Assembly: GCA_965203985.1 (NCBI GenBank)
Contig: CBDBDS010000013.1
Location: 517,802-581,801, forward strand
Source of the DNA: Dehalococcoidia bacterium
GTDB lineage: Bacteria; Chloroflexota; Dehalococcoidia; Lucifugimonadales; UBA3495
Reading direction: 5' to 3'
Length of the DNA stretch: 64,000 nucleotides
Below are positions 1-64,000 of this stretch, piece after piece. The notes beneath the pieces were generated by a model that was given only the letters and a program-made list of their open reading frames with translations, had not been told where the DNA came from and ran no database searches. The position numbers were made by a program, and so were the translations under genes. Every line of letters begins with the position of its first letter. The first letter of the stretch is position 1.

Positions 1-296
1 CCGCCCAGGGCCTTGCCGATGAGGTAGTCACCGTCGCGGCCGACGATCTCGAAGCCGGGATGGTCCATGTGGGCCATCAGGGCGATGGGCGGGTGTTGGT
101 CGGCATCCGTGCCGGCGATGCGGGCGATGATGTTGCCGAAGTCGTCCGTGCGCCAGGACACGCCGATCTCGGTCAGCGCGTCACGGACGGCGGTGGCGAC
201 GCCTTGCTCGTGAAAGGCCACGGCCGGCTGCGCCCCCAGGCGGGCCAGGAAGTCCAGGGCACGGGCGTTGTAGTCGTCAAGGTTGGTGGTATTCAA
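1..296 (-). CDS. M42/M20-type metallopeptidase, N-terminal fragment (gene continues beyond window start)
   Basis: Own minus-strand translation from TTG at 296 (GAGGT about 7 nt upstream): MNTTNLDDYNARALDFLARLG...PIALMAHMDHPGFEIVGRDGDYLIGKALGG. The AHMDxxGF metal-ligand motif matches M42 aminopeptidase/FrvX-like enzymes. Absent from the ORF track because it is truncated at the window edge. Confidence 0.5.
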   Translation of the reverse strand, partial: MNTTNLDDYNARALDFLARLGAQPAVAFHEQGVATAVRDALTEIGVSWRTDDFGNIIARIAGTDADQHPPIALMAHMDHPGFEIVGRDGDYLIGKALG

Positions 297-301
297 GATA
301 G

Positions 302-859
302 TTACCTCTGCCAGCGAAACAGGCTCCATACCGGAGCGGTGAAGTCGGGGAGCAGGTCTCCCCCGTCGATGGTGTCGTCCCCGCCCAACTCCAAGGGCTC
401 GGTGTCGGGACGGTAGACGGTAATGGTGGTGGTGTCGGGGTCGGCCACCCAGACCAGCCGGGTGCCGAAGCTGAGCCACATCTCGGCCTTGCGGCGCAGT
501 TCGGGGAATACATCGAGGTGTGATTTCACCTCAACAATCAGATCGGGCGCGAGGTTGTGATAACCGGCGGTTCCTTCAGGTATGCGGCCGGGGGCGACCC
601 AGGTCACATCGGGCGCGCGGACGGTGTCAGGTTCTATTTCCAGCAGGTAGCCAGGGTCACCCGCAGCCACTTCCCCATAGTCGCGTGAAAAGACAAACGT
701 GCCCAACACTGTTGCGGTCATGGCGACCACGGCAGCCTTTGCATCGCCGCTGGCTGGCCGCTCGATCAATTCTCCGCGGATGAGTTTGTACCTGGTGCCG
801 TAGCCTTTCGGCATTGCCAGCAGTTCGTCGGCAGTGATCGGCTTGCGTGCGGTGGTCAT
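302..859 (-). CDS. Uma2 family endonuclease (DUF820, PD-(D/E)XK fold)
   Basis: ORF 302..922, with the start moved to the internal ATG (MTTARKPITADELLAMP...). Typical Uma2 features: N-terminal ITADELLAMP, core APDLIVEVKS, C-terminal GGDLLPDF. Confidence 0.8.
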   Translation of the reverse strand: MTTARKPITADELLAMPKGYGTRYKLIRGELIERPASGDAKAAVVAMTATVLGTFVFSRDYGEVAAGDPGYLLEIEPDTVRAPDVTWVAPGRIPEGTAGYHNLAPDLIVEVKSHLDVFPELRRKAEMWLSFGTRLVWVADPDTTTITVYRPDTEPLELGGDDTIDGGDLLPDFTAPVWSLFRWQR

Positions 860-1046
860 GTTGCTTTCTCCAACCAGATGTCGGGGCAACTCCATTCTCC
901 CACCGCAGTATACGTCAGGCAAACGGCCGACACCCGCCGGATGCTATACTGCGGCGCGTATATTTTTACCCTGCAAATCCGCCGTCGCGGCGGACCGGAG
1001 GTGCGCCGTGCTGCCCAAGTTTCGTGTGAGTCTGGACGAGGCTACG

Positions 1047-2084
1047 ATGGTTCCCGGGGAGGACCTGAAGTCCACCGTCGCCGCCGTTTTCGAGAAGATG
1101 GGCGTGCCGCCCGAGGACGCGCAGTTGGGCGCCGACGTGCTGGTGGTGGCCGACCTGCGCGGCGTCGACTCTCACGGAGTCTCCAACATGCTGCGCAGCT
1201 ACGTCAGCGGCTACACCAGCGGGCAGATCAACCCCAACCCCAACATGCAGATTGTCCGCGAGACCCCCAGCACGGCCAGCATCGACTCCGACCGCGGCCT
1301 GGGCATCATCACCACGCCCAAGGCCATGGACATCGCCATCCGCAAGGCCGCCGAGGTGGGCGTGGGCATGGTGACCATCGGCAACGCGCGGCACCTGGGC
1401 ATGGCGTCCTACCACGCCATGATGGCCCTGGAGCACGACATGATCGGCGTGTGCATGACCAGCTGTCCGCCGTCCGTCGTGCCGACCTTCGGCGCGGAGC
1501 CGCGCCTGGGTACCAACCCCATCGCCATCGCCGTGCCGTCACGCAACGAGGCGCCCTTCGTGTTCGACGCCGCCACCAGCACGGTGGCCGGCAACAAGGT
1601 GGGCATCGCTCGCCGCCTGGGCGTCAAGCTGGAGCCGGGCTGGCTGGCCGACGCCGAGGGCAACCCCATCATGGAGGAGGCCGACGCGCCGGACAACTAC
1701 ACCCTGCTCACCCTGGGCAGCACCCGCGAGCTGGGCTCACACAAGGGCTACGGCCTGTCCTGCATGGTGGACATCCTGGCCGGCGTGCTCACCGGGTTCG
1801 GGTACGGCGCGGTTCCCGGCCGGCCCAACTTCGGCCACTACGTCGCCGCTTACAACGTAGCCGGCTTCGACGACCCCGACCACTTCAAGGACCAGATGGA
1901 CGAGTGGCTACAGATGATGAAGTCCACCCGCCCGGCCCCCGGCGAGGAGCGGGTCATGGTTGCCGGCCAGCCCGAGGCCGAGATGGAGGAGATCCGCCGG
2001 GTCGAGGGCATCCCCCTGCACCAGGAGGTGGTGGACTGGTTCCACGACACCTGCGGGGAGCTGGGGATCGACTGCCCGTTCTAA
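1047..2084 (+). CDS. Ldh_2 family oxidoreductase (malate/L-lactate/ureidoglycolate dehydrogenase type 2)
   Basis: ORF 834..2084; ATG 1047 (alternative GTG 1008). Motifs ADLRGVDSHGVSN, GTNPIAIAVP and GSHKGYGL are typical of the family. Confidence 0.8.
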   Translation: MVPGEDLKSTVAAVFEKMGVPPEDAQLGADVLVVADLRGVDSHGVSNMLRSYVSGYTSGQINPNPNMQIVRETPSTASIDSDRGLGIITTPKAMDIAIRKAAEVGVGMVTIGNARHLGMASYHAMMALEHDMIGVCMTSCPPSVVPTFGAEPRLGTNPIAIAVPSRNEAPFVFDAATSTVAGNKVGIARRLGVKLEPGWLADAEGNPIMEEADAPDNYTLLTLGSTRELGSHKGYGLSCMVDILAGVLTGFGYGAVPGRPNFGHYVAAYNVAGFDDPDHFKDQMDEWLQMMKSTRPAPGEERVMVAGQPEAEMEEIRRVEGIPLHQEVVDWFHDTCGELGIDCPF

Positions 2085-2114
2085 TCGGCTGTCCGCTCTA
2101 GTGGGTAGCCTGTA

Positions 2115-2351
2115 TCAGATATTGGTGAACCACAAGCAGGTGACGGTGTTGGTCACGCCGTTAATGGGGCGGATCCGGTGGCGCATGATCTCGGTGAGAT
2201 CCTCCACCGTTCCCGCCTCCAGTTCGACCACCATGTCGTAGGGGCCCAGCACCTCGCGAACCGCGGCTCCGCTGATGGTGTTCAAGCGGTCGAGAACCTC
2301 CTGGGTCCGGGCGGGTTCCACGTTGACCAGTACGTATGCGTTTGCCGCCAT
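2115..2351 (-). CDS. Lrp/AsnC ligand-binding-domain protein (stand-alone, no HTH)
   Basis: 78 aa: MAANAYVLVNVEPARTQEVLDRLNTISGAAVREVLGPYDMVVELEAGTVEDLTEIM..., the AsnC_trans_reg-type domain pattern. Confidence 0.7.
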   Translation of the reverse strand: MAANAYVLVNVEPARTQEVLDRLNTISGAAVREVLGPYDMVVELEAGTVEDLTEIMRHRIRPINGVTNTVTCLWFTNI

Positions 2352-2507
2352 AGCAGCACCTCCATGCGGATGATGTTTTTATCGTAACATTGCGTTGAGA
2401 TTTGCTCATTCATGCCCCTCGCGGCTTCGCGGCACAATGAACACGCCCCCGGCACTTGTCGGGGCGTTTCGATTTTGGACCACGCATGCCCGTGTGCGCG
2501 GACCAGG

Positions 2508-3113
2508 TCAGAGATTGCGGTCCAATATCCGCGTGATCCTTTTGAAACTGGGCAGATGCTGTTCAAGGATTTGTGGGTCAAGTTTGCCCAACAGTTCAAA
2601 TGATTTCGGAACTTTACCGTATGACCAAGCACAATCGCGGCTGGCGTTTCGCAAGGCATTCAAGATGTCATGGCGATACCGTTGTTCCATGTTCTGAACT
2701 GAGGGGAGCGCGGATTCCCGAAATCCAGGGCCGAAATGTGTGGCCAACATGTTGCGGTCCGCGACCATCCAAGTCTCCATCGACGTGGTCATGAATAGAA
2801 GCTGTTCGTCATCTGCGCCGTTGGGCCTTGTCCAGTTATCACCCGACCGTTGGGAGACGTGTTGCCACGTTTGCGCCGGGTCAGCTACCGGCTCCTCGCT
2901 GTCGACGAGCAGGCCGATAAAGTTGCCACGAGAGGCTTGCGAATGGGCCGTTTTGAAGTCGTCGTAGGCATCATTGCGTGGGCCACAGGCCACCAACGCC
3001 GGCATCCGACCCATAAATCCGCATTTTTCAAACAGCTTGCGGAACCCTTCGCGGCACCTGACCTTGCCTTCTTTCGAATTGCCGCCGCCCTCGATATAGA
3101 TGCGAGCGCTCAC
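2508..3113 (-). CDS. DUF4276 family protein (Toprim-like), partner of ATPase 3110..4288
   Basis: 201 aa with a GTG start overlapping the upstream stop (GTGA). Hallmarks: IYIEGGGNSKE, LLVDSEEP, SMETWMVAD. Paralog of 23000..23656. Confidence 0.75.
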   Translation of the reverse strand: MSARIYIEGGGNSKEGKVRCREGFRKLFEKCGFMGRMPALVACGPRNDAYDDFKTAHSQASRGNFIGLLVDSEEPVADPAQTWQHVSQRSGDNWTRPNGADDEQLLFMTTSMETWMVADRNMLATHFGPGFRESALPSVQNMEQRYRHDILNALRNASRDCAWSYGKVPKSFELLGKLDPQILEQHLPSFKRITRILDRNL

Positions 3114-4288
3114 CAGCGAACGCCTCCGATCTCACCGCGGGTCCACAACTCGCCCAGGCGGTACTTCTCAAGCCACACAGCCAGATCGGACCGGTCCAAG
3201 CGGCGCATGGAAGTCTGGCCGTCGTGCTTTTCGCACACGACGACCGACTCCGGTCGGTCGGTGAGGGCGTCGACGAGGATGTCAGAGTGGGTGGTGACGA
3301 TCACCTGGCAACGGGTGGAAGCGTCCACCAGCAGGTCGGCCAGCTTGGGTATCAGATCGGGGTGGAACCCGAGCTCCGGCTCCTCAATACACACGAGGCT
3401 CGGCGGTTCCGGATCGAGCAGTATCGCCAGCAGGCACAGGTAGCGCAGGCTGCCGTCGGAGAGACGGGTTGCCGGTATGGAGAATTCGCCTTCAGTGAAG
3501 AATATTTGAACGGTGCCACCTTCGATGTTCAGTTCAAAGTCCCTGAGACCGGCATAGAGATCGCCCAATCTATCGAACAGTTCGGTCTTGGGCTGAGGAT
3601 GTTGCCTGAACCGATTCAGGAACATGCCCAAATTAGAAAAATCTTCGACCAGCGGGCTTGGCCTGACGTCAATACGCTGCGGATGCCTGATCACGGCTTT
3701 TGGCCCAAATTCCCACTGTCTATACAAGCTGATGCGTTCGTAAAAGTCTGTGATCGTTGATAGCTCTGGAAACTGAACCCTATCTTTGACCTCCGACAGA
3801 ATTGACTTGTCACGTTCAATTTGTCGCTCTTCTGCATTTGGTTCATCATGGCCCGAAGATGTCGTTCTAGTAGCATTTTGCCAGTGGCGCTTCCAAGCGA
3901 ATTCAGCCGCGCCATTTCCGCCGCTACTCAAAGAGAACTGTACGTCTTCCTGCCATACTATCGACATTTGACCGGATCCAATTAGCGACACGCTGTGAGA
4001 CAGGTTACAGGCCACAGGACTAGCGTTTAGGCAGGCTTCGACCGATGCTACCGGCCTGCTGCGCTCGCCGTGCCATATCCAGTCCCCGATGCCACCACTT
4101 TCCCGTATCGGTGCCACGATATCTTGGGGAGCTGCTTTCAGCAGCCCCACCGTTTCCAGCAGGTTCGACTTCCCCGACCCGTTAGGCCCTATCAGCACGG
4201 TCAACGCAGGCAGCTCAAGGTCTATGCCCTCCGGCCCGAAGGACAGAAGGTTTTGCGCCTTGATCCTGGTTAGCATTGGTAGCGTCAT
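3110..4288 (-). CDS. ABC/SMC-like ATPase (AAA_21-type)
   Basis: Walker A GPNGSGKS, signature-like LSDGSLRYL, Walker B LVCIEEPELGFHP, H-loop TTHS, C-terminal LGELWTRGEIGG. Confidence 0.85.
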   Translation of the reverse strand: MTLPMLTRIKAQNLLSFGPEGIDLELPALTVLIGPNGSGKSNLLETVGLLKAAPQDIVAPIRESGGIGDWIWHGERSRPVASVEACLNASPVACNLSHSVSLIGSGQMSIVWQEDVQFSLSSGGNGAAEFAWKRHWQNATRTTSSGHDEPNAEERQIERDKSILSEVKDRVQFPELSTITDFYERISLYRQWEFGPKAVIRHPQRIDVRPSPLVEDFSNLGMFLNRFRQHPQPKTELFDRLGDLYAGLRDFELNIEGGTVQIFFTEGEFSIPATRLSDGSLRYLCLLAILLDPEPPSLVCIEEPELGFHPDLIPKLADLLVDASTRCQVIVTTHSDILVDALTDRPESVVVCEKHDGQTSMRRLDRSDLAVWLEKYRLGELWTRGEIGGVRW

Positions 4289-4358
4289 GGCCGCTCCACG
4301 GTGAGGATTACCACCTCTCCAATTTTACTTGATACGCCCTTGGCGCCGCCTCGCCCCA

Positions 4359-5486
4359 TCACTCCTTCAGCGCCGGTATCACCTCTTTGCCGAACAGTTC
4401 TATGGAGCGCATGGTGTCGGCGTGGGAAAGCTGGCCGCCCTGGGCTTCCAGCAGGATGGAGCCGATGCCCAGCTCGTCGCGGATGTGGCGCAGCTTCTTG
4501 ATGACGGTGTCGGGGCTGCCCACCACCAGGTGGTAGCGGTCCTGCAGTTCCTGGTACGACATCTCGTTCAGGGGCGTGGGTCGGCGGGCGGCCGCCGCGG
4601 CCGCGCCGGCCCGGGACGTGTAGCCAGGGGGCGACCAGTATTCGCGGGGGCCGCGCAGGGGGTAGTTCATCCGCCAGAGGAACGCCTTGCCCGCCTCCTG
4701 CGCCTTCTCGTCGGTGTCGTTGACGTGGGCGCAGATCATGAAGGCGAACTTCTCGGGGCCGGGCTCCCAGCCGTCGGCCGCGGCGTACTCACGGTAGCGG
4801 GCGAACAGGTTCTTGGCGACCTCCAGGGGCGTCAGGAAGGCCGCGTAGGTGTAGCGGTGCCGCGCCGTCCAGGCCACGGTCTCGGGGCTGCCGGTGCCGG
4901 GGACCCACACCGGCGGGTGTGGCTTCTGGATGGGCAGCATCCACGGGTTCACCGCGCGGTAGTGGTAGTGGTTGCCCTCCCAGCGGAAGGGGCCGGGCGT
5001 GGTCCAGGTCTTCACCACCAGGTCGTGGCACTCCTCGAAGCGTTCGCGGTTGTGGATGGGGTTGGTGTTGTTGGCCCAGGACTCGATGCCGATGCCGCGC
5101 ACGAAACCGGAGATGATGCGCCCGCCGGAGATCACGTCCAGCAGGGCGATCTCCTCGGCCAGCCGCACCGGGTTGTCGGACGTGGGCAGCATGTTGCCCA
5201 GCATCAGAATCTTGGCCCGCTTGGTGATGCGCGCCAGGATGCCGCCGGTGATGTTGACCTCAACGTCCATGCACGACGGCGTGTTGTGGTGCTCGTTGAG
5301 CATCAGGCCGTCGAAGCCCATCTCCTCGGCGTGCTGGTACTCGTCCAGGTACCGGTTCATCAGACCGCTGGCGGTTTGGGGGTCGAAGTAGGTGTTGGGG
5401 AAGGTGAGCCGCATGGACGGGAACTTCTCCGCCTCCGACTCCGGGAACTCAGCGTAGGGCATCTCGGTGAAGTAGAAAACGTCCAT
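4359..5486 (-). CDS. LLM class flavin-dependent oxidoreductase (luciferase-like monooxygenase)
   Basis: 375 aa: FDGLMLNEHHNTP, LLDVISGGRIISGF, PHPPVWVPGTGSPETV; typical LLM family layout. Confidence 0.85.
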   Translation of the reverse strand: MDVFYFTEMPYAEFPESEAEKFPSMRLTFPNTYFDPQTASGLMNRYLDEYQHAEEMGFDGLMLNEHHNTPSCMDVEVNITGGILARITKRAKILMLGNMLPTSDNPVRLAEEIALLDVISGGRIISGFVRGIGIESWANNTNPIHNRERFEECHDLVVKTWTTPGPFRWEGNHYHYRAVNPWMLPIQKPHPPVWVPGTGSPETVAWTARHRYTYAAFLTPLEVAKNLFARYREYAAADGWEPGPEKFAFMICAHVNDTDEKAQEAGKAFLWRMNYPLRGPREYWSPPGYTSRAGAAAAAARRPTPLNEMSYQELQDRYHLVVGSPDTVIKKLRHIRDELGIGSILLEAQGGQLSHADTMRSIELFGKEVIPALKE

Positions 5487-5507
5487 CAGGTTGCCTCCTG
5501 CTTGGTG

Positions 5508-6089
5508 TCAGTCGTAGGCGCCGCCGTTTCGCACTGTGGCTAGAAAGCCGGCGAAACTGGGGCTCCGTTGGGCGATGGTCTGCGCGTCCAAAACTCTGGC
5601 AATCTCCTCAGAGACCAGAGCGGTATAACGCCGGCTGGCCAGTAAGTGCTTAAGATGCTCTTTCGGGTTTTCAATGTCGTCCGGACTGGACGGGTCTACG
5701 CTACCTAACGACCGGCCATGGAAAAATTCACGCAATCCCTGGGCGTCGGCGAAGTACCATGCTTCCAAATGCCACCTTGCATAGGCGTACAAAATCGCTG
5801 TTTCAAAGTGTTCTCCCAGACGCTGGGACAAGCCGGAACGTATCGGCTGTAGAACCGCCTCTGGCGGCTTGCCATCGGTGTCAGACAACACAACGTACTT
5901 GTCCGGAGTTGGAGGGACGTAACGTTCGCTTTGGATTATGTTATACACCTCGTTGGCCGTGACCGGACGGTCTTTGGGCGGGATGCGGACATCGATCGCG
6001 ATGCCGTGACTTTGCAGGTGCGCCGTCAAATGCGGCAGCGCCAATCGCTCCGTATTGCCGGAGGCTATAACCAATACGCGCTTGGGCAC
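5508..6089 (-). CDS. DUF4276-like (Toprim-like) protein, partner of ATPase 6095..7225
   Basis: 193 aa, GTG start. VLVIASGNTERLALP (early Glu), VVLSDTDGKP (acidic cluster), HLEAWYFADAQGL (same E-x-W-x-x-AD motif as the two clear DUF4276 proteins). Confidence 0.6.
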   Translation of the reverse strand: MPKRVLVIASGNTERLALPHLTAHLQSHGIAIDVRIPPKDRPVTANEVYNIIQSERYVPPTPDKYVVLSDTDGKPPEAVLQPIRSGLSQRLGEHFETAILYAYARWHLEAWYFADAQGLREFFHGRSLGSVDPSSPDDIENPKEHLKHLLASRRYTALVSEEIARVLDAQTIAQRSPSFAGFLATVRNGGAYD

Positions 6090-6094
6090 CGGCT

Positions 6095-7225
6095 TCAGCC
6101 TCCGAACCCTCTGGTTTCGTGATACTCGCCCAAACCAAACCCGGACGCCTCCAGGGCTTTCCGCACGCCTTCCGGGTTGCCTTCTTTATGAACGATGGTG
6201 CCCAGATTTTTGTCGCGTTTGACTACGTTCACCGCCGCCGGTTCATCCAGGTAACTGAGCAGCAAAGGCGAGTGCGTTGTAAGTAGCATCTGATGGCGGC
6301 CTTGCGCCCCTGCAATGTGCTGGGCGAAATTGAACAGCGCCAAAGGGTGAAGGTAGTTCTCCGGTTCTTCTATCCCAATGAGCTTAGTTTCCGGATGGCC
6401 GTAGAGAGCGGTCATCAGCGCCAGCACGCGCAACGTCCCGCTGGAAACTCCCATCTGGTTCACCGGATAATGCAGTCCGGGTTCATCCTGTACGAAATAG
6501 AAGCGGTCTTCGGACTCTCTCGGCTCGATCCGGTCTGGAAGCCCAACTATGGAACGGGTCGCATCCACTACCCGGTCGAAAATCTCCGGTGATAAACGCT
6601 CCAGAGCATATAGTGTCTCGCCGAGATTTCTCCCATAAGGGTCAACCCCCCCGGAATCGGGCAAGTTCCAGTCTCGCCGCAGCAGGAAGGGGCTGGGGTC
6701 GAAGAAACCCCATCTCCCGACGAACTCCGCGACTTGGCGAGCCGGGAAAGATGCATCTACCGCCGCCGCGGCAAGAGCGCAATCCATCGGCTCTTGCAAC
6801 AAGTTCACCCGTTCCCCTTTTACTCCAGACCGCCACCAGCCCTGACCGGATTCGGCGCTGAGCAACTCTATCGGCGGATAGCCGCTGGGCGTTTCATGGA
6901 CTCGCTCTACGACAGAAAAGTCGTAAGATTGCCTGGCCAGCCGCACGTTCCACTCATAGCGCCTATCACTATCTTCGAATGTCACGGTCAATTCAACCTG
7001 GCCGGCTTCCTGCCCCTTCCAGGCCAGATTGAGCATACCGCCGCGCGAGAACATCGGCCCGCGAAAATCGCGCGCCCGGACGGCCTCGCTGAGCAAGCGC
7101 AGCGCGTCCAGGATGGCGCTTTTCCCGGTAGCGTTGGCGCCGATGAACACCGCGAGATCACCCAACTCAACCGTGGCGTCACGAATGCTGCGGTAGTTTT
7201 TTATGGTGAGCGTCGAGAGTTTCAT
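6095..7225 (-). CDS. ABC/SMC-like ATPase (AAA_21-type), divergent from 3110..4288
   Basis: Walker A GANATGKS, signature-like VSSGTLRVL, Walker B LIGIEEPENYLHP, H-loop TTHS. Confidence 0.8.
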   Translation of the reverse strand: MKLSTLTIKNYRSIRDATVELGDLAVFIGANATGKSAILDALRLLSEAVRARDFRGPMFSRGGMLNLAWKGQEAGQVELTVTFEDSDRRYEWNVRLARQSYDFSVVERVHETPSGYPPIELLSAESGQGWWRSGVKGERVNLLQEPMDCALAAAAVDASFPARQVAEFVGRWGFFDPSPFLLRRDWNLPDSGGVDPYGRNLGETLYALERLSPEIFDRVVDATRSIVGLPDRIEPRESEDRFYFVQDEPGLHYPVNQMGVSSGTLRVLALMTALYGHPETKLIGIEEPENYLHPLALFNFAQHIAGAQGRHQMLLTTHSPLLLSYLDEPAAVNVVKRDKNLGTIVHKEGNPEGVRKALEASGFGLGEYHETRGFGG

Positions 7226-7448
7226 CGGCCGGCCCCTTCATCAGGGCGTTAATATTGAAACGGGAACTTGGCCGCAGTATAGCAGGCGCCAAAATAGTTC
7301 TTTGCCGTCCGCAGTTGGCAGGTATCCTGGTCTAGAGGCGGCATTGGCGGTCCCGCAGGAGTGGGGAAAAACTCTGGCATCGTACGGACACCCAAATTCG
7401 CACAGTTACCAGACGGCTGAACTCATGCGTACCCAGTTTCCTGCACTG

Positions 7449-7539
7449 GTCATTGCGAGCGCAGCGCGGCAATCTCGTGATGGCAACAAAGCCTCTTTCA
7501 GCAACGGGATCGCCACGTCGCCGCGCTCCTCGCGATGAC
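7449..7539. repeat. R1 palindromic intergenic repeat (about 91 bp), full copy 1
   Basis: gtcattgcgagcgcagcgcggcaatctcgt...acgggatcgccacgtcgccgcgctcctcgcgatgac. The two arms are imperfect inverted repeats, and the element is near-identical in architecture to 14152..14243. Confidence 0.8.
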
Positions 7540-7569
7540 AACCGGGTACGCGTGAGGGCGGCTGCATTG

Positions 7570-7598
7570 TTGACATCGATAGTGCATTGCAATACTTT
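7570..7598 (+). promoter_or_regulatory. Candidate sigma70-type promoter for the histidine kinase gene
   Basis: TTGACA (7570-7575), 17-nt spacer, TACTTT (7593-7598), about 70 nt upstream of ATG 7671. Pattern match only. Confidence 0.3.
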
Positions 7599-7670
7599 GT
7601 ATCGCCATAATGAAAGACTGCTTACGAGCGCAGGCTGCATAATGGATCCAGCAGTCGGGGGACGAAGGCG

Positions 7671-9089
7671 ATGAGCACACAGCAGGACCTTCAGCAGGAA
7701 GTGGCCCGCCTCACCGCGCTGCTGGCCGAGCGCGACCAGGAAGTCGCCTCCCTGCGCACCCGGCTCACCCTGGACGAGAGCGGACGCCGCGCGCCCATCG
7801 TGCGCGCCGACACCGGAGCGACCGACGTTGCCGGCTCCGAGACCTTCCACGAGGCGCTGCACGGCCTGGCCTTGGTTTCCCGGCTCCGGATCGGCGCCCA
7901 CCAGGCGGCCCTCAGCTACGTGCCCGACGGCGACTTCAAGGCGGCCATCCACACCCACTCCTTCTCCGAGAAGTACGCCCATTACAACGCCTACGACGTG
8001 ATGCCCACCGGCGACGGCATCTGGGGCCTGGTGGTCAAGACCCGGGCGCCGGTGCGGATGACCCGGGACGAACTCTATTCCCATCCGGAGTTCAAGCGCT
8101 TCAGCGACCTCAAGAACGGCCACGGGCTGGAACACCCGCCGCTGCCGGGCTGGCTGGCCGTCCCCGTCCTGCGCCGCGACGGCGGGCTCATCGGCGTGGT
8201 GCAGCTCAGCGACAAGTTCGAGGGCGAATTCGACCAGGCGGACGAGGACCAGCTGGTACAGCTGGCCAAGTTCTACACCGCCACCTTCGAGCTGCAGTAC
8301 GTGTACGAGGACCTGCGCCGGCTCACCGGCGCGCTGCGGCAGGCGACCCGGGAGCTGCAACGCTCCAACGCCGAGCTGGAGCAGTTCGCCTACGTGGCCT
8401 CCCACGACCTCCAGGAACCGCTGCGCATGGTCACCAGCTACCTGCAACTGCTGGAACGCCGCTACAAGGCCAACCTGGACCAGGACGCCAGCGACTTCAT
8501 CGCCTTCGCCGTGGACGGCGCCGCCCGGATGCAGACCCTCATCCAGGACCTGCTGACCTACTCCCGGGTGGGCACCCGGGGCGCATCCTTCGAGCCCACC
8601 GACTGCCCGGCGGTGCTGGAGCAGGTACTGCAAAACCTGGAGGTGGCTATCGCGGAGAGCGACACCGAGGTCAGCTCCGGGCCGCTGCCCAGCCTTTCCG
8701 CCGACGCCTCGCAGCTGGCGCAGTTGCTCCAGAACCTCATCGGCAACGCCATCAAGTTCCGGGGCGACAGCCCGCCCCGCGTCCGGGTCGATGCTACCCG
8801 GCGGGACGGCGACTGGCTCTTCTCAGTCCAGGACAACGGCATCGGCATCGACCCGCAGTACTCGGACCGCATCTTCCAGGTGTTCCAACGTCTTCATGGC
8901 ATCGGGCAGTACCCCGGCACCGGCATCGGCCTGGCCGTCTGCAAGAAGATCGTGGAACGGCACCACGGGAACATCTGGGTCGAATCCCAACCCGACGCCG
9001 GCGCGACCTTCTTCTTCACCATCCCCGTTGACCTCGATTCCATTCCCGACCCCGGACTGGCCGCCGTGCCGGGAGGGCCGGACGACTGA
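7671..9089 (+). CDS. GAF-domain sensor histidine kinase
   Basis: N-terminal coiled coil, GAF-like region, H-box FAYVASHDLQEPLR, N-box LQNLIGNAIKF, G1 DNGIGI, G2 GTGIGL. Confidence 0.85.
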   Translation: MSTQQDLQQEVARLTALLAERDQEVASLRTRLTLDESGRRAPIVRADTGATDVAGSETFHEALHGLALVSRLRIGAHQAALSYVPDGDFKAAIHTHSFSEKYAHYNAYDVMPTGDGIWGLVVKTRAPVRMTRDELYSHPEFKRFSDLKNGHGLEHPPLPGWLAVPVLRRDGGLIGVVQLSDKFEGEFDQADEDQLVQLAKFYTATFELQYVYEDLRRLTGALRQATRELQRSNAELEQFAYVASHDLQEPLRMVTSYLQLLERRYKANLDQDASDFIAFAVDGAARMQTLIQDLLTYSRVGTRGASFEPTDCPAVLEQVLQNLEVAIAESDTEVSSGPLPSLSADASQLAQLLQNLIGNAIKFRGDSPPRVRVDATRRDGDWLFSVQDNGIGIDPQYSDRIFQVFQRLHGIGQYPGTGIGLAVCKKIVERHHGNIWVESQPDAGATFFFTIPVDLDSIPDPGLAAVPGGPDD

Positions 9090-9165
9090 CCGCTACTCCG
9101 TCGATAATAGGGCACCGGTGCCAGCATCAGTCATAACCCCGACACGCAGCGCAGGAGAGGAGGCG

Positions 9166-9612
9166 ATGACACAGCAATCACGCCGCAGGGCCATAGAAAT
9201 TCTCCTGGTGGAAGACAACCCCGGCGACGCGCGGCTCACCCGCGAAGCCTTCGCCGACGCCAGCGTGTCCAACAACCTGTCCGTGGTGGGCGACGGCGAG
9301 CAGGCCATGGCCTTCCTCAGACGCCAGGGCAACTACTCCGACGCCCCACGGCCCGACCTGATCCTCCTGGACCTGAACCTGCCCCGCAAGAGCGGCCGCG
9401 AGGTGCTGGAAGACGTCAAGACCGACCCGGCCCTGCTATCCATACCCATCGTGGTGATGACCACCTCGGAAGCCGAGGGCGACATCCTCAATTCCTACTA
9501 CCACCACGCCAACGCCTACGTCACCAAGCCCGTCGATCTGGACCGCTTCATCGACGTCGTCAGCAAGATCGAGGGCTTCTGGCTTACCGTCGCCAAGTTG
9601 CCGCCGGAGTGA
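9166..9612 (+). CDS. Response regulator, receiver domain only
   Basis: MTQQSRRRAIEILLVEDNPGDARL..., DLILLDLNLPRKSG, YVTKP. Internal ATG of ORF 8791..9612. Confidence 0.85.
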   Translation: MTQQSRRRAIEILLVEDNPGDARLTREAFADASVSNNLSVVGDGEQAMAFLRRQGNYSDAPRPDLILLDLNLPRKSGREVLEDVKTDPALLSIPIVVMTTSEAEGDILNSYYHHANAYVTKPVDLDRFIDVVSKIEGFWLTVAKLPPE

Positions 9613-9743
9613 TCTCTCAACGCGCCACCCCTGGCGTCGGCAGCGCGCCGCGCCGGTCAGCGGTTGTATTGCCAGGGGTCGCATCACCAGGGCCACAATC
9701 ACGAAACCGCCGTCACGACGTACCACAAAGGAGGCAGAGCGCC

Positions 9744-10238
9744 ATGACTACACGCTCCCCGGAAAACCCAATCGAGGTGCTGCTGGTTGAGGACAATCCC
9801 GCGGACGCCAGGCTGACGGAAGAGATACTGAAGGACTCTAACTACGCGGTGAACCTGTCGTTGGTCGAGGACGGCGAAGCGGCGATGACCTATCTCCGCC
9901 GGCAGGGTGAGTACGCCTACACGCCCCGGCCCGACCTGGTGCTCCTGGACCTGATGCTGCCCCGGAAAAGCGGTCAGGAGGTCCTCGCCGAGATCAACGC
10001 CGACGCCAACCTGCGCAACATACCGGTGATGATCCTCACCGGAACCGCGGCGGAGCAGAGCCTGCTCTGGTCGTTCAACATCTCCCCCGGCCGGTTCTGC
10101 CGTAAGCCCATCGAGGTGCAACGTTTCGACTCGGCCGTGGCCCAGCTCGACTCGCTCAGCGAGCGCCCCCTGGTCATGGCCGCGCCGGTAGCCGTGGAGC
10201 CGCCAAAGAAGCGGTGGTGGTGGCCCTTCGGTGGGTAG
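9744..10238 (+). CDS. Response regulator, receiver domain only
   Basis: AAAGGAGG upstream of ATG 9744. IEVLLVEDNPADARL, DLVLLDLMLPRKSG, CRKP. Confidence 0.8.
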   Translation: MTTRSPENPIEVLLVEDNPADARLTEEILKDSNYAVNLSLVEDGEAAMTYLRRQGEYAYTPRPDLVLLDLMLPRKSGQEVLAEINADANLRNIPVMILTGTAAEQSLLWSFNISPGRFCRKPIEVQRFDSAVAQLDSLSERPLVMAAPVAVEPPKKRWWWPFGG

Positions 10239-10269
10239 GGGGGACCGCTCCCGGTTTCCGGCGGAGAAT

Positions 10270-10381
10270 CGTAAGAAGCAGGATTATCAAGATTTGGGGA
10301 TTATCAGGATTGAAACCGTTCCGTGATGGAGATATCGCAATCCTGCGAAATCATAAAATCCCGTGAATCCTGCTTCTGACG
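10270..10381. repeat. R2 hairpin repeat (112 bp), copy A
   Basis: cgtaagaagcaggatt...aaccgttcc...aatcctgcttctgacg. Terminal 16-bp inverted arms plus internal CAGGAT/ATCCTG words. Alignable end to end with 11725..11836. Confidence 0.8.
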
Positions 10382-10453
10382 ATCCGCGAAACCGGGTACG
10401 CTTGAGCTTGCCGTCGGGTTGACATCCCCGCAGCCGCCGGGCATCGTTGCTAC

Positions 10454-11692
10454 ATGCGCGCGCTGCTGGCCGGCATCTCCGGCGTCAACAAGGACATCGT
10501 CGTCGCCAACCTGCTGGCCCGCCTCCGCGCCCACGGCGAGGTGAGCGCCCCGGACGGCACGGACACCCTCGCCGTCGACCCGGCGGAACTGCTCGCCGCC
10601 GGCATCGAGGACGCGCTGGCCGCCCAGGGCAACGAATTGGCCGGCGTGCTGGCCGCCTTCCGCCCCGCCTACCAGTTGGCCGCGTGGAAGCGGGCCGGCC
10701 AGGCCATCGCGGAACGGATCGAGGCCGCCGACCCGCGCCACAGCCTCATCGCCGCCCACCTGACCTACTACACCAGCGGCCGGCAGTTCTCGCTGATCGA
10801 CCTACCCACCATCCGGCGGTGGCGTCCCGACTGCATCATCACGCTGGTGGACGACATGCTGGACATCCACAGCGCGCTGGCCCAGCGGGACGCCGAGCGG
10901 CACACCAACTTCCGGCTGCGTCTGCGGGAGATCCTGGGCTGGCGCTCCGCCGAAATAGCCATGTCCGACCTGCTAGCCCGCAACCTCTATCCCGAGCGCG
11001 CCGTGCCCCACTACGTGGTCAGCGTCAAGCACCCGGCGGAGATGCTGTACCGCCTCATCTTCGCCCGCCGTCAGTACCCGCTGGTGTACTCCAGCTTCCC
11101 CATCACCGCGATCCGCTACGACCCCGACCTGCGGGCGGTGGTCAACGACATACGCGCCGAGTTGCACCGCCGGTTCATCGTGTTCGATCCGCTGACCCTG
11201 GACGAGGGCACCCCCCAGGTTTTCGAGAAGGCCCAGGCCGCTTGCGCCGACGCCGTGCCGGAGATCACCGTCACCGCCGACGAGGCCCGCTGGCCGCTGG
11301 ACACCGCCGGCGCGCTCGCCGAGGGGCGCGTCGACCCGTATCCCATGACCCTGGACCCGAGGGAGGCGCTGGAGGTGTGGGACGACATGGAGAACCAGGT
11401 GCGCCACCGGGACCTGACCATGGTGGAGCAGGCCCAGTGCGTCGCCGCCTACCGCATCACCATGGGCGGGCGGCTGTCCACCGGCATGTACTCGGAGCTG
11501 ATGTACGCGTCGCACACCGCCGAGCCGGCGCGGCCGGTGCTGATGTACGCCGACCCGTCCGACGGCGGGCTGGACCACCCCTTCCTGCGCAACTTCAACC
11601 ACCGCACCTTCCACGATTTCGAGGCGTGGTTCGACGCCATCCGCCAGATCGCGCCCAGCGCCGAGCCGGATCCCCAGCGGCCGCTTTTCTGA
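10454..11692 (+). CDS. Hypothetical protein: degenerate P-loop-like N-terminal half + nucleoside 2-deoxyribosyltransferase-like C-terminal half
   Basis: 412 aa. N-terminal LLAGISGVNKD and hhhhDD (CIITLVDD). C-terminal PLVYSSFPIT ... RLSTGMYSELMYA resembles the SxGxxxE(I/L)xxA motif of NDT-like folds. Assignment is by eye only. Confidence 0.55.
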   Translation: MRALLAGISGVNKDIVVANLLARLRAHGEVSAPDGTDTLAVDPAELLAAGIEDALAAQGNELAGVLAAFRPAYQLAAWKRAGQAIAERIEAADPRHSLIAAHLTYYTSGRQFSLIDLPTIRRWRPDCIITLVDDMLDIHSALAQRDAERHTNFRLRLREILGWRSAEIAMSDLLARNLYPERAVPHYVVSVKHPAEMLYRLIFARRQYPLVYSSFPITAIRYDPDLRAVVNDIRAELHRRFIVFDPLTLDEGTPQVFEKAQAACADAVPEITVTADEARWPLDTAGALAEGRVDPYPMTLDPREALEVWDDMENQVRHRDLTMVEQAQCVAAYRITMGGRLSTGMYSELMYASHTAEPARPVLMYADPSDGGLDHPFLRNFNHRTFHDFEAWFDAIRQIAPSAEPDPQRPLF

Positions 11693-11724
11693 GCGGCGCT
11701 CGGCAACTGTTTGCAGCGGGATGT

Positions 11725-11836
11725 CGTCAGAAGCAGGATTTTCAAGATTTGGGGATTATCAGGATTGGAACCGTTCTCCGATGGAGATCTACCAATCCTG
11801 CCAAATCGTAAAATCCTGGGAATCCTGCTTCTGACG
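11725..11836. repeat. R2 hairpin repeat (112 bp), copy B
   Basis: cgtcagaagcaggatt...aaccgttct...aatcctgcttctgacg, in direct orientation relative to copy A. Confidence 0.8.
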
Positions 11837-11874
11837 ACTTCGGATAGGGTAAGCCAGCCCACGGGGATCGCACC

Positions 11875-12945
11875 ATGAACGAAGAACTGCGCCGGTTCAT
11901 CAAGGAATCCCTGGAGAGGGGCATCGACCGGGAGACCATCCGCGCCGTGCTGCTGGAAGCGGGGTGGCAGGAGCGGGACGTGCGCAGCGCCCTGGCCGCC
12001 TACGCCGACGTGGACTTCCCGGTGGCGGTGCCCCGGCCGCGTCCCTACCTGCACGCGCGGGAGGCCTTCCTGTACCTGGTCTCCTTCATATCCCTGTACG
12101 TCTTCGCCTTCAGCCTGGGGGCGGTGCTATTCGGGCTGATCGACCACACCTTCCCCGACACGCTGCACCGCTACCGGTCACCGGCATCCGCGGCGGATGC
12201 CACCGCGCTGGCCGCGGTGATCGTCGCTTTCCCGCTGTACCTCTTCCTGATGCGTCGTTTGGCGGTGGCCGTCGCGGCTGATCCGGAGCGCCGGCAGTCC
12301 CTGGTGCGACGGTGGCTGACCTACCTGACCCTGGTGGTCGGCGCGGGTATCATCCTGGGCGACATCATCGCCCTGCTGGCCAGCCTGCTCACCGGCGACC
12401 CGACGGTCAGTTTCTTCCTGAAGGTGGCGGCGGTGCTGCTGATCGTTGCGCCCATCTTCGGCTACTACCTGTGGGATATGCGCCAAGCCGAGGACGAGGC
12501 AGCCGGATCGGCGGCGCGGGCCGCGCCGGTATTGCGCGCGCTGGCGATCGCCGCCGTGGTGGTCGTCGTGGCCACCGTTGGCTACTCGATCTACGTGATC
12601 GGCACGCCTGTCCAGCAACGGCAAATCCGCCTCGACGAGCAGCGCATCGACGACCTGCGCAGCATCTCCCGCAACGTGGACCGTTACTACGAGTTCAACG
12701 GCGCAATGCCCGCCAACCTCTTCGACCTGCAGGGTCCGCAGTACTCCGTCCAGTCCATAGCAGACCCGGACACGGGCCGTCCCTACGGGTACCATCTCGT
12801 CGGCGGCGTGGACTACGAGCTATGCGCGGTGTTCAATGCCGAAAGCCCGGAGCGGCGGGACGAGCGCCGTCCCTTCTCCGAGTCCATCTGGGACCACGGC
12901 CCCGGCCTCACCTGCTTCGCGCTAACGGCGGAGGCGGAGGGCTGA
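11875..12945 (+). CDS. Membrane protein, DUF5671-like
   Basis: N-terminal soluble IKESLERGIDRETIRAVLLEAGWQERDV, followed by several hydrophobic helices. Family call is from memory. Confidence 0.5.
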   Translation: MNEELRRFIKESLERGIDRETIRAVLLEAGWQERDVRSALAAYADVDFPVAVPRPRPYLHAREAFLYLVSFISLYVFAFSLGAVLFGLIDHTFPDTLHRYRSPASAADATALAAVIVAFPLYLFLMRRLAVAVAADPERRQSLVRRWLTYLTLVVGAGIILGDIIALLASLLTGDPTVSFFLKVAAVLLIVAPIFGYYLWDMRQAEDEAAGSAARAAPVLRALAIAAVVVVVATVGYSIYVIGTPVQQRQIRLDEQRIDDLRSISRNVDRYYEFNGAMPANLFDLQGPQYSVQSIADPDTGRPYGYHLVGGVDYELCAVFNAESPERRDERRPFSESIWDHGPGLTCFALTAEAEG

Positions 12946-13022
12946 CGTCGTTCTTTTCGCGAGACCTTACGCGCTGTGTTACATTAAGCACAGTACGGCC
13001 CGCCATATCACTGGATCTTGCA

Positions 13023-13613
13023 ATGACCGCAGACCGCGAACCCACCATGCAAAGCCTGGCTGAAGGGCAGGAGCGTCTCGCTTCACTGCTCGCTGAGTTC
13101 ATGGATGAGCAACGCCAGTTCAACGAGGAGCAACGCCAGTTCAACGCGCGTACCGACCGACGCCTTCGTACGATCCAGGATGATATCGCCGAAGTAAAAG
13201 GCGGCCACGCACGGGTGGAAACCATCCGCCGCGCTGACGTCATCGCCTCTGGGTTGAACTTGATTTACGAGCGCACGCTTGCCGCCGGCGAACTGGAAGA
13301 CATGGTTCGTGAAAACCTCGACATTGGAGTTGCCAGAAATGAACTGCTGAGCTTTACCAAGGCTGACATGGTCATCAAAGCCAAGGACAGCTCGCGCTTG
13401 ACCACTTACATTGCCGTAGAAATCTCCTACACAGCTGACCAACGAGACACGAACCGGGCAATCCGGAACGCAGACCTTCTGACCAAGTTCACCGGGAGGC
13501 CGGCGCACGCAGTGGTTGCCAGCGTAAAGAATGATGATTTCGTGAACAGCACCATTGCAGGCGGTTCGGTGCGTTGGTACGAAATTCCGATGCGTGACCT
13601 CCGCATTGAGTAG
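13023..13613 (+). CDS. Hypothetical protein: N-terminal coiled coil + PD-(D/E)XK-like C-terminal domain
   Basis: Internal ATG of ORF 12312..13613. Repeated EEQRQFN, then ADMVIKAKD...YIAVEISYTADQRDTNRAIRNADLL, resembling nuclease-like cores with an E-x-S/K motif followed by a RAxxRAxLL helix. Confidence 0.5.
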   Translation: MTADREPTMQSLAEGQERLASLLAEFMDEQRQFNEEQRQFNARTDRRLRTIQDDIAEVKGGHARVETIRRADVIASGLNLIYERTLAAGELEDMVRENLDIGVARNELLSFTKADMVIKAKDSSRLTTYIAVEISYTADQRDTNRAIRNADLLTKFTGRPAHAVVASVKNDDFVNSTIAGGSVRWYEIPMRDLRIE

Positions 13614-13623
13614 CCGCACTTGA

Positions 13624-13653
13624 TTGACGCATTCCCGTCGTTTTTCGTAAAAT
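13624..13653 (+). promoter_or_regulatory. Candidate sigma70-type promoter for the Fe-S carrier gene
   Basis: TTGACG (13624-13629), 18-nt spacer, TAAAAT (13648-13653). GGAGGT precedes ATG 13693. Confidence 0.4.
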
Positions 13654-13692
13654 TATCCCATCATCCACTCCCACCGCGGAGGTTACGAAACC

Positions 13693-14049
13693 ATGCCCAT
13701 CACCCAGAACGGCGTCGAACTCACCGTTGAGATTTCGGAAAAGGCCGCCGAGAAGATCAAGTATTTCGCTGACAAGGAAGGCATCACCGACAACATCGGT
13801 CTGCGTGTGGCCGTCAAGGGCGGCGGCTGCTCCGGCCTCACCTACGACCTGACCATCACCGACAAGGAGCGCGAGTCGGACAAGATCGTCGAGCAGTACG
13901 GCGTCAAGGTGATGGTGGACAAGAAGTCCTACATCTACCTGGTCGGCACCCAGCTTGACTTCTCCGACGGGCTGAACGGCAAGGGCTTCGTCTTCGAGAA
14001 CCCCAACGCCAAGAAGGCCTGCGGCTGCGGCACCTCCTTCGCCGTGTAG
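13693..14049 (+). CDS. Iron-sulfur cluster insertion/assembly protein (HesB/IscA/ErpA family)
   Basis: 118 aa: GGGCSGLTY ... CGCGTSFAV C-terminal Cys motif. Confidence 0.9.
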   Translation: MPITQNGVELTVEISEKAAEKIKYFADKEGITDNIGLRVAVKGGGCSGLTYDLTITDKERESDKIVEQYGVKVMVDKKSYIYLVGTQLDFSDGLNGKGFVFENPNAKKACGCGTSFAV

Positions 14050-14080
14050 CCAGCGCATCCGAACCCGATACGACGCGGCG

Positions 14081-14107
14081 CAGGGGCGGGTTGCAGACCC
14101 GCCCCTG
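14081..14107 (+). terminator. GC-rich hairpin downstream of the Fe-S carrier gene
   Basis: caggggcggg-ttgcaga-cccgcccctg, a perfect 10-bp stem followed by ttgcgtat (weak T tract). Confidence 0.4.
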
Positions 14108-14151
14108 TTGCGTATCCGATTGCGCCCGACCCGCCATTGCGCACTCAACCT

Positions 14152-14243
14152 GTCATTGCGAGCGAAGCGCGGCAATCTCGTTGCCAGCGGAACGACTACC
14201 TCCAGCAACGAGATCGCCACGTCGCTACGCTCCTCGCGATGAC
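14152..14243. repeat. R1 palindromic intergenic repeat, full copy 2
   Basis: gtcattgcgagcgaagcgcggcaatctcgt...acgagatcgccacgtcgctacgctcctcgcgatgac. The right arm is partly re-duplicated just downstream (acgctcctcgcgattgaca). Confidence 0.8.
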
Positions 14244-14301
14244 AAAATATACGCTCCTCGCGATTGACAGGACAAACGCGTACCCACCCCGGAGGAACCC
14301 C

Positions 14302-15324
14302 ATGGCCACCACCGCTTTAGACACCCACACCGCCGAGGAATTCCGCGCCGCCACCGAGCGCGCCGCCGTGTACCCCGACGACTCCGGCATCCTGCTCCTC
14401 ACCGGCGAGGACGCTCGCGACCTGCTCAATCGCCTGTCCACCAACCTGATCGACCCGGACGCGCCGGCCGGCGAGGTCGCCGTCACCGTTCTCACCAGCG
14501 ACCGCGGCCGCATCGTGGACCTGGTACACGTCATCCACTGCGGCGACCACCAAGTCATGCTCACCAGCCCGGGCCAGCAGCAGAACGTGATCGATTTCCT
14601 GGACAAGTACACCATCATGGAGGATCTGGAGGTTGAGGACATCACGGACAAGACTTCCATGCTGCGGCTGACCGGTCCCGACGCGGCGAACCTGCTGGCC
14701 CGGGTTTCGGATGACGGCATCCTCGTGGTGGAGCCCCCGACGGACCCGGACGACCCGGAGCGGCCGCCCACCCGCTACCTGCTGGCCGACGATCCCAGCG
14801 ACGCCGCGCGCATCACCGCCGACCTGGAGGCGGCCGGCGTGGCGAGCATCAGCGCGGAAACGGCTGAGGCCCTGCGCATCGCCCAGGCCCGGCCGGCCCA
14901 CGGCGCCGAGATGAGCGACACCTACAACCCGCTGGAGGCAGGCCTCATCGGCGCCATCGACTTCCACAAGGGCTGCTACATCGGCCAGGAGGTCATCGCC
15001 CGCCTGGACACCTACCACAAGGTGCAGAAGTACCTGGTGTCCCTGGATTTCGACGCCGAACAGACCCAGGCCGGCGCGCTGCCCGGGTCTCGCCTGGTCA
15101 ACGACGAGGGTGCGGCCATGGGATTGGTAACCTCGGCGACGGTGGTTCCCGGAGCGGATGGGGCGCACGTCATCGGGTTGGGCTACGTGCGCACGGCGGC
15201 GGTGCAAGTCGGCGGCACGCTGCAGGTGGTCACTGAGGAAGATAACGGCGACGCCGGCATCAACGCGCGCATCACGGCCCAGCCGCTGCTCTTCGGCGCG
15301 GAAAAGCCGGGGCCGGGAAGGTAG
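14302..15324 (+). CDS. YgfZ/GcvT-like folate-binding protein
   Basis: Internal ATG after GGAGG. Conserved FHKGCYIGQEVIARL motif. Confidence 0.8.
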   Translation: MATTALDTHTAEEFRAATERAAVYPDDSGILLLTGEDARDLLNRLSTNLIDPDAPAGEVAVTVLTSDRGRIVDLVHVIHCGDHQVMLTSPGQQQNVIDFLDKYTIMEDLEVEDITDKTSMLRLTGPDAANLLARVSDDGILVVEPPTDPDDPERPPTRYLLADDPSDAARITADLEAAGVASISAETAEALRIAQARPAHGAEMSDTYNPLEAGLIGAIDFHKGCYIGQEVIARLDTYHKVQKYLVSLDFDAEQTQAGALPGSRLVNDEGAAMGLVTSATVVPGADGAHVIGLGYVRTAAVQVGGTLQVVTEEDNGDAGINARITAQPLLFGAEKPGPGR

Positions 15325-15351
15325 CCGTTTTCGCCAGCCGAAGGAGCAAAT

Positions 15352-15615
15352 ATGATCAAGACCATCAAAGCCAAGTTCACCGATGGGGTTCTGGTGCCGT
15401 TGGAACCGCTCAATCTGACCAAGGACGAGGTAGTATCCATCACCATCGACATAAGAAAGGGTTTTGAAGACTGGAAAGATCCAGACTGGATGCCGACTAC
15501 CCAGGACGAAGTACAGGAAGTTGAGGCAGCGGCGGAGGATATGATCAGGTTCGTGTACGGTGCTCGTCACCGTGGCAGCAATTGCGATTGCATCTATTGT
15601 GCGCCAAAGGCGTGA
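15352..15615 (+). CDS. DUF104-type antitoxin-like protein
   Basis: MIKTIKAKFTDGVLVPLEPLNLTKDEVVSITI matches the AF2212/DUF104 pattern. Lies immediately upstream of a PIN gene. Confidence 0.6.
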   Translation: MIKTIKAKFTDGVLVPLEPLNLTKDEVVSITIDIRKGFEDWKDPDWMPTTQDEVQEVEAAAEDMIRFVYGARHRGSNCDCIYCAPKA

Positions 15616-15619
15616 CAGC

Positions 15620-16012
15620 ATGAGCAACCTGCTGGATACCGACTGGGCCATAAATTACCTGAACCGCGTTCCGCGAACGGTGCGCCGCATGGATGAACTA
15701 CGTCCAGAGGGCATCAGCATTAGCATCGTGTCCGTAGCGGAACTATATGAAGGAGTGTTGAACAGCAACAACCCGGCGCATAACGAGAATCGAATGACGG
15801 ATTTCCTGGGCCGGTACCCCGTTATAGGCTTAGATGTTCCCATCTGCCGTATATTCGGCATCGAGCGGGCCAGACTACGCACGGCGGGAACCCTCATCCA
15901 GGACATGGACCTGCTCATCGGCGCAACCGCTCTGCGTCACAACCTCACCCTGCTCACGAACAACCGGCGCCACTTCGAGCGCTTGCAGGGCCTACGCATC
16001 ATATCCATTTGA
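15620..16012 (+). CDS. PIN-domain toxin (VapC-like)
   Basis: LLDTDWAINYL, SIVSVAELYEG, DLLIGATAL, LLTNNRRHF: the PIN acidic residue pattern. Confidence 0.8.
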   Translation: MSNLLDTDWAINYLNRVPRTVRRMDELRPEGISISIVSVAELYEGVLNSNNPAHNENRMTDFLGRYPVIGLDVPICRIFGIERARLRTAGTLIQDMDLLIGATALRHNLTLLTNNRRHFERLQGLRIISI

Positions 16013-16030
16013 ACGCCTCTGACCGCGATC

Positions 16031-17713
16031 ATGGCCTCGCCAACTAACCCCAACACTCCACAGAACTTCGCGCCCCTCACCGAATACCTGGGGCGCTGGC
16101 TTGCTGCCGCTCCCGCGGCAGGGTTGTCCGTCTCCCTCACCGACCGGCGGCGGACCCTCTTCACTGCCGGCGTGGGCTACGCCGACCTCGCCGCGCGGAG
16201 TCCGGTGCTGGCCGGCACAACCTTCCAGATCGGCAGCATTGGCAAGTCCTTTACCGCCCTGGCGCTGTTGCAGTTGGTGCAGGCCGGCCGCCTTGACCTC
16301 AACGCGCCCATCAGCACGCACCTGCCCTGGCTGGCCCTGCCCTCCCGGTACGGCCCGATCACCCTCCGGCACCTGCTGAGCCATACCGCCGGCCTGCCGG
16401 CGGGCACCGACTTTGCCCCCGCGGCCCGCTACGAGGGCTACGCACTGCGGGACACCGAGGTCGCCTGGGAGCCTGGGTCCCGGTTCCGCTACTCCAACAC
16501 CGGCTACAAGCTGCTGGGCTGGCTCCTGGAGGACGTGACCGGACAGGACTACGGCAGTATCATCCGCCAGCGCGTCCTAGAACCCCTGGGGATGCACGCC
16601 AGCCAACCGGTCATCAGCCACGGGGCTTGGCACGGCATGGCCACCGGCTACGTCGATCTGCACGACGACCGTCCGCGCCGCCTGGGCGACTCCCTCATTC
16701 CGGCCCACTGGACGGAATACGCCGTTGGCGACGGCAGCCAGGTCTCCACCGCCGGCGACATGGCCTGCTACGCCCGGCTGTGGCTGAACGGCGGGCGGAG
16801 TGAGTTGGGGCCAATCATATCCGCAGACTTGTACCGTCAGATGACCACACCGGTCATCTCCATGAATCGCGGCCAGCCGGAGGAGGACTATCGTTACGGC
16901 TTCGGCGTGATTTCCCACCGGGCCGATGGGCGCCATTTCATCGGGCACGGCGGCGGCACCGTGGGCTTTCGGTCAATCATGATGACTGACCAAACCGACG
17001 GCCTAGGGGTGGTGATCCTGTGCAACGGCTCCGGGGTGGACCTGTACCCGCCGGCGCGTCATGCCCTCCAGGTAGCGGCCGCGGTACGTGACGGCGAGCC
17101 GATTCCGGAAGCACCTACCCTGTCGGACCCCACCCGCATTGACGACGCTGCCCGCTACGCCGGCCGGTTCGTCCATGAGACCTCCGGCACGGTACTGTTG
17201 GTAATCGCCCGGCGCGACCAGCTTCTCCTGCGTCGACAGAACGGTCCGGCCATCCGGCTGGAACACATCGCTGGCAACACCTTCTGCGTGCCCCACGACG
17301 GATTTGACCCCTTCCCGGTGCGGTTCCGCGCTCTGCGGGGCGCGGGAGACGCGGCACACATGGTTGAGGTCCACCACGGCCCCGATGTGTACATCCGCGA
17401 GGGCGCCGCGCCACTGGCTGAAACGGCGCCGCATCCGCCGGAGTGGGACGCTTTCCCCGGCCACTACCGCAGCCATACCCCCTATCTGACCAGCTTCCGC
17501 GTGATACTGTGGCGGGGACGGCTTTACCTGGCGTGGCCCCACGGCGGCGAGGAGCCGCTGACGCCGCGGGCCGGCGACCCCCTAGCATCGCCGCGCTTTT
17601 ACGTCGGGCCGGCAGACCAACCCTCTGCCGAATGGATCAGGTTCGATACCGTCGTGGGGAGCCGAGCCCTGCGCGCCCAGTGGGCCGGCGGCGGCAGCTT
17701 CTACCGGGTGTAA
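16031..17713 (+). CDS. Serine hydrolase (beta-lactamase/class C-like family)
   Basis: SxxK motif FQIGSIGKSFTA and YxN motif YSNTGY. Confidence 0.8.
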   Translation: MASPTNPNTPQNFAPLTEYLGRWLAAAPAAGLSVSLTDRRRTLFTAGVGYADLAARSPVLAGTTFQIGSIGKSFTALALLQLVQAGRLDLNAPISTHLPWLALPSRYGPITLRHLLSHTAGLPAGTDFAPAARYEGYALRDTEVAWEPGSRFRYSNTGYKLLGWLLEDVTGQDYGSIIRQRVLEPLGMHASQPVISHGAWHGMATGYVDLHDDRPRRLGDSLIPAHWTEYAVGDGSQVSTAGDMACYARLWLNGGRSELGPIISADLYRQMTTPVISMNRGQPEEDYRYGFGVISHRADGRHFIGHGGGTVGFRSIMMTDQTDGLGVVILCNGSGVDLYPPARHALQVAAAVRDGEPIPEAPTLSDPTRIDDAARYAGRFVHETSGTVLLVIARRDQLLLRRQNGPAIRLEHIAGNTFCVPHDGFDPFPVRFRALRGAGDAAHMVEVHHGPDVYIREGAAPLAETAPHPPEWDAFPGHYRSHTPYLTSFRVILWRGRLYLAWPHGGEEPLTPRAGDPLASPRFYVGPADQPSAEWIRFDTVVGSRALRAQWAGGGSFYRV

Positions 17714-17787
17714 CGGCAAGCCGCCCATCCAATCCTCCGCGCGGGTATAATTCCCGCCAACACACGCCCCGCCCGGCGAGGTTCAGC

Positions 17788-18546
17788 ATGACCACCGCCA
17801 AAACTCCCCAGTCCCCAGCGGCCTTCGAATTGCCGGACCCTCCCAAGTCCCAGGACGAAAAGATGACCGCCTCCCAGCACCTCTCCCTCACCGGCGGCGC
17901 TCACTCCTTGGTCGTATATCTAGGCAACCCCCACACCACCATCGTCGGCGCCGACCTCTACATCATCCCCATCCCCACCACCGAACTGACCACCATGGCC
18001 GGCGCAGTCTATCCCGACCTGATGGTGGCCTTCGACGCCGACCCGGCACTCTACCGGGCCCAGAATGGCTACGTCATTTCCGAACAGGGCAAGCCTCCCG
18101 ACTTCGTGCTGGAGGTCGCCTCGCGCTCCACCGGGCGCAGGGACACCGTTGAAAAGCGAGTTCGCTACGCTGAGTTGGGCATCCTGGAGTACTGGAGGTT
18201 CGACGAAACCGGTCGATACCACGGCGCGCGCCTGGCCGGCGACCGACTGGTGGGCGGACGCTACGAGCCCATCCAGATTGACGAATTGCCGGACGGCAGC
18301 CGGCAGGGCCACAGCGCCATCCTGAACGTGGACCTGCGCTGGACCGACGGACAACTGCATTGGCACGACCCGGCAACGGGCGAGCGCATCGCCTCCCTGG
18401 AGTCCGAACGCGAAGCCCTCACCCAGGAACGTGTGGCCCGCGCCCAAGCCGACGCTCGCGCCGCCGCCGAACACGAAGCCCGGACATCAGCCGAAGTCAG
18501 GATCCAGGAATTGGAAAACCAGCTCCGCCAATTGCGCGGCGAATGA
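17788..18546 (+). CDS. Uma2 family endonuclease with C-terminal coiled-coil extension
   Basis: Internal ATG. PDFVLEVASRST core, YAELGILEYWRFD, and an Ala/Glu/Arg-rich C-terminal tail. Confidence 0.8.
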   Translation: MTTAKTPQSPAAFELPDPPKSQDEKMTASQHLSLTGGAHSLVVYLGNPHTTIVGADLYIIPIPTTELTTMAGAVYPDLMVAFDADPALYRAQNGYVISEQGKPPDFVLEVASRSTGRRDTVEKRVRYAELGILEYWRFDETGRYHGARLAGDRLVGGRYEPIQIDELPDGSRQGHSAILNVDLRWTDGQLHWHDPATGERIASLESEREALTQERVARAQADARAAAEHEARTSAEVRIQELENQLRQLRGE

Positions 18547-18556
18547 TCGACGTCAT

Positions 18557-19126
18557 TCACGCCGGCCGTATCCGCCCGTCCTCGCCGGCCGTGAGCAATG
18601 CCTCGAAATTATAGCCCCGATCCCGAATAGCTTTGCTGCCGCCTTCATTCCGGTCCAGAACAGCTAGCACCAGCCCAACCTTACAACCAGCAGCCTCCGC
18701 CGCGGCGATGGCATGGAACAGCGACCCCCCGGTGGTGCAGGTGTCGTCCACGATGGCAACGGTCGCCGCCTCCGGCAGCGGGCCCTCGATCATTTGGGTC
18801 AGGCCGTGGCCCTTGGCCTCCTTTCGCACGATGAAAGCCGGCAGCGGCGCACCCTGCTGCCACGATGCCATAGCAGCGGCCGTCACGATGGGGTCCGCGC
18901 CCAGGGTCGGGCCGCCCACTGCGTCCACGCCGGCCTCAGCCAACATCGGCAGCAGCGCGTTGCCGATGAGATGCGCTCCCTCCGGATCCAGACTGAGCAG
19001 CCGTCCGTCGAAGTAGTACGAGCTCTTCTTGCCCGAGGAAAGCGTGAAATCCCCGTACCGGATGGCGCCTCGCTCCAACGCCAACGCCAGCAATCGGTCC
19101 GTCGAATCTCCGCTCCTCGTATTCAT
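18557..19126 (-). CDS. pyrE: Orotate phosphoribosyltransferase
   Basis: PRPP-binding loop VAIVDDTCTTGGS. Start placed at the internal ATG, which has a GGGGAGGG RBS. Confidence 0.85.
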   Translation of the reverse strand: MNTRSGDSTDRLLALALERGAIRYGDFTLSSGKKSSYYFDGRLLSLDPEGAHLIGNALLPMLAEAGVDAVGGPTLGADPIVTAAAMASWQQGAPLPAFIVRKEAKGHGLTQMIEGPLPEAATVAIVDDTCTTGGSLFHAIAAAEAAGCKVGLVLAVLDRNEGGSKAIRDRGYNFEALLTAGEDGRIRPA

Positions 19127-19150
19127 ACACCCTCCCCAGGCCGTCAACCA

Positions 19151-19798
19151 TCAGTCCTCGGCGCGGTACAACCTGTGCTCGTCAATATAAGCCGCCACCA
19201 CGTCCGGAATCTGGTATCGGGTCGATTGGCCACATGCCAGCACCCGGCGCAGTTCCGAGGCGCTGAAATCGACCCGCGGCCCGGCCACCGACACCACCGC
19301 GCCGGCATCCAGCGCGTCCGAGAAATTCCCCCGGAGCGTCGCTATTCCCTCCACGGGGCCGCCCGGCCGCTCGATGACCACCAGGTGGCACAGGTTCAGG
19401 ATGGCCTCCGGTTCCTTCCAGCGGTGGAACTGGTCCAGCACGTCCGACCCGACGATGAAGTACAGTTCCGTATCGGCTGAAAACCGGCGCCGCAGTTGGC
19501 GCAGCGTATCCACCGTGTACGTGGCCCCGGTGCGTCGGATCTCGCAATCGGACACGCAGAAGCCTGGGTTGTCGGCCACCGCCAGTTGGACCATCCGGAG
19601 CCGGTGTTCGGCCAGAGTGATGCGCTGACCCGACTTGAGCCAGGGCTCGCCGGCCGGCAGGAACATCACCGTATCCAGGTCCAGCGCGACCCGCGCCGTT
19701 TCGGCAATCAGCAGGTGGCCCAGGTGTGGCGGGTCAAACGTTCCGCCCAGGATGCCGATGCGGCGTCGGTGTGGTTCCTCAGAAGCCATCAGAACCAC
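19151..19798 (-). CDS. nadD: Nicotinate-nucleotide adenylyltransferase
   Basis: GILGGTFDPPHLGHL motif; overlaps the obg stop. Confidence 0.9.
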   Translation of the reverse strand: MVLMASEEPHRRRIGILGGTFDPPHLGHLLIAETARVALDLDTVMFLPAGEPWLKSGQRITLAEHRLRMVQLAVADNPGFCVSDCEIRRTGATYTVDTLRQLRRRFSADTELYFIVGSDVLDQFHRWKEPEAILNLCHLVVIERPGGPVEGIATLRGNFSDALDAGAVVSVAGPRVDFSASELRRVLACGQSTRYQIPDVVAAYIDEHRLYRAED

Positions 19799-21096
19799 TC
19801 CAACTCAGCGTCGCCGATGCGAATGGTGTCACCGGCCTCGATGCCAGCTTCCTCCAGCCGTTGCGCGATGCCCAGGCGGCTCATCTCCCGCCACAGTTGC
19901 AGCATGACGCGATAGTCCCGCATGTCAGCGCGCCCGGTGAGCCGCTCCAGCCGCTCCGATTCGATGACGTACACGTCGCCATCCAGGTAGAAACCCAGCG
20001 GCGGACGTTCTCGTGGCGCGCTGGCAGCCGGAACCTCGCTCTCCCACTCCGACGCGTCGATGCCATCGCGAGGAGCCTCGGCCAGGATGCGGACGAGATC
20101 GCCCAGCAGCCCATCCACGCCCGCGCCCGAGACCGACGATATGAAGTGGACTGGCGTGTCCACATCAGCAACGACCAAACCGTCGTCCATAGCCATGGCT
20201 CGCCGCAGTTCTTCCTCGATGACATCACGCAGTTCGTAGGTGTCGGTGGTATCCAGTTTGCTCACCGCCACCACCTGCGGCTTGGACGCCAGCATCGGGC
20301 TGAACTCGCGCAATTCCCGGTTGAGCATCAGAAAATCGCCAGCCGGGTCATCGGACAGCCCATCGATGAGATGGACGTACGCACGAGCCCGCTCGGCGTG
20401 GCGCAGGAACTGGTGGCCCAGGCCAATGCCCCGGTGCGCTCCCTCCAGCAGACCGGGGATCTCCATCATCACGAAGTCCTGGCCGCCGTGGGTGACCACG
20501 CCCAAAACCGGCTCCACCGTGGTGAAAGGATAGTCGGCAACCTTCGGCTTTGCCGCTGAGCAGCGGGAGATCAGCGTGGACTTGCCGGCGTTGGGCTTGG
20601 CCAGCAGACCCACGTCGGCCAACAGCTTGAGCTCCAGCCACAGCACTGAATATTCGCCCTTGTCGCCCGACTCCGACAGCATTGGCTCCTGGTTGGTCGA
20701 AGAAACGAACCGGGCATTGCCCCAGCCACCCTTTCCGCCGGTGGCCACCAGCACCGGTTCTTCCGTGGTAACGTCCGCCAGGAAGTCCTTCGTGCCATCC
20801 CGGTGCATGCGCCAGATCACGGTGCCCATGGGCACGCGTATCTCCGTATCCTTGCCGTTTGCGCCGCGCTGGTTCTTGCCCTTTCCGTGGGTGCCGCGCT
20901 GCAGGTAGAAGGTGCTGTTGTACTTCAGGTGCAGCAGCGTGTTGATGGACGAGTCGCCGACGATGTAGGCGCTGCCGCCATCACCGCCGTCGCCGCCATC
21001 GGGTCCGCCGCGGGGCTGATACTTGAGCCGGAGGAAACTGATGCAGCCATCACCCCCATTCCCTGCTTTTACGTTAATTCTTACAGTATCGATCAT
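19789..21096 (-). CDS. obgE: GTPase Obg/CgtA
   Basis: Gly-rich Obg fold KAGNGGDGCISFLR...GGDGGDGG, G1 KPNAGKST, C-terminal OCT-like domain. Confidence 0.95.
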   Translation of the reverse strand: MIDTVRINVKAGNGGDGCISFLRLKYQPRGGPDGGDGGDGGSAYIVGDSSINTLLHLKYNSTFYLQRGTHGKGKNQRGANGKDTEIRVPMGTVIWRMHRDGTKDFLADVTTEEPVLVATGGKGGWGNARFVSSTNQEPMLSESGDKGEYSVLWLELKLLADVGLLAKPNAGKSTLISRCSAAKPKVADYPFTTVEPVLGVVTHGGQDFVMMEIPGLLEGAHRGIGLGHQFLRHAERARAYVHLIDGLSDDPAGDFLMLNRELREFSPMLASKPQVVAVSKLDTTDTYELRDVIEEELRRAMAMDDGLVVADVDTPVHFISSVSGAGVDGLLGDLVRILAEAPRDGIDASEWESEVPAASAPRERPPLGFYLDGDVYVIESERLERLTGRADMRDYRVMLQLWREMSRLGIAQRLEEAGIEAGDTIRIGDAELEWF

Positions 21097-21349
21097 TTGA
21101 AATTGGGTCTTTTAAGATCAGTAGCAGCAATAGTAAAGGCGTGGATACTGTCGATAAACCTGAACGTTGAGCGTGAAATTGTCGTTCATAACCCAGTTTC
21201 ACTGGTGGACAAATACGTTGGCAGCAACGCAGATCTGGGATCGCTGTGCTGACAACAAGCCACGACTGATGGACAGCCGTAGCAGCGTCCACGGGATCTG
21301 TCTAGTTATCAGCATATTCCCCAAATAGATCAGGGTTGTTGTCCAGGGC

Positions 21350-21757
21350 TTATGAACGACTTATCGACGTTTCCAGGTAATCGGCGAGGGCCAGGATGCG
21401 GACATCCCGAAAACGCTGGAGAGCCAACATCTGCCGGTCACCGGTGACGATCACTTCCGCGTTGGCCGCGACGGCGCATTCCAGGATCCGATTGTCGGGC
21501 TCGTCAGTGAGTACATGGACGGTTTCCGTGGGTGTTACCAAATGGCCGAATTGTTGGATGAAAGCCCGCACTCCTTCCAGTTCAGCTTCCGTTCGGCCAA
21601 ATTTTCCGGCGAGCACCCTGAGGAGTTCCTCGACTATGGGATGAGAAATAAACATCAGGTCACGTTCGGACCTGATGTTTAGGAGAACTTGGGCGGCACG
21701 TCCGTTGGGGAATTCAAATGCCGATACCAGTATATTGGTATCGAAAGTGACTTTCAT
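21350..21757 (-). CDS. PIN-family toxin component
   Basis: MKVTFDTNILVSAF..., VTGDRQMLAL; 4-nt overlap with the upstream small ORF. Confidence 0.8.
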   Translation of the reverse strand: MKVTFDTNILVSAFEFPNGRAAQVLLNIRSERDLMFISHPIVEELLRVLAGKFGRTEAELEGVRAFIQQFGHLVTPTETVHVLTDEPDNRILECAVAANAEVIVTGDRQMLALQRFRDVRILALADYLETSISRS

Positions 21758-22002
21758 GATTCCAGGTATCTGAAAATGTCCTCTTCACTGAACAACCCAA
21801 GTCGCATCATACGCAGGTGCCAGCCTTCGTGGATCCTTGCTAGCTGCGCGTCAAAATCAGCGTTACGAGCATCTTGCAGGGCTTTGGCAACGAAATCGTC
21901 CAGCGTGAGGCCGTCCCTCTCCGCCATCATCGCAACGGCATCGGCCAGATCAGCCGGCAAGGAAATAGCAATGGTCTTTGCTGTGATGCCAGTGGTAGTC
22001 AT
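21754..22002 (-). CDS. Putative antitoxin (RHH/CopG-like)
   Basis: MTTTGITAKTIAISLPADLADAVAMMAERDGLTLDDFV; internal ATG of ORF 21754..22059. Confidence 0.6.
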   Translation of the reverse strand: MTTTGITAKTIAISLPADLADAVAMMAERDGLTLDDFVAKALQDARNADFDAQLARIHEGWHLRMMRLGLFSEEDIFRYLES

Positions 22003-22076
22003 GGTGACGTCTCTCTTGGCTCCCAATCTCCTGCTGATCCAATATAACTGCCGGTTCACAAGGCGGCAAGGGGAGT

Positions 22077-22949
22077 CTACTTGTGTCCCACCTGGCCATT
22101 GTACCAGTCCAGGATGCTGCTGCCGGTCCAGAAGGTCACGCCGTCAAGCTGGGTGATGTATTCCAGCAGGCGGTAGAAGTGGCCGATCCGGTGGGCCGCG
22201 CCAGTGATGTAGGGGTGCATGGAGATGGCCATCACCCGGGCGCTGTCCTCGCCCTCGGCCAGCATGACCTCCAGGGAGTCCTTGGCGCGCCGGAACAACT
22301 CCGGCGCCGAGTGGTGCTGCACCAGGTAGATGGGGATGTCGTTCAGCTCCACGGTGTACGGCAGGGCCACCAGCCGGCCCGACTTGACCTTCATCTCGTA
22401 GGGCTGGTCGTCATTCACCCAGTCGGCCACGTACTCGATGCCTTCCTCGGCCAGGATGTCCGGCGTGTGGTGGGTCTCCGCCAGGCCGGGCCCCATCCAG
22501 CCGCGGGGCGCGCTGCCGCTGAACTCGCGGATCACCTCGATGGTCTTGCGGATGGTGGCCCGCTCGTCGGGCTCCTTGTGGAGCACCTGCTGGATGTAGC
22601 CGTGGCCCAGCAGTTCCCAATCCAGGTCCAGGCACGACCGCACCAGTTCGGGATAGGCCTCGCAGACCGCCGCGTTCAGGCTGATGGTGCAGGGCAGGTT
22701 GTGCGCGGCCAGCGCCCGCTGCATCCGCCAGAAGCCCACGCGCATCCCGTAGTCGTACCAGGAGTAGTTGGGGATGTCGGGCGACACGGCCGCGCCCTGG
22801 GGCGAAGGCAGCACCGTCCGCGCCATGGGCTGGTCGATGTCCCACTCCTCGACGTTGATGATGAACCAGACGGCCACCTTTGCCCCGTCGGGCAGGGTCA
22901 GCTTCGGCCGGTCGAAGATGGGCGAGAACTCGGCGCGGGGGTTGGGCAT
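22077..22949 (-). CDS. Polysaccharide deacetylase family protein (PuuE-like)
   Basis: 290 aa: VAVWFIINVEEWD, ELLGHGY, and a general layout like allantoinase PuuE-type deacetylases. Confidence 0.6.
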   Translation of the reverse strand: MPNPRAEFSPIFDRPKLTLPDGAKVAVWFIINVEEWDIDQPMARTVLPSPQGAAVSPDIPNYSWYDYGMRVGFWRMQRALAAHNLPCTISLNAAVCEAYPELVRSCLDLDWELLGHGYIQQVLHKEPDERATIRKTIEVIREFSGSAPRGWMGPGLAETHHTPDILAEEGIEYVADWVNDDQPYEMKVKSGRLVALPYTVELNDIPIYLVQHHSAPELFRRAKDSLEVMLAEGEDSARVMAISMHPYITGAAHRIGHFYRLLEYITQLDGVTFWTGSSILDWYNGQVGHK

Positions 22950-22999
22950 GAGGAGAGCCTCCGGGTGGATGACTGGCGGTTGGGGTACTTGATCGGGAG

Positions 23000-23656
23000 C
23001 TAGAGCGTGCGGAGGTATTGCAGGAGTTGGTCGGCGTGGGGACAGGCCGCGGCAACTTGCTGCGGGTCAATCTCGGCCAAAATACCGTAAGACCTTCTGC
23101 CTTTGCTGTAATGACGTCGGCATCGGAGTGTAGCCTGTCTCAACGTGCTCAGAGCATCTGCATTTAGGATTGTTTCCAAAGGTGGTAATTTCTGAAAGAC
23201 ACTTGTGTCAAGCGAGGAATCAAAAAAGCGCTGCAACGCCGGTGGGTCGGCTACAAACCAGGTTTCCATAGCCTGAACCATCATAAATGCGCTTTCATCA
23301 TCCGCATTTGTAGGTCTTTGGAAACGGTGCTGATGACGTGCTTGCAGGTGATCCCAAACAGTATGCCCGGCTGCGACAGGTTCCTCGCTGTCAACGAGCA
23401 GCAGGGGTTTTGGTTCTGTCTCTTCATGCTCTGCATAACGATTGAGCTGACTGTTGAACAGCGCGAAGGCTTCCTGCTGACCACCGCCAACAGCAATGTC
23501 CAAAATCTGCCCATTCACGCCCGCTTTGTTGAAGAAGATCTGCCAACCTCTACGAAAGGACTCGGCGTTATCATCCACCATGGCCGCACGGTCCATTTCC
23601 GACGGGTCCGGATCTGCTCTCCCGCCACCTTCTATGTACAGCCGGTATGTTACCAA
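23000..23656 (-). CDS. DUF4276 family protein (Toprim-like), partner of ATPase 23650..24903
   Basis: LYIEGGG, LLLVDSEEP, AMETWFVAD; overlaps the upstream ATPase stop by 7 nt. Confidence 0.75.
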   Translation of the reverse strand: MVTYRLYIEGGGRADPDPSEMDRAAMVDDNAESFRRGWQIFFNKAGVNGQILDIAVGGGQQEAFALFNSQLNRYAEHEETEPKPLLLVDSEEPVAAGHTVWDHLQARHQHRFQRPTNADDESAFMMVQAMETWFVADPPALQRFFDSSLDTSVFQKLPPLETILNADALSTLRQATLRCRRHYSKGRRSYGILAEIDPQQVAAACPHADQLLQYLRTL

Positions 23657-24903
23657 CGGTTCCCCCCCAGCTCACCGATACTCCACAGGTAGCCCAGGCT
23701 GTACTTTTCCAGCCACTGCTCCAACCGCTCGGGGTCAAGCCGCTTCATCTCCGTTTGGCCATCCCGCTTTTCGCAAATCACTACGCTTCCAGCGTAGTCC
23801 TCAAGTGCATTGACGAGCACACGGGAATGGGTTGTGACCACCAACTGCGTCCGCTCTGCTGCCTGTATCAACATCTCTCCAATGCACAATACCACGTCCG
23901 GGTGAATCCCCAGCTCCGGCTCCTCAATCACCACCAGCGGCGGTGGCTCCGGGTCCAGCAGGATGGCCGCCACCGCCATGTAGCGCAGCGTTCCGTCGGA
24001 GAGGCGAGATGCTGGGATGTAGCGCTCGCCGGCGCCTTTTTCCACGACGAAAATCTCCGCTCCGCCGCGGCCGACTTCAACCTGGAAACCCTCGATTCCA
24101 TCGTAGATCTGCTGCAACGTTTCAACGAATGCCTGCCGGCTGTCGCCTCTCAGTTTGGATAGCAGCAGCGCCAGGTTTTCGCCGCGTTCGGTTAAGAATG
24201 TACTGGGTTGGTCAGCCCGGGGCGGTTGGCGCAGCCTTGCCTCCGGCCCAAACTCCCAATTCCGGTACAGGCTTATCCGTCGATACTGCTCCTGTAGCCA
24301 CGCCAGTTCCGGGTACAGGTCAGGGTCGTCTCTCTGCGATAGTATGGATCCTTCGGGGTGAACGGTACTCCTGCGAAGCTTACGCTCCTTACGGGGGCCG
24401 CCGAGTTCGTCAATGAAGTCATTGATTACCGGATCGCCTCTCTGAAAGCGGTAGTAGAAATGCGGCTCCGTCTGGCCGGCGTTGGGGCTTTCGTTTTCAA
24501 TGCGTTCATCCCTGACCTCGAAACGTTCACCCTGCTGGCCGATTTCCAATACGTGGCGTAGCGGCATCACGCCGTCCGGATAGTTGACCAGCGCATCAAC
24601 CACACCCGCTGCAGGAGCATCATTCCCTTTCCAAAGCCATTCCGAGATGCCGCTCGGCCGCCTGACCGGCGCGGACAGGTCCCGCGGCGCCGCCTGCAGC
24701 AGCGCCAGCGCCTCAATGAAGTTGGACTTGCCCGACCCGTTCGGCCCGATGAGCACGTTCAGCGGCTCCATGGGCAGGTCAATGCCCTTTGGCCCGAAGG
24801 ACAGCATCCCGCTGATTTTCAGCCGGCGTATGAGTATGTTGCCGGCGTTCGACCGCCCGGCCGTCTCGTCGGCAGCGTCAATGGCGGAATCAACGGAGGT
24901 CAT
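23650..24903 (-). CDS. ABC/SMC-like ATPase (AAA_21-type), paralog of 3110..4288
   Basis: Start moved to MTSVDSAID (ATG 24903). GPNGSGKS, LSDGTLRYM, VVIEEPELGIHP, TTHS, C-terminal LGYLWSIGELGG. Confidence 0.85.
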   Translation of the reverse strand: MTSVDSAIDAADETAGRSNAGNILIRRLKISGMLSFGPKGIDLPMEPLNVLIGPNGSGKSNFIEALALLQAAPRDLSAPVRRPSGISEWLWKGNDAPAAGVVDALVNYPDGVMPLRHVLEIGQQGERFEVRDERIENESPNAGQTEPHFYYRFQRGDPVINDFIDELGGPRKERKLRRSTVHPEGSILSQRDDPDLYPELAWLQEQYRRISLYRNWEFGPEARLRQPPRADQPSTFLTERGENLALLLSKLRGDSRQAFVETLQQIYDGIEGFQVEVGRGGAEIFVVEKGAGERYIPASRLSDGTLRYMAVAAILLDPEPPPLVVIEEPELGIHPDVVLCIGEMLIQAAERTQLVVTTHSRVLVNALEDYAGSVVICEKRDGQTEMKRLDPERLEQWLEKYSLGYLWSIGELGGNRW

Positions 24904-24943
24904 GCTCCGGCCTCCCGGGTGGGGTTGTGCAGGTGGAACGCGC

Positions 24944-25363
24944 CTACAGCCCCAGCGCCTGCGCTCCCAGGCGGGCCAGGTCCTCGTCCTCCTGGGCGGA
25001 GAGACCGCTGACGCCGATGGCGCCGAGGACCAGGTCGGTCTCGGGGTCGCGGACGACCACGGCGCCCTGCACGGCAACCAGTTGCGGGTCGCCGAAGTCG
25101 GCGATGTTGCGACCCTCGTTCTTCAGCCGCTGGGCGTAGGCGTCTGAGTCGGAGCCGGACATGGCGGAGGTGTAGGCCTTGCTGACGGCCATGCGCTGGG
25201 GCAGGGCGCGGCAGTTGTCCATGCGGGCGTAGCTCAGCAGCTTGGCGTCGGCGTCGACAATGGCGATGGCCAACGGGCGGTCGGGTTCCTGTTCGGCCTT
25301 GTCCAGCATGGCTCTCATGGCGGCGCGAACCTGGCTCAGGCTGAGGGTGGGGCGGTTGTACAT
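24944..25363 (-). CDS. GlcG/HbpS-like heme-binding protein (DUF336)
   Basis: AIAIVDADAKLLSYARMD..., GAIGVSGLSAQEDE. Confidence 0.75.
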   Translation of the reverse strand: MYNRPTLSLSQVRAAMRAMLDKAEQEPDRPLAIAIVDADAKLLSYARMDNCRALPQRMAVSKAYTSAMSGSDSDAYAQRLKNEGRNIADFGDPQLVAVQGAVVVRDPETDLVLGAIGVSGLSAQEDEDLARLGAQALGL

Positions 25364-25649
25364 GGGAAGCCTCCGTGACGGGCAATAGAGAAGTTGGATG
25401 CCGGCATTGTACACAGGGGCGATGATGGGCGGCAACGAAGGGCGTGGTCGATGACAGGCCAGGCGCCGCCTGCCGGGTCAACCTTGTCGGGTCTCCAATT
25501 TGTGCAAATCGGCTCGCAATACTCGCACTGAAACCACAATTTCGTCAGCGTCGCGTATCGGCGCCGGTGTTGCCGGCGCTGTCGACAGGCGTGCCGGCGT
25601 CGACGCGGGTGGTAATATCAGGCCAAGTTCTCAAAAGGGAGGTCTCGAG

Positions 25650-26492
25650 ATGGATATTGGAGTCACCGCCAGGGCTTCGAGCGAGTCGATTGACCCGGCA
25701 GAATTGGCGAAGCGCGCAGAGGAGCTGGGGTTTGAGTCGTTCTGGCTGCCGGAGCACCCCATCCTGCCCGTGCATACCACCTCCCGGTACGGTGGTACGC
25801 CGGACGGATCAATCCCGGCTTCCATGGCAGACATCGGTGATCCGCTTATTGCCCTGGCCATGGCCGCGGCGGCCACCAGCACCATCAAGCTGGGCACCAG
25901 CATCAGCCTGGTGCCTGAGCACAACCCACTGATGCAAGCCAAGCAGATCGCCACACTGGACAAGTTCTCGGGGGGAAGGTTCCTGTTCGGCATCGGCGCG
26001 GGCTGGCTGCGCGAAGAGACCGAGATCATGGGCGGTGATTTTGACCACCGCTGGGGGCAGACGCGGGAAGCGATCCTGGCGATGAAGGAGCTTTGGACCA
26101 AAGAAGAAGCGGAGTTTCACGGACGCTTCTTCGATTTCCCGCCGGTAAAATGCTCCCCGAAGCCGGTCCAGCAGCCGCATCCGCCGGTGCTTCTCGGCGG
26201 TTACGCCGCCAACGTGTTCAAGCGCGTAGTGGCCTGGGGCGACGGCTGGATGCCGGTGCGGGTGACCGAAGAGCAGGTGCGGGCCGGCCGCGCCACCATG
26301 GACGAACTGGCCGAGGCCGCCGGCAGGGATCCTAGCACGATACAGCTCATCGTAACCAACGTCCAACCGGATCGGGAAGTCATCGCCGGATACGGCGAGG
26401 CCGGCGCCAACCGGGTGACGGTCGCCCTGCCGCCGGACGCTGGAGCGGAGGGTCTGAACGAGCTGGAGCGCCTGGCGGAACAGGTTCTGTAA
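25650..26492 (+). CDS. LLM class F420-dependent oxidoreductase
   Basis: GGGAGG RBS. FESFWLPEHP, GGRFLFGIGAGW, PKPVQQPHPPVLLGG. Confidence 0.8.
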   Translation: MDIGVTARASSESIDPAELAKRAEELGFESFWLPEHPILPVHTTSRYGGTPDGSIPASMADIGDPLIALAMAAAATSTIKLGTSISLVPEHNPLMQAKQIATLDKFSGGRFLFGIGAGWLREETEIMGGDFDHRWGQTREAILAMKELWTKEEAEFHGRFFDFPPVKCSPKPVQQPHPPVLLGGYAANVFKRVVAWGDGWMPVRVTEEQVRAGRATMDELAEAAGRDPSTIQLIVTNVQPDREVIAGYGEAGANRVTVALPPDAGAEGLNELERLAEQVL

Positions 26493-26494
26493 GA

Positions 26495-26821
26495 ATGTCG
26501 TCAGGCGGAGACTTGAGGCCACCGGAGAACCTGCCGGCGTGGTCGCTGATGCGTGGCAAGAACGACGGTGAGCGATGGTCAAGGAACGACGCTGAAGTGG
26601 GGGAGTTGATTGCCTGGGCCGACATTTCCGACTTCGAGCACTATATGGGGCCCATGCCCTTCCCGTACGACAACGAAGCGGCGGTGCGGTTGTACGAAGC
26701 AGCGAAATCGGACGCCTCGACCCACGGCATCACTTTCAGCCACCAGCACTACGCCGGCGGTTTCCTGGAAGCGGTGTACGAAGAGTGCCGGATGCGAATG
26801 GGTCTGGGACCGCCAACCTGA
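26495..26821 (+). CDS. Hypothetical protein
   Basis: 108-aa ORF starting 2 nt after the LLM stop; no recognisable motif. Confidence 0.4.
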   Translation: MSSGGDLRPPENLPAWSLMRGKNDGERWSRNDAEVGELIAWADISDFEHYMGPMPFPYDNEAAVRLYEAAKSDASTHGITFSHQHYAGGFLEAVYEECRMRMGLGPPT

Positions 26822-26890
26822 ATTGCCGCTGCCGGCCCGGTACGCTATACTCCCTGCGATTTCCCCGACACCGCCCCGGAGGGCCTACTT

Positions 26891-28030
26891 ATGGACATGG
26901 GACTCAGCGAGATTCAGCAGATGCTGAAGAACTCGGCGCGCGAATTCCTGGCGCAAGAATGCCCGCTCACGCTGGTGCGCGAACTCGAAAACGACCCGCA
27001 GGGCTTCAGCGAAGACCTGTGGCGGCAGGTCTCCAACCTGGGCTGGACCGGGATCCCTTTCCCCGAGCAGTACGGCGGAACCGGTGGCTCCTTCCTGGAC
27101 CTGGCGGTGCTGGTTGAGGAGATGGGCCGCGCCCTGCTGCCCGCTCCCTTCTTCGCCACCGTAGTGCTGGGCGGACTCACCGTGCTGGATGCCGGCAACG
27201 ATGACCAGAAGCGCGACATCCTCACCGGCGTCTGTGCCGGCACCGTCCGCCTCACCCTCGCGCTCACCGAGCCAACCGCCACCACCGAGGCCTGGGGGAT
27301 TGAGACCCAGGCCAGCGCGTCCGGCGACGGCTACAGCATCAGCGGTACCAAGCTCTTCGTGCCCGACGCCCACGCCGCGGACACCATCATCGTGGCGGCC
27401 CGCACCATGCCGGCCGGCGACGATCCTGAGCAGGGCATCACGCTGTTCCTGGTGCCGTCCAATGCGGCCGGCGTCGAGATCGAGCAGATCAGCACCATCG
27501 GCAACGAGCGTCTCTGCGAGATCCGGCTGAACAACGTCTCCGTGGGCGCCGGCTCCGTGCTCGGCGAGGTCGGACAGTCCTGGCCGGTCATCGAGCGCGC
27601 CCTGGCTAGAGCCACCGCGGCCCACTGCGTGCAGATGGTGGGCGGAGCCGAGGCCGTGGTCGATATGACCGTTGAGTACGTCAAGCAGCGCACCCAGTTC
27701 GGCCGGCCCGTGGGCAGCTTCCAGGCCGTGCAGCACCACTGCGCCAACATGGCAACGGATGTCGAGGGCGCGCGCCACGTGGCCTACCAGGCCGCTTGGG
27801 CATTGGCCGAGGGCCAGTCCGCCCGACGCGAGGTCGCCATCGCCAAGGCCTGGTGCAGCGGAGCCTACCAGCGGGTCTGCTCCCTGGGCCACCAGTGCCA
27901 CGGCGCCATCGGCTTCACTCAGGAGCACAACCTCCAGCTCTACACCCGCCGCGCCAAGGTCCAGGAACTCTCCTACGGCAGCGTCCACGACCACAAGGAA
28001 GTGGCGTTGCAGGAGATTGAGGCGGGGTAA
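26891..28030 (+). CDS. Acyl-CoA dehydrogenase family protein
   Basis: 379 aa: VEYVKQRTQFGRPVGSFQAVQHH and overall ACAD layout. Confidence 0.85.
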   Translation: MDMGLSEIQQMLKNSAREFLAQECPLTLVRELENDPQGFSEDLWRQVSNLGWTGIPFPEQYGGTGGSFLDLAVLVEEMGRALLPAPFFATVVLGGLTVLDAGNDDQKRDILTGVCAGTVRLTLALTEPTATTEAWGIETQASASGDGYSISGTKLFVPDAHAADTIIVAARTMPAGDDPEQGITLFLVPSNAAGVEIEQISTIGNERLCEIRLNNVSVGAGSVLGEVGQSWPVIERALARATAAHCVQMVGGAEAVVDMTVEYVKQRTQFGRPVGSFQAVQHHCANMATDVEGARHVAYQAAWALAEGQSARREVAIAKAWCSGAYQRVCSLGHQCHGAIGFTQEHNLQLYTRRAKVQELSYGSVHDHKEVALQEIEAG

Positions 28031-28226
28031 CGCCGCCTCACCAAACCCCGATACGCCCTGGATTTCCAAGACACCGGGGAGAACTACCGTGACTACCATC
28101 CCAATCGCGTCGCCACCCGCGATAACATTCGAGACTACCGCTGGCATCGTTCAGAGGCATAGCGACCATACGGATTCGGTAGCCGAGCCCACCTGGACAG
28201 CCCGCTCCAAGGCGCACTGCCGGCTC

Positions 28227-28664
28227 ATGGCGACCCAGAGCAACGACCGGAGAATCCAGTACCTCGGAACGGCCGGATGCGACGACGATACGGTCCGGTT
28301 CATAACTCGGGCGATTGCCGAGAGCATCGAGAAAGAGGCCAAACCTGCTCTCCGTTCCGCCGCGCGAGAAACCGCCGCAGCCAAGAAGGATATCGAAAGC
28401 CTCTTGAGCCGGTGGCCTGAACCGGAACACTTCCGACTGCTGAGCTCCAAGATTGCCGGCCTGAGCGACGAACAAATCAGCCTCGCCAGCGCTTACGCGG
28501 CTTGCCAGATATATGAAACGGCGGCTACCGCGCTCTATTTGGCCATCGTGGAAGGTATGGCTCCGGTCGTCACCGAGGAAGCATCCGACGCAGCCACTAT
28601 GGAGAGAGACCAAGCGATAGCGGATGCCGGATACACCGACGAGGTGGCCCGATGGCCCAAGTGA
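28227..28664 (+). CDS. Hypothetical helical protein (candidate antitoxin of 28652..29320)
   Basis: 145 aa from the internal ATG of ORF 27672..28664; overlaps the downstream MazF-like gene by 13 nt. No known domain recognised. Confidence 0.45.
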   Translation: MATQSNDRRIQYLGTAGCDDDTVRFITRAIAESIEKEAKPALRSAARETAAAKKDIESLLSRWPEPEHFRLLSSKIAGLSDEQISLASAYAACQIYETAATALYLAIVEGMAPVVTEEASDAATMERDQAIADAGYTDEVARWPK

Positions 28665-29320
28665 CCACTGGGCGCATCTATGAATGCGACGGTCACAGCC
28701 AGGAAGGCCACGAGCTAGCTGCAAATCATCCCATAATAGTAGTGGGCAGACAAAGCCTGATCGACAATCAACGTATCGCCATAGTAATACCGCTGACCAA
28801 CGCCCGACCCAACCACCCGGTGCATTGGGCCGTGGAGATTGAAGATACGAACTCACACGCCTACATCCGCCACGTCAAATCGGTTCACGTAACAAAAATC
28901 GGAAGATTCCTCGGCACGGCTACGCTTGATGAAATCGATAGCATCAAAGACGGACTGGCGAGGGAACTCCAATACGACACCCATGAGTGTGCCACAGCCT
29001 TGGGGCGGGAGGTATATCCGGGCAGTTTATGGTCGGCATCTATACCAAACGCCCGCGGACTGAGCTACGAGGGCGAACTCCTAATCCTTACGTCTAACCG
29101 GGATACCGGAATGGCAACCGCCCTGGCTGTGGACCCGCAACCTCGCAACAATCCAAGACAAACCATCCCCGTAAGGCTTGAGAATCCGGAACAACTGGCG
29201 TTCGCTATCACGTACCAAGTCAGATCTGTTTCTACCGAGGAGCGTCTCACCGGATATCGAGGAGATATCTCAGATGAGTACTTGAGGTTCGCAAAGTCGG
29301 CGCTGATCAGGTGCATATAA
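28652..29320 (+). CDS. Tandem (duplicated) MazF/PemK-like toxin-fold protein
   Basis: Two internally alignable halves. Half 1: GRIYECD..HPIIVVG..IAIVIPLT..IRHVKSVHVTKIGRFLGTATLDEIDSIKDGL. Half 2: GSLWSAS..GELLILTS..ATALAVDP..ITYQVRSVSTEERLTGYRGDISDEYLRFAKSAL. Confidence 0.55.
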   Translation: MAQVTTGRIYECDGHSQEGHELAANHPIIVVGRQSLIDNQRIAIVIPLTNARPNHPVHWAVEIEDTNSHAYIRHVKSVHVTKIGRFLGTATLDEIDSIKDGLARELQYDTHECATALGREVYPGSLWSASIPNARGLSYEGELLILTSNRDTGMATALAVDPQPRNNPRQTIPVRLENPEQLAFAITYQVRSVSTEERLTGYRGDISDEYLRFAKSALIRCI

Positions 29321-29455
29321 CCTTGATGATGTTCGAGCATCTGATGAGAAGGTGAGTATCGATTTTTGTATCATTTAGACTTTACGGCACAGAACGTCCG
29401 CACCAGGATTGCACATAGTTCTGTGATTCCAGTCGAAAACAAGGAGCAACTACCC

Positions 29456-29812
29456 ATGACCATGACCCCCGCCCGCAGTTCACCCTTCGCCGCCATGGCC
29501 CGCGATCCGCTGCATCCCGATGTGATCTACCGGGACGAGCGCTGTTTCGTGGTGCGCGACATCAACCCCAAGGCGCCGGTGCATCTGCTGATCATCCCCA
29601 ACATGCCCATCAATGGCCTCGATTACATCAGCCCGGCCATGGAAGCCACCATGGGGCACCTCTTCGTCGTTGCCGCCGAGATGGCACGGCGCGAGGGCGT
29701 CACCATCAGCGGCTACCGCCTGGTGGTCAACAACGGCGAGGACGCCGGCCAGACCATCGCCTGGCCCCACATGCACCTGCTGGGCGGCCGGGGACTGGGA
29801 GATATGGGCTGA
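29456..29812 (+). CDS. HIT family protein (histidine triad nucleotide-binding)
   Basis: AAGGAG RBS. APVHLLIIP and the histidine triad WPHMHLLGG. Confidence 0.85.
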   Translation: MTMTPARSSPFAAMARDPLHPDVIYRDERCFVVRDINPKAPVHLLIIPNMPINGLDYISPAMEATMGHLFVVAAEMARREGVTISGYRLVVNNGEDAGQTIAWPHMHLLGGRGLGDMG

Positions 29813-29815
29813 CCA

Positions 29816-30220
29816 GTGGGCGATTTCACGACCGAAATCCACATTGGGAACATCACCGGGGGCGATATGCACCCGGTGACTGCTCTGGTGGATACCGGCG
29901 CCACCGAATCCGCCTTTCCTGCGGACCTGCTGGAATGGCTCCACATCCCGGCGACGGAACGGCCGATGGACTACGTCCTGGCCGATGGAACCATCCTGCG
30001 GTGTCCCCGCGGGTACGCTCGCATCGCCATAACGGTCCGGTCCGGCGAAACCTTCAGCGGCATCTGCCCGGTGGCATTCTGGCCGGATGAGAGCGGCCAA
30101 TGTATCGGCGCAACCACGCTGCAGATCCTGACGCTGGCGGTTGATCTCGTCAACGAAGAACTGGCGCCCGTTGCAGCGCTCCGGCGAGGCTGGGGCGGTG
30201 ATATTCCGACGCGGGGATGA
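29816..30220 (+). CDS. Retropepsin-like aspartic protease
   Basis: GTG start; ALVDTGATESAF contains the D-T-G-A active-site motif. Confidence 0.6.
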   Translation: MGDFTTEIHIGNITGGDMHPVTALVDTGATESAFPADLLEWLHIPATERPMDYVLADGTILRCPRGYARIAITVRSGETFSGICPVAFWPDESGQCIGATTLQILTLAVDLVNEELAPVAALRRGWGGDIPTRG

Positions 30221-30253
30221 CCGCGCTCTGCACCAAGCGAGGGTGACTGCCCC

Positions 30254-30856
30254 ATGACCACCATCGAAATCTCCGACCGCGTGGTCGATCGTATCCACCG
30301 CCGGATCCGCCGCCTCCCGCCCGGGCTCCAGGAGCACTGCCAGCGGGTGGAGCAGATCGCCCGTGGCCTCGCCGAGCGCCACGGGCAGGACGTGGAAGCT
30401 ATCGGCCTGACGGGTCTGGCCCACGACGCCACCAAGCACTTCTCCGGCTTGGAGAACCTGCTCCGCATGGAAGAGTACGACCTGCCTCCGGTCACCGAGT
30501 TCGAGCGGCGCAACCCGGACATCCTCCACGGCATGGTGGGCGCGGAGTTGCTCAAGCGCGAGGACGGCCTGGGTCATCCTCAACTCTACAACGCCATCTA
30601 CTGGCACACCACCGGCGACCCGACCGGCGGCGACTCCATCGCCCACATCGTGTTCCTGGCCGACAAGCTGGACCCGGTAAAGGTGAAGCGTTACCCCTGG
30701 CAGGGCGAGCTGAAGGAACTGGCGGAGAACGACCTCCCCGCCGCCATGATCATGTTCCTGACCAGGAATGTGGTCCGGATGCTGGACAAAGGCTCGGCGG
30801 TGCACCCCGCGTCGATTGAAGCGCGGAACACGTTGCTGTTGGCGACAGCATCGTAG
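30254..30856 (+). CDS. yqeK: HD-domain protein, YqeK-like bis(5'-nucleosyl)-tetraphosphatase
   Basis: GLAHDATKH (HD), ILHGMVGAELL, FLADKLDP. Confidence 0.65.
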   Translation: MTTIEISDRVVDRIHRRIRRLPPGLQEHCQRVEQIARGLAERHGQDVEAIGLTGLAHDATKHFSGLENLLRMEEYDLPPVTEFERRNPDILHGMVGAELLKREDGLGHPQLYNAIYWHTTGDPTGGDSIAHIVFLADKLDPVKVKRYPWQGELKELAENDLPAAMIMFLTRNVVRMLDKGSAVHPASIEARNTLLLATAS

Positions 30857-30897
30857 CTCAGAGTATAATTGCTCTTACGAAAGTAGAGAGGGATAGC

Positions 30898-31188
30898 ATG
30901 AAGTACGATGTTGTTGTCTGGCGTGGGACCCTGTCCGACGGTTCCACCTGCTACGCTGCAGTTTGCCCGGCTATCAATTATGCTCACGGTCAAGGCGACA
31001 CTGAGGCCGAAGCCCTGGCTGAAGCGGCGGCCACCATGGCCGGCTTTCTGGAAAGGATGCCCGGCGTAGCTAAGTCGGGTCAGGCGGCTCAAGACGAGCT
31101 GACGGAAAAACTCGCTGATTTGGCCTCGGAAGGCATCGCCCATTGGGTGCGTCAGGTTGAACCTGCTATTGCGCCGACGCTCGCATAA
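30898..31188 (+). CDS. HicB-like antitoxin (UPF0150 fold), array 1 copy 1
   Basis: MKYDVVVWRGTLSDGSTCYAAVCPAINYAHGQGDTEAEAL, the classic HicB N-terminal pattern. Confidence 0.7.
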   Translation: MKYDVVVWRGTLSDGSTCYAAVCPAINYAHGQGDTEAEALAEAAATMAGFLERMPGVAKSGQAAQDELTEKLADLASEGIAHWVRQVEPAIAPTLA

Positions 31189-31190
31189 AG

Positions 31191-31493
31191 ATGGTCAGGA
31201 TAGCTAATGTCAAGACCCGAGAATTGCTCCGTTTGCTGCGAAGGATGAGGTTCGTTCAGGACAACCGTGACCATATCTATTTTTACCATGAATGGTTGAG
31301 GACGAGCGAAGGCCGGTTGTGGACGCAAGTTTCTCATGGTGACAAAGAGATTGACGCGGACTTGATGGGCGACATCGCCATCAAGCAGCTCAAGATGAAC
31401 AGCGCCGAAGAATTCCGCGCCGCCCTCCGGGGCAATATCCCTCGCCGGTATCTCGACCCCGACGCGCCGTGGGACGGCCAGCCCCTGGACTAG
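31191..31493 (+). CDS. HicA-like toxin with C-terminal tail, array 1 copy 1
   Basis: VKTRELLRLLRRMRF...RDHIYFYH...VSHGDKEIDADLMGDIAIKQLKM, plus the tail EFRAALRGNIPRRYLDP. Confidence 0.65.
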   Translation: MVRIANVKTRELLRLLRRMRFVQDNRDHIYFYHEWLRTSEGRLWTQVSHGDKEIDADLMGDIAIKQLKMNSAEEFRAALRGNIPRRYLDPDAPWDGQPLD

Positions 31494-31509
31494 CCTGAGG
31501 ATGTGAAAC

Positions 31510-31800
31510 ATGGAATTTGACGTTGTCTTTTGGCGCGGAACCTTGTCCGATGGTTCCACCTGCTACGCGGCGATTTGCCCGGCCATCGATCATGCTCATG
31601 GCCAGGGAGACACGGAAGCTGAGGCTCTGGCTGACGTTGCGGATACCATGGCCATCTATCTGGATCATGAGCCGGAAAGATTCAAAACCGGACAAGGAGC
31701 TCAGGATGCGATCCGTAGATTGACGGAGGAACTGGACGAGAATGGAACCTCCTGCTGGGTGAAGCAGGTCGCCCCGGCGCGCAATCGAGTGCCCGCTTAG
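31510..31800 (+). CDS. HicB-like antitoxin, array 1 copy 2
   Basis: MEFDVVFWRGTLSDGSTCYAAICPAIDHAHGQGDTEAEAL. Confidence 0.7.
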   Translation: MEFDVVFWRGTLSDGSTCYAAICPAIDHAHGQGDTEAEALADVADTMAIYLDHEPERFKTGQGAQDAIRRLTEELDENGTSCWVKQVAPARNRVPA

Positions 31801-31803
31801 GTT

Positions 31804-32091
31804 ATGGTTAGGATTGCCAACGTCAAGACCAGGCAGTTGCTTCGATTACTGCGCAGGATGGGCTTTACACAAAGCAACCGGGACCATGCTTACTTCATAC
31901 ATGCTTGGCTGCGCCTGCGGACAAAGGTGTCGCATGGAGACAAAGAAGTGGACGCCGATCTGATGGGAGAGATCGCTATCGTGCAACTCAAAATGAACAG
32001 CGCCGAGGAGTTTCGCGCCGCCCTCCGGGGCGATATTCCACGCCGCTATCTCGATCCCGACGCGCCGTGGGACGGCCAGCCCCTGGACTAG
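31804..32091 (+). CDS. HicA-like toxin with C-terminal tail, array 1 copy 2
   Basis: Paralog of 31191..31493; the last 36 nt including the stop are identical between the two copies. Confidence 0.65.
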   Translation: MVRIANVKTRQLLRLLRRMGFTQSNRDHAYFIHAWLRLRTKVSHGDKEVDADLMGEIAIVQLKMNSAEEFRAALRGDIPRRYLDPDAPWDGQPLD

Positions 32092-32099
32092 TGAACAAC

Positions 32100-32429
32100 A
32101 TGACCGCACAGCTTGAAATAACCCCCGAAGCCGCTCAGTTCATCCGTCATAAAGGCGGGCAGGCCGTCATCGACCTGATCTGCTGGAAGGGTTGAAGCGG
32201 CGAGTCCGTCGAGGTATCGGTCGATACCAACGTGCGCCGTCGCCGCAGCCTGGAGTCCTACGACCCCGCCAGCCAGGACGACATCACCCTGTACCTGGCC
32301 CCCGGCATCGCCGAATACGCTCAGCAGGTCAGCCTGTCCATGAGCCGGTTCCTGCTCTTCCGGAACCTGAAGGCCACCATCGTGCTACCCCACGGCGTCA
32401 CGCTGGGCCGGCGCGCCTCGCTCGTCTAG
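32100..32429 (+). CDS. Candidate small selenoprotein (in-frame TGA at 32193-32195), or a disrupted gene
   Basis: ATG 32100, 31 codons, TGA, then 77 more codons in the same frame to TAG 32427-32429. Track ORFs 31905..32195 and 32232..32429 share this frame. Local context is C-W-K-G-TGA-S-G. Confidence 0.45.
32197..32246 (+). promoter_or_regulatory. SECIS-like stem-loop downstream of the in-frame TGA
   Basis: Outer helix gcggcga/tcgccgc (32197-32203 / 32240-32246). Inner hairpin cgt-cga-ggtatc-[ggtc]-gatacc-a-acg (32207-32232) starts 11 nt after the TGA. Confidence 0.4.
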
Positions 32430-32998
32430 CTCTCAATCGCCGGCAGCAGATCGGCCACGGCGCAGGCGAAGCCGGGCAGGTAGTCCCCGCCGTCCACCGT
32501 GTCGGCGTCGGTCAGAACCAGCGGCGGCGCATCGGGAGTGTGCACCGTCAGGGTGCGGGCGTCGATGTCAATTACCCAGACGGCTTTGCCGCCGGCGCCC
32601 AGGTATTCGCGGATCTTTTGGGTTATTTCCGCCAGCGTATTGCTCTCGGACAGGATTTCCACAGCGAGGTCCGGCGCACCGTTGTAGAGCTTTCCCGCCA
32701 GGTCGGGTTGCGCCAGCCGTGCGTTGGAAATGAATGAAACGTCGGGCATCCGTGACGTGGACGGCGAATCCGGCCCGGTGACGTACCCTCGGTTGCCGGT
32801 GTACACCCGCCCCAACCGGTTGGGGAAAACATGCGCCGCCATCCGCCAATTGACCAGGGAACCGGTGTGTTCGTGTTCTTCTGACGCAACCATCAGTTCA
32901 ATCAGGACCCCGTTGACCAGCTCGTAGCGGGGATGCTTGGGCAGCGCAGCGTACTCCTCCAGCATCACCGGCGGCGCGGCAGTTTGTTGCGTAGTCAT
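32426..32998 (-). CDS. Uma2 family endonuclease (tandem copy 1)
   Basis: GGAGGT RBS. MLEEYAALPKHPRYELVNG, APDLAVEILSESN, GGDYLPGF. Confidence 0.85.
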   Translation of the reverse strand: MTTQQTAAPPVMLEEYAALPKHPRYELVNGVLIELMVASEEHEHTGSLVNWRMAAHVFPNRLGRVYTGNRGYVTGPDSPSTSRMPDVSFISNARLAQPDLAGKLYNGAPDLAVEILSESNTLAEITQKIREYLGAGGKAVWVIDIDARTLTVHTPDAPPLVLTDADTVDGGDYLPGFACAVADLLPAIES

Positions 32999-33012
32999 GT
33001 GGCACCTCCGGG

Positions 33013-33582
33013 TCAGAGAACCGGCAGCAGATCCGCCACGGCGCAGGCGAATCCGGGCAGATAGTCCTCGCCGTCCACGGTGTCGGCGTTGGTCAGAACC
33101 AGCGGCGGCGCGTCTGCGGTGTGCACCGTCAGCGTGCGGGCGTCGATGTCAATTACCCAGACGGCTTTGCCGCCGGCGCCCAGGTATTCGCTGATCTTTT
33201 GGGCTATTTCTGCGGGAGTGTTGCTTTCTGAAAGGATCTCGACGGCTAAGTCCGGCGCGCCATCGTAAAGCATCCCTGCCACGTCCGGCCGACCCAATCG
33301 GGCATTGGAAACAAAGGAAACGTCGGGCATCCGCGACGTAGCCGGCGAGTCGGGGCCGGTAACGTAGCCTCGATTGCTGCCATAGACTTTACCAAGTCGG
33401 TTCGGATAAACGTAATTGCCGACGGCAAGGCCAGAAAGGATAACCGTTTCCTCATGCTCATCAGATGCTACCATCAGCTCGACCAGGACTCCTTTCACCA
33501 ACTCGTAGCGCGGGTGCTTGGGCAGCGCGGCGTACTCTTCCAGTGAAACCGGCGGCGCGGCGGCGGTTGGTTGAGTCGTCAC
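33013..33582 (-). CDS. Uma2 family endonuclease (tandem copy 2)
   Basis: GTG start with GGAGG RBS. Close paralog of 32426..32998, with the same C-terminal ...GFACAVADLLP. Confidence 0.85.
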   Translation of the reverse strand: MTTQPTAAAPPVSLEEYAALPKHPRYELVKGVLVELMVASDEHEETVILSGLAVGNYVYPNRLGKVYGSNRGYVTGPDSPATSRMPDVSFVSNARLGRPDVAGMLYDGAPDLAVEILSESNTPAEIAQKISEYLGAGGKAVWVIDIDARTLTVHTADAPPLVLTNADTVDGEDYLPGFACAVADLLPVL

Positions 33583-33613
33583 GTTGGGGCCTCCGTATTA
33601 TCGGTACTTGTTA

Positions 33614-34186
33614 TCATGAGCGCAGCCGGGGCAGCATATCCGCCACGGCGCAGGTGAAGCCCGGCAGATAATCTTCCCCATCCACGGTATCGCCGTCGGT
33701 CAAAACCAGCGCCGCCACGCCGGGTCGGTGTACTGTCAACATCCGTCCGATGGGGTCAAAAACCCAGACCGCCTTACTGCCGGCTGCCAGGTACTCGGCA
33801 GCCTTCTGCGCTATCTCGCGTTCGGTGTTGCTGGGAGACAGCACCTCCACCGCTAGGTCCGGCGCGCCGTCAAACAGTGCTCCGAAAAGATCGGGCCGCA
33901 ACCGCTCGTTGGACACAAACGATACATCGGGCAAACGGGATGAGGCCGGCGATTCCGGGCCGGTTACGAACGCACGGTTGCTGCCGTAAACTTCCCCCAA
34001 GTCGTGCTCGTCAGCGTGCCAGTCCACGTGGCGAGATACTCTCACTACCGTTATTTCATGTTCTCTGGATGCGTACATTTTCTCAACCAGCACACCTTTC
34101 ACCAGTTCGTAGCGAGGAAACTCCGGCAATGCGGCAAACTCCTCCAACGTCACCAGTCGGGTGGTGGTTGCGTTCCTGGTGGCCAT
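33614..34186 (-). CDS. Uma2 family endonuclease (tandem copy 3)
   Basis: Start at the internal ATG with GAGGAGG RBS. APDLAVEVLSPSN, GEDYLPGFTCAVADMLP. Confidence 0.85.
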   Translation of the reverse strand: MATRNATTTRLVTLEEFAALPEFPRYELVKGVLVEKMYASREHEITVVRVSRHVDWHADEHDLGEVYGSNRAFVTGPESPASSRLPDVSFVSNERLRPDLFGALFDGAPDLAVEVLSPSNTEREIAQKAAEYLAAGSKAVWVFDPIGRMLTVHRPGVAALVLTDGDTVDGEDYLPGFTCAVADMLPRLRS

Positions 34187-34214
34187 GGCAAAACCTCCTC
34201 GCAAAATGTCGGGG

Positions 34215-35624
34215 CTACCGCGCGTAGCGGTAGCCGCCGGCCGGCGTGCGCGCGCAGTTCAGCCGCCGGTTCAGGTGCAGCCCTTCCAGCACGAACTCCA
34301 CCGCCGACGCGACCACCTCGGGCCGCTTGTCGTCGCCAACCAACGCGGATACCGCCGCCGGCAGACCTTCGATGTTGTCGAGCGCTGAGGCGTAGGCGGC
34401 GGCCGGAACGTCGCTGCCCGTTTCCACCGCATTGCCCAGGTCGAACGCCGTCACGATGTCTTCCAGGTCGTCCACGTTGCAGTAGCGGCCGAAGATGCCC
34501 AGCGTCGCCCGCTTGGTCAGGTCCTCCACCAACCGGTCCTCCCGGCCCTCGCCGAAGGTCTCCAGCTCGATCTTGCCGCCCAGGGAGGCGACGAGATAGG
34601 GCAGGTCGCTGATGCGCGGACAGGCAATATCCTCCCCCTGTCGGATGCTGCGGCGCAGCGCGTTGCTGATCAGCGTCTCGTAGTTGGCGATGGAGACGCG
34701 CACGCTCACGCCGGAGCGCTGGTTGATCTCGTTGCTGGATCGCGCCCGCGCCGTCACCTCCGCGATGATCTCTGTCATGAACTCGGGGACGACCACCCGG
34801 TCCTCGTCGGGGAAGCGGTTCCGCTCCTGCTCCATGATGGCGATCTCTTCGTCCAACGCCCGGGGATAGTGGGTGTGAATCTGCGCGCCGTAGCGGTCCT
34901 TGAGCGGAGTGACGATGCGGCCGCGGTTGGTGTAGTCCTCGGGATTGGCCGTGGCCACCACGAACACGTCCAGCGGCATCCGGATGCGGTAGCCCTTGAT
35001 CTGCACGTCCCGCTCTTCCATCAGGTTGAACAGGCCCACCTGGATCCGTTCGGCCAGGTCGGGCAGCTCGTTGATGCAGAAGATCCCTCGGTTGGTGCGG
35101 GGCACCAGGCCGTAGTGGATGGCCGACTCGTCCGATAAGTGTCGGCCCTCGGCCACCTTGATGGGGTCGATCTCGCCGATGAGATCGGCGATGGAGATGT
35201 CAGGCGTCGCCAGCTTTTCCGAGTAGCGCAGGTCCCGGCCGATCCAGTCCACGGGGGTGTCGTCGCCCATGTCGGCCACCATCTGCCGGGCGTCCGGACT
35301 GAGGGGATTGTAGGGGTCGTCGTTCAGCTCGCCGCCGGCGATGACCGGAAGCTGCTCGTCCAGCAGGTTCACCATCTCCCGGATCAGCCGGGTCTTGGCC
35401 TGCCCGCGCTCGCCCAGCAGGATGATGTCCTGCCCCGCCAGGATGGCGTTTTCCAGCTGCGGGATCACCGTCTGGTCGAAGCCGATGATGCCGGGAAACA
35501 CCGGTTCCTCGGCGCGTATCTTGGCGATCAGGTTGCGACGGATCTCCTCGCGCACCGATACCGATTGGTATCCGCTATCGCGGAGTTCGCCGATGGTGGC
35601 GGGCAAAGCGTTATTCGTGAACAT
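34215..35624 (-). CDS. Mg-chelatase/sigma54-interaction-type AAA+ ATPase
   Basis: Start MFTNNALP. Walker A LLGERGQAKT, Walker B GIFCINELPDL, ATANPEDYTNRGRIVTPLKDR. Confidence 0.7.
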   Translation of the reverse strand: MFTNNALPATIGELRDSGYQSVSVREEIRRNLIAKIRAEEPVFPGIIGFDQTVIPQLENAILAGQDIILLGERGQAKTRLIREMVNLLDEQLPVIAGGELNDDPYNPLSPDARQMVADMGDDTPVDWIGRDLRYSEKLATPDISIADLIGEIDPIKVAEGRHLSDESAIHYGLVPRTNRGIFCINELPDLAERIQVGLFNLMEERDVQIKGYRIRMPLDVFVVATANPEDYTNRGRIVTPLKDRYGAQIHTHYPRALDEEIAIMEQERNRFPDEDRVVVPEFMTEIIAEVTARARSSNEINQRSGVSVRVSIANYETLISNALRRSIRQGEDIACPRISDLPYLVASLGGKIELETFGEGREDRLVEDLTKRATLGIFGRYCNVDDLEDIVTAFDLGNAVETGSDVPAAAYASALDNIEGLPAAVSALVGDDKRPEVVASAVEFVLEGLHLNRRLNCARTPAGGYRYAR

Positions 35625-35677
35625 GGAGTCAGGCCGTCCTTTGGTCAGAGTGGTGGGTCCGCCGGCAGTATAGCAAA

Positions 35678-35700
35678 CGGGCGGATATTGAACCCGCCCG
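35678..35700 (-). terminator. Hairpin between the FRG gene stop and the AAA+ gene start
   Basis: cgggcgg-atattgaac-ccgcccg, followed on the minus strand by tttgctat. Confidence 0.35.
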
Positions 35701-35746
35701 CCCCTGTGCAGAGTAGTTTCGTTGGCTGGTTTCACCTGCCAGCCGA

Positions 35747-36673
35747 TCATTGACGATATCGCTCGATGATTGCCGCCGCGGACGAGTCAAGCCCTGGGAA
35801 CAGTGTTTGGCGCGTGACATTCAGCAGCCGCAGCTCCTCCATAATCTCAGCTTTGCTCTCCTTGGGTATGTCCAGCGTGTAATGGGCATAGACCGGTATG
35901 CCTTCGTTCCACTTTAAAATCTCATCCCGCTCAAATCGCTGGTGAAAAGCCGATACCAGAAAAGCGCCGGATTGCGCCCTGATGCGTTCCGATGATTGTT
36001 GCGGCTCAACTACGAAAACGCGATAAAAGTCTCTGGGGTCAATCCGCGCCGAAAAGTAAGGCTTTTCCGTCCGAATTATCTGGCAGAGATTGTACATGGC
36101 TGTGTTGTAGCTTGTGTCATGCGGGAGGTGCATACATGTCTTGCCCATGAGGGCGTATTGGTCGTAGATGGGCAGTTTTGCGAAGTTAGCTATGACGGAT
36201 ACAGTGTCGCTGTTAAAAGGCTTGACCAACCATGGTGGTATACCAAATATATGGAGGCGGCCGTCCTTTGATGTACTTGCACTCTTTTCCGATTTCTCAC
36301 AGGCGTGAAACAGGGCGACCAATGGGTTGCTAGTGATGTCCAGGAAGCGCGTTTTGAGGCCATGGTGCTGGGCTAATACCCATTGGGCGATAGCTGAACT
36401 CCGCTCGTTAAAGTCTTCGGGCCGCTGGGCAATGAGGTCAATCAGCATCCTGCTTTCCGATCCAGTAGGGCTGTTGTTCCGCATTATGGAGGGGCGTAAT
36501 TGCCAGTCATTTTCGTATTCCCCGCGAAAATAGAACAATGTATCAGCTTTGGTGTTGTTATAAAATATTTGCAACGTCTTGATTAGGTCCAGTAGTTCTT
36601 TGACAGAATTGACAGCATTGGCAACGTCATCATAACCATTGGTGCTAGTTTGAGATTGTTTTGAAAATGCCAC
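35747..36673 (-). CDS. FRG domain-containing protein
   Basis: LFYFRGEYENDWQLRPSIMR contains the eponymous FRG motif. Visibly lower G+C than the flanks. Confidence 0.7.
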   Translation of the reverse strand: MAFSKQSQTSTNGYDDVANAVNSVKELLDLIKTLQIFYNNTKADTLFYFRGEYENDWQLRPSIMRNNSPTGSESRMLIDLIAQRPEDFNERSSAIAQWVLAQHHGLKTRFLDITSNPLVALFHACEKSEKSASTSKDGRLHIFGIPPWLVKPFNSDTVSVIANFAKLPIYDQYALMGKTCMHLPHDTSYNTAMYNLCQIIRTEKPYFSARIDPRDFYRVFVVEPQQSSERIRAQSGAFLVSAFHQRFERDEILKWNEGIPVYAHYTLDIPKESKAEIMEELRLLNVTRQTLFPGLDSSAAAIIERYRQ

Positions 36674-36723
36674 GAGGTTCCACTATGCTGTGAGTTGACG
36701 ACACTCCACAGCGGAGGAACCTC

Positions 36724-37509
36724 GTGAACATTGCCGATTTTATCACCGAACTGTACTGCAAAATAGACGATGCCATGCCGCGGGCGCCCCGGCACTCCCA
36801 GGCGGTCCTCGCGCTCAGCGAACTGGTCACCATCGGTGTCCTCTGGGCTATGAAGAACGTCAAGCAGCGGCCCTTCTACCGTTGGCTCAAAGACAACTAT
36901 GGCCACCTCTTTCCCAAACTGCCCCATCGCACCCGGCTCTTCCGCCGCTTACAAGCCCAACAGGACTGGACCGGCTACTTCCTGGCCCAACCCACCGTCC
37001 TGGGCGTGGCCGACAGCTACGGGGTGGAACTGCGCCATCCCGTGCGGGATGGGCGACGGACGGACCAGATCGGCCGGAAAGGCAAGTCCAACCACCGTTG
37101 GATCAGCGGTGGCAAGCTCTGCATCGTACAGAACCAGTGGGGCTTGATCACCGATTGGGACTGCGCTGGCGCCAATGTCCACGACCAGACTTTTCGGCTC
37201 CTGCTCGCTGGCTACGACGGTCAAATGATTATCCTCACCGACACCGGCTTTCACCGGGCTCAAGGCGACCCGGCCAACGTCAAGGTCTGCAAGCGCGGCC
37301 AGTGGAACGTGCGGATGGCGGTGGAAACCACCTTCTCCATGATGTCCGTGGTCTGGAACACCAAAGAGATGCGCCATCGAGTGTGGGAGGGTTTCAGCGC
37401 CCATCTGGCCTACACCGTCGCGGCTTTCAACATCCTGGCGCAATGGAATGGATTGGAACCAGACGCTAATGGACGCATCCACCGCTCTATTGCTCATTTC
37501 ACCCTCTGA
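36724..37509 (+). CDS. DDE transposase, IS982-family-like
   Basis: 261 aa, GTG start. ELYCKIDDAM..., VADSYGVELR, KGKSNHRWISGGKLCIV, ILTDTGF, RMAVETTFSMM. Element ends not resolved. Confidence 0.6.
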   Translation: MNIADFITELYCKIDDAMPRAPRHSQAVLALSELVTIGVLWAMKNVKQRPFYRWLKDNYGHLFPKLPHRTRLFRRLQAQQDWTGYFLAQPTVLGVADSYGVELRHPVRDGRRTDQIGRKGKSNHRWISGGKLCIVQNQWGLITDWDCAGANVHDQTFRLLLAGYDGQMIILTDTGFHRAQGDPANVKVCKRGQWNVRMAVETTFSMMSVVWNTKEMRHRVWEGFSAHLAYTVAAFNILAQWNGLEPDANGRIHRSIAHFTL

Positions 37510-38062
37510 CTCTAACCGGCACCAATGGTTCATACTGCTCTGGCAACCGAATCACAGATCCAATGTCATGGTAGAGAATTGCTTCCCAAAGACGAGTGCC
37601 GTTCAAATCAACGCCAGTAAGGTCGGCATCTGTAAGGTTAGTGCCGGCAAGATTCGTCTCCCAAAGTTCCGCATTGGTGAGCTTGGCACGATAGAGGTTG
37701 GCACCGGTAAGATTTGCATTTCATAGTTGCGCATCAGTGAGATCCGCCTCTTCAAGGTCGGCATTGGTAAGATTGGCATGGATCAATTTTGCGGAGACCA
37801 AACCTGCGGACATGAGTCTGGCTCCAGTCAAGTCAGCGTTCCAAAGATCGGCTCCAGTAAAGTTGGCTCCGTATAGGGCATATTGGGCGAGCGGGGTGGG
37901 CGTCATATGCGGAAGGTCCAGATAATCCGCAAAAAATTCACGAATGTCTGCACCTGATAAATCAACATCTACTCCAAACAGATCGCCATCCTCTTGACAA
38001 TAGCGCGTGTTCCATGCCTCCTTTCCTTTAAGCAACCACTCGACATGCTGCTGGTTAGCCAT
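37499..38062 (-). pseudogene. Pentapeptide-repeat protein interrupted by an in-frame TGA (37721-37723)
   Basis: ORF 37721..38062 ends ...ADLTDAQL-TGA. The same frame continues NANLTGANLYRAKLTNAELWETNLAGTNLTDADLTGVDL... to TGA at 37499-37501. The stop sits where the repeat pattern has Trp (compare ADLWNADL, AELWETNL). Confidence 0.65.
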
Positions 38063-38243
38063 CTCAGAACCTCCTTACACTGATATTCCAAATCAGTTGA
38101 TTCTAACAGAATCCGACGAATACAAAACTTTTGTTGAGTGCCGCAACCTCGCCACGCTACCCGCCGCTACACGTTGATACAGCGCGGTAGGATGACTACG
38201 GCGGCGGCGCGTTCTTGGGTGTGAGTTAGTGCCACACCATCGT

Positions 38244-39740
38244 TCACACCCGCAGTATCCCCCGTATCCGCAACTGCTGTTTCAGGTAGCCCATGTCACG
38301 GTTGCCCTTGATGGCGTTGCAGGTGTGGCACATCAGCCACAGGTTGGCTACGGAGACCTGGCCGCCCCGGGACCGCGGCGTGATGTGATCGATGGTCAGC
38401 ACGTGCAGGGGCAATTCGTACTCGCAGCCGGCGCACCTGCCGTGTTGACTGCGATACAGCAAGGCCCGGTCCGACTGAGGGTCAGCCGGGCTCAATAACG
38501 TCAGGTCGTTTCTTCGGGGAGGCTCCCGCAGCACCATTGGGGTCCAGTCCTCCCACGGCTTTTCGTCGCCACCGTTCATCGGTATTTGCAATTCCCGCCT
38601 GGCCCGTTGCGTCAGCACCTCGGCAGCCTGTGGCAGTATGTCAATGCCAATCCATTGCCGATCCAGCTTTTCGGCGGCGATGCACGCCGTGGCGCAGCCG
38701 CAGAACGGATCCAGCACCAGGTCGCCCGGGCTGGACGAGGCGTTGATGATGCGCTCCAGCAGCGCCAGGGGCTTTTGCGTCCGCCATCCCGTCCGCTCAA
38801 CGGACCGGGGCGGTATGGGACGTATGTCAGTCCACTGGTTGGTGGGGACCTGACCCGTGTTACTGGCGAGGTAGCGCTTCAGGGATGGCATAACATTGTC
38901 GCCTGGGTAATAAATCAACCCTGCTGCATCGAGCGCATCCAAACGCTCCAGTGGACTGGCAATGTCGCGGTAGCCGGAAGTTACATTCCCGTCAATCCAG
39001 GCGGCGTAACTTCCCGTCATGGGAACTGCCCAGTGCCGCCCGATTCGGTTAGGGTCATGCCCGCGCCAGGGCTGTCCCGTTTCCCCATAACGCAATTCTG
39101 CCGCGGTAAGGTCTCCCAAGCGGTACGCGCCCCGCTCGTCTTCGTGCCGGTAAAACTGTTCTACATAGTCGTCGTCCAGCGGAATACGGACTTCGTTTGA
39201 GTTTATCCTGGGCTGCCGGCTGTAAAACAGAATGATGTCGCGCACCCTGCCGAAGTTTCGTGGATCGTTATGCGCGGAAGTGCGTTGCCAGCTTATTTGC
39301 GCCCGGTAATTGTTTGCCCCAAAGATCGCGTCCATCACCGATTGCAGGTAGTGGCCGGCCGTATCGTCACAGTGCAGGTAGATGCTGCCCGCCGGTTTCA
39401 GCACCCGGTGGAGTTCCAGCAACCGGATGCTCATGAACGTCAGATAGCCGGCCATGCTCTCCCCGTGGGACAGCCGAGCGCCGTTGACGAGGTGAAACAA
39501 CGCCGGCAGCCGGTATTCGATCTCATCGATCCACTCCTCTTTCATATCGTCCAGCGTCCATACGTCGTCGAACTCGGCGCCCCGGGCCTCGCTGTCCAGC
39601 GGCGCGGCGTAGGTCCGGTTGGAGTTGAACGGCGGGTCCAGATAAATGAGATCAACGCACTCGGAGTTGATCCCCCGCAGGATGTCCAGGTTGTCCCCGG
39701 TGAAAATGGTGCGGCTGGGCACGTTGCACGCGCTGGGCAT
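38244..39740 (-). CDS. DNA methyltransferase (N6A/N4C, beta-class order) fused to a C-terminal HNH nuclease domain
   Basis: Motif IV LIYLDPPFNSN precedes motif I VLDPFCGCATA. C-terminal CAGCEYELP...IDHITPRSRGG...NLWLMCHTCNAIKG is an HNH domain with CxxC pairs. Confidence 0.8.
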   Translation of the reverse strand: MPSACNVPSRTIFTGDNLDILRGINSECVDLIYLDPPFNSNRTYAAPLDSEARGAEFDDVWTLDDMKEEWIDEIEYRLPALFHLVNGARLSHGESMAGYLTFMSIRLLELHRVLKPAGSIYLHCDDTAGHYLQSVMDAIFGANNYRAQISWQRTSAHNDPRNFGRVRDIILFYSRQPRINSNEVRIPLDDDYVEQFYRHEDERGAYRLGDLTAAELRYGETGQPWRGHDPNRIGRHWAVPMTGSYAAWIDGNVTSGYRDIASPLERLDALDAAGLIYYPGDNVMPSLKRYLASNTGQVPTNQWTDIRPIPPRSVERTGWRTQKPLALLERIINASSSPGDLVLDPFCGCATACIAAEKLDRQWIGIDILPQAAEVLTQRARRELQIPMNGGDEKPWEDWTPMVLREPPRRNDLTLLSPADPQSDRALLYRSQHGRCAGCEYELPLHVLTIDHITPRSRGGQVSVANLWLMCHTCNAIKGNRDMGYLKQQLRIRGILRV

Positions 39741-39897
39741 AAGATCACCTCAGGGGAGAGTCTAGCAGCCGTCAAAGACGGCGGACAAGGCAGAAGTGTC
39801 ACCAACTGCACCTCGCTCTCCGAACGACGGTGCGGCCAACCCGCCCGGTGTAGTACGATTGCTGCGAGCAATCCGTAATCCAAGGAGCCCACCCACC

Positions 39898-40320
39898 ATG
39901 TCCACCACCCCCGTTTACACCTACACCTACGACCACATCCATGTCCGCACCAAGGACCCGGAGGGCATGGCCACCTTCTTCGAGACCATGTTCGGCGCCA
40001 CGGTGCTGCGCCTCATCCAGAGCGACGGCGTGCCCCGCGTCGACCTGGACGTGAACGGCCTGGCCATCTTCATCGCCTCCGTACCGCCCGAGGAGCACAT
40101 CGACCTGAGCCCGCGCGACCCGCACCTGGGACTGGACCACTTCGGCTTCCGCGTTGATGACATCGACGGCGCCGTCGAGGACCTGCGCAGCAAAGGCGCG
40201 GAGATCTACGTGGAGCCCCGCACCATCCGCCCCGGCGTCCGCATCGCCTTCGTCCGCGGCCCAGACGACGTGCGCATCGAGATCCTCCAACGCGACGGCT
40301 CCGGGTTAATGGAGGAGTAG
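39898..40320 (+). CDS. VOC (glyoxalase/bleomycin resistance) family protein
   Basis: AAGGAG RBS. YDHIHVRTKDPE, LDHFGFRVDDIDGAV. Confidence 0.75.
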   Translation: MSTTPVYTYTYDHIHVRTKDPEGMATFFETMFGATVLRLIQSDGVPRVDLDVNGLAIFIASVPPEEHIDLSPRDPHLGLDHFGFRVDDIDGAVEDLRSKGAEIYVEPRTIRPGVRIAFVRGPDDVRIEILQRDGSGLMEE

Positions 40321-40366
40321 TCGGGAAGCCGCTTATCCTGCAGCGGAGTTGAGCCGTTGGCGAGGT

Positions 40367-40732
40367 TCAGGCTGGCGAGGGGGCCGGCGCAAGCAATTGC
40401 AACAGACCGGCAAATGCCTCCGGAATCAGCAATCCGATCAAGGCCAGCAATTCTAGGACGAACCATCCGTACAGGTTGCGCGCAATGCGCCTTTTGGTTG
40501 TTCTCCGTCGTCCAAGTTCGTCGGGTGTCGAGAAAATAACCCTACTGCCCAAGTGGAGCACACTCAGGTATGCAAGTATCGCGATTACTGCAAGCGAATA
40601 CGTTGCCCAGGACGTAACAACTTCCGTGACGTCAGCGGTAAACAGCGCAACGCCTGCTGCTGCCGTTGCCACGGTGACTATGCCCAAGGATATTGTATTC
40701 CAATGGCGTTCCCATTCCTGGCTATCCGGCAT
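40367..40732 (-). CDS. Hypothetical membrane protein
   Basis: Internal ATG of ORF 40367..40828; three hydrophobic segments. Confidence 0.4.
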   Translation of the reverse strand: MPDSQEWERHWNTISLGIVTVATAAAGVALFTADVTEVVTSWATYSLAVIAILAYLSVLHLGSRVIFSTPDELGRRRTTKRRIARNLYGWFVLELLALIGLLIPEAFAGLLQLLAPAPSPA

Positions 40733-41069
40733 TTTGAGACTCTCCGGCCCGCGACTTTCGCCGGCCTTTATCGGTACTGTAGCGATAGCCGCGCCAGGTT
40801 TCCCATGTGGCATAACTGCCGGGCGCAATCATCAGGAAGATGCCGCCGGCAGCTACCCCTGCGATTCTAGTGGCGTCTTCCAAAGTGAAAGCTATTGACA
40901 GAAACATGACGCCAAAGAACCACCCTCCCCCCCACGCTATCGCGACCCATTGCAAGTCCTTCCGCAAGAACGACAGGAAAGTTTCTCTTTCACCGGAATC
41001 AGCGGCTTGGGCCGGAGCGTCGGTTGAGCCTGCATCTAACGGGGTATCGTGCGGTGTTTCGCCGGCCAT
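40722..41069 (-). CDS. Hypothetical membrane protein
   Basis: 115-aa ORF with two hydrophobic segments; overlaps the next ORF by 11 nt. Confidence 0.4.
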   Translation of the reverse strand: MAGETPHDTPLDAGSTDAPAQAADSGERETFLSFLRKDLQWVAIAWGGGWFFGVMFLSIAFTLEDATRIAGVAAGGIFLMIAPGSYATWETWRGYRYSTDKGRRKSRAGESQNAG

Positions 41070-41187
41070 TCTGGCACCTCCGCTTAGAGCTGCGCGCGTA
41101 GCCAGTCTATCACGTCAGCCCTTCCCCGACTTGTCGCGTGATACCCTGTCGGCCGGACACAAACCACGAAGTTGAGGACACCTATCC

Positions 41188-42315
41188 ATGCCCCGCGCCG
41201 CTTTCGTCTACGACGACGCCATGAGCCAGCACGTGTTGCGCCAGGACCACCCCATGCGCCCCGTCCGCCTGCGGCACACCTACGAGTTGTTGGACGCCTA
41301 CGACGCCTTCGACGGCGTCGATTCCCTGCTGGTCACCCCGACCCTGGCCGATGAGACCAGTGTGGGGGCGTTTCATTCCCGCGACTACATGGCCGCTGTG
41401 AGGACCTTCAGCCTGGGTCTCACCGGCTTCCAGCCCCAGCGCTTCGGCTTCGCCCAGGGCGGCGACAACCCGACCTACCCTGGCATGTACGAGGCCGCCA
41501 TGCTCAGCACCGGCGCGACCCTCACCGCCGCGCGCATGGTCGCCGACGGCGAGGTTCCGGCTGCGTTCAACATCAGCGGCGGCCTGCACCACGCGGCGGC
41601 CCGCAACGCCAGCGGCTTCTGCGTGTTCAACGACCCCGTGGTCGCCATCATGTACCTGCTGCAGCGCGGCCTCCGCGTCGCCTACGTGGACATCGACGCC
41701 CACCACGGCGACGGCGTGCAGGACGCCTTCTACGACGACCCCCGCGTGCTCACCATCTCGGTGCACGAGTCGGGTCGGTATCTCTTCCCGGGCACCGGCT
41801 TCGCCGGCGAGGTCGGCTCCGGCGAGGGCATCGGCTACGCCGTCAACCTGCCCCTGTATCCCTACACCGACGACGAGATCTACCTGGCGGCCTTCGAGTC
41901 CGTGGTGCCGCCACTGCTTGAAGCCTTCGCGCCCGACGTGCTGCTCACCCAGCTGGGCATCGACTCCTACCACACCGATCCGCTGACCCACCTGCAGGTC
42001 ACCAGCCGGGGCTTCATCGCCGCCGTCACGCGGCTGGGCGGGCTGGGCTATCCGTGGCTGGCCACCGGCGGCGGCGGATACGATATCGGCGCGGTGGCCC
42101 GCTGCTGGACCCTGGCCTACGGCGTTATGTGCGGCGCCGACTGGCCCGATCGCATCCCCACGGCGGCCATCGAGCGGCTGGGCCGCACCACACTGCGTGA
42201 CACCGAGATACCGGAGATACCGGATCACATCCGCGCCGACGCCCGCGCCCTGGCGTCAGAGAGCGTGGCCGCCATTAAAGACGCGGTGTTCCCGGTTCAC
42301 GGCCTGTCCGCATAG
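41188..42315 (+). CDS. Histone deacetylase family protein / acetoin utilization AcuC-like
   Basis: GGLHHAAARNASGFCVFND, DIDAHHGDGVQDAFYDD. Confidence 0.85.
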   Translation: MPRAAFVYDDAMSQHVLRQDHPMRPVRLRHTYELLDAYDAFDGVDSLLVTPTLADETSVGAFHSRDYMAAVRTFSLGLTGFQPQRFGFAQGGDNPTYPGMYEAAMLSTGATLTAARMVADGEVPAAFNISGGLHHAAARNASGFCVFNDPVVAIMYLLQRGLRVAYVDIDAHHGDGVQDAFYDDPRVLTISVHESGRYLFPGTGFAGEVGSGEGIGYAVNLPLYPYTDDEIYLAAFESVVPPLLEAFAPDVLLTQLGIDSYHTDPLTHLQVTSRGFIAAVTRLGGLGYPWLATGGGGYDIGAVARCWTLAYGVMCGADWPDRIPTAAIERLGRTTLRDTEIPEIPDHIRADARALASESVAAIKDAVFPVHGLSA

Positions 42316-42334
42316 CCCTGGAGCCGGATGGATA

Positions 42335-43147
42335 TTAGATCTGGGATATATCTACCTCGTCGGGACGGGGTTCGTTAAACTCCAGTCCCTGCGCCAACGC
42401 CGCATCCCGGCGGGCGATCCAGGCAACCCACTGCTCGCCGGTGCGGGCGGTGACTTCCTCAGTGACCTGGGCGGTGACTTCCTCAGTGACCTGGGCGGTG
42501 ACTTCCTCAGTGACCTGGGCGGTGACTTCCTCAGTGACCTGGGCGGTGACTTCCTCAGTGACCTGGGCGGTGACTTCCTCAGTGACCTGGGCGGTGACTT
42601 CCTCAGTGACCTGGGCGGTGACTTCCTCAGTGACCTGGGCGGTGACTTCCTCAGTGACCTGGGCGGTGACTTCCTCAGTCACTCGGGCAGCAACTGCCGC
42701 GCGGATTTTGTCGGCGTTTGGAGCGACTATCCTGGCGTCGATGATAGGGTCCAGGATTTTTTCATTGATGAATTGGGATAACGACATCAGGATCCTCCCG
42801 GCTGTACTCAGAACGGGCGTAAGCACCAAAGCGACAGCCGTCAGGGGGACGACAATGTTGCCAAATCGCTGTAAGACGATATAGGCGGTTCCATCTCCGA
42901 TGTGCGGCGGCGGAGATGCCCATTGTATCACTGGGAGCGAGGTCGGGGAGTATTGGGCATAAGCCAGTACGATAGCGGCCGCTATCCATAGGCTGTATAG
43001 AAGTAGAAAGAAAAGCCTCGCTTCCCGCCTGCGGATGCTCCAGGTTGGTACTCGTTCGCCGTCATCTGGTTGATAGAGGACGCTGCCGATAATTCTCAAA
43101 ATAGCGGCAACGGTAGACCCCGCTACCACCAGAAATCGTAACGACAT
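42335..43147 (-). CDS. Membrane protein with a 10x VTEEVTAQ octapeptide repeat
   Basis: N-terminal hydrophobic helices, then 9 perfect and 1 variant 8-aa repeats encoded by the 24-bp tandem repeat. Confidence 0.6.
   Translation of the reverse strand: MSLRFLVVAGSTVAAILRIIGSVLYQPDDGERVPTWSIRRREARLFFLLLYSLWIAAAIVLAYAQYSPTSLPVIQWASPPPHIGDGTAYIVLQRFGNIVVPLTAVALVLTPVLSTAGRILMSLSQFINEKILDPIIDARIVAPNADKIRAAVAARVTEEVTAQVTEEVTAQVTEEVTAQVTEEVTAQVTEEVTAQVTEEVTAQVTEEVTAQVTEEVTAQVTEEVTAQVTEEVTARTGEQWVAWIARRDAALAQGLEFNEPRPDEVDISQI
42445..42684. repeat. Perfect 24-bp tandem repeat, 9 identical units + 1 variant
   Basis: Unit gggcggtgacttcctcagtgacct repeated head-to-tail; last unit gggcggtgacttcctcagtcactc. 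Confidence 0.95.
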
Positions 43148-43183
43148 TCCTCCCCTCTCTATCGCGAACGTTCAAACGTCGGT

Positions 43184-44077
43184 TCACGGCCTGGAGGCGT
43201 AGCCCTCACGACCCGGCGGCACGCAGCGGACCGCCGTGGTGATGAACCCGCTGTGCGCCACCATGCGGTGGGCCGGCCGCACGCTGCGCCGGGACACGTT
43301 CCACCCCCGCAGCATGGTCTCGGCGGTCTCCACCCGGGCGAAACGGCCATCACTGTTCAGCGCCAGCACCAACTCCTGCACCTGTAGTATCGTGGGCAGA
43401 AAGGACAGCAGTATGCCGCCGGTGATCAGCGCGTTGGCGGCGGCGTCCACGGCGTGCCACGGCTCCGGCAGGTCCAGTATCACCCGGTCAACGTCGGTAT
43501 CCGAGATGCCCTCGAAGATGTCGCCTACAGTGACCTCATGGCGCGAGGTGTCGGGTATCACGGAGCGCACGTTGGACAGCGCCTTGTTCACCACCGCCTC
43601 GTTGATCTCGTAAGAGTGCACGCGCCCGTTGGGACCAACGGCGCGCAACAGGGCGGTGGTCAGCGCGCCCGAGCCGAACCCGGCCTCGACCACCGTGGCC
43701 CCGGGGAAGATGTCGGCCATGGACACGATGTTGCCCAGGTCCTTGGCGTAGATAACCTGGGGACCTCGCGGCATCAGGCGCACGTAGTCGCCCAGGGTGG
43801 GCCGGATGCCCAGCATCACGTGGCCGCGGCTGGTGGTGTACCAGCCGCCCACGGGCTGCCCGATCACGTCGTCGTGGGGCAGCCATCCCAGGTGGCAGTG
43901 GAACTCGCCGCCGGGACTCAGCGTCTCCTGGTAAGTGCGGCCCTTGCGGTCCAGGAACAGGGCCAGTTCTCCGGCGCGGAACCGGCTGCGGTCGCCAGCA
44001 TCAGCCTCCGTCATCGCCGGGGGCGCACCCCCGTTGCAATCCTGATCGTTGCTGGCATCATCGTCGGGCGTTGTCAT
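43184..44077 (-). CDS. trmI: tRNA (adenine-N1)-methyltransferase (TrmI/Gcd14 family)
   Basis: QVIYAKDLGNIV, VVEAGFGSGALT SAM motif, VILDLPEPW. Confidence 0.85.
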   Translation of the reverse strand: MTTPDDDASNDQDCNGGAPPAMTEADAGDRSRFRAGELALFLDRKGRTYQETLSPGGEFHCHLGWLPHDDVIGQPVGGWYTTSRGHVMLGIRPTLGDYVRLMPRGPQVIYAKDLGNIVSMADIFPGATVVEAGFGSGALTTALLRAVGPNGRVHSYEINEAVVNKALSNVRSVIPDTSRHEVTVGDIFEGISDTDVDRVILDLPEPWHAVDAAANALITGGILLSFLPTILQVQELVLALNSDGRFARVETAETMLRGWNVSRRSVRPAHRMVAHSGFITTAVRCVPPGREGYASRP

Positions 44078-44097
44078 TGGTGTATTATACCGCCGTT

Positions 44098-44496
44098 ATG
44101 CAGGAGCGGATGTTCACCCGGGAAGAGGCCAACGACCTGGTGCCGTGGCTGGAAGAGCGGTTTGAGGCCATGGCGCCGCTGCGGGCCGAACTGGTGCGCC
44201 AGCAGGAGGAGTTGCTGTCCCTGCTGCGCCACCGCCGCAGCAACGGCCACTCCAGCAGCGAGGAAGACATCGCCGAGTCGGAGCGCATCGTCTCCCAGCT
44301 CACCCAGCGCCTGCAGGACGCCGTGCGGGAGATCACCGAGCGGGGCATCCAGGTGCGCGACATCGGCCGCGGCCTGGTGGACTTCCCGTCCCGACGCGAG
44401 GGCGAGGTGGTGTACCTCTGCTGGCAGCGCGGCGAACCCTCCATCGACTGGTGGCACCCCACGGATACGGGCTTCGCGGGGCGGCGACCGCTGTAG
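44098..44496 (+). CDS. DUF2203 domain-containing protein
   Basis: FTREEANDLVPWLE..., GIQVRDIGRGLVDFP, VYLCWQRGE. Confidence 0.7.
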   Translation: MQERMFTREEANDLVPWLEERFEAMAPLRAELVRQQEELLSLLRHRRSNGHSSSEEDIAESERIVSQLTQRLQDAVREITERGIQVRDIGRGLVDFPSRREGEVVYLCWQRGEPSIDWWHPTDTGFAGRRPL

Positions 44497-44518
44497 CCCG
44501 CTAGGAACAGGCCGCTTC

Positions 44519-44695
44519 TAATGCAACGTTAGAGGCCAAAAGGTTTCGTTGTTTGGTAGGCAACGCAAGGATCCTTGCATTAGAGACGGAGAAGTGCAAG
44601 GTGGTGGCCGTAAGGTTGCATTGTCTAGCGGTAAATGCAAGCATCCTTGCATTGGCGGCAGCATAATGCAAGGTTTGTGCGATATCCTTGCGTAA
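44519..44695 (+). promoter_or_regulatory. Cluster of ATGCAAGG/CCTTGCAT half-sites and palindromes upstream of the Fic gene
   Basis: Perfect 14-bp palindrome gcaaggatccttgc (44565-44578), near-palindrome atgcaagcatccttgcat (44635-44652), plus at least 5 further half-sites. Confidence 0.45.
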
Positions 44696-45502
44696 GCCGG
44701 CTGGTGCCCAAAATCAGTCGAACTAGTGCGAGTATGGTGATGCGAGAATCTGATTTCACAGATGCAAGCCCGGGAAATCTGGTGCCAGCGGATACCTTAG
44801 ATGGTAGTTACTGGCCTGCTTTCGTACCCGACCCGTTGCCACCGGAAATAGACTGGAGCAACGAGACCGTAAGCCTGCTTTCTCGCGCGGACTGGGCATT
44901 AAGCCATTTGGATGGTCGAGGCGCCGATTCGCCCGACCCGCACCCATTGATAGGTCCAATGTCAACGCGCGAAGCGGTGGCGTCAACTAGGATCGAGGGC
45001 GGCTTGTCCGATATTTTAGCCCTCTACAGGTATCAGATCGATGAAACCGATGATGAACGCCATGATGCAGAAGAAGTGAACAACCACATAAAGGCGATGC
45101 GGTTCGGGTTAGAACGTTTGGAAAGCCTCCCAGTGAGCCTGCGCCTAATTCGTGAAGTTCACGAAATGCTGATGTCAGGAGTTCGTGGACAACAGCGTCG
45201 TCCCGGGGAGTTTCGCACAGTACAGGCCATCATTAGCGGCCCAATAGGAGGGATCCAGAACGCGCGCTACGTTCCTCCACCGCATGCGAACATGATGCCA
45301 GCTCTTCACGCACTAGAGAATTTTTGGCACGAGCCGTCAGATTTGCCCATTCTGGTACAGCTGGCGCTCATACATTACCAGTTCGAGGCGATCCACCCAT
45401 TTGAGGATGGTAACGGACGAACTGGTAGGTTGCTGCTGACGTTGCTGTTGTGTTCCAGGGGATATTTGACCCATCCTTGGTTGTACCTCAGCGATTACTT
45501 AG

Positions 45503-47213
45503 CCCGAATCCACCGAAGGGATACTGCAGCAGTGGTCAGACGAGGGATTAGGGGTCAGGGAACGGGCCGGCGGTAGCCTGATGTCGGAGAGATGGACGAT
45601 GTGGAGTGTAGCAGCCACGCCGGAGGGATTTTGACGGCCTGTGGTAGAAGTCTGGGCGCGATTTTCGACACCAGATCACAGGCGGAGACCGCCAGGGGCC
45701 CAGCCTGAGCGCTGATGGGCCAGGCAGTTGGGTAATCTGTTGGACAGGTCAAACGCCGAGGGCGTGATCAAGAAGGGAGCGGCAGGGCGCGCAATCGGGC
45801 CAGGGCAGAGCTGAACTGGTTTTGCCAGGGCCAGCCCTGGGGCAGATGCAAGGTGAGGCGACGTGCCTTGCGGGTGATGCGTCCGGCCAGGGAGAAGAAG
45901 CGTCGCCGGAGGGTCTTGGTGGTGGCCACCGGCTCGCACAACCCGAGACGTGTCGTCCAGCGGGCGAGGTTATGGGCGATGACTTGCACCGCCAGCCAGG
46001 CGGCGTTGGCGGGAAAGCGACCCGATGGCAGATGGTTGAGGCCCACGCCGTACTTGAGGTCGCGGATGGCGTTTTCGATCTCGGCGTGGCGGCGATGGTC
46101 GGCTTCGAGATCCAGGGTGTCGCCCTCACGGTCGGTGATGAAGGCGTGATAGCTGTATTCGGTAAGCAGGGCCAACTGGGAGCCGGGGGTGGGCGTCACC
46201 CGGCGGACGATGAGCCGCACCGGCACGGCATAGGGCTCATGCTGGAAGGGAGTATATTCAGTTTCGGCCACGTCGGCGCCGCCCTCCATCCAATAGGGTA
46301 TGGGCGTCCAATCCTCTTCGGGTATGGCCTCGATGAGATTGCGCACGATTGGTTGCTGGCGGACGGTGATGGAGTAGCGGACCTTCATCTTGCGACAGGC
46401 GGCGACGATGTCGCGGTTATAGAAGCCGCTGTCGGCACGCATGGTCAATGGTCCGGTGGCCCCGGCGTAGCGCACTCGGCTGATGGTCTCACGCAGGAAG
46501 TGGGCGGCGCCCCGAGCGGTGTTGGCTCGGCCCTTGCGCAGGCGGGCCATCAGCACGTCGCCCGTCCCAGCAGCGACGGCGAAGAGCGGGTGATAGCCAC
46601 GCTGACCGGCGTAGTTGTGGCGCTGCGCGCCCTCCTTGCACAGGCCGTAGGTCTCGCAGACGGTGGAGTCCAGGTCGATGGTCAACGGCTCGTCGCCCGG
46701 ACCGGCGCCGGCGACCCAGGCTCGGGCCAGCGCCTCACGGCTCACTCGATCCAACTGGCGCGCATGGCCCCACTGGAAACTCCGCAGAAAGGTGCCCAGC
46801 GTGGACGGCGCCTTCACCGCGCAGCCCAGCACCTGTGCGGTCCCGCCAGCGCGCAGCGCGTCGGCGTCGTCAATGCAGTCCCCACCGGCCAGCGCCGACG
46901 CCACCAGCGTCAGCAGTTTGTCTCCCGCGTTGGCTCGACCCGGCGCATCCCCCAGATCAACATGGCGGTCCACCAGCTCTCCCAGTCCCAGATGATGGGC
47001 CAGGGTGACGGGCAGAATCAGCCCAGCATTGGCCACCAGGCGGGCATCATCAAACGCGATTTGGATGCGGTCGGGGCGCTCAGGTGGTAGCATCCGATGG
47101 GTGCTCCTTGTGAGGGGTTGGTTTTCTGTGACAAAAACCATTATCCCCGAAGCCGGGAGCACTTTCTCATCCCATCAGCACGCCGCCAAACTCATCATTT
47201 CGGTGGATTGGGG
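45503..47213 (-). mobile_element. IS1380-family insertion sequence (1711 bp) with 5-bp target-site duplication CTTAG
   Basis: Terminal inverted repeats cccgaatccaccgaa (45503-45517) and ttcggtggattgggg (47199-47213). CTTAG at 45498-45502 and 47214-47218. Confidence 0.8.
45768..47162 (-). CDS. IS1380 family transposase
   Basis: 464-aa ORF (GTG start; an alternative start is MLPPERPDRIQIAFDD...). ANAGLILPV, GDCIDDADAL and DDE-type layout typical of IS1380. Confidence 0.8.
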   Translation of the reverse strand: MLPASGIMVFVTENQPLTRSTHRMLPPERPDRIQIAFDDARLVANAGLILPVTLAHHLGLGELVDRHVDLGDAPGRANAGDKLLTLVASALAGGDCIDDADALRAGGTAQVLGCAVKAPSTLGTFLRSFQWGHARQLDRVSREALARAWVAGAGPGDEPLTIDLDSTVCETYGLCKEGAQRHNYAGQRGYHPLFAVAAGTGDVLMARLRKGRANTARGAAHFLRETISRVRYAGATGPLTMRADSGFYNRDIVAACRKMKVRYSITVRQQPIVRNLIEAIPEEDWTPIPYWMEGGADVAETEYTPFQHEPYAVPVRLIVRRVTPTPGSQLALLTEYSYHAFITDREGDTLDLEADHRRHAEIENAIRDLKYGVGLNHLPSGRFPANAAWLAVQVIAHNLARWTTRLGLCEPVATTKTLRRRFFSLAGRITRKARRLTLHLPQGWPWQNQFSSALARLRALPLPS

Positions 47214-47599
47214 CTTAGACGCGCGTCGCCAAGATTATGTGGACTTGTTGCTCAGCGTCAGCCTGAATGGAGCCTGGGAACAATGGATCCAGTTTTTTCT
47301 GACAGCGATTGCTGCTGTCGCGACGGATGCTTTTGGCCGCGTTGAAAAACTGTCGCGTGTTAGGTCCGAATATCAGAATAAGGTGCGTCACCAAAGGGCT
47401 GCTGGCTCTGCGTTCCAGTTAATCGACGCCCTTTTTGAGCTGCCATACGTGACTGTCGCCCGGGCTGGCAACGTTCTGGGACTGTCCCATACGGCAGCAC
47501 AAGGACACTTGGCTAGGTTTGAAAACGCCGGGATATTGACTCCAGTTATCGGAAGCCGCCGCCCGCAACTTTACGTAGCTCAGGGGATTCTCGATGTGA

Positions 47600-48394
47600 T
47601 CACCGAAGACCCGGACTTTCGCGACTTCTGATCCCCTCCACCGCCGCCCGTATCTCGTCGGCGTGCACGGCGTAGAAGGTGCCCACCACCGGCACGCCGC
47701 CCGGCGTTCGGCGAGCGGCGGCGCGGACCATGCCCACCACCTCGCCGGCCGTGTTCAGTACGGGGCCGCCGCTGTCGCCTGGGTCGATGGGAGCGTCCAT
47801 CTCGAGGTTGCGGCCGTAGCTCTGCGCCCCGAAGTTGGTGATCTGGGACAGGATGCCGGCGTTGGCTTTGGGCGAGCCCACCTGGCCGTCGCTCTTGACG
47901 CCGCTGCCCGAGTAGCCCAACGCCAGCAACTCTTTGGCGATGTCGTTGATATCCGCATCGCCCAGCGTCAGCGGGGCAGTGCCCGCCCCCATCTGTGTTC
48001 CTGTGACGTCGTACCGGAGCAGCGCAACGTCCCGGCGCTCGTCCATGCCGGCCACCGTGGCGGAGAATGCCGGCGCGGCTGCCTGCCGCACGGTGACCTC
48101 CGCGCTGTCCGAGACTACGTGGGCGGCGGTGACGATTACCCCGGATTCCAGCAGCCATCCCGTCCCGTGCTGCCCATCCTCGGGCTCGATATAAAACACC
48201 GACGGCCAGGCCCGCTGGTAGGCCGCGCTGATGTCCGACGCGGCGTGGTCCGCGATGGCAGTCTCTACCGTGCGCTCGATCCGCGCGTCCAACTCGGCGT
48301 CACTCGGACCGCAGGCCGTTACCAGTAGCACAAACAACGCGGCAACCCAGACTGCCGTCAGACCGGCAGCGGGATTGCCGCGCTGCTCTCGCAA
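47600..48394 (-). CDS. Trypsin-like serine protease (S1 family), probable lipoprotein
   Basis: Catalytic triad contexts TAAHVV, DVALLRY, GDSGGP. Signal peptide with LVTAC lipobox. The TTG start lies inside an R1 half-repeat, so the start is uncertain. Confidence 0.75.
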   Translation of the reverse strand: MREQRGNPAAGLTAVWVAALFVLLVTACGPSDAELDARIERTVETAIADHAASDISAAYQRAWPSVFYIEPEDGQHGTGWLLESGVIVTAAHVVSDSAEVTVRQAAAPAFSATVAGMDERRDVALLRYDVTGTQMGAGTAPLTLGDADINDIAKELLALGYSGSGVKSDGQVGSPKANAGILSQITNFGAQSYGRNLEMDAPIDPGDSGGPVLNTAGEVVGMVRAAARRTPGGVPVVGTFYAVHADEIRAAVEGIRSRESPGLR

Positions 48395-48398
48395 TGAC
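48371..48398. repeat. R1 half-copy (left arm, inverted orientation)
   Basis: gggattgccgcgctgctctcgcaatgac is the reverse complement of the gtcattgcgag...gcggcaatccc arm. Confidence 0.6.
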
Positions 48399-48411
48399 GA
48401 GGCTGGAAAGG

Positions 48412-49908
48412 TCAGATGAACCGCGCCTGCGCCCGGGCCTCGTCGGCGTAGTCGATGTACACGGTGATGACCTCGCTGAAGAAGTCCACCGCCTCCACGC
48501 CCTGCTCCCGCTGGCCCACGCCTGACGCCTTCAGGCCGCCGAAGGGAAGGTGGACCTCGCCGCCCAGCGTCGGCGCGTTCACGTGGACCATGCCCGCGTC
48601 CACCGTGTTGATGTACTTGAACGCCCGGGGGATGTCCCGGGTGTAGACCGAGGACGACAGGCCGAACTTGACGCTGTTGGAGATCTCAACGGCGTGTTCC
48701 AGGTCGCGGGCGCGGAACACCGTCAGCACCGGCCCGAAGATCTCCTCCCTGGCGATGCGCATGTCCGGCGTCACGTCGGTGAAGATGGTCGGCTCCACGT
48801 ACCAGCCCTCGTCGTAGATGCCGCCGGCAAGCGTGCGCCCGCCGAAGGCCACCGTCGCCCCTTCGTCCCGGCCCACGGAGATGTAGTCAGACACCGTACG
48901 CTGCTGCGACTCGCTGGACAGCGGGCTCACGTCGATGCCGTCCTCCAAGCCGTCGCCGATGGTCAGCCTGGACGTGCGCTGGATCAGTTCCTCCATGAAC
49001 TGGTCGTACACCCCGTCCTCGACGATCACCCGACTGGTGGCCGTGCAGCGCTGGCCCGTGGAGCCGAAGGCGCCCTGCACTATGCCGCCCAGCGCCTTGT
49101 CCAGGTCGGCGTCAGCCAGCAGGATGACGGCGTTCTTGCCGCCCATCTCCGCCTGGATCTTCTTGAGCAGGGAAGCGCCGCGGGTGTACAGGTCGGTGCC
49201 GATCTCGGTGCTGCCGGTGAAGGAGATGCCGGACACGTCGGGCGACTCCACCAGCGCGTTGCCCACGCTGCCGCCGGGTCCAGTGATGAGGTTCAGCACG
49301 CCGGGCGGTACTCCGGCCTCTTCGAACACCTCGGTGAGTTTCACCGCGCACAGCGGGGTGCTGGACGCCGGCTTGAAGATGATCGCGTTGCCGCAGATCA
49401 GCGCCGGCGCCATCTTCCAGGCGGGGATGGCGATGGGGAAGTTCCACGGTGTGATGATGCCAACCACGCCCAGCGGCCGGCGCACCGTGTAGGCCACCGT
49501 GTTGGGCAGTTCCGACGGGGTGGTGTAGCCGAACATCCGGCGGCCTTCGCCGGCCGCGTACTCCATGATGTTCATGGCTCGCTTGACCTCGCCCCGCGCG
49601 TCGGGCAACGGCTTCCCTTCCTCCTCGGTGATGGTTCTGGCGATCTCCTCGGACCGGCGTTCCATGATCTCCAGTGCGCGGAAGAGTACCTGGGCGCGCA
49701 CCGGCGCCGGCGTGTCCGCCCAGCCTTCGGCGGCTTCTGATGCCGCCGCCACGGCGCGCAGGGTGTCTTCCGGGTTGGACAGCTGGAAGTGCCCCAGCAG
49801 CACGTCCTTGTGGGCGGGGTTGTATACGGAGTAGGTACGGCCGGAGTCGGAGGGTGTCCACTGGCCATTGATAAAGTTGTTGTGCGTGCGAACTTCGGTG
49901 GTGGGCAT
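48412..49908 (-). CDS. Aldehyde dehydrogenase family protein
   Basis: FTGSTEIG, EMGGKNA, catalytic Cys context GQRCTATSR. Confidence 0.9.
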   Translation of the reverse strand: MPTTEVRTHNNFINGQWTPSDSGRTYSVYNPAHKDVLLGHFQLSNPEDTLRAVAAASEAAEGWADTPAPVRAQVLFRALEIMERRSEEIARTITEEEGKPLPDARGEVKRAMNIMEYAAGEGRRMFGYTTPSELPNTVAYTVRRPLGVVGIITPWNFPIAIPAWKMAPALICGNAIIFKPASSTPLCAVKLTEVFEEAGVPPGVLNLITGPGGSVGNALVESPDVSGISFTGSTEIGTDLYTRGASLLKKIQAEMGGKNAVILLADADLDKALGGIVQGAFGSTGQRCTATSRVIVEDGVYDQFMEELIQRTSRLTIGDGLEDGIDVSPLSSESQQRTVSDYISVGRDEGATVAFGGRTLAGGIYDEGWYVEPTIFTDVTPDMRIAREEIFGPVLTVFRARDLEHAVEISNSVKFGLSSSVYTRDIPRAFKYINTVDAGMVHVNAPTLGGEVHLPFGGLKASGVGQREQGVEAVDFFSEVITVYIDYADEARAQARFI

Positions 49909-50083
49909 CTTGGCAGGCGCTCCTGTGTCCGTCCGCCTCCGGCGGCTGGCGAGTGCGAATCAGAATACTACCGGGTTCAACCCACGGCAAGCGGCGTGGC
50001 GGCGGGTAATGTGCGCGGGTTAGAATGGCAATGGCCGCGAATATCTGCACACCGGCGGCCAGTTTTCGCCAAGGAGACGACCC

Positions 50084-50371
50084 ATGGCTGCCTACATCAT
50101 CGCGACGATTGAAGTGACCGACCCCGAGAAGTTTGAAGTCTATCGCGGGCAGGTTCCCGCCACCATCGAGAAGCACGGCGGACGTTACCTGGCGCGCGGC
50201 GGGGACGTGACCGTGGTGGAGGGCGACCAACCGACCCGCCGCACCGTCATCCTGGAGTTCGACAGCCTCGAGAAGGCCAACGGCTGGTACTACTCCGACG
50301 ACTACGCCGGCCCCAAGGAACTGCGCATCGCATCCACCATCTCCAACGTCATGATCGTGGAAGGGGTCTGA
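50084..50371 (+). CDS. DUF1330 domain-containing protein
   Basis: MAAYIIATIEVTDPEKFEVYRGQVPATIEKHGGRYLARGG... Confidence 0.75.
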   Translation: MAAYIIATIEVTDPEKFEVYRGQVPATIEKHGGRYLARGGDVTVVEGDQPTRRTVILEFDSLEKANGWYYSDDYAGPKELRIASTISNVMIVEGV

Positions 50372-50401
50372 CCACTCCACTGGTTGGGGGGAGACATCAG
50401 C

Positions 50402-51232
50402 ATGACCACCGCAACCGAGGCAAAAACCCGCCCGCGCATCAGGGTCCAGGAACTGGTCAACCGGTTCGTCCGGGAAGGTCTGGATCGCCCGCTGTCCGAG
50501 GACGACCCGGACATCTACTACCCTGAATCGGACGGGAACCCAATGGCAGAAACCGACGCCCAGTTTTACCCGCTGACCGAAACCGTGCTCGCCCTGCGCC
50601 AGCGCTACGCTGACCGTGATGACGTCTACGTCTCCGGCGACCTGCTGATCTACTACCGCATGAACGACAACACGGTGCGCCTGGCTCCGGACGTGTTCGT
50701 GGTGTTCGGAGTGGAGGATCACCTCCGCAGTTCGTACATCATCTGGCGCGAGGAGGGCAAGACGCCCGATTTCGTTCTCGAAATCGCCTCACCCAGCACC
50801 TTCGTGCGCGACATGACGGAGAAGCGTGCCCTGTACGCAGCGCTGGGTGTGACCGAGTACTGGCGCTTCGACCCCACCGGCCAGCTTTTCTCCCCGGCCC
50901 TGGTCGGCGAGCAGCTGGCCCCGGACGGTGAATACGAACCCATCGAAATCGGGCTGGGCGACGACGGGATGTTCCGCGGGTACAGCGAGGTGCTGGGGTT
51001 GGAAGTTTGCCAACGTCCTGACGGTGAACTCCGTCTCTACGACCCGGAGGCGCAAACCTGGCTCAGCTACCTGGCCGAGGAAGTGGCCGCCCGCCAGGCC
51101 GCCGAAGCCGAGCGAGATGCTGCCGAGACCGCCCGGCAGGAAGCCGAAGACGCCCGGCAGGAAGCTGAAGCCCGCACCCGCGCTCTGGAGGAACGACTCC
51201 GGCAGCGCGGCCTGTCGCCCGATCAAGTCTAG
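50402..51232 (+). CDS. Uma2 family endonuclease with C-terminal coiled-coil extension
   Basis: PDFVLEIASPST, YAALGVTEYWRFD, and a Glu/Ala/Arg-rich tail similar to 17788..18546. Confidence 0.8.
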   Translation: MTTATEAKTRPRIRVQELVNRFVREGLDRPLSEDDPDIYYPESDGNPMAETDAQFYPLTETVLALRQRYADRDDVYVSGDLLIYYRMNDNTVRLAPDVFVVFGVEDHLRSSYIIWREEGKTPDFVLEIASPSTFVRDMTEKRALYAALGVTEYWRFDPTGQLFSPALVGEQLAPDGEYEPIEIGLGDDGMFRGYSEVLGLEVCQRPDGELRLYDPEAQTWLSYLAEEVAARQAAEAERDAAETARQEAEDARQEAEARTRALEERLRQRGLSPDQV

Positions 51233-51247
51233 CGCGGAGGTTCAGTG

Positions 51248-51526
51248 ATGCGCGAAGTTGAGGATTACGACGCCAAATTCATCCTTTTTGAGCTGTTGGA
51301 GGCGGCAAGACAGGGTGAAACGGTGGTGATAACCCACCACGGCCAGCCAGTTGCGCATCTCTGCCCGGCTCCCCTTCCTGATCCGACTTTGGAAGCACCG
51401 TGCAACCTTTTGGACGAGAACGAAAAGGCAAGTGACGAAAGCCATGACAGGTCGCCGGAGCCGTGGGAGACAGTCTCCGACAGCCTGCGGGACATCATGG
51501 ATTGGCGACGATACGGGCGCCGCTGA
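51248..51526 (+). CDS. Phd/YefM-type antitoxin
   Basis: AKFILFELLEAARQGETVVITHHGQPVAHLCP. The stop overlaps the VapC start (TGATG). Confidence 0.65.
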   Translation: MREVEDYDAKFILFELLEAARQGETVVITHHGQPVAHLCPAPLPDPTLEAPCNLLDENEKASDESHDRSPEPWETVSDSLRDIMDWRRYGRR

Positions 51527-51930
51527 TGCCTGCCATCGCTCTGGACACCTCCGTGGCGGCGGCGTGGGTTCTTGATGATGTAAACGAACCTTACGCTGAC
51601 GCCGCCTTCGTATCACCCCTGATTTCCGGCTGGTTGGTTCCCCGCTTCTGGCACATGGAGATGCGGAATGTCTTGCTCACCGCCGAGAGGCGAAACCGGA
51701 TGTCTTCGTCTCGAGCCGCTCAGCACTTGAAGACGTTGACCGCGCTGCCAATCGACACCGACGACCAGACCGATCTGAATGCGGCCTACGAGTTAGCCAA
51801 AGCGCACGTCCTGTCGATCTACGACGCGGTGTATTTGGAACTTGCCCTGCGGCGTGACGTAATGATGGCCACGCTGGACAACAGACTGCGCCGGGCTGCG
51901 CAGTCCGAAGGTCGGCTTTGGCAGCCATAA
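51526..51930 (+). CDS. PIN-domain toxin (VapC-like)
   Basis: IALDTSVAAAW, HMEMRNVL, SIYDAVYLELA, LATLDNRL. Confidence 0.8.
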   Translation: MPAIALDTSVAAAWVLDDVNEPYADAAFVSPLISGWLVPRFWHMEMRNVLLTAERRNRMSSSRAAQHLKTLTALPIDTDDQTDLNAAYELAKAHVLSIYDAVYLELALRRDVMMATLDNRLRRAAQSEGRLWQP

Positions 51931-51935
51931 AATTA

Positions 51936-51956
51936 GGGCGGGTTCCAAACCCGCCC
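51936..51956. terminator. Hairpin between convergent genes (possibly bidirectional)
   Basis: gggcggg-ttccaaa-cccgccc, flanked by taaaatta (T-rich on the minus strand). Confidence 0.45.
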
Positions 51957-51983
51957 CCGAAATCATCTATTGCCGGGCCCGAG

Positions 51984-52433
51984 CTATCCCTCGAAGTCCA
52001 CACCCACGCCCACAATCTCCACCTGCATCGAGCGGATGTCCGGCGCGCCCGGGTCGAAGGTGACGCCTACCACCACGTTGATGCCCCGGTCCACCTCCGG
52101 CGCGCCGGGGATCTCGAAGCTGGCATCCAGGTTATCGCCCTTGATGGCCATGCCCAGGTGCTCGGCGATGATCTTCTCTCCGTCGTACACCAGCACCTCG
52201 GCCACGTTGGCGTGGGAGCGCGCGCGGAAGGAGACCGACACTGACTCGGCCTTGGTCCGGTTTCCGTTCTGCACGGTGGGAGTGGGTATGGCGAAGTGCA
52301 TCCAGGCGTTCTGGCCTTCGCTGCCCTCGATGCGGGCGAAAGGCCCGCAGTGGCGTACCGAGGTGACCCGGTTCAGGTACTCTCCGGTCATCGCGGAGCC
52401 GTGTACCCAGGATGTGAATTTCTGTCCTGCCAT
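51984..52433 (-). CDS. Hypothetical protein
   Basis: 149-aa ORF with normal composition and no motif I can name confidently. Confidence 0.5.
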   Translation of the reverse strand: MAGQKFTSWVHGSAMTGEYLNRVTSVRHCGPFARIEGSEGQNAWMHFAIPTPTVQNGNRTKAESVSVSFRARSHANVAEVLVYDGEKIIAEHLGMAIKGDNLDASFEIPGAPEVDRGINVVVGVTFDPGAPDIRSMQVEIVGVGVDFEG

Positions 52434-52614
52434 CGTCGTAACCTCCTGCCGGGCGGCGCGGTTGGATAGCGCGATCGTCGTTGCTGGTTGGAATCGTTGT
52501 TGCTGATCAGAGGGGATTGAATCGCGCTACAGAATACCCGTCGGGTAGTGCATACGCAAGGAGTACCGCCGCCAACGCCTGCCGGCAATTGGCTCTACAT
52601 CGATGGACACGATT

Positions 52615-52738
52615 TACAGGATGTTGACGATTCCGAAGAACCATTCAACTCAATCCACTGCGAAGAACCATTCAATCCACGCCGTCGTTTGGAACGGTTG
52701 GACCTTCGCGACAATCAGTTGATCCTGTCCATCCTGTA
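52615..52738. repeat. Degenerate palindromic element, possibly related to R2
   Basis: tacaggatg...ggaacggttgg...catcctgta, with an internal direct repeat cgaagaaccattcaa (52634 and 52661). It shares the CAGGAT words and AACCGTTCC centre (reverse orientation) with R2. Confidence 0.35.
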
Positions 52739-52760
52739 TATCGATGTAAAGTTGCTCCGG

Positions 52761-53297
52761 CTACAGCAGCGTGCCCCGGTTGCGCTCCATCTCCAGCAGG
52801 CGCGCCTTCACGCCGACGCCCCCGGCTCCATACCCGTGCAGACCCCCGTTGCTGCCCACCACCCGGTGGCACGGGATAATCAGCGGGAAGGGATTTCTGG
52901 CCATCGCCTGACCGGCGGCGCGGGACGCCCTGGGGTTCCCGGCAGCCTCGGCCAGCCACTGGTAGGAGCGGGTCTCGCCCGGCGGTATGCCGCGGCAGGC
53001 GGCCCACGCCGCGCCGAAGAACGGAGAGGCGTGAGAGAGGTCCAGCGGTATGGCGTCCAGTGCTCCGGTATCTCCGGCGAAATACTTGTCAAACGCTGCC
53101 AGTGCATCCGCGAACACGGCGGCGTTATCTGCGGCGGCGTTGATTGCATCGCCCAGTCCGGCCAGCGCGTCCTGCGGCTCCGGTTGCAGGCTGACTCGAA
53201 GCAATCCATCCGGTGAGCCCAGCAGGGCCAGCCACCCGAAGGGCGTCTCATGCAGGCAGTAATATACGATGTCCGCTGGTAGCGTAGTTGTGTTCAT
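52761..53297 (-). CDS. ogt: Methylated-DNA--protein-cysteine methyltransferase
   Basis: Internal ATG (MNTTTLPADI...). Active site IIPCHRVV. Confidence 0.85.
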   Translation of the reverse strand: MNTTTLPADIVYYCLHETPFGWLALLGSPDGLLRVSLQPEPQDALAGLGDAINAAADNAAVFADALAAFDKYFAGDTGALDAIPLDLSHASPFFGAAWAACRGIPPGETRSYQWLAEAAGNPRASRAAGQAMARNPFPLIIPCHRVVGSNGGLHGYGAGGVGVKARLLEMERNRGTLL

Positions 53298-53320
53298 CAG
53301 ATCGGCCTTCCGAGCGGTTT

Positions 53321-55861
53321 TCAGACTTCCCGGCGGCGGAGAGCATACCACGCCAGCGGGCCGCGAACCGTCTTCCAGGCCTCGACCACTGCGGCGTCGG
53401 CATCCGGGCGGGGATCCTCGCGCCCGGCATACGTATGGCGCGCGTAGGCATTGACGATCCGCCCGATGTCCGGCGCCTGCTCCGGGAGGGCCGCAGCCAG
53501 CATCCCTGCCCACTGGTGCGGCGTTTGGTGCTCCCGCAGCGGTATAGATGCCAGCCGGCCCAGGCGACGCAGGCGGCGGTACGCGCCCGGCACGTCGCTG
53601 GGCGGCGCGAACAGCCACCGCCACAGCGCCCAGGCGCTGACTGCCAACGCCGCCACGACCGCGGCGACGCCCCCGATCCAGGGCAGGAAGTTACGCGCAG
53701 TGGAGGTCCAACCGGTGTTGACGGCGTCGCCGGCCACGAGATCGGAATCCTCCAAACCGTCTTCAAAGTCTTCGCATTCTTCTTCGATCTCGCAGAGCAG
53801 ATCGTCGACATCGCTGATGTCGGTGGCCGGCGATGCCCTCCGCGCCTGCTCTTCGGGGGGAATGGCCACCGGGATGTCCCTGCCGGGCGTGGGTTCAAAC
53901 GGGATCCAGCCGTAGCCGGGGAAAAACACCTCGGTCCAGCCGTGGCTGTGGCGGTCCGTAACCACGTAGATGTGCGAACCGTCGGCGAGATTCCCGGTGG
54001 TGTAGCCGGTGGTCATGCGGGCCGGCACGCCCAGGCTTCGCATCAGGACGGTCATGGCGGATCCGAAATATTCGCTGTAGCCCTGACCGCTTTCAAACAG
54101 GAAGTAGTCCACGCCGTCCGCGCCGAAAGGAGGCGGATCGATGGCCAGGTTGTAGGTGTAGCTGTTCTTGAGATACTGCTCCACCGCCACGGCCTTGTCG
54201 TAAGGCGTTTCCGCTCCGCCTGTGATTGACCGCGCCAGCTCCGCCACCCGCGGCGGCATGTCCGGGGGCAACTGGGTGTATCGTGACCACAGCCAGGGCG
54301 CGTATTCCTCGCCAGCGGTGCGCAATTCCTCCGGCTCTGCGGAGGACACGGACGCGGTGAGCTGGTAGGGCTCTCCAGCCTCGGCAGCGCCGCCGGCCGC
54401 GCGCACGGCCAGCACGTCCGGTTCAGAGGGTACGATTTCGCCGATCACGGCCTCGACGACGCTGCCGGAGGTATCCCGCTCGATCGATTCCAGCACGAAG
54501 GACGTGGGCAGCACGCCTGCCACGGTTTCCGCGGCAGCGAAGGCGTCCGCGGAAACGGCGTCGCGCAGACCCTCCACCGCCAGCTGGAGGGCCGACGGCA
54601 GCAGGTTGGTCTCGCTATCCAGGGTCGGGTCGATGACGTATCGGGGCGAATCGAAGGTTTCGACACGCACGTCGCGATTGGCGCCGATCACCTGCCCGCC
54701 GGCGAAGAGGCTCCGGCTGTCGTAGTTGGGTATGACCTCAAAGGTCACGTTGAACCGTTCCTGGTAGGGGGCGGGCGCGCTGTACTCAGGCGCCCAGCCG
54801 GGCTCCCGGAGCACGGTGCCCTCGGACAGCCAACCCTCGTGCGTGTATTTCGCGTAAGAACGCGCTTTCCAGTACAACGGCACCGGGGAGTTGACCTGCA
54901 ACACCGGCGTGTCCGTGGGGTTGATTGTGCCCTGGAAGGCCATGGTGTCGCCCCAGATGCGGTAGGGCAGCGGGCGCCGCGCCGGCAGTCCGGCGAACAG
55001 CCGGTTGAAGTCTTCCTCCCACGAGACCAGCGGAGCGCGGGTCAGCGAATAAAACGCGTTGGCTGGGCCCCACTGCCCTCCCACCGGCAGCAGGAAGGCG
55101 ATCACCAGCGCCACGATGGCCACTATGGATGTGTCGCTGACAGTCAGGATGCCCAGGTGCCCGTCGTAGATGCGGCCCTCCGCGTCCCAGCGTTGGCGGG
55201 AGCGCATCGACTGGACCCAGCCCACCAGCAGCAGGCCGGTGAAAACGTAGATCGCCAGGTAGATGCTGGCAGTGTCCGGCAGGAAGGTGAGGTTGGACAT
55301 CAGGCCCACCGCACCCAGGGCGAACACGCCCCAGAAGTTCCGGTAGCGGAAGAATACCCATCCCGCCAGGTAGCCGGAGAGCCACGCGGCCATCATCAGA
55401 CCCACCGCGAAGGGCAGGGGGTCCACGCTGATACCTTCGTTGCGGGCTGCCAAAACCCACAGGCCCAGGCGCTCGAACAGTTCCGCCGCGGTGGCCACCT
55501 GCAACTCGTCCGGCGCCGCGATAACCATCTGCCAAATGATGACGCCGATGCCGATGAGCAGCCCGATGGGCAGCACCGCCGCGGTCCACAGGCGGATGCG
55601 CGTCAGCGGGATGGCGGTCAGCACCGCCAGGATCATGACCAGCACCAGCGACGGGGTTGGCGCCCAGTCCGCCACCTCCACCGACCATACCACGACGATC
55701 ATGTTGAGGAGCAGCAGCCCGGCGGCGACCCATCCATCCGGCGGTCGCAGGGTGGTCAGGGCCGATAGCAACCAGCGGGCCGCGCCGGCTCCGCTCCACG
55801 CCGGATTTGCCTCCGGCGTGGGCTGTGCCAAGGTAGGGGACGGGGCGGTTATCGTAGCCAT
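53321..55861 (-). CDS. Transglutaminase-like domain membrane protein (TgpA-like)
   Basis: Multi-TM N-terminus. Core GQGYSEYFGSAMTVLMRSLGVPARMTTGY ... HSHGWTEVFFPGYGWIPFEPTP. Confidence 0.8.
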   Translation of the reverse strand: MATITAPSPTLAQPTPEANPAWSGAGAARWLLSALTTLRPPDGWVAAGLLLLNMIVVVWSVEVADWAPTPSLVLVMILAVLTAIPLTRIRLWTAAVLPIGLLIGIGVIIWQMVIAAPDELQVATAAELFERLGLWVLAARNEGISVDPLPFAVGLMMAAWLSGYLAGWVFFRYRNFWGVFALGAVGLMSNLTFLPDTASIYLAIYVFTGLLLVGWVQSMRSRQRWDAEGRIYDGHLGILTVSDTSIVAIVALVIAFLLPVGGQWGPANAFYSLTRAPLVSWEEDFNRLFAGLPARRPLPYRIWGDTMAFQGTINPTDTPVLQVNSPVPLYWKARSYAKYTHEGWLSEGTVLREPGWAPEYSAPAPYQERFNVTFEVIPNYDSRSLFAGGQVIGANRDVRVETFDSPRYVIDPTLDSETNLLPSALQLAVEGLRDAVSADAFAAAETVAGVLPTSFVLESIERDTSGSVVEAVIGEIVPSEPDVLAVRAAGGAAEAGEPYQLTASVSSAEPEELRTAGEEYAPWLWSRYTQLPPDMPPRVAELARSITGGAETPYDKAVAVEQYLKNSYTYNLAIDPPPFGADGVDYFLFESGQGYSEYFGSAMTVLMRSLGVPARMTTGYTTGNLADGSHIYVVTDRHSHGWTEVFFPGYGWIPFEPTPGRDIPVAIPPEEQARRASPATDISDVDDLLCEIEEECEDFEDGLEDSDLVAGDAVNTGWTSTARNFLPWIGGVAAVVAALAVSAWALWRWLFAPPSDVPGAYRRLRRLGRLASIPLREHQTPHQWAGMLAAALPEQAPDIGRIVNAYARHTYAGREDPRPDADAAVVEAWKTVRGPLAWYALRRREV

Positions 55862-55908
55862 GACCTGGTTACTTTACGTCATCTTTCCGTGCCGGCGGCA
55901 TTGTATCG

Positions 55909-57234
55909 CTACGCAACCCGGCCGGCTACCGGCTCGGCGCCGGCGGCATCCGTTGTGTCCGGGGGAACGCTGCCGCCTTCCGGCATCCTGGCGCCTCCCA
56001 CTGCCAGCGGACGGGACAGGGCCTGGTTGATGTCCCCGTCGCGCCGCACGATGTAGATGGGTATGTCGTGCTGGGCCAGGTACTCGGCCACGGCCTGGCC
56101 GGTGGTGCCGGTGCTCGATTCGCCGTCGGGACCGGTGAACGACGTGTGGTCCACGTAGCATACCGTGACGTTGATCCCCTGCCGGCGCAGGCTGACCAGC
56201 GCGGAAGTCCACTCCGGCCGGCGCGAGGCGGTGATGACCATGATCGTGTTGAAGCCCGACAGGTGGGGGCGCAGGTCGTAGATGAACCGCTCCAGCGACA
56301 GCGTCCCGTCCGCGCGAATGCCGGCCAGGGTCTCCATCAGGATGCCCAGCTGGGCCGGCCGGCGGTCCGGGTTGAGCATCCACAGGTCGGCGGAGTTGGC
56401 GGCCAGGCCGACGGGCACGGCCGTTTCGTCCCAGTGCTGCACCAGCGATGCCGCAACGGTCACCGCCAGTTCTTCGGTGTTGTCCGGCGGCTCGCCCAGG
56501 TGGGAGCGCCGGTCCATGTCCAGCAACACCCACGCCTGGGCCGACACGCCGATGTCGAACTCTTTCACCATCAGGCGGTTCATACGGGCGGTGTACGGCC
56601 AGTGGATGCGCCGCAGGCTGTCGCCGTGGGCGTAGTCCCGCACCGTGGACGATTCGGGGGTGATGGCCGGCGTGCGGCGGGAGAAGACCGAGTCGCTGGG
56701 CAGGTTGGCGAAGCGACGGTCCAGATCGGGCAGCGGCACGGTTTTGGGCAGCACCGTGTAGGACTGGTCGTTGAGGAACGTCCGGCTCAGGCGGAAGAGC
56801 CCGAAGGGGTCGCGGGCCGTGACCCGCACCCGCCCGGTGCGATAGATGCCCCGCCGTGACAGGTAGGTGGCGATGCGGAAGGAGCGCACCTGCCCCTTGA
56901 CCAGCGCCACGGTGCGCCCGCCCGGCTCGGCCAGGTCGGTGTCCTCCACCACTTCCAGCCACGACTTGGGCAGTCGCGTCCGGTTGATCATCTGGATCTG
57001 CCCTTCCAGGTAATCGCCGACGCGGCCACGGGTTCCCAGCCGGGTCAGCCGCACCTCGATGCCGCGCAGGTTGAGCCAGGCCCAGCCGTAGCCGATTATC
57101 ACCAGCAGCACGAGCGTGAACAGCAACCGGTAGAAGAAGGAAAACCCCGTTCCCAGCGAGTAGAACAGCACCGCCAGGATCAGCAGGCTGAACAGTATTT
57201 TGCGCCGGTGCTGGCTGATTAAAGACTTGATCAT
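55909..57234 (-). CDS. DUF58 domain-containing protein
   Basis: VRDYAHGDSLRRIHWPYTARMNRLMVKEFD. Start placed at the ATG 3 codons inside ORF 55909..57243. Confidence 0.8.
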   Translation of the reverse strand: MIKSLISQHRRKILFSLLILAVLFYSLGTGFSFFYRLLFTLVLLVIIGYGWAWLNLRGIEVRLTRLGTRGRVGDYLEGQIQMINRTRLPKSWLEVVEDTDLAEPGGRTVALVKGQVRSFRIATYLSRRGIYRTGRVRVTARDPFGLFRLSRTFLNDQSYTVLPKTVPLPDLDRRFANLPSDSVFSRRTPAITPESSTVRDYAHGDSLRRIHWPYTARMNRLMVKEFDIGVSAQAWVLLDMDRRSHLGEPPDNTEELAVTVAASLVQHWDETAVPVGLAANSADLWMLNPDRRPAQLGILMETLAGIRADGTLSLERFIYDLRPHLSGFNTIMVITASRRPEWTSALVSLRRQGINVTVCYVDHTSFTGPDGESSTGTTGQAVAEYLAQHDIPIYIVRRDGDINQALSRPLAVGGARMPEGGSVPPDTTDAAGAEPVAGRVA

Positions 57235-57247
57235 GGCGAACAACCTT

Positions 57248-57520
57248 TTAGTTGTCCCAGAATGCAGGATTGGTAAACCGTTCCGGGATATTCCCGTTCA
57301 TAGATTCGCGAAACTCGTTAACGGTCATGCGTAGCTGGGTGCTTATAATCTTTCCCATGAACGCAGCGTCTAACTCTTTATTGCCGAAAGAGACGAACGT
57401 GTGCAACCCCAGCCCGTAGTGTCGGTAACGCCAGTGGTCGTTTCGTGCGGTTTCCACGAATCCCATGCGCAGAAGCAGGTTCCGGAGTTCCCGGGGCCGG
57501 ACATTGCCGTAGCGTGGCAT
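57248..57520 (-). CDS. HicA-like toxin with C-terminal tail, array 2 copy 3
   Basis: MPRYGNVRPRELRNLLLRMGFVETARNDHWRYRH...VSFGNKELDAAFMGKIISTQLRMTVNEFRESMNGNIPERF. Confidence 0.65.
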   Translation of the reverse strand: MPRYGNVRPRELRNLLLRMGFVETARNDHWRYRHYGLGLHTFVSFGNKELDAAFMGKIISTQLRMTVNEFRESMNGNIPERFTNPAFWDN

Positions 57521-57825
57521 CAGACGTCGGCCGGTTCCGGGATGGCCAAGGTCACCCGATGCACGCGGTATGAAATGCCTTCGTCGGCCAGTTCTCGCAT
57601 CAGGTCCGCCATTTCCGCCTCGGCGGCTGGTTCGTCCGCCAGCGAGACCCCGTCCGGCCAGGGGTTGCTGATGGCATCGACCATCATGGCGGTGATGCCG
57701 TCCAGCGCCTCCGTCTCGGTATCCCCCTGCGCTCCAACACCAAGTACGTACGAGCACCAGGCAGAGTAGCACGTCGATCCGTCGGATAACGTACCTTCCC
57801 ACGTTATAACATCAAAGGTGTGCAT
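57520..57825 (-). CDS. HicB-like antitoxin, array 2 copy 3
   Basis: MHTFDVITWEGTLSDGSTCYSAWCSYVLGVGAQGDTETEAL. ATGA overlap with the downstream HicA-like gene. Confidence 0.7.
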   Translation of the reverse strand: MHTFDVITWEGTLSDGSTCYSAWCSYVLGVGAQGDTETEALDGITAMMVDAISNPWPDGVSLADEPAAEAEMADLMRELADEGISYRVHRVTLAIPEPADV

Positions 57826-57869
57826 GTTCTGCTCTCTCTTTGGTGTCAAGAAGCGAACGGCCGGGCGGC

Positions 57870-58142
57870 TCAGTTGTTCCAAAATGCAGGGTTGGTGAAC
57901 TGCTCGGGTATATTCCCGTTCATGGCTTCGCGAAACTCGTTAACGGTCATGCCTAGCTGTGTAGTGATAATTTCGCCCATCAAGGCCGCTCGGATCTCTT
58001 GGTTGCCAAAGGACACTTTAGTACGTAAGCCGAGGCCCGGGTGACGATAACGCCAATGATCGTTGTGGGCGGTTTCGACGAACCCCATCCTGGCTAGTAA
58101 ACGTCGTAGCTCACGCGGCCGGACATTGGCGTATCGCGGCAT
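57870..58142 (-). CDS. HicA-like toxin with C-terminal tail, array 2 copy 2
   Basis: MPRYANVRPRELRRLLARMGFVETAHNDHWRYRH...NEFREAMNGNIPEQF. Confidence 0.65.
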   Translation of the reverse strand: MPRYANVRPRELRRLLARMGFVETAHNDHWRYRHPGLGLRTKVSFGNQEIRAALMGEIITTQLGMTVNEFREAMNGNIPEQFTNPAFWNN

Positions 58143-58447
58143 CAGACGCTGGCGGGTAGTTCAGTCGAGATCGATACCTGGTGCATCTTGTAAGGGATAC
58201 CCTCAGATAAAAGCTCCTCGATGATCCCGGCCATTTCGGTCGCGGCTTCCTCGGCATTTGCCAAAGAAACGCCATCATCCCACGGGTGCAGGATTACATC
58301 CGTCATCACCGAGGTGATATCCGCCAAAGCCTCTTCTTCCGTATCCCCCTGCCCCCATACTCCTACGACGTAGGAGCACCACGCTCCATATCCCATGGAT
58401 CCATCCTCCGATGGATCTTCCCAAACCAGTACTTCAAAGGTGTGCAT
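58142..58447 (-). CDS. HicB-like antitoxin, array 2 copy 2
   Basis: MHTFEVLVWEDPSEDGSMGYGAWCSYVVGVWGQGDTEEEAL; ATGA overlap. Confidence 0.7.
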   Translation of the reverse strand: MHTFEVLVWEDPSEDGSMGYGAWCSYVVGVWGQGDTEEEALADITSVMTDVILHPWDDGVSLANAEEAATEMAGIIEELLSEGIPYKMHQVSISTELPASV

Positions 58448-58521
58448 GCTCTTATCTCTCTTTGATGTCGCAGCACGCAGCTGGCGAATGGGTGCCAACG
58501 CGACGGCTTTCCAAATGTTGC

Positions 58522-58794
58522 TCAGTTGTTCCAGAACTCAGGGCTGGTGAACCGTTCAGGAATATCCCCGTTCATAGCTTCGCGAAATTCATCAACGGTC
58601 ATGCGTAGCTGCTTGGTTATGATATTGCCCATAAAGTCCGATCTGATCTCTTTGTTTCCGAAAGACATCCGGGTGCGGAGACCAAGTCCGACATGGAAAT
58701 AGTGGCGATGATGGTTCCTTGCGACTTCGATGAACCCCATCCGCAGCAGCAAACGGTGGAGCTCCGCTGGCCGCACGTTAGCGTAACGAGGCAT
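58522..58794 (-). CDS. HicA-like toxin with C-terminal tail, array 2 copy 1
   Basis: MPRYANVRPAELHRLLLRMGFIEVARNHHRHYFH...DEFREAMNGDIPERF. Confidence 0.65.
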   Translation of the reverse strand: MPRYANVRPAELHRLLLRMGFIEVARNHHRHYFHVGLGLRTRMSFGNKEIRSDFMGNIITKQLRMTVDEFREAMNGDIPERFTSPEFWNN

Positions 58795-59099
58795 CAGATG
58801 TTGGCCAACTCGGCGTCTTCTACCGAGACCGTCCGTGTCCACCATGGGGTGCCTTCGGTCTCATATTCGCGGATCATGTCCGCCATTTCCGCCGCCGCTG
58901 CCTCGGGGTCAACCAGGCTTTCGGCCAGGTCTGCCGGATCGTTCACGACGTCGGTCATCATCAACCTGACTTCCGTCAGGGCTTCCTCCTCCGTGTCGCC
59001 CTGCCCCCATACGCCATACACGTACGAGCACCACGCTGCGTAGCAGGTCGAACCGTCGGACAACTCGCCTTTCGAAACCAAAACATCAAAGGTGTACAT
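58794..59099 (-). CDS. HicB-like antitoxin, array 2 copy 1
   Basis: MYTFDVLVSKGELSDGSTCYAAWCSYVYGVWGQGDTEEEAL; ATGA overlap. Confidence 0.7.
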   Translation of the reverse strand: MYTFDVLVSKGELSDGSTCYAAWCSYVYGVWGQGDTEEEALTEVRLMMTDVVNDPADLAESLVDPEAAAAEMADMIREYETEGTPWWTRTVSVEDAELANI

Positions 59100-59131
59100 A
59101 TTCTGATCCCCCTCGTACTGATGGCAACAGT

Positions 59132-60163
<1,032 letters not shown>

Positions 60164-60191
60164 AGGCGGGGCCCCGCCCTACCCCCGCTGT

Positions 60192-60219
60192 GTCATTGCG
60201 AGTGCAACGCGGCAATCCC
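60192..60219. repeat. R1 half-copy (left arm)
   Basis: gtcattgcgagtgcaacgcggcaatccc matches the left arm of the two full R1 copies. Confidence 0.6.
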
Positions 60220-60274
60220 GCCCCCGATGCTACAATCGAACTTATAATCCCAGCAGCCAATCCGGAGCAACGCT

Positions 60275-60610
60275 ATGTCACCCCCCGAAAACTGCCGCCC
60301 GGTGGAAGTCACGGGGCAGGTGCGCGGCGTCCGGATGAACCCGCCTGGCGAAGGCGGCGGCGGAACGTTTCAACTGCTGCTGGAAAACGGCGACGTTATC
60401 ATCAGTCCCTATCCCGAAGAATGGCACGTTGATGTTGGAGCGGCGTTGCAGTCCAACGATATGCGCCGTGCCATTGTTTCCGGCATCGGTGAGTACTCCC
60501 CCGACGGCAAACTGCTGCGCATCCGCGAGATGGGATCCTTCGACGTGGCCCAGATACCCGATTGGCAAGTCGCTTTCCGTCGCCGTATGAAGCTGCGGGC
60601 CAACTCATGA
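60275..60610 (+). CDS. Hypothetical protein X1 (candidate partner of PIN 60607..61038)
   Basis: 111 aa; the stop overlaps the PIN start (ATGA). No antitoxin family recognised. Paralog of 61043..61348. Confidence 0.55.
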   Translation: MSPPENCRPVEVTGQVRGVRMNPPGEGGGGTFQLLLENGDVIISPYPEEWHVDVGAALQSNDMRRAIVSGIGEYSPDGKLLRIREMGSFDVAQIPDWQVAFRRRMKLRANS

Positions 60611-61038
60611 GCGACTACTTTGGCGATGCCTCATACTGTATTGCTCAGATTGACCCGGACGACGAGTTTCATCGGCAATCTCAGGAATACGCCGCCTTGA
60701 TTGCGTTAGAAAATCGTCGAGTTGTGACCACCCAACTGGTGCTTAACGAAGTTCTCAACCCTCGTAGTGGTACTACTGCACGGCAGCGGCGGGCTGCTAT
60801 TGAGTTGGTTGACCGGATTGGACGTGATACGCAGGTTGATATCGTTCCCCAGTCCCCAGAGCAATTCACTGAAGCTCTGAATATGCTCAGGACTGCGGTA
60901 GATGACAAGGAATGGAGCATCACCGACTGCGCCAGTTTCCTGACGATGCGCCAATTCAGCATTCAGGAAGCGCTGACCAGCGACCGGCATTTTACGCAGG
61001 CCGGCTTCACTGTAATGCTGAACCGGGCGAGGACATAA
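60607..61038 (+). CDS. PIN-domain protein (VapC-like)
   Basis: YCIAQIDPDDEF, LVLNEVLN, SITDCASF, LTSDRHF: the four acidic PIN positions. Confidence 0.7.
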   Translation: MSDYFGDASYCIAQIDPDDEFHRQSQEYAALIALENRRVVTTQLVLNEVLNPRSGTTARQRRAAIELVDRIGRDTQVDIVPQSPEQFTEALNMLRTAVDDKEWSITDCASFLTMRQFSIQEALTSDRHFTQAGFTVMLNRART

Positions 61039-61042
61039 CACC

Positions 61043-61348
61043 ATGGCAGAGCGGAAGAACGAAAATTACCGGCGGATGGAAGTCCGGGGCCAGGTTCGCG
61101 CCGTCCAAATGGACCCACCAACCCCGGACGACGCCCCCCAGGGCGGCATCTTCGATCTGCTTCTGGAAAACGGGGATATTATCGTCAGCCCGTATCCGGC
61201 GAAGTGGCACATTGAGGTAGTCGGGGCTTTCCAGGCCAACGACGTCCGCCGCGCCATAGTTTCCGGCATCGGCGAATACTCTGCCGACGGCCGGCTGCAA
61301 CGCATCCATGAACTCGAATCCTTCGCCATGGTCTGGGCGCACGAGTAA
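61043..61348 (+). CDS. Hypothetical protein X2, paralog of X1
   Basis: Shares VRGQVR.V.M.PP...LLLENGD(V/I)I(I/V)SPYP..WH(V/I).V..A.Q.ND.RRAIVSGIGEYS.DG.L.RI.E..SF with X1. Confidence 0.5.
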   Translation: MAERKNENYRRMEVRGQVRAVQMDPPTPDDAPQGGIFDLLLENGDIIVSPYPAKWHIEVVGAFQANDVRRAIVSGIGEYSADGRLQRIHELESFAMVWAHE

Positions 61349-61423
61349 CGTTGGTATCCAGCGCATAATCGGTCATTCGTCCACTTCTTCGGTCTGCTAT
61401 CACTGCCGGTTTTCTTATCACTA

Positions 61424-61783
61424 TCAGTTGGCCCCGACGATGACGGCGCATATTGCGGTGACGGTGGAAGCAATCGCCACTATCGTAGGAATTACCCATT
61501 GTGCATTATCCAGCAGCCACTGCCGCCATGCCGGCCGTTGCAATCGGTCCCGGTACTCCTGACCTTTTGCGGTTATCACGTAGAGTTTTGGTTCCACCTC
61601 AACGAGGTATCCTTCGATGGCCATGACACGCATTTGGAGGTCAATCTGTTCATCTCCAGGGGGCGGTCTGTTCATCGTTCCTGGGGTGCATTGCTGAAGG
61701 AGGTTTAGTTGCAATGTTTTATAACGATTGTCCAGTTCCTTGCGAGCGCGCCTATCCAGAGGGGTTGGTGTGAGGATTGTCAC
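61424..61783 (-). CDS. Hypothetical protein with C-terminal transmembrane helix
   Basis: 119-aa ORF ending in the hydrophobic stretch VIPTIVAIASTVTAICAVIVGA. Confidence 0.4.
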   Translation of the reverse strand: MTILTPTPLDRRARKELDNRYKTLQLNLLQQCTPGTMNRPPPGDEQIDLQMRVMAIEGYLVEVEPKLYVITAKGQEYRDRLQRPAWRQWLLDNAQWVIPTIVAIASTVTAICAVIVGAN

Positions 61784-61805
61784 TGTACGTTCCTTACAGG
61801 CTGGC

Positions 61806-62297
61806 TTATTCGACAGACAGGCGGTTGAACCTGTGCCCCGGCGCCGGGTACAGGTCTCCGCGCTCCATCACGACGCTTTGACCCGGCACGGCTTTGGCTT
61901 CCAGCCCAAGGTACACGGCGTGGGAGCCGGGTGGAGTGAATTCGACGCGGAAGTCGTGCCCCTCTTTTTCACCTGCCGGGGGGAGGTGGCGTAGGGTACA
62001 TATTTCGTCCCCGATGTAGATGCCTTCTGCCAACGCCTCCGCCAAGTCTGTATTTTCAGGGTAGAGTGGAATCCCTTCAGCAGATTTCGCTCCCTTGCTG
62101 CGGCCCTGATAAGAAGCCACGGTTTTGGTATTTTCCGAACGCTTGAACTCGACGCGATATTCATGCTCGCCGGTCTCGGCGCATTGGTAAGTGAACACCG
62201 CTACCGCATGGCCCGTTTTGATCCGGCGCCCCAATTCGTTGCCCAACGCGCTGGTGATGGCATCACGCATTTCATCCGTAAGTTTGATGATTGGCAT
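61806..62297 (-). CDS. Hypothetical protein downstream of the S-subunit gene
   Basis: 163-aa ORF overlapping the hsdS-like stop by 26 nt; no motif recognised. Confidence 0.45.
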   Translation of the reverse strand: MPIIKLTDEMRDAITSALGNELGRRIKTGHAVAVFTYQCAETGEHEYRVEFKRSENTKTVASYQGRSKGAKSAEGIPLYPENTDLAEALAEGIYIGDEICTLRHLPPAGEKEGHDFRVEFTPPGSHAVYLGLEAKAVPGQSVVMERGDLYPAPGHRFNRLSVE

Positions 62298-63501
62298 TTT
62301 GAGCCTCCTGACGGTCGTTGGCCCTTCCCATCAATTCTACCTCAAACCGCCGCTTCGCCGTTGCCCAACCCGCTTCAGCCTCACCTCGTAGCCCCCGCGC
62401 TGTATCCCGCCGCCTACGAACCTCTTCGACAATCGCAGTCTGCATTGCATTGTCCAGTTTCGGGAACGGTAGGCTCATAAGATCATCGCCGTTCAGTCGG
62501 AATCGGCTCGGTGTTGCGCCGCGGCTACGTAGATACATCATTTCGCGGTAGATGGCCGTTCTCAATAGCCAAAGTACCGCTTCAGGTTGGTAGCTCTGGT
62601 TACAGCGCAAAACCAAAAACTCTCCTGAAGCTACCGTGCGCCTTGACAGCTTCGGGCATAGGACAAACTTCGCATTGAGGATGGTAGGGCCTAATCTGGC
62701 AATGAGTATGTCGTCCTCCTGAACCTCAAATAAAGTGCCCGCAATATCGCTGCCGTTCTCCGTTCTAACTGTCTCAACTCGCCAGGGTTGGTTGGGGAGG
62801 TCATCAATGCGGATCCAGTCGAATAGCTCTTCCGGCGCGTCCTTCGATGGTGAGAATTTGCTCCTAATTAAAGAACCTGCGACGCTGACTGTACTGCCAA
62901 ATGGTAGATTCTTTTCGATCTGCCAACTTTGGTAGCGAACAGGATTGATGGCATCGGTAAGGTCTTTGGTTTGCAGGGCAAAAGTGCTCCGTGGGATAGA
63001 TGGGCGGGTTACACCGACGGTTTGGATCACGAAATCATCCATCCCAGCCAGCAGCGCGTCCGCCTCTGCCAGTTTCGCCCTGCGTTCTGCCCGTGCTGTG
63101 TCCATCGCATCCACCAGAGTATTCTGCATTGCCAGCGATGGCAGCGGCACTCGTAGGTTGCGGATCGCGCCGTAGTCCAATGCCGCCCGCGTTCCGCCGG
63201 AAACGTAGCGGTTGGAGAGTTCCAATCCAGCGGGGCAGTTCAGCCATTCATTGAGAAACTCCGGCCGGCAGAGTTCGGTATCGACCCGCAGCCGTGCGAT
63301 GTGCTGGTTGATGTTGGCTGGCAGGTGCTCGGTGCCAACTACCGCTGCGGAGCCGACGCGCCCGGTAATGGTCATCAGCACGTCGCCGGCTGCCAACTGC
63401 GAGCGTTCCAGCAGCCCATTGTGAACGTCGTATGTGACGTACTTCAAATCTCGGTCAATAATTTCGCCGTCGTCAACATTGAGGATGCGGAAGAACCGCA
63501 C
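62272..63501 (-). CDS. hsdS: Restriction-modification specificity (S) subunit-like, two target-recognition domains; homology extends upstream to about 63732 without a start codon
   Basis: Two TRDs separated by the helical spacer LAMQNTLVDAMDTARAERRAKLAEADALL, with a second conserved helix QTAIVEEVRRRRDTARGLRGEAE. The same frame stays open upstream (RVSPAATAFALKWGDAKGRLDTWFNHPRY...ESIAGGATPRR) but contains no ATG/GTG/TTG. Confidence 0.7.
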   Translation of the reverse strand: MRFFRILNVDDGEIIDRDLKYVTYDVHNGLLERSQLAAGDVLMTITGRVGSAAVVGTEHLPANINQHIARLRVDTELCRPEFLNEWLNCPAGLELSNRYVSGGTRAALDYGAIRNLRVPLPSLAMQNTLVDAMDTARAERRAKLAEADALLAGMDDFVIQTVGVTRPSIPRSTFALQTKDLTDAINPVRYQSWQIEKNLPFGSTVSVAGSLIRSKFSPSKDAPEELFDWIRIDDLPNQPWRVETVRTENGSDIAGTLFEVQEDDILIARLGPTILNAKFVLCPKLSRRTVASGEFLVLRCNQSYQPEAVLWLLRTAIYREMMYLRSRGATPSRFRLNGDDLMSLPFPKLDNAMQTAIVEEVRRRRDTARGLRGEAEAGWATAKRRFEVELMGRANDRQEAQNANHQTYG

Positions 63502-63707
63502 TCCGTTGTTAGCATATAGCGAGTCGTCGCTGCGCCTGGGAGTCGCGCCGCCGGCAATGGACTCCAGTAACCTGCTCAGCGCCGGCGTCGGAAGCGGCGC
63601 GGCGTCTAGCCAAGCGTTGAGCAGAATGTAGCGCGGATGGTTGAACCAGGTATCCAGCCGCCCTTTGGCGTCGCCCCACTTCAGCGCAAATGCGGTGGCA
63701 GCGGGGC

Positions 63708-64000
63708 TTACACGAAAAAAGGTGTGGGGTCTCTATCGAACGCCTCCCACTGGCCCACCAGGCCGGTGCCGGGGATGATTTCCCGGCGCCGCTCGCTCCA
63801 ATCGTTTTCTCTGGCGACCCACTCCCAGGTGACGCGGTAGTCGAACAGGTCGCAGCGGTGCCGCTCCACCTTGCTGACTCCGGCGATTTCCTCTTCTAAC
63901 TCCACCTCGAACGTTTTGCGCCCGGTGGCGTCGTAGCCGATGTTTTCGGTCAGGGCCATGAAGATGGCGTCATCGTCGGAAACGGTTTCTCCGTCCGCCA
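63708..64000 (-). CDS. C-terminal part of a probable DNA methyltransferase or R-M fusion protein (partial, continues beyond window end)
   Basis: Open to the window edge: ...ADGETVSDDDAIFMALTENIGYDATGRKTFEVELEE...DLFDY... The position directly upstream of the S-like domains suggests an M or RM subunit. Weak call. Confidence 0.35.
   Translation of the reverse strand, partial: ADGETVSDDDAIFMALTENIGYDATGRKTFEVELEEEIAGVSKVERHRCDLFDYRVTWEWVARENDWSERRREIIPGTGLVGQWEAFDRDPTPFFV

Follow-up and report, generated by a model that had tools for sequence, protein, structure and literature searches.

The CC/Se family of selenoproteins was first predicted in Moorella thermoacetica, where the protein carries a CxxU motif, and its function is not known (PMC13188914). 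Members are about 100 residues in length and contain a single selenocysteine (Sec) in the first third of the chain, with a SECIS element located directly 3' of the Sec codon. The family is represented in NCBIfam by NF041239 ("CC/Se motif family (seleno)protein", Moor_selen_rel), the Pfam counterpart of which is PF28096 (CC_Se_fam). For the SECIS elements of bacteria, a published model has an upper stem of 4-16 bp, an apical loop of 3-9 nt with at least one G in its first two positions, a distance of 16-37 nt from the UGA to that loop and an MFE of -7.5 kcal/mol or lower (PMC13188914). Within a 64,000-nucleotide stretch of DNA from a Dehalococcoidia bacterium (termed here the window), positions 32100-32429 very probably make up one gene that encodes a 109-residue selenoprotein of the CC/Se-motif family and carries a functional SECIS element. 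The gene is an unannotated newcomer in an already catalogued family. A selenoprotein had been proposed here in the initial annotation of the sequence, and the proposal is backed by conservation of the TGA codon, by a coding signature on both sides of it and by a conserved hairpin that agrees with the SECIS model.

The frame claimed in that annotation, from ATG through an in-frame TGA to TAG, is present, and both of its translations are identical to ours. The product reads MTAQLEITPEAAQFIRHKGGQAVIDLICWKG-U-SGESVEVSVDTNV...GRRASLV (109 residues). A mechanical ORF list divides the same region into two ORFs in one frame, the second of which begins at GTG 32232; start codons are absent between the TGA at 32193-32195 and this GTG. 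Features of the gene and of its conserved upstream neighbors are shown in Table 1. Residues invariant in the family are G19, G20, I24, D25, U32, G34, E38-T43, R48, Y54, L85, L90, K91 and G103.

Table 1. Positions of the selenoprotein gene, its parts and its upstream neighbors. Entropy is the mean at codon positions 1/2/3 for 31 distinct sequences of the window's clade.
Feature	Position	Strand	Entropy	Remarks
HinT-like HIT gene	29456-29812			5' of yqeK
yqeK, HD-domain Ap4A hydrolase	30254-30856	+		TIGR00488, 86.6 bits (cutoff 70.15); conserved upstream neighbor
Selenoprotein gene, complete	32100-32429	+		ATG 32100 to TAG 32427-32429; 109 codons plus TAG
N-terminal part, 31 codons	32100-32192	+		5' of UGA; translated
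Codons 2-31			0.27/0.07/0.79	5' of TGA; 70% of pairwise codon differences synonymous
UGA, probable selenocysteine, residue 32	32193-32195	+		TGA at the aligned column in 53/56 related loci
Possible lower helices	32190-32250	+		Window's clade; GGUU (including the U of UGA)/ARCC and GCGGCG/CGCCGC; weak
C-terminal part, 77 codons	32196-32426	+		Alone matches NF041239 model positions 47-88
Codons 33-37 (S G E S V)	32196-32210	+	0.04/0.17/0.83	Coding stretch from UGA to hairpin; 77% of codon differences synonymous
Hairpin codons 38-44 (GAG GTA TCG GTC GAT ACC AAC)			0/0/0.03	
Probable SECIS core	32213-32228	+		5' arm GGUAUC 32213-32218, loop GGUC 32219-32222, 3' arm GAUACC 32223-32228
Codons 45-109			0.31/0.21/0.93	

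With Sec written as Cys, the product matches NF041239 at 44.7 bits (E = 1e-11; curated cutoff 40), residues 4-92 aligning with model positions 2-88 of 91. The initial annotation had guessed at this family from the overall shape of the protein, and the guess was right. Taken separately, the first 31 residues match model positions 2-24 and the last 77 another part of the model (Table 1), so the two ORFs represent two parts of one domain. All of the other clades described below match NF041239 at 28-40 bits; the Chloroflexota branch as a whole thus spans 28-45 bits, near the cutoff. Relatives in the protein database carry PF28096 as a precomputed label. A Pfam scan with a copy of the database that lacks PF28096 gave no match for the read-through protein, nor for P0072, a relative 39% identical to it. 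The architecture of 31 codons, TGA and a downstream part recurs in 26 species-level genomes. It shares with the known family the approximate length, the single Sec and the position of the SECIS; it differs from the family's CxxU representative in having C-x3-U, and among its sister clades the motif is CxxU or UxxC, or Cys is not found nearby.

DNA was obtained for 55 related loci from Dehalococcoidia and Chloroflexota genomes and metagenomes, and codons at the Sec column were tallied over 56 loci; a metagenome scan gave 9 loci. TGA occupies the same codon in 53 of the 56, which represent at least six clades and about 60% protein divergence (down to about 37% identity). In the window's clade there are 35 loci, which include 26 from different species-level Dehalococcoidia or Chloroflexota genomes, among which at least 10 records are titled "chromosome" (1.5-4.5 Mb). 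Throughout this clade codon 32 is TGA and the 31 residues 5' of it are conserved. TGA is found at this column in five more distant clades as well, at 37-42% identity. The exceptions are two loci with CGA (L044 and L045) and one with GGA (L043), and none of the 56 has TGC, TGT or TGG. The initial annotation had posed the question of whether Cys or Sec occupies this column among homologues: the Sec codon is found in all but three loci, and the Cys form in none.

The three exceptional loci retain an intact SECIS hairpin. CGA (Arg) occurs in two samples, at L044:620-622 and in L045, and GGA (Gly) occurs at L043:290-292, in an assembly with 1.4x coverage. The proteins with G or R at this column had looked like sense-codon forms; the underlying codons are GGA and CGA, and neither protein is a Cys form. 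The three loci reflect either sequencing error or a recent loss of Sec.

Elsewhere in the window TGA is an ordinary stop codon, as had been noted from the first; it terminates the genes for Obg, AlaRS, an aldehyde dehydrogenase and other well-matched proteins. Moreover, the selenoprotein genes of L051 and L053 themselves stop at TGA and retain the internal TGA. Recoding is therefore local and specific to position, rather than genome-wide. Two other pairs of ORFs in the window are separated by a single in-frame TGA with high GC3 on either side, and were considered as selenoprotein candidates. Both were rejected: the translations of the pair at 18557-19804 (-) read as adjacent genes for NadD and then PyrE, and the pair at 50024-51232 (+) consists of adjacent genes for a small protein and a Uma2-like protein.

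The hairpin lies where the initial annotation had placed it, beginning with CGU at 32207, 11 nt past the TGA, and including the core GGTATC-GGTC-GATACC. This core is the only exact copy in the window, where sequences with up to 3 mismatches number 3, compared with 0.42 expected by chance. A 71-nt region around it folds with an MFE of -29.2 kcal/mol (z = -1.9), and 9 of 200 shuffled sequences fold equally well. At 62% G+C, the stability of the fold alone is thus not beyond chance; its conservation is. Compared with the published model, the loop GGUC has 4 nt and the stem 6 bp, and the loop begins with GG. Among 20 aligned family members G is found at loop position 2 in all 20 and at position 1 in 19, the remaining loop being CGUG (L042). 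From UGA to loop there are 23 nt in the window (32196-32218), compared with 20 nt in L040. Predicted energies are -7.7 kcal/mol for the 21-nt element and -25.8 kcal/mol for a 62-nt segment, with -6.2 kcal/mol for the bare 16-mer. A check of the element against SECIS models had been suggested at the outset; the hairpin falls within the published limits, and no Rfam family matches it at either of two thresholds.

Conservation of the hairpin, which had been named as a test of its reality, is evident in the nucleotide sequence. Among 31 sequences, a single codon is used at 6 of the 7 amino-acid-invariant codons in the hairpin (codons 38-44), versus 2 of 40 elsewhere in the gene, and a freezing of synonymous sites as strong as this did not arise in any of 200,000 permutations. 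The two exceptions outside the hairpin, Cys28 (TGC) and Gly31 (GGT), lie just 5' of the UGA (window 32181-32192). GGU-U may form the basal part of the SECIS by pairing with ARCC at 32247-32250; alternatively, Sec decoding may constrain the codon context at this site. Family-wide, the apical stem is paired in 100% of cells, whereas slid registers pair in 22-58%. Stem pair 4 covaries (A-U in 10, G-C in 9, G.U in 1 and no mismatches), and although none of 500 shuffles reached the observed score, covariation in the core stem rests on this one base pair and shuffle statistics can be inflated by relatedness among sequences. The change from GUA/GAU to GUG/GAC is compensatory and is synonymous on both sides; a G.U intermediate is present in L033, and the A.C combination was not seen. 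The nucleotides of the hairpin also specify the invariant peptide E-V-S-V-D-T. Some of their conservation must therefore stem from constraint on the protein, and RNA and protein constraints overlap and are entangled at this site.

An outer helix enclosing the hairpin had also been claimed. The 6-bp stem and GGUC loop form the conserved core, whereas support for the outer helix is confined to the window's clade, in which one compensatory pair was found. An RNAalifold consensus of 29 sequences includes a pair 8-54 that is GC in 15, CG in 6, GU in 3 and broken in 5, and pairs of positions 1-4 with 58-61 that are paired in all; in the distant clades the lower helices are untraceable. The element resembles the fdhF-type SECIS of Escherichia coli and the bSECISearch consensus in being a hairpin within the coding region immediately after the UGA, with a small loop that starts with G. 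It is unlike the fdhF element in its family-specific sequence, GGUC on a plain 6-bp stem. The fdhF SECIS has a bulged U, for which there is no evidence in the window element.

These properties suggest that the UGA at 32193 would be read as Sec during translation because of the mRNA hairpin GGUAUC-GGUC-GAUACC, which lies 17-33 nt downstream. The hairpin would act as a bacterial SECIS and be bound by SelB-GTP-Sec-tRNA(Sec), the SelB step being drawn by analogy from established Sec decoding in bacteria. At the level of the lineage, Dehalococcoidia metagenome-assembled genomes with 46-49 selenoproteins are recorded in BSepDB (PMC13326102), and SelA and SelB co-occur in most bins of sponge symbionts (PMC5649159). 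Neither selA, selB, selD nor tRNA-Sec was detected in the 64-kb window or in any fetched flank (39 window ORFs compared with NCBIfam models, 42 loci as well as the window scanned for tRNAs, and Rfam searched at both thresholds). This result would fit a read-through of the UGA without Sec, with Trp, Cys or Gly supplied, for example, by a suppressor or near-cognate tRNA and with the hairpin as a general stimulator, as would the public proteins with W or G at this column and the rare GGA and CGA variants. However, W proved not to be a sense codon in the one case that was checked: at L042, the locus of P0071, the codon is TGA, and translation under code 4 turned both it and the gene's real TGA stop into W. 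If Trp or Cys were inserted, moreover, it would be odd that TGG and TGC are found at 0 of 56 loci. The hairpin has all of the features specific to a SECIS, the G-rich apical loop among them; curators treat the family as one of selenoproteins, and the lineage is reported to be rich in them. Read-through without Sec therefore seems improbable, and decoding as Sec the preferred reading. Three further entries with W at this column (P0070, P0072 and P0075) are presumably artefacts of code 4, by analogy with P0071. Such "full-length" entries bear the PF28096 label and could mislead alignments into placing Trp at the Sec site.

Public records of the gene are fragmentary. Of 44 close database matches, 43 are C-terminal fragments of 59-81 aa, mostly 65-73 aa, which begin 3' of the Sec column; the other, P0044, is an N-terminal piece. 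A profile of the N-terminal 45 residues retrieved 66 clusters of peptides of 29-67 aa, mostly 29 or 31 aa, and all 12 that were inspected end exactly before the Sec column. No match to this profile was 100 aa or longer and none was a full-length Cys protein. Known full-length entries were missed as well, so that recall was imperfect and the finding that no true Cys homologue exists in the Chloroflexota branch is valid for the sampled loci and proteins only. A C-terminal profile retrieved fragments and a few long, repetitive proteins that we regard as spurious. One apparent "CC" protein, P0078 (123 aa, "...LICCKTLLEPGC..."; L046:5001-5372), was rejected because it had arisen through two frameshifts in a 4x long-read contig, and in another frame the true N-terminus and TGA of L046 can be seen. 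In every public record that was examined the gene is thus mis-annotated, as a "hypothetical protein" of 59-81 aa, as a peptide of 29-31 aa or as a false full-length protein containing W; gene callers routinely split it in two at the UGA.

That every public annotation shows two pieces is also what would be seen if the TGA were a true stop, ending a 31-residue peptide, with re-initiation or coupling then giving a second protein of about 65-77 residues and the hairpin serving, for example, mRNA stability or ribosome pausing. A start for the second protein could be the GTG at 32232, and codon 37 is GTG in some relatives. The coding signature, however, continues past the TGA (Table 1). In the window, as in many relatives, codons 33-37 lie before the first start codon that follows the TGA, and selection at the protein level would operate there only if ribosomes pass the UGA. 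Both pieces, furthermore, make up one curated single-domain model and one predicted IscA-like domain, and the reading frame across the TGA is kept in all clades, even where the spacing has changed by exactly one codon (L040). A true stop is accordingly very improbable. A pseudogene or assembly error, in which a nonsense mutation struck an ordinary Cys or Trp codon, appears effectively refuted by the comparative data and has a negligible chance of being correct: TGA is one base from TGC and TGG, and low-coverage contigs of relatives do carry errors such as the L046 frameshifts, but the same TGA is present in 53 loci from independent assemblies, including the "chromosome" records, with purifying selection on both sides.

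For the selenoprotein itself, the initial annotation had taken the Cys four residues before the TGA as part of a redox motif. This idea is not borne out, because the Cys is not conserved across clades. Relative to Sec it is located at -4 in the window's clade (C28-x3-U32) and in P0072 and P0074, at -3 in L038 (CxxU) and at +3 in L036 (UxxC); a nearby Cys is absent in L040, L042 and L047-L055. The conserved feature of these proteins is thus something other than a fixed Cys-Sec redox couple.

The fold was predicted with AlphaFold2 for P0072, with W in place of Sec and an alignment of 28 rows. The model (pLDDT 81, pTM 0.72) shows one compact IscA-like domain with strands drawn from both pieces of the protein. 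When it was compared to the PDB with Foldseek, the best 9 matches were to SufA (2d2a), IscA (three entries: 1x0g, 1r94 and 1s98), HI1723, AQ_1857 and DsrR (2k4z), with probabilities of 0.87-1.00 (0.9-1.0 for SufA and IscA) and TM of about 0.5; beyond these the scores drop to noise. The relationship to IscA emerged from the fold comparison only, and a profile search of PDB sequences gave nothing meaningful. Profile alignments to E. coli IscA (its sequence verified against 1R94 and 1S98) and to the window's ErpA place Sec on the first cluster-ligand Cys (GUSG versus GCSG), though each alignment is insignificant (probability 3-7%). P0074 has a faint full-length match to PF01521.

The proteins thus resemble the IscA/SufA/ErpA group (PF01521, TIGR00049) in predicted fold, in an N-terminal "ITxxAAxxI" helix and in a G-C/U-S-G loop that aligns with the first ligand Cys. 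They differ from it in that the three-Cys pattern C...CxC is represented at the first position alone, as Sec; the C-terminal 77 residues of the product are devoid of Cys and hence lack CxC, and the sequence similarity is insignificant. The term "HesB-like" used in the initial annotation therefore holds at the level of fold, where the predicted structure matches SufA and IscA; it does not extend to the HesB-like selenoprotein model TIGR01911, which gave no match at E <= 10. Proteins of that family are likewise small, with Sec followed by x-G, and their parent family has the HesB/IscA fold that is predicted here too. They form a distinct curated family, however, and the window protein lacks a Pro after the Gly, its motif being U-S-G-E rather than UxGP.

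The structural model suggests for the product a fold of the HesB/IscA type, that of A-type Fe-S carriers, in which Sec takes the site of the first ligand and CxC is missing. Lacking CxC and a conserved partner Cys, it would most likely present a single selenol rather than act as a canonical three-Cys Fe-S carrier. DsrR, which has the IscA fold without Cys ligands, is a precedent for use of the fold in a non-carrier role. A canonical ErpA with all three Cys (GCSG...CGC) is encoded in the window at 13651-14049, so that the selenoprotein is not the housekeeping carrier. Only tentatively can a role be suggested: a single exposed selenol might carry or ligate a sulfur, selenium or metal species, or be a redox center, possibly across a dimer.

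The ErpA gene is part of a separate arrangement at 13651-15324 (+), in which the gene for the ErpA/IscA carrier (TIGR00049, 120 bits; GCSG...CGCG) ends at a TAG and a YgfZ/GcvT-like folate-binding protein is encoded directly after it without a change of frame. These two neighbors are a classic Fe-S maturation pair.

Upstream of the selenoprotein gene are yqeK and the HinT-like gene (Table 1), and the order HIT, HD, selenoprotein gene is kept in distant clades (L036-L038 and L046). This linkage may simply be a conserved order of housekeeping genes, as Obg, NadD and AlaRS are encoded nearby. Between yqeK and the selenoprotein gene, at 30898-32091 (+), there are two tandem HicB-like/HicA-like pairs (96 + 100 aa and 96 + 95 aa). 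In the first pair, the second gene matches HicA_toxin weakly (E = 0.0024, short of the Pfam cutoff), and the first genes of both pairs are HicB-like in appearance with no family match. The number of such pairs varies from 0 to 3 among related loci. On the other side, at 32426-34204 (-), three tandem genes of the Uma2 family (PF05685) are convergent with the selenoprotein gene, and the first of these overlaps its stop codon by 4 nt (CTAG); relatives have 1-3 copies of Uma2 at this location. The window is also rich in defense and mobile genes, which include two MAD3-like AAA ATPases, a MazF/PemK-domain protein, an FRG-domain protein, IS982-like and IS1380-family transposases and a DNA methyltransferase fused to an HNH domain. 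These are found at 6098-7237 (-), 23653-25122 (-), 28652-29320 (+), 35750-36673 (-), 36694-37509 (+), 38247-39749 (-) and 45771-47174 (-).

Taken together, a speculative and rather doubtful picture of the branch would be that of a Sec-obligate offshoot of HesB/IscA that has lost CxC and has neither a fixed partner Cys nor Cys counterparts. Its selenol would do what a thiol cannot, for example carry or deliver selenium, persulfide or metal, and its SECIS and EVSVDT peptide would be mutually locked. The position after hinT-yqeK might then reflect a link to nucleotide or stress signaling.

The current understanding of selenoproteins is not overturned by this gene, and its family is already known. 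What is new is the Chloroflexota branch, in which the partner Cys is not conserved and Cys forms seem to be missing, and the assignment of an IscA fold by prediction. A widespread branch, found in sponge symbionts and in the deep ocean, is thereby added to the CC/Se selenoproteins, and the nearby Cys that had suggested a redox couple is shown to be non-conserved. The SECIS of the family is simple and invariant enough to provide an annotation rule for Dehalococcoidia and marine Chloroflexota. The CC/Se family as a whole gains a testable structural hypothesis, that of a predicted IscA-like fold in which Sec occupies the position of the first ligand and CxC is missing.

Follow-up and report, generated by a model that had tools for sequence, protein, structure and literature searches.

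HicAB-like toxin-antitoxin cassettes as probable inherited passengers of a moxR-DUF58-transglutaminase operon in SAR202 bacteria

Toxin-antitoxin (TA) modules are commonly regarded as two-gene operons that are autonomous, repress themselves and move horizontally. TA cassettes occur in promoter-less gene-cassette arrays, i.e. in chromosomal integrons, and TA genes can be co-transcribed with host genes, as exemplified by mazEF downstream of relA. In HicAB systems, the HicB antitoxin 'often contains' a C-terminal DNA-binding domain, a feature that is frequent but not universal (PMC2701414). Here, we describe small gene pairs that we consider likely to be three paralogous type II TA cassettes of a HicAB branch, inherited as passengers of a host operon and co-transcribed with it.

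The window is the whole stretch of DNA that was analysed, 64,000 nt of contig CBDBDS010000013.1 (positions 517,802 to 581,801) of the Dehalococcoidia bacterium assembly GCA_965203985.1. On its minus strand, moxR is followed by three antitoxin-toxin pairs, the DUF58 gene and a transglutaminase-like gene (Table 1). An earlier note on this DNA had placed three HicB-like/HicA-like pairs between moxR and DUF58; the ORF calls agree with this arrangement, and Pfam matches identify its flanks. The successive gaps moxR/A1, T1/A2, T2/A3 and T3/DUF58 are 32, 74, 44 and 13 nt, and the values given earlier for the first and the last, counted from the moxR stop to A1 and from the T3 stop to the DUF58 ATG, were exact. 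An in-frame TTG is found at 57243, ahead of that ATG. The junctions within the pairs had been misread as 4-nt ATGA start/stop overlaps. They read cTGATGcc, the TGA stop and the ATG start overlapping by one base, in 3/3 pairs here and in the cassettes of the moxR-DUF58 site (site 1) parsed in relatives, except for G011, which has a 4-nt gap. Each of the three pairs thus consists of two small, adjacent, co-directional genes with a translational-coupling layout, as in type II TA systems.

Table 1. Positions in the window of the genes and spacers at the two cassette sites, with the evidence for each.
Feature	Position	Strand	Evidence
moxR, MoxR-type AAA+ ATPase, upstream gene of the operon	59132..60163	-	Pfam AAA_3 E 2.4e-63, AAA_lid_2 6e-24
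moxR-A1 spacer, 32 nt, with putative GAGGGGGA ribosome-binding site	59100..59131	-	Sequence
A1, HicB-like antitoxin, 101 aa, type alpha	58794..59099	-	Family alignment; AF2 model of paralogue A2; tree
T1, HicA-like toxin, 90 aa, C-terminal tail, type alpha	58522..58794	-	Family alignment, invariant H29
T1/A2 spacer, 74 nt, putative AAAGAGAGA ribosome-binding site at its end	58448..58521	-	
A2, HicB-like antitoxin, type gamma	58142..58447	-	AF2 + Foldseek; HicB 6g1c top, E 0.054
T2, HicA-like toxin, type gamma	57870..58142	-	AF2 + Foldseek; phrog_353 'toxin' E 6.6e-7
T2/A3 spacer, 44 nt, shortened form of the 73-nt spacer	57826..57869	-	
A3, HicB-like antitoxin, type beta	57520..57825	-	Family alignment, tree
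T3, HicA-like toxin, type beta	57248..57520	-	Pfam sub-threshold, alignment, tree, phrog_353
DUF58 gene, ATG start 13 nt past the T3 stop; at empty sites of relatives, 12-60 nt past the moxR stop	55909..57234	-	Pfam DUF58 E 1e-13; synteny
Transglutaminase-like membrane protein (DUF4129), end of the triad	53321..55861	-	Pfam Transglut_core E 3.3e-26
Putative HD-domain gene, upstream host gene	30254..30856	+	ORF; HD from reading of the sequence
Second array, two HicB-like/HicA-like pairs, sister subfamily	30898..32091	+	ORFs, family alignments
Genes of the second array	A 30898-31188, T 31191-31493, A 31510-31800, T 31804-32091	+	
Putative CC/Se-type selenoprotein gene, 8 nt past the last toxin	32100..32429	+	tblastn synteny

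The proposed identity of the pairs as HicB-like and HicA-like was borne out at the level of the fold, by AlphaFold2 (AF2) models and Foldseek matches in the PDB. The model of T2 (pLDDT 91.1) comprises a helix (residues 9-18), three strands (22-26, 29-34 and 39-44) and a second helix (52-62), which corresponds to the dsRBD-like alpha-beta-beta-beta-alpha fold of HicA. Its first matches in the PDB are the HicA structures 1whz, 6hpb_A, 4p78_C, 6g26_F and 5yrz_B, and the HicA matches have probabilities of 0.8-1.0 and target-normalised TM-scores of 0.64-0.84. A profile of the toxins searched against the PDB sequences similarly ranked HicA 1whz first (E 0.057). The best match to the HicA_toxin family (Pfam PF07927/COG1724) scored 18.9 bits (E 0.0016), short of the cut-off of 27 bits, and an NCBIfam search returned no HicA match for the toxins. 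T1 is likewise below the Pfam HicA_toxin threshold, and it matches phrog_353 'toxin' with an E-value of 0.0016. H29, in the loop that follows strand 1, is aligned to the His residue of the GGH motif of 1whz and is invariant in 26 family sequences; the residues ahead of it are N-D/H, not G-S.

The HicA-like proteins have a conserved C-terminal tail of ~19 residues. The motif NEFRE.MNG(N/D)IPE(R/Q)F, initially attributed to the toxins of both strands, is present in the three minus-strand toxins, whereas the plus-strand toxins harbour a homologous tail, EEFRAALRG(N/D)IPRRY. Residues E69, F70, R71, G76, I78, P79, P85 and W88 are common to all five toxins. A 1480-aa protein with nine matches to the tail was set aside: we read it as made of HAMP-like repeats in which the motif 'GDIPEKIT' occurs by chance.

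As for the antitoxin, the first 11 Foldseek matches of the A2 model (pLDDT 87.9) are all HicB chains (6g26, 6g1n, 6g1c and 4p7d), with 6g26_A at the top. Among them, 6g1c is an isolated N-domain; it is also the PDB sequence ranked first by the antitoxin profile (E 0.054). The protein thus adopts the N-terminal partial RNase H-like fold of HicB in the model, with putative HicA binding, and relatives bear the JGI label 'RNase H-like HicB family nuclease'. No HicB (COG1598) match was obtained in Pfam or NCBIfam at E <= 1. A C-terminal RHH or Xre-HTH DNA-binding domain is absent, as there is no Pfam match to one and the N-domain topology fills all 101 residues. More generally, PADLOC, Pfam and NCBIfam yielded no threshold-level family for either protein, and the small size of the proteins keeps the Foldseek E-values at a modest 1e-2 to 1e-3. 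The pairs probably represent a narrow, lineage-specific branch of HicAB. Such cassettes stay unannotated, since both proteins escape the current Pfam and NCBIfam models.

We scanned the moxR-DUF58 interval against shuffled sequences and found no terminator-like site. As the genes are on the same strand with tiny gaps, co-transcription with the operon is the simplest reading of the sequence, and the cassettes are probably transcribed from host operon promoters. Alternatively, they might form independent TA operons that lie within the host operon by coincidence, each promoter being placed within the 3' end of the preceding gene or within a 73-nt spacer. This idea is in line with a weak sigma-70-like match (TTGCCA-16-CAGAAT) in the moxR-A1 spacer and with the sequence conservation of the inter-cassette spacers across species. 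However, this single match in the interval compares with a mean of 1.2 in shuffled sequences, and it puts the -10 element directly against the start codon. In addition, the antitoxin has no DNA-binding domain to regulate a promoter, and the DUF58 and transglutaminase genes, which ancestrally follow moxR at 14 nt, would continue to require read-through. Autonomous operons thus appear unlikely.

The cassettes of the second array, on the plus strand, belong to a sister subfamily, and the alignments support the earlier proposal that the minus- and plus-strand pairs form one family. Orthologues of the HD gene were found directly upstream of plus-type cassettes in 17 congeners by coordinates. In the 15 loci examined by tblastn, the sister subfamily is invariably wedged between the HD gene and the putative selenoprotein gene, and these two genes are contiguous in genomes without the array.

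The moxR-DUF58 site was compared in relatives, 39 of 41 of which have a moxR orthologue. This confirmed that moxR and DUF58 are normally contiguous and that the pairs interrupt them, as had been surmised. The pairs are absent from this site in all 11 outgroup genera, in 10 of which the moxR-DUF58 gap is 49-122 nt, and about 10 congeners have an empty site with a gap of 12-143 nt. Occupied sites, found in about 30 congeners, contain one to three cassettes, with gaps of ~620-670, ~1270 or ~1900 nt. Among species-representative genomes, 25 of 25 related loci sit between moxR and DUF58; recurring in all of them, the moxR-cassettes-DUF58 arrangement is not due to chance. Empty sites are made up of the left and right spacer remnants of occupied ones, and the initial bases of the moxR-A1 spacer correspond to the ancestral moxR-DUF58 spacer, as seen by comparison with the empty sites of G003 and G001 and with the spacers of relatives. 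Within the genus, empty sites are nested among occupied ones, and copy number varies from zero to three in close species. The presence of zero to three pairs at the same site across the genus indicates old, inherited cassettes rather than a part of the MoxR machinery.

In the tree, the cassette types alpha, delta, gamma and beta form well-supported clades. No array departs from the order alpha-delta-gamma-beta, whichever types it lacks (alpha-gamma-beta in this genome), and type beta is always the cassette adjacent to DUF58. This collinearity across species suggests that cassettes were differentially lost rather than shuffled by an integrase. RNAalifold analysis of 14 aligned spacers gave no consensus structure, attC-like or other. 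The three units are 68-74% identical at the DNA level. We rejected a recent tandem duplication in situ on account of this divergence, of the saturated dS between paralogues and of the orthologues that each unit has in other species.

Both toxin and antitoxin genes are under purifying selection, with median dN/dS values of 0.07-0.19 at dS values of ~0.7-1.6 (median near 1). The family is confined to one genus and two loci, with alleles exchanged, and no copies of it were found in plasmid and phage collections. Long-lasting vertical inheritance under selection at fixed sites is unusual for purely selfish TA systems, as is this absence from plasmids and phages, and both could reflect a host function.

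One such function would make the pairs accessories of the MoxR-DUF58-transglutaminase system, either because the HicA-like RNase processes the operon mRNA or tunes DUF58-transglutaminase dosage, or because MoxR remodels the HicB-HicA complex. The long-lived and exclusive tie of the subfamily with the IPERF tail to one site, the purifying selection on both genes and the lack of an autoregulatory DNA-binding domain are compatible with such roles. In contrast, the variation from zero to three copies in close species, the nested empty sites and the sister subfamily in an unrelated operon argue against them, as does the toxin-first decay described below, which is typical of a real toxin. The proposal that the pairs regulate the MoxR system is not supported, since about 10 congeners and all outgroup genera lack them and the same family is present in an unrelated operon. 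We regard an accessory role as rather improbable.

A number of cassettes have decayed. The toxin gene is deleted, frameshifted or mutated at its His codon next to an intact antitoxin gene in G021 (both sites), G006, L043, L055 and G011 (site 2), and a deletion in G013 has removed the 5' part of the toxin gene and trimmed the end of the antitoxin gene. In one toxin copy with a scrambled N-terminus, the His at the catalytic position is replaced by Tyr. None of the decayed cassettes combines an intact toxin with a broken antitoxin. L053 was a candidate for this combination that we discarded, as both genes are damaged, with a frameshift in the antitoxin gene and an ATG-to-ATA change at the toxin start. 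Thus, decay hits the toxin first, which is indirect evidence for the mRNA interferase activity and growth arrest predicted for a HicA toxin. This pattern bears on the idea that the proteins are domesticated, non-toxic RNA-binding proteins that have kept the HicA and HicB folds. Sequences below the family thresholds, a novel conserved tail, vertical inheritance and the failure to find plasmid or phage copies would all fit domestication. Nevertheless, all intact copies retain the putative catalytic His, which became Tyr in the copy with the scrambled N-terminus, and the toxin is lost or damaged in every decayed cassette, so that we give this idea little credence.

The suggestion that the two arrays, which belong to one protein family and are mutually inverted, are recombination substrates for flipping the intervening 25 kb can be dismissed as highly implausible, because their longest exact match at the DNA level is 13 nt and their best segments are 49-66 nt long with 71-76% identity, the same convergent layout is kept in G014, G009 and G005, with both sites 20-26 kb apart in close relatives, and in other species 0.4-1.2 Mb separate the two host operons.

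We therefore favour operon passengers, and propose the following scenario. Early in the genus, the cassettes would have inserted into the moxR-DUF58 intercistronic spacer of roughly 14 nt. They would then have diversified into the ordered types alpha, delta, gamma and beta and been inherited vertically since, with cassette-level loss and allelic exchange. As they lack an antitoxin able to bind an operator and leave too little space for a separate promoter, we infer that they are carried on the moxR-DUF58-transglutaminase mRNA. Each antitoxin would be translated from its own ribosome-binding site, and translation of the toxin would be coupled to it through the TGATG overlap. The HicB-like protein is predicted to neutralise the HicA-like protein by sequestering it. 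A drop in antitoxin supply, possibly triggered by operon shut-off, proteolysis or phage takeover, might then let the toxin cleave RNA and arrest growth. As passengers of the operon, the cassettes may serve as addiction or possibly abortive-infection modules.

More tentatively, these HicBA pairs may be true operon hitchhikers, devoid of promoter and operator, that live in the moxR/DUF58 and HD/selenoprotein intercistronic spacers and have been kept genus-long without autoregulation or mobility. How the host operons are being transcribed would determine cassette expression and, in turn, the release of toxin. Clean loss would then only occur via precise deletion or allelic replacement.

The best match of the toxin, by sequence as well as by structure, is the stand-alone HicA-fold protein TTHA1913 of Thermus thermophilus (1whz), with 32% identity over 78 columns and a target-normalised TM-score of 0.77. 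The match covers the His of the GGH/NDH motifs as well as the beginning of the extra helix (LTEEEF vs MTVDEF), and 1whz stops where the AMNG(N/D)IPERFTNPxFW tail of the toxins starts. The HicA-like fold with its conserved His and the N-terminal partial RNase H-like fold of HicB are shared with the HicAB systems of E. coli (6hpb), Yersinia pestis (HicA3B3; 4p78), Burkholderia pseudomallei (6g26) and Streptococcus pneumoniae (HicBA; 5yrz). As in HicAB systems, two small coupled genes lie side by side, and their presence varies among relatives. Unlike all of those solved HicB proteins, the antitoxin lacks a C-terminal RHH or HTH DNA-binding domain; the toxin has the additional conserved tail of ~19 residues, and sequence similarity does not reach the Pfam and NCBIfam cut-offs. 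Unusually, in this HicAB branch the antitoxin has dropped its DNA-binding half and the toxin has gained a conserved tail. The five paralogous pairs in one genome would offer a ready set for the study of toxin-antitoxin specificity between paralogues.

Whereas HicAB systems form autonomous, autoregulated operons, the cassettes described here occur in arrays of one to three at fixed intra-operon sites. The branch is under purifying selection at two such sites across a genus of sponge-type SAR202 bacteria, and losses and swaps of its ordered cassette types involve whole units. Integron cassette arrays are similar in their tandem small TA units, their apparent reliance on an upstream promoter and the variable number of cassettes at one site. 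They differ in that the arrays here have no attC-like structure in their spacers, keep a collinear order and reside between the cistrons of housekeeping operons. If the cassettes are indeed co-transcribed with moxR, they would represent a clear natural case of TA genes whose expression has passed to the promoters of host operons.

The earlier note placed three pairs of HicB-like antitoxin (A1-A3) and HicA-like toxin (T1-T3) genes inside the moxR-DUF58 operon. This placement is correct, and the pattern repeats across the genus. The reported gaps of 32 nt between moxR and A1 and of 13 nt between T3 and the DUF58 gene were both exact, and successive cassettes are separated by 74 and 44 nt. The start/stop overlap of each pair had been given as ATGA; the junction is actually TGATG, with a one-base overlap, which is shown at the sequence level to couple the A and T genes. 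Every antitoxin gene of this array has its own ribosome-binding site. T1-T3 are 70-81% identical among themselves versus 47-49% with the two plus-strand toxins, and A1-A3 are 50-54% identical among themselves versus 31-40% with the two plus-strand antitoxins. Across the whole assembly, close family members are limited to these five pairs; one distant pair is found on another contig. A PIN-domain (VapC-like) gene lies directly upstream of moxR in divergent orientation, flanked by two paralogous ORFs of ~100 residues devoid of Pfam matches.

Genes of the two arrays and of their surroundings (window positions except for the last row)
Feature	Position	Strand	Remark
moxR	59132-60163	minus	Pfam-confirmed
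A1	58794-59099	minus	ORF
T1	58522-58794	minus	ORF
A2	58142-58447	minus	ORF
T2	57870-58142	minus	ORF
A3	57520-57825	minus	ORF
T3	57248-57520	minus	ORF
DUF58 gene	55909-57234	minus	Pfam-confirmed
Transglutaminase-like gene	53321-55861	minus	Pfam-confirmed
Two plus-strand pairs	30898-32091	plus	41 nt past HD-domain gene, 8 nt before selenoprotein gene
Uma2-family tandem	32426-34186	minus	Convergent with selenoprotein gene
Solitary methyltransferase-HNH gene	38244-39740	minus	
PIN-domain gene with its two flanking ORFs	60275-61348	plus	
Methyltransferase-HNH gene of G011, locus L022 (G011:C1:1110220-1113450)	582-2078		Oriented moxR to DUF58

The genome under study (G000) is a SAR202-type Dehalococcoidia MAG whose congeners include sponge-derived bins. 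We searched 40 relatives with MoxR and DUF58 probes and verified the fetched loci by tblastn. The array is variably present in the genus, with zero to three pairs per site. Gaps of 12-143 nt are empty (G001, G002, G003, G007, G010, G012, G017, G018, G022 and G023), those of about 620-670 nt hold one pair (G016, G020, G024, G006, G027, G035 and others), those of about 1270 nt two pairs (G004, G008, G009, G014, G019, G031, G033 and others) and those of about 1900 nt three pairs (G000 and G005). All 25 close loci from GTDB species representatives are in the moxR-DUF58 gap. In outgroups, this gap measures 49-122 nt in 10 of 11 genera, the 11th having a 680-nt spacer of unrelated content. Empty sites consist of the moxR stop, 14-26 nt and the DUF58 start; in that of G001, the left 9 nt of occupied sister sites are joined to their right spacer. 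Empty sites are thus joined spacer remnants, so that cassettes are gained or lost precisely and as whole units. The gap of G011 also houses a gene for a 498-residue DNA methyltransferase-HNH fusion protein upstream of its HicBA-like pair; hence, the spacer admits other selfish or defence-type genes too. This protein is 71% identical to the product of the solitary gene in the window, which suggests a gene that travels among variable sites.

A tree of concatenated pairs strongly supported distinct cassette types. Alpha invariably adjoins moxR and beta invariably adjoins DUF58; the remaining types are gamma, delta and epsilon, the last found solely as a single cassette (G020, G024 and G035), and the G011 pair diverges from the other types. 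All arrays of the four ordered types are subsequences of alpha-delta-gamma-beta: alpha-gamma-beta in G000, alpha-delta-gamma in G005, alpha-beta in G014, G004 and G008, alpha-gamma in G009, G019 and G033, and delta-gamma in G031. The simplest reading is that an old multi-cassette array would have undergone differential loss. Recent duplication was rejected, since the units are 68-74% identical at the DNA level and the dS of paralogues is saturated. In a tree of the flanks, empty sites fall among occupied ones, and arrays of two or three cassettes are limited to a crown clade. A near-identical relative (L032) lacks beta, with alignment breakpoints in the conserved 3' ends of toxin genes. At L031, the MoxR protein is 99% identical but the alpha cassette only about 82% (protein), which indicates allelic exchange.

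Cassettes of a sister subfamily, one or two per site, fill the slot between the HD-domain and selenoprotein genes in 15 of 15 fetched relatives. In seven congeners without a plus-type toxin, these two genes adjoin; six of the slots are empty (gaps of about 22-250 nt), and that of G021 holds an orphan antitoxin. With two spacer-located arrays, the whole family therefore resides in intercistronic spacers of conserved operons. Occupation of this unrelated spacer argues against a MoxR-specific tie, and hence against the regulation of MoxR proposed earlier. The two arrays had also been viewed as substrates for a large inversion. Their longest exact shared stretch is 13 nt, the segments that match best span 49-66 nt at 71-76% identity, and the layout is unchanged in close relatives: in G014, G009 and G005 the host operons lie 20-26 kb apart and converge as in G000. 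In other species they are 0.4-1.2 Mb apart. These comparisons give no grounds for proposing that the arrays recombine with each other. At L071 (G036:C1:1730700-1737800), the second site is apparently duplicated locally, in the order HD, pair, selenoprotein N-terminal fragment, HD fragments, second pair and selenoprotein gene, which suggests a segmental duplication including host-gene ends. Downstream of the selenoprotein gene and convergent with it, nearly all congeners (loci L059-L080) carry one to four tandem Uma2-family genes, another tandem family of variable copy number that adjoins the second array.

The HicA/HicB assignment stood at the level of the fold but not at that of curated sequence thresholds. 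The toxins scored at best 18.9 bits against Pfam HicA_toxin (cut-off 27), the antitoxins had no match in Pfam or NCBIfam, and PADLOC recognized neither protein. T2 matches phrog_353 ('toxin'; E 6.6e-7), and two relatives of the antitoxin carry the JGI label 'RNase H-like HicB family nuclease'. The toxin family comprises 59 clusters at 90% identity, and just 34 proteins at E <= 1e-3 emerged when 1.84 billion representatives were searched with a profile; both families are small and unnamed. Profile searches against PDB sequences rank the HicA and HicB families first for toxin and antitoxin, respectively, and the toxin His aligned with that of the 1whz GGH motif is invariant across 26 family members. 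The predicted models are confident (pLDDT 91 for the toxin, 88 for the antitoxin). The best PDB matches of the toxin are HicA structures (1whz, 6hpb_A, 4p78_C, 6g26_F and 5yrz_B), and the first eleven of the antitoxin are all HicB chains, among them 6g1c, an N-terminal domain on its own. A large repeat protein, P0125 (1480 residues), gave nine matches to the toxin tail through the motif MDRISKGDIPEKIT; it reads as HAMP-like repeats, and the resemblance is probably due to chance.

For toxin as well as antitoxin genes, the median dN/dS per orthologous type is 0.07-0.19 and dS lies at about 0.7-1.6 (median near 1); both are therefore maintained. In G021 (L020 and L076), the toxin is gone and an intact HicB-like antitoxin is retained at both sites, perhaps as an orphan with an 'anti-addiction' role or because decay has reached a late stage. 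The toxin has an internal deletion at L043, is frameshifted at L055 and has lost its 5' part to a deletion in G013, and an orphan antitoxin ends the second array of G011. The full-length toxin ORF of G006 (L025, G006:C5:478020-479460) has its first ~12 residues replaced by a compensated double frameshift and Tyr at both conserved His positions (NDYWRYRY); this toxin looks disarmed. Both genes are damaged at L053, and none of the genomes compared combines a broken antitoxin with an intact toxin. Such one-sided, toxin-first decay, about six events of modest statistical weight, is consistent with the prediction for real toxins; the same one-sided decay of hicAB has been reported among Haemophilus influenzae strains (bioRxiv 10.1101/330480).

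The ancestral moxR-DUF58 spacer is 14 nt long. Scans revealed no terminator-like site between moxR and DUF58 and no excess of promoter-like matches at this site over shuffled sequences. Transcription starting at the moxR promoter would yield a single mRNA that continues across the cassettes into DUF58 and the transglutaminase gene. The antitoxin would sequester the toxin, and a fall in antitoxin supply would free the latter, leading to RNA cleavage and growth arrest, possibly in the service of addiction and/or abortive infection.

The HicB domain as such probably does not bind DNA, and fusions to RHH or Xre domains occur in only some cases (PMC2701414). The antitoxins described here consist of the HicB N-domain alone, devoid of RHH or HTH domains. 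In contrast with 1whz, the toxins add a conserved, confidently modelled C-terminal tail extending past its end, with invariant residues G76, I78, P79, P85 and W88. The cassettes, of moderate interest for TA biology and annotation, are a new HicAB variant rather than a new kind of system, marked by an antitoxin of minimal domain content, a toxin with a tail and an ordered arrangement of cassettes in arrays that are locked within operons.
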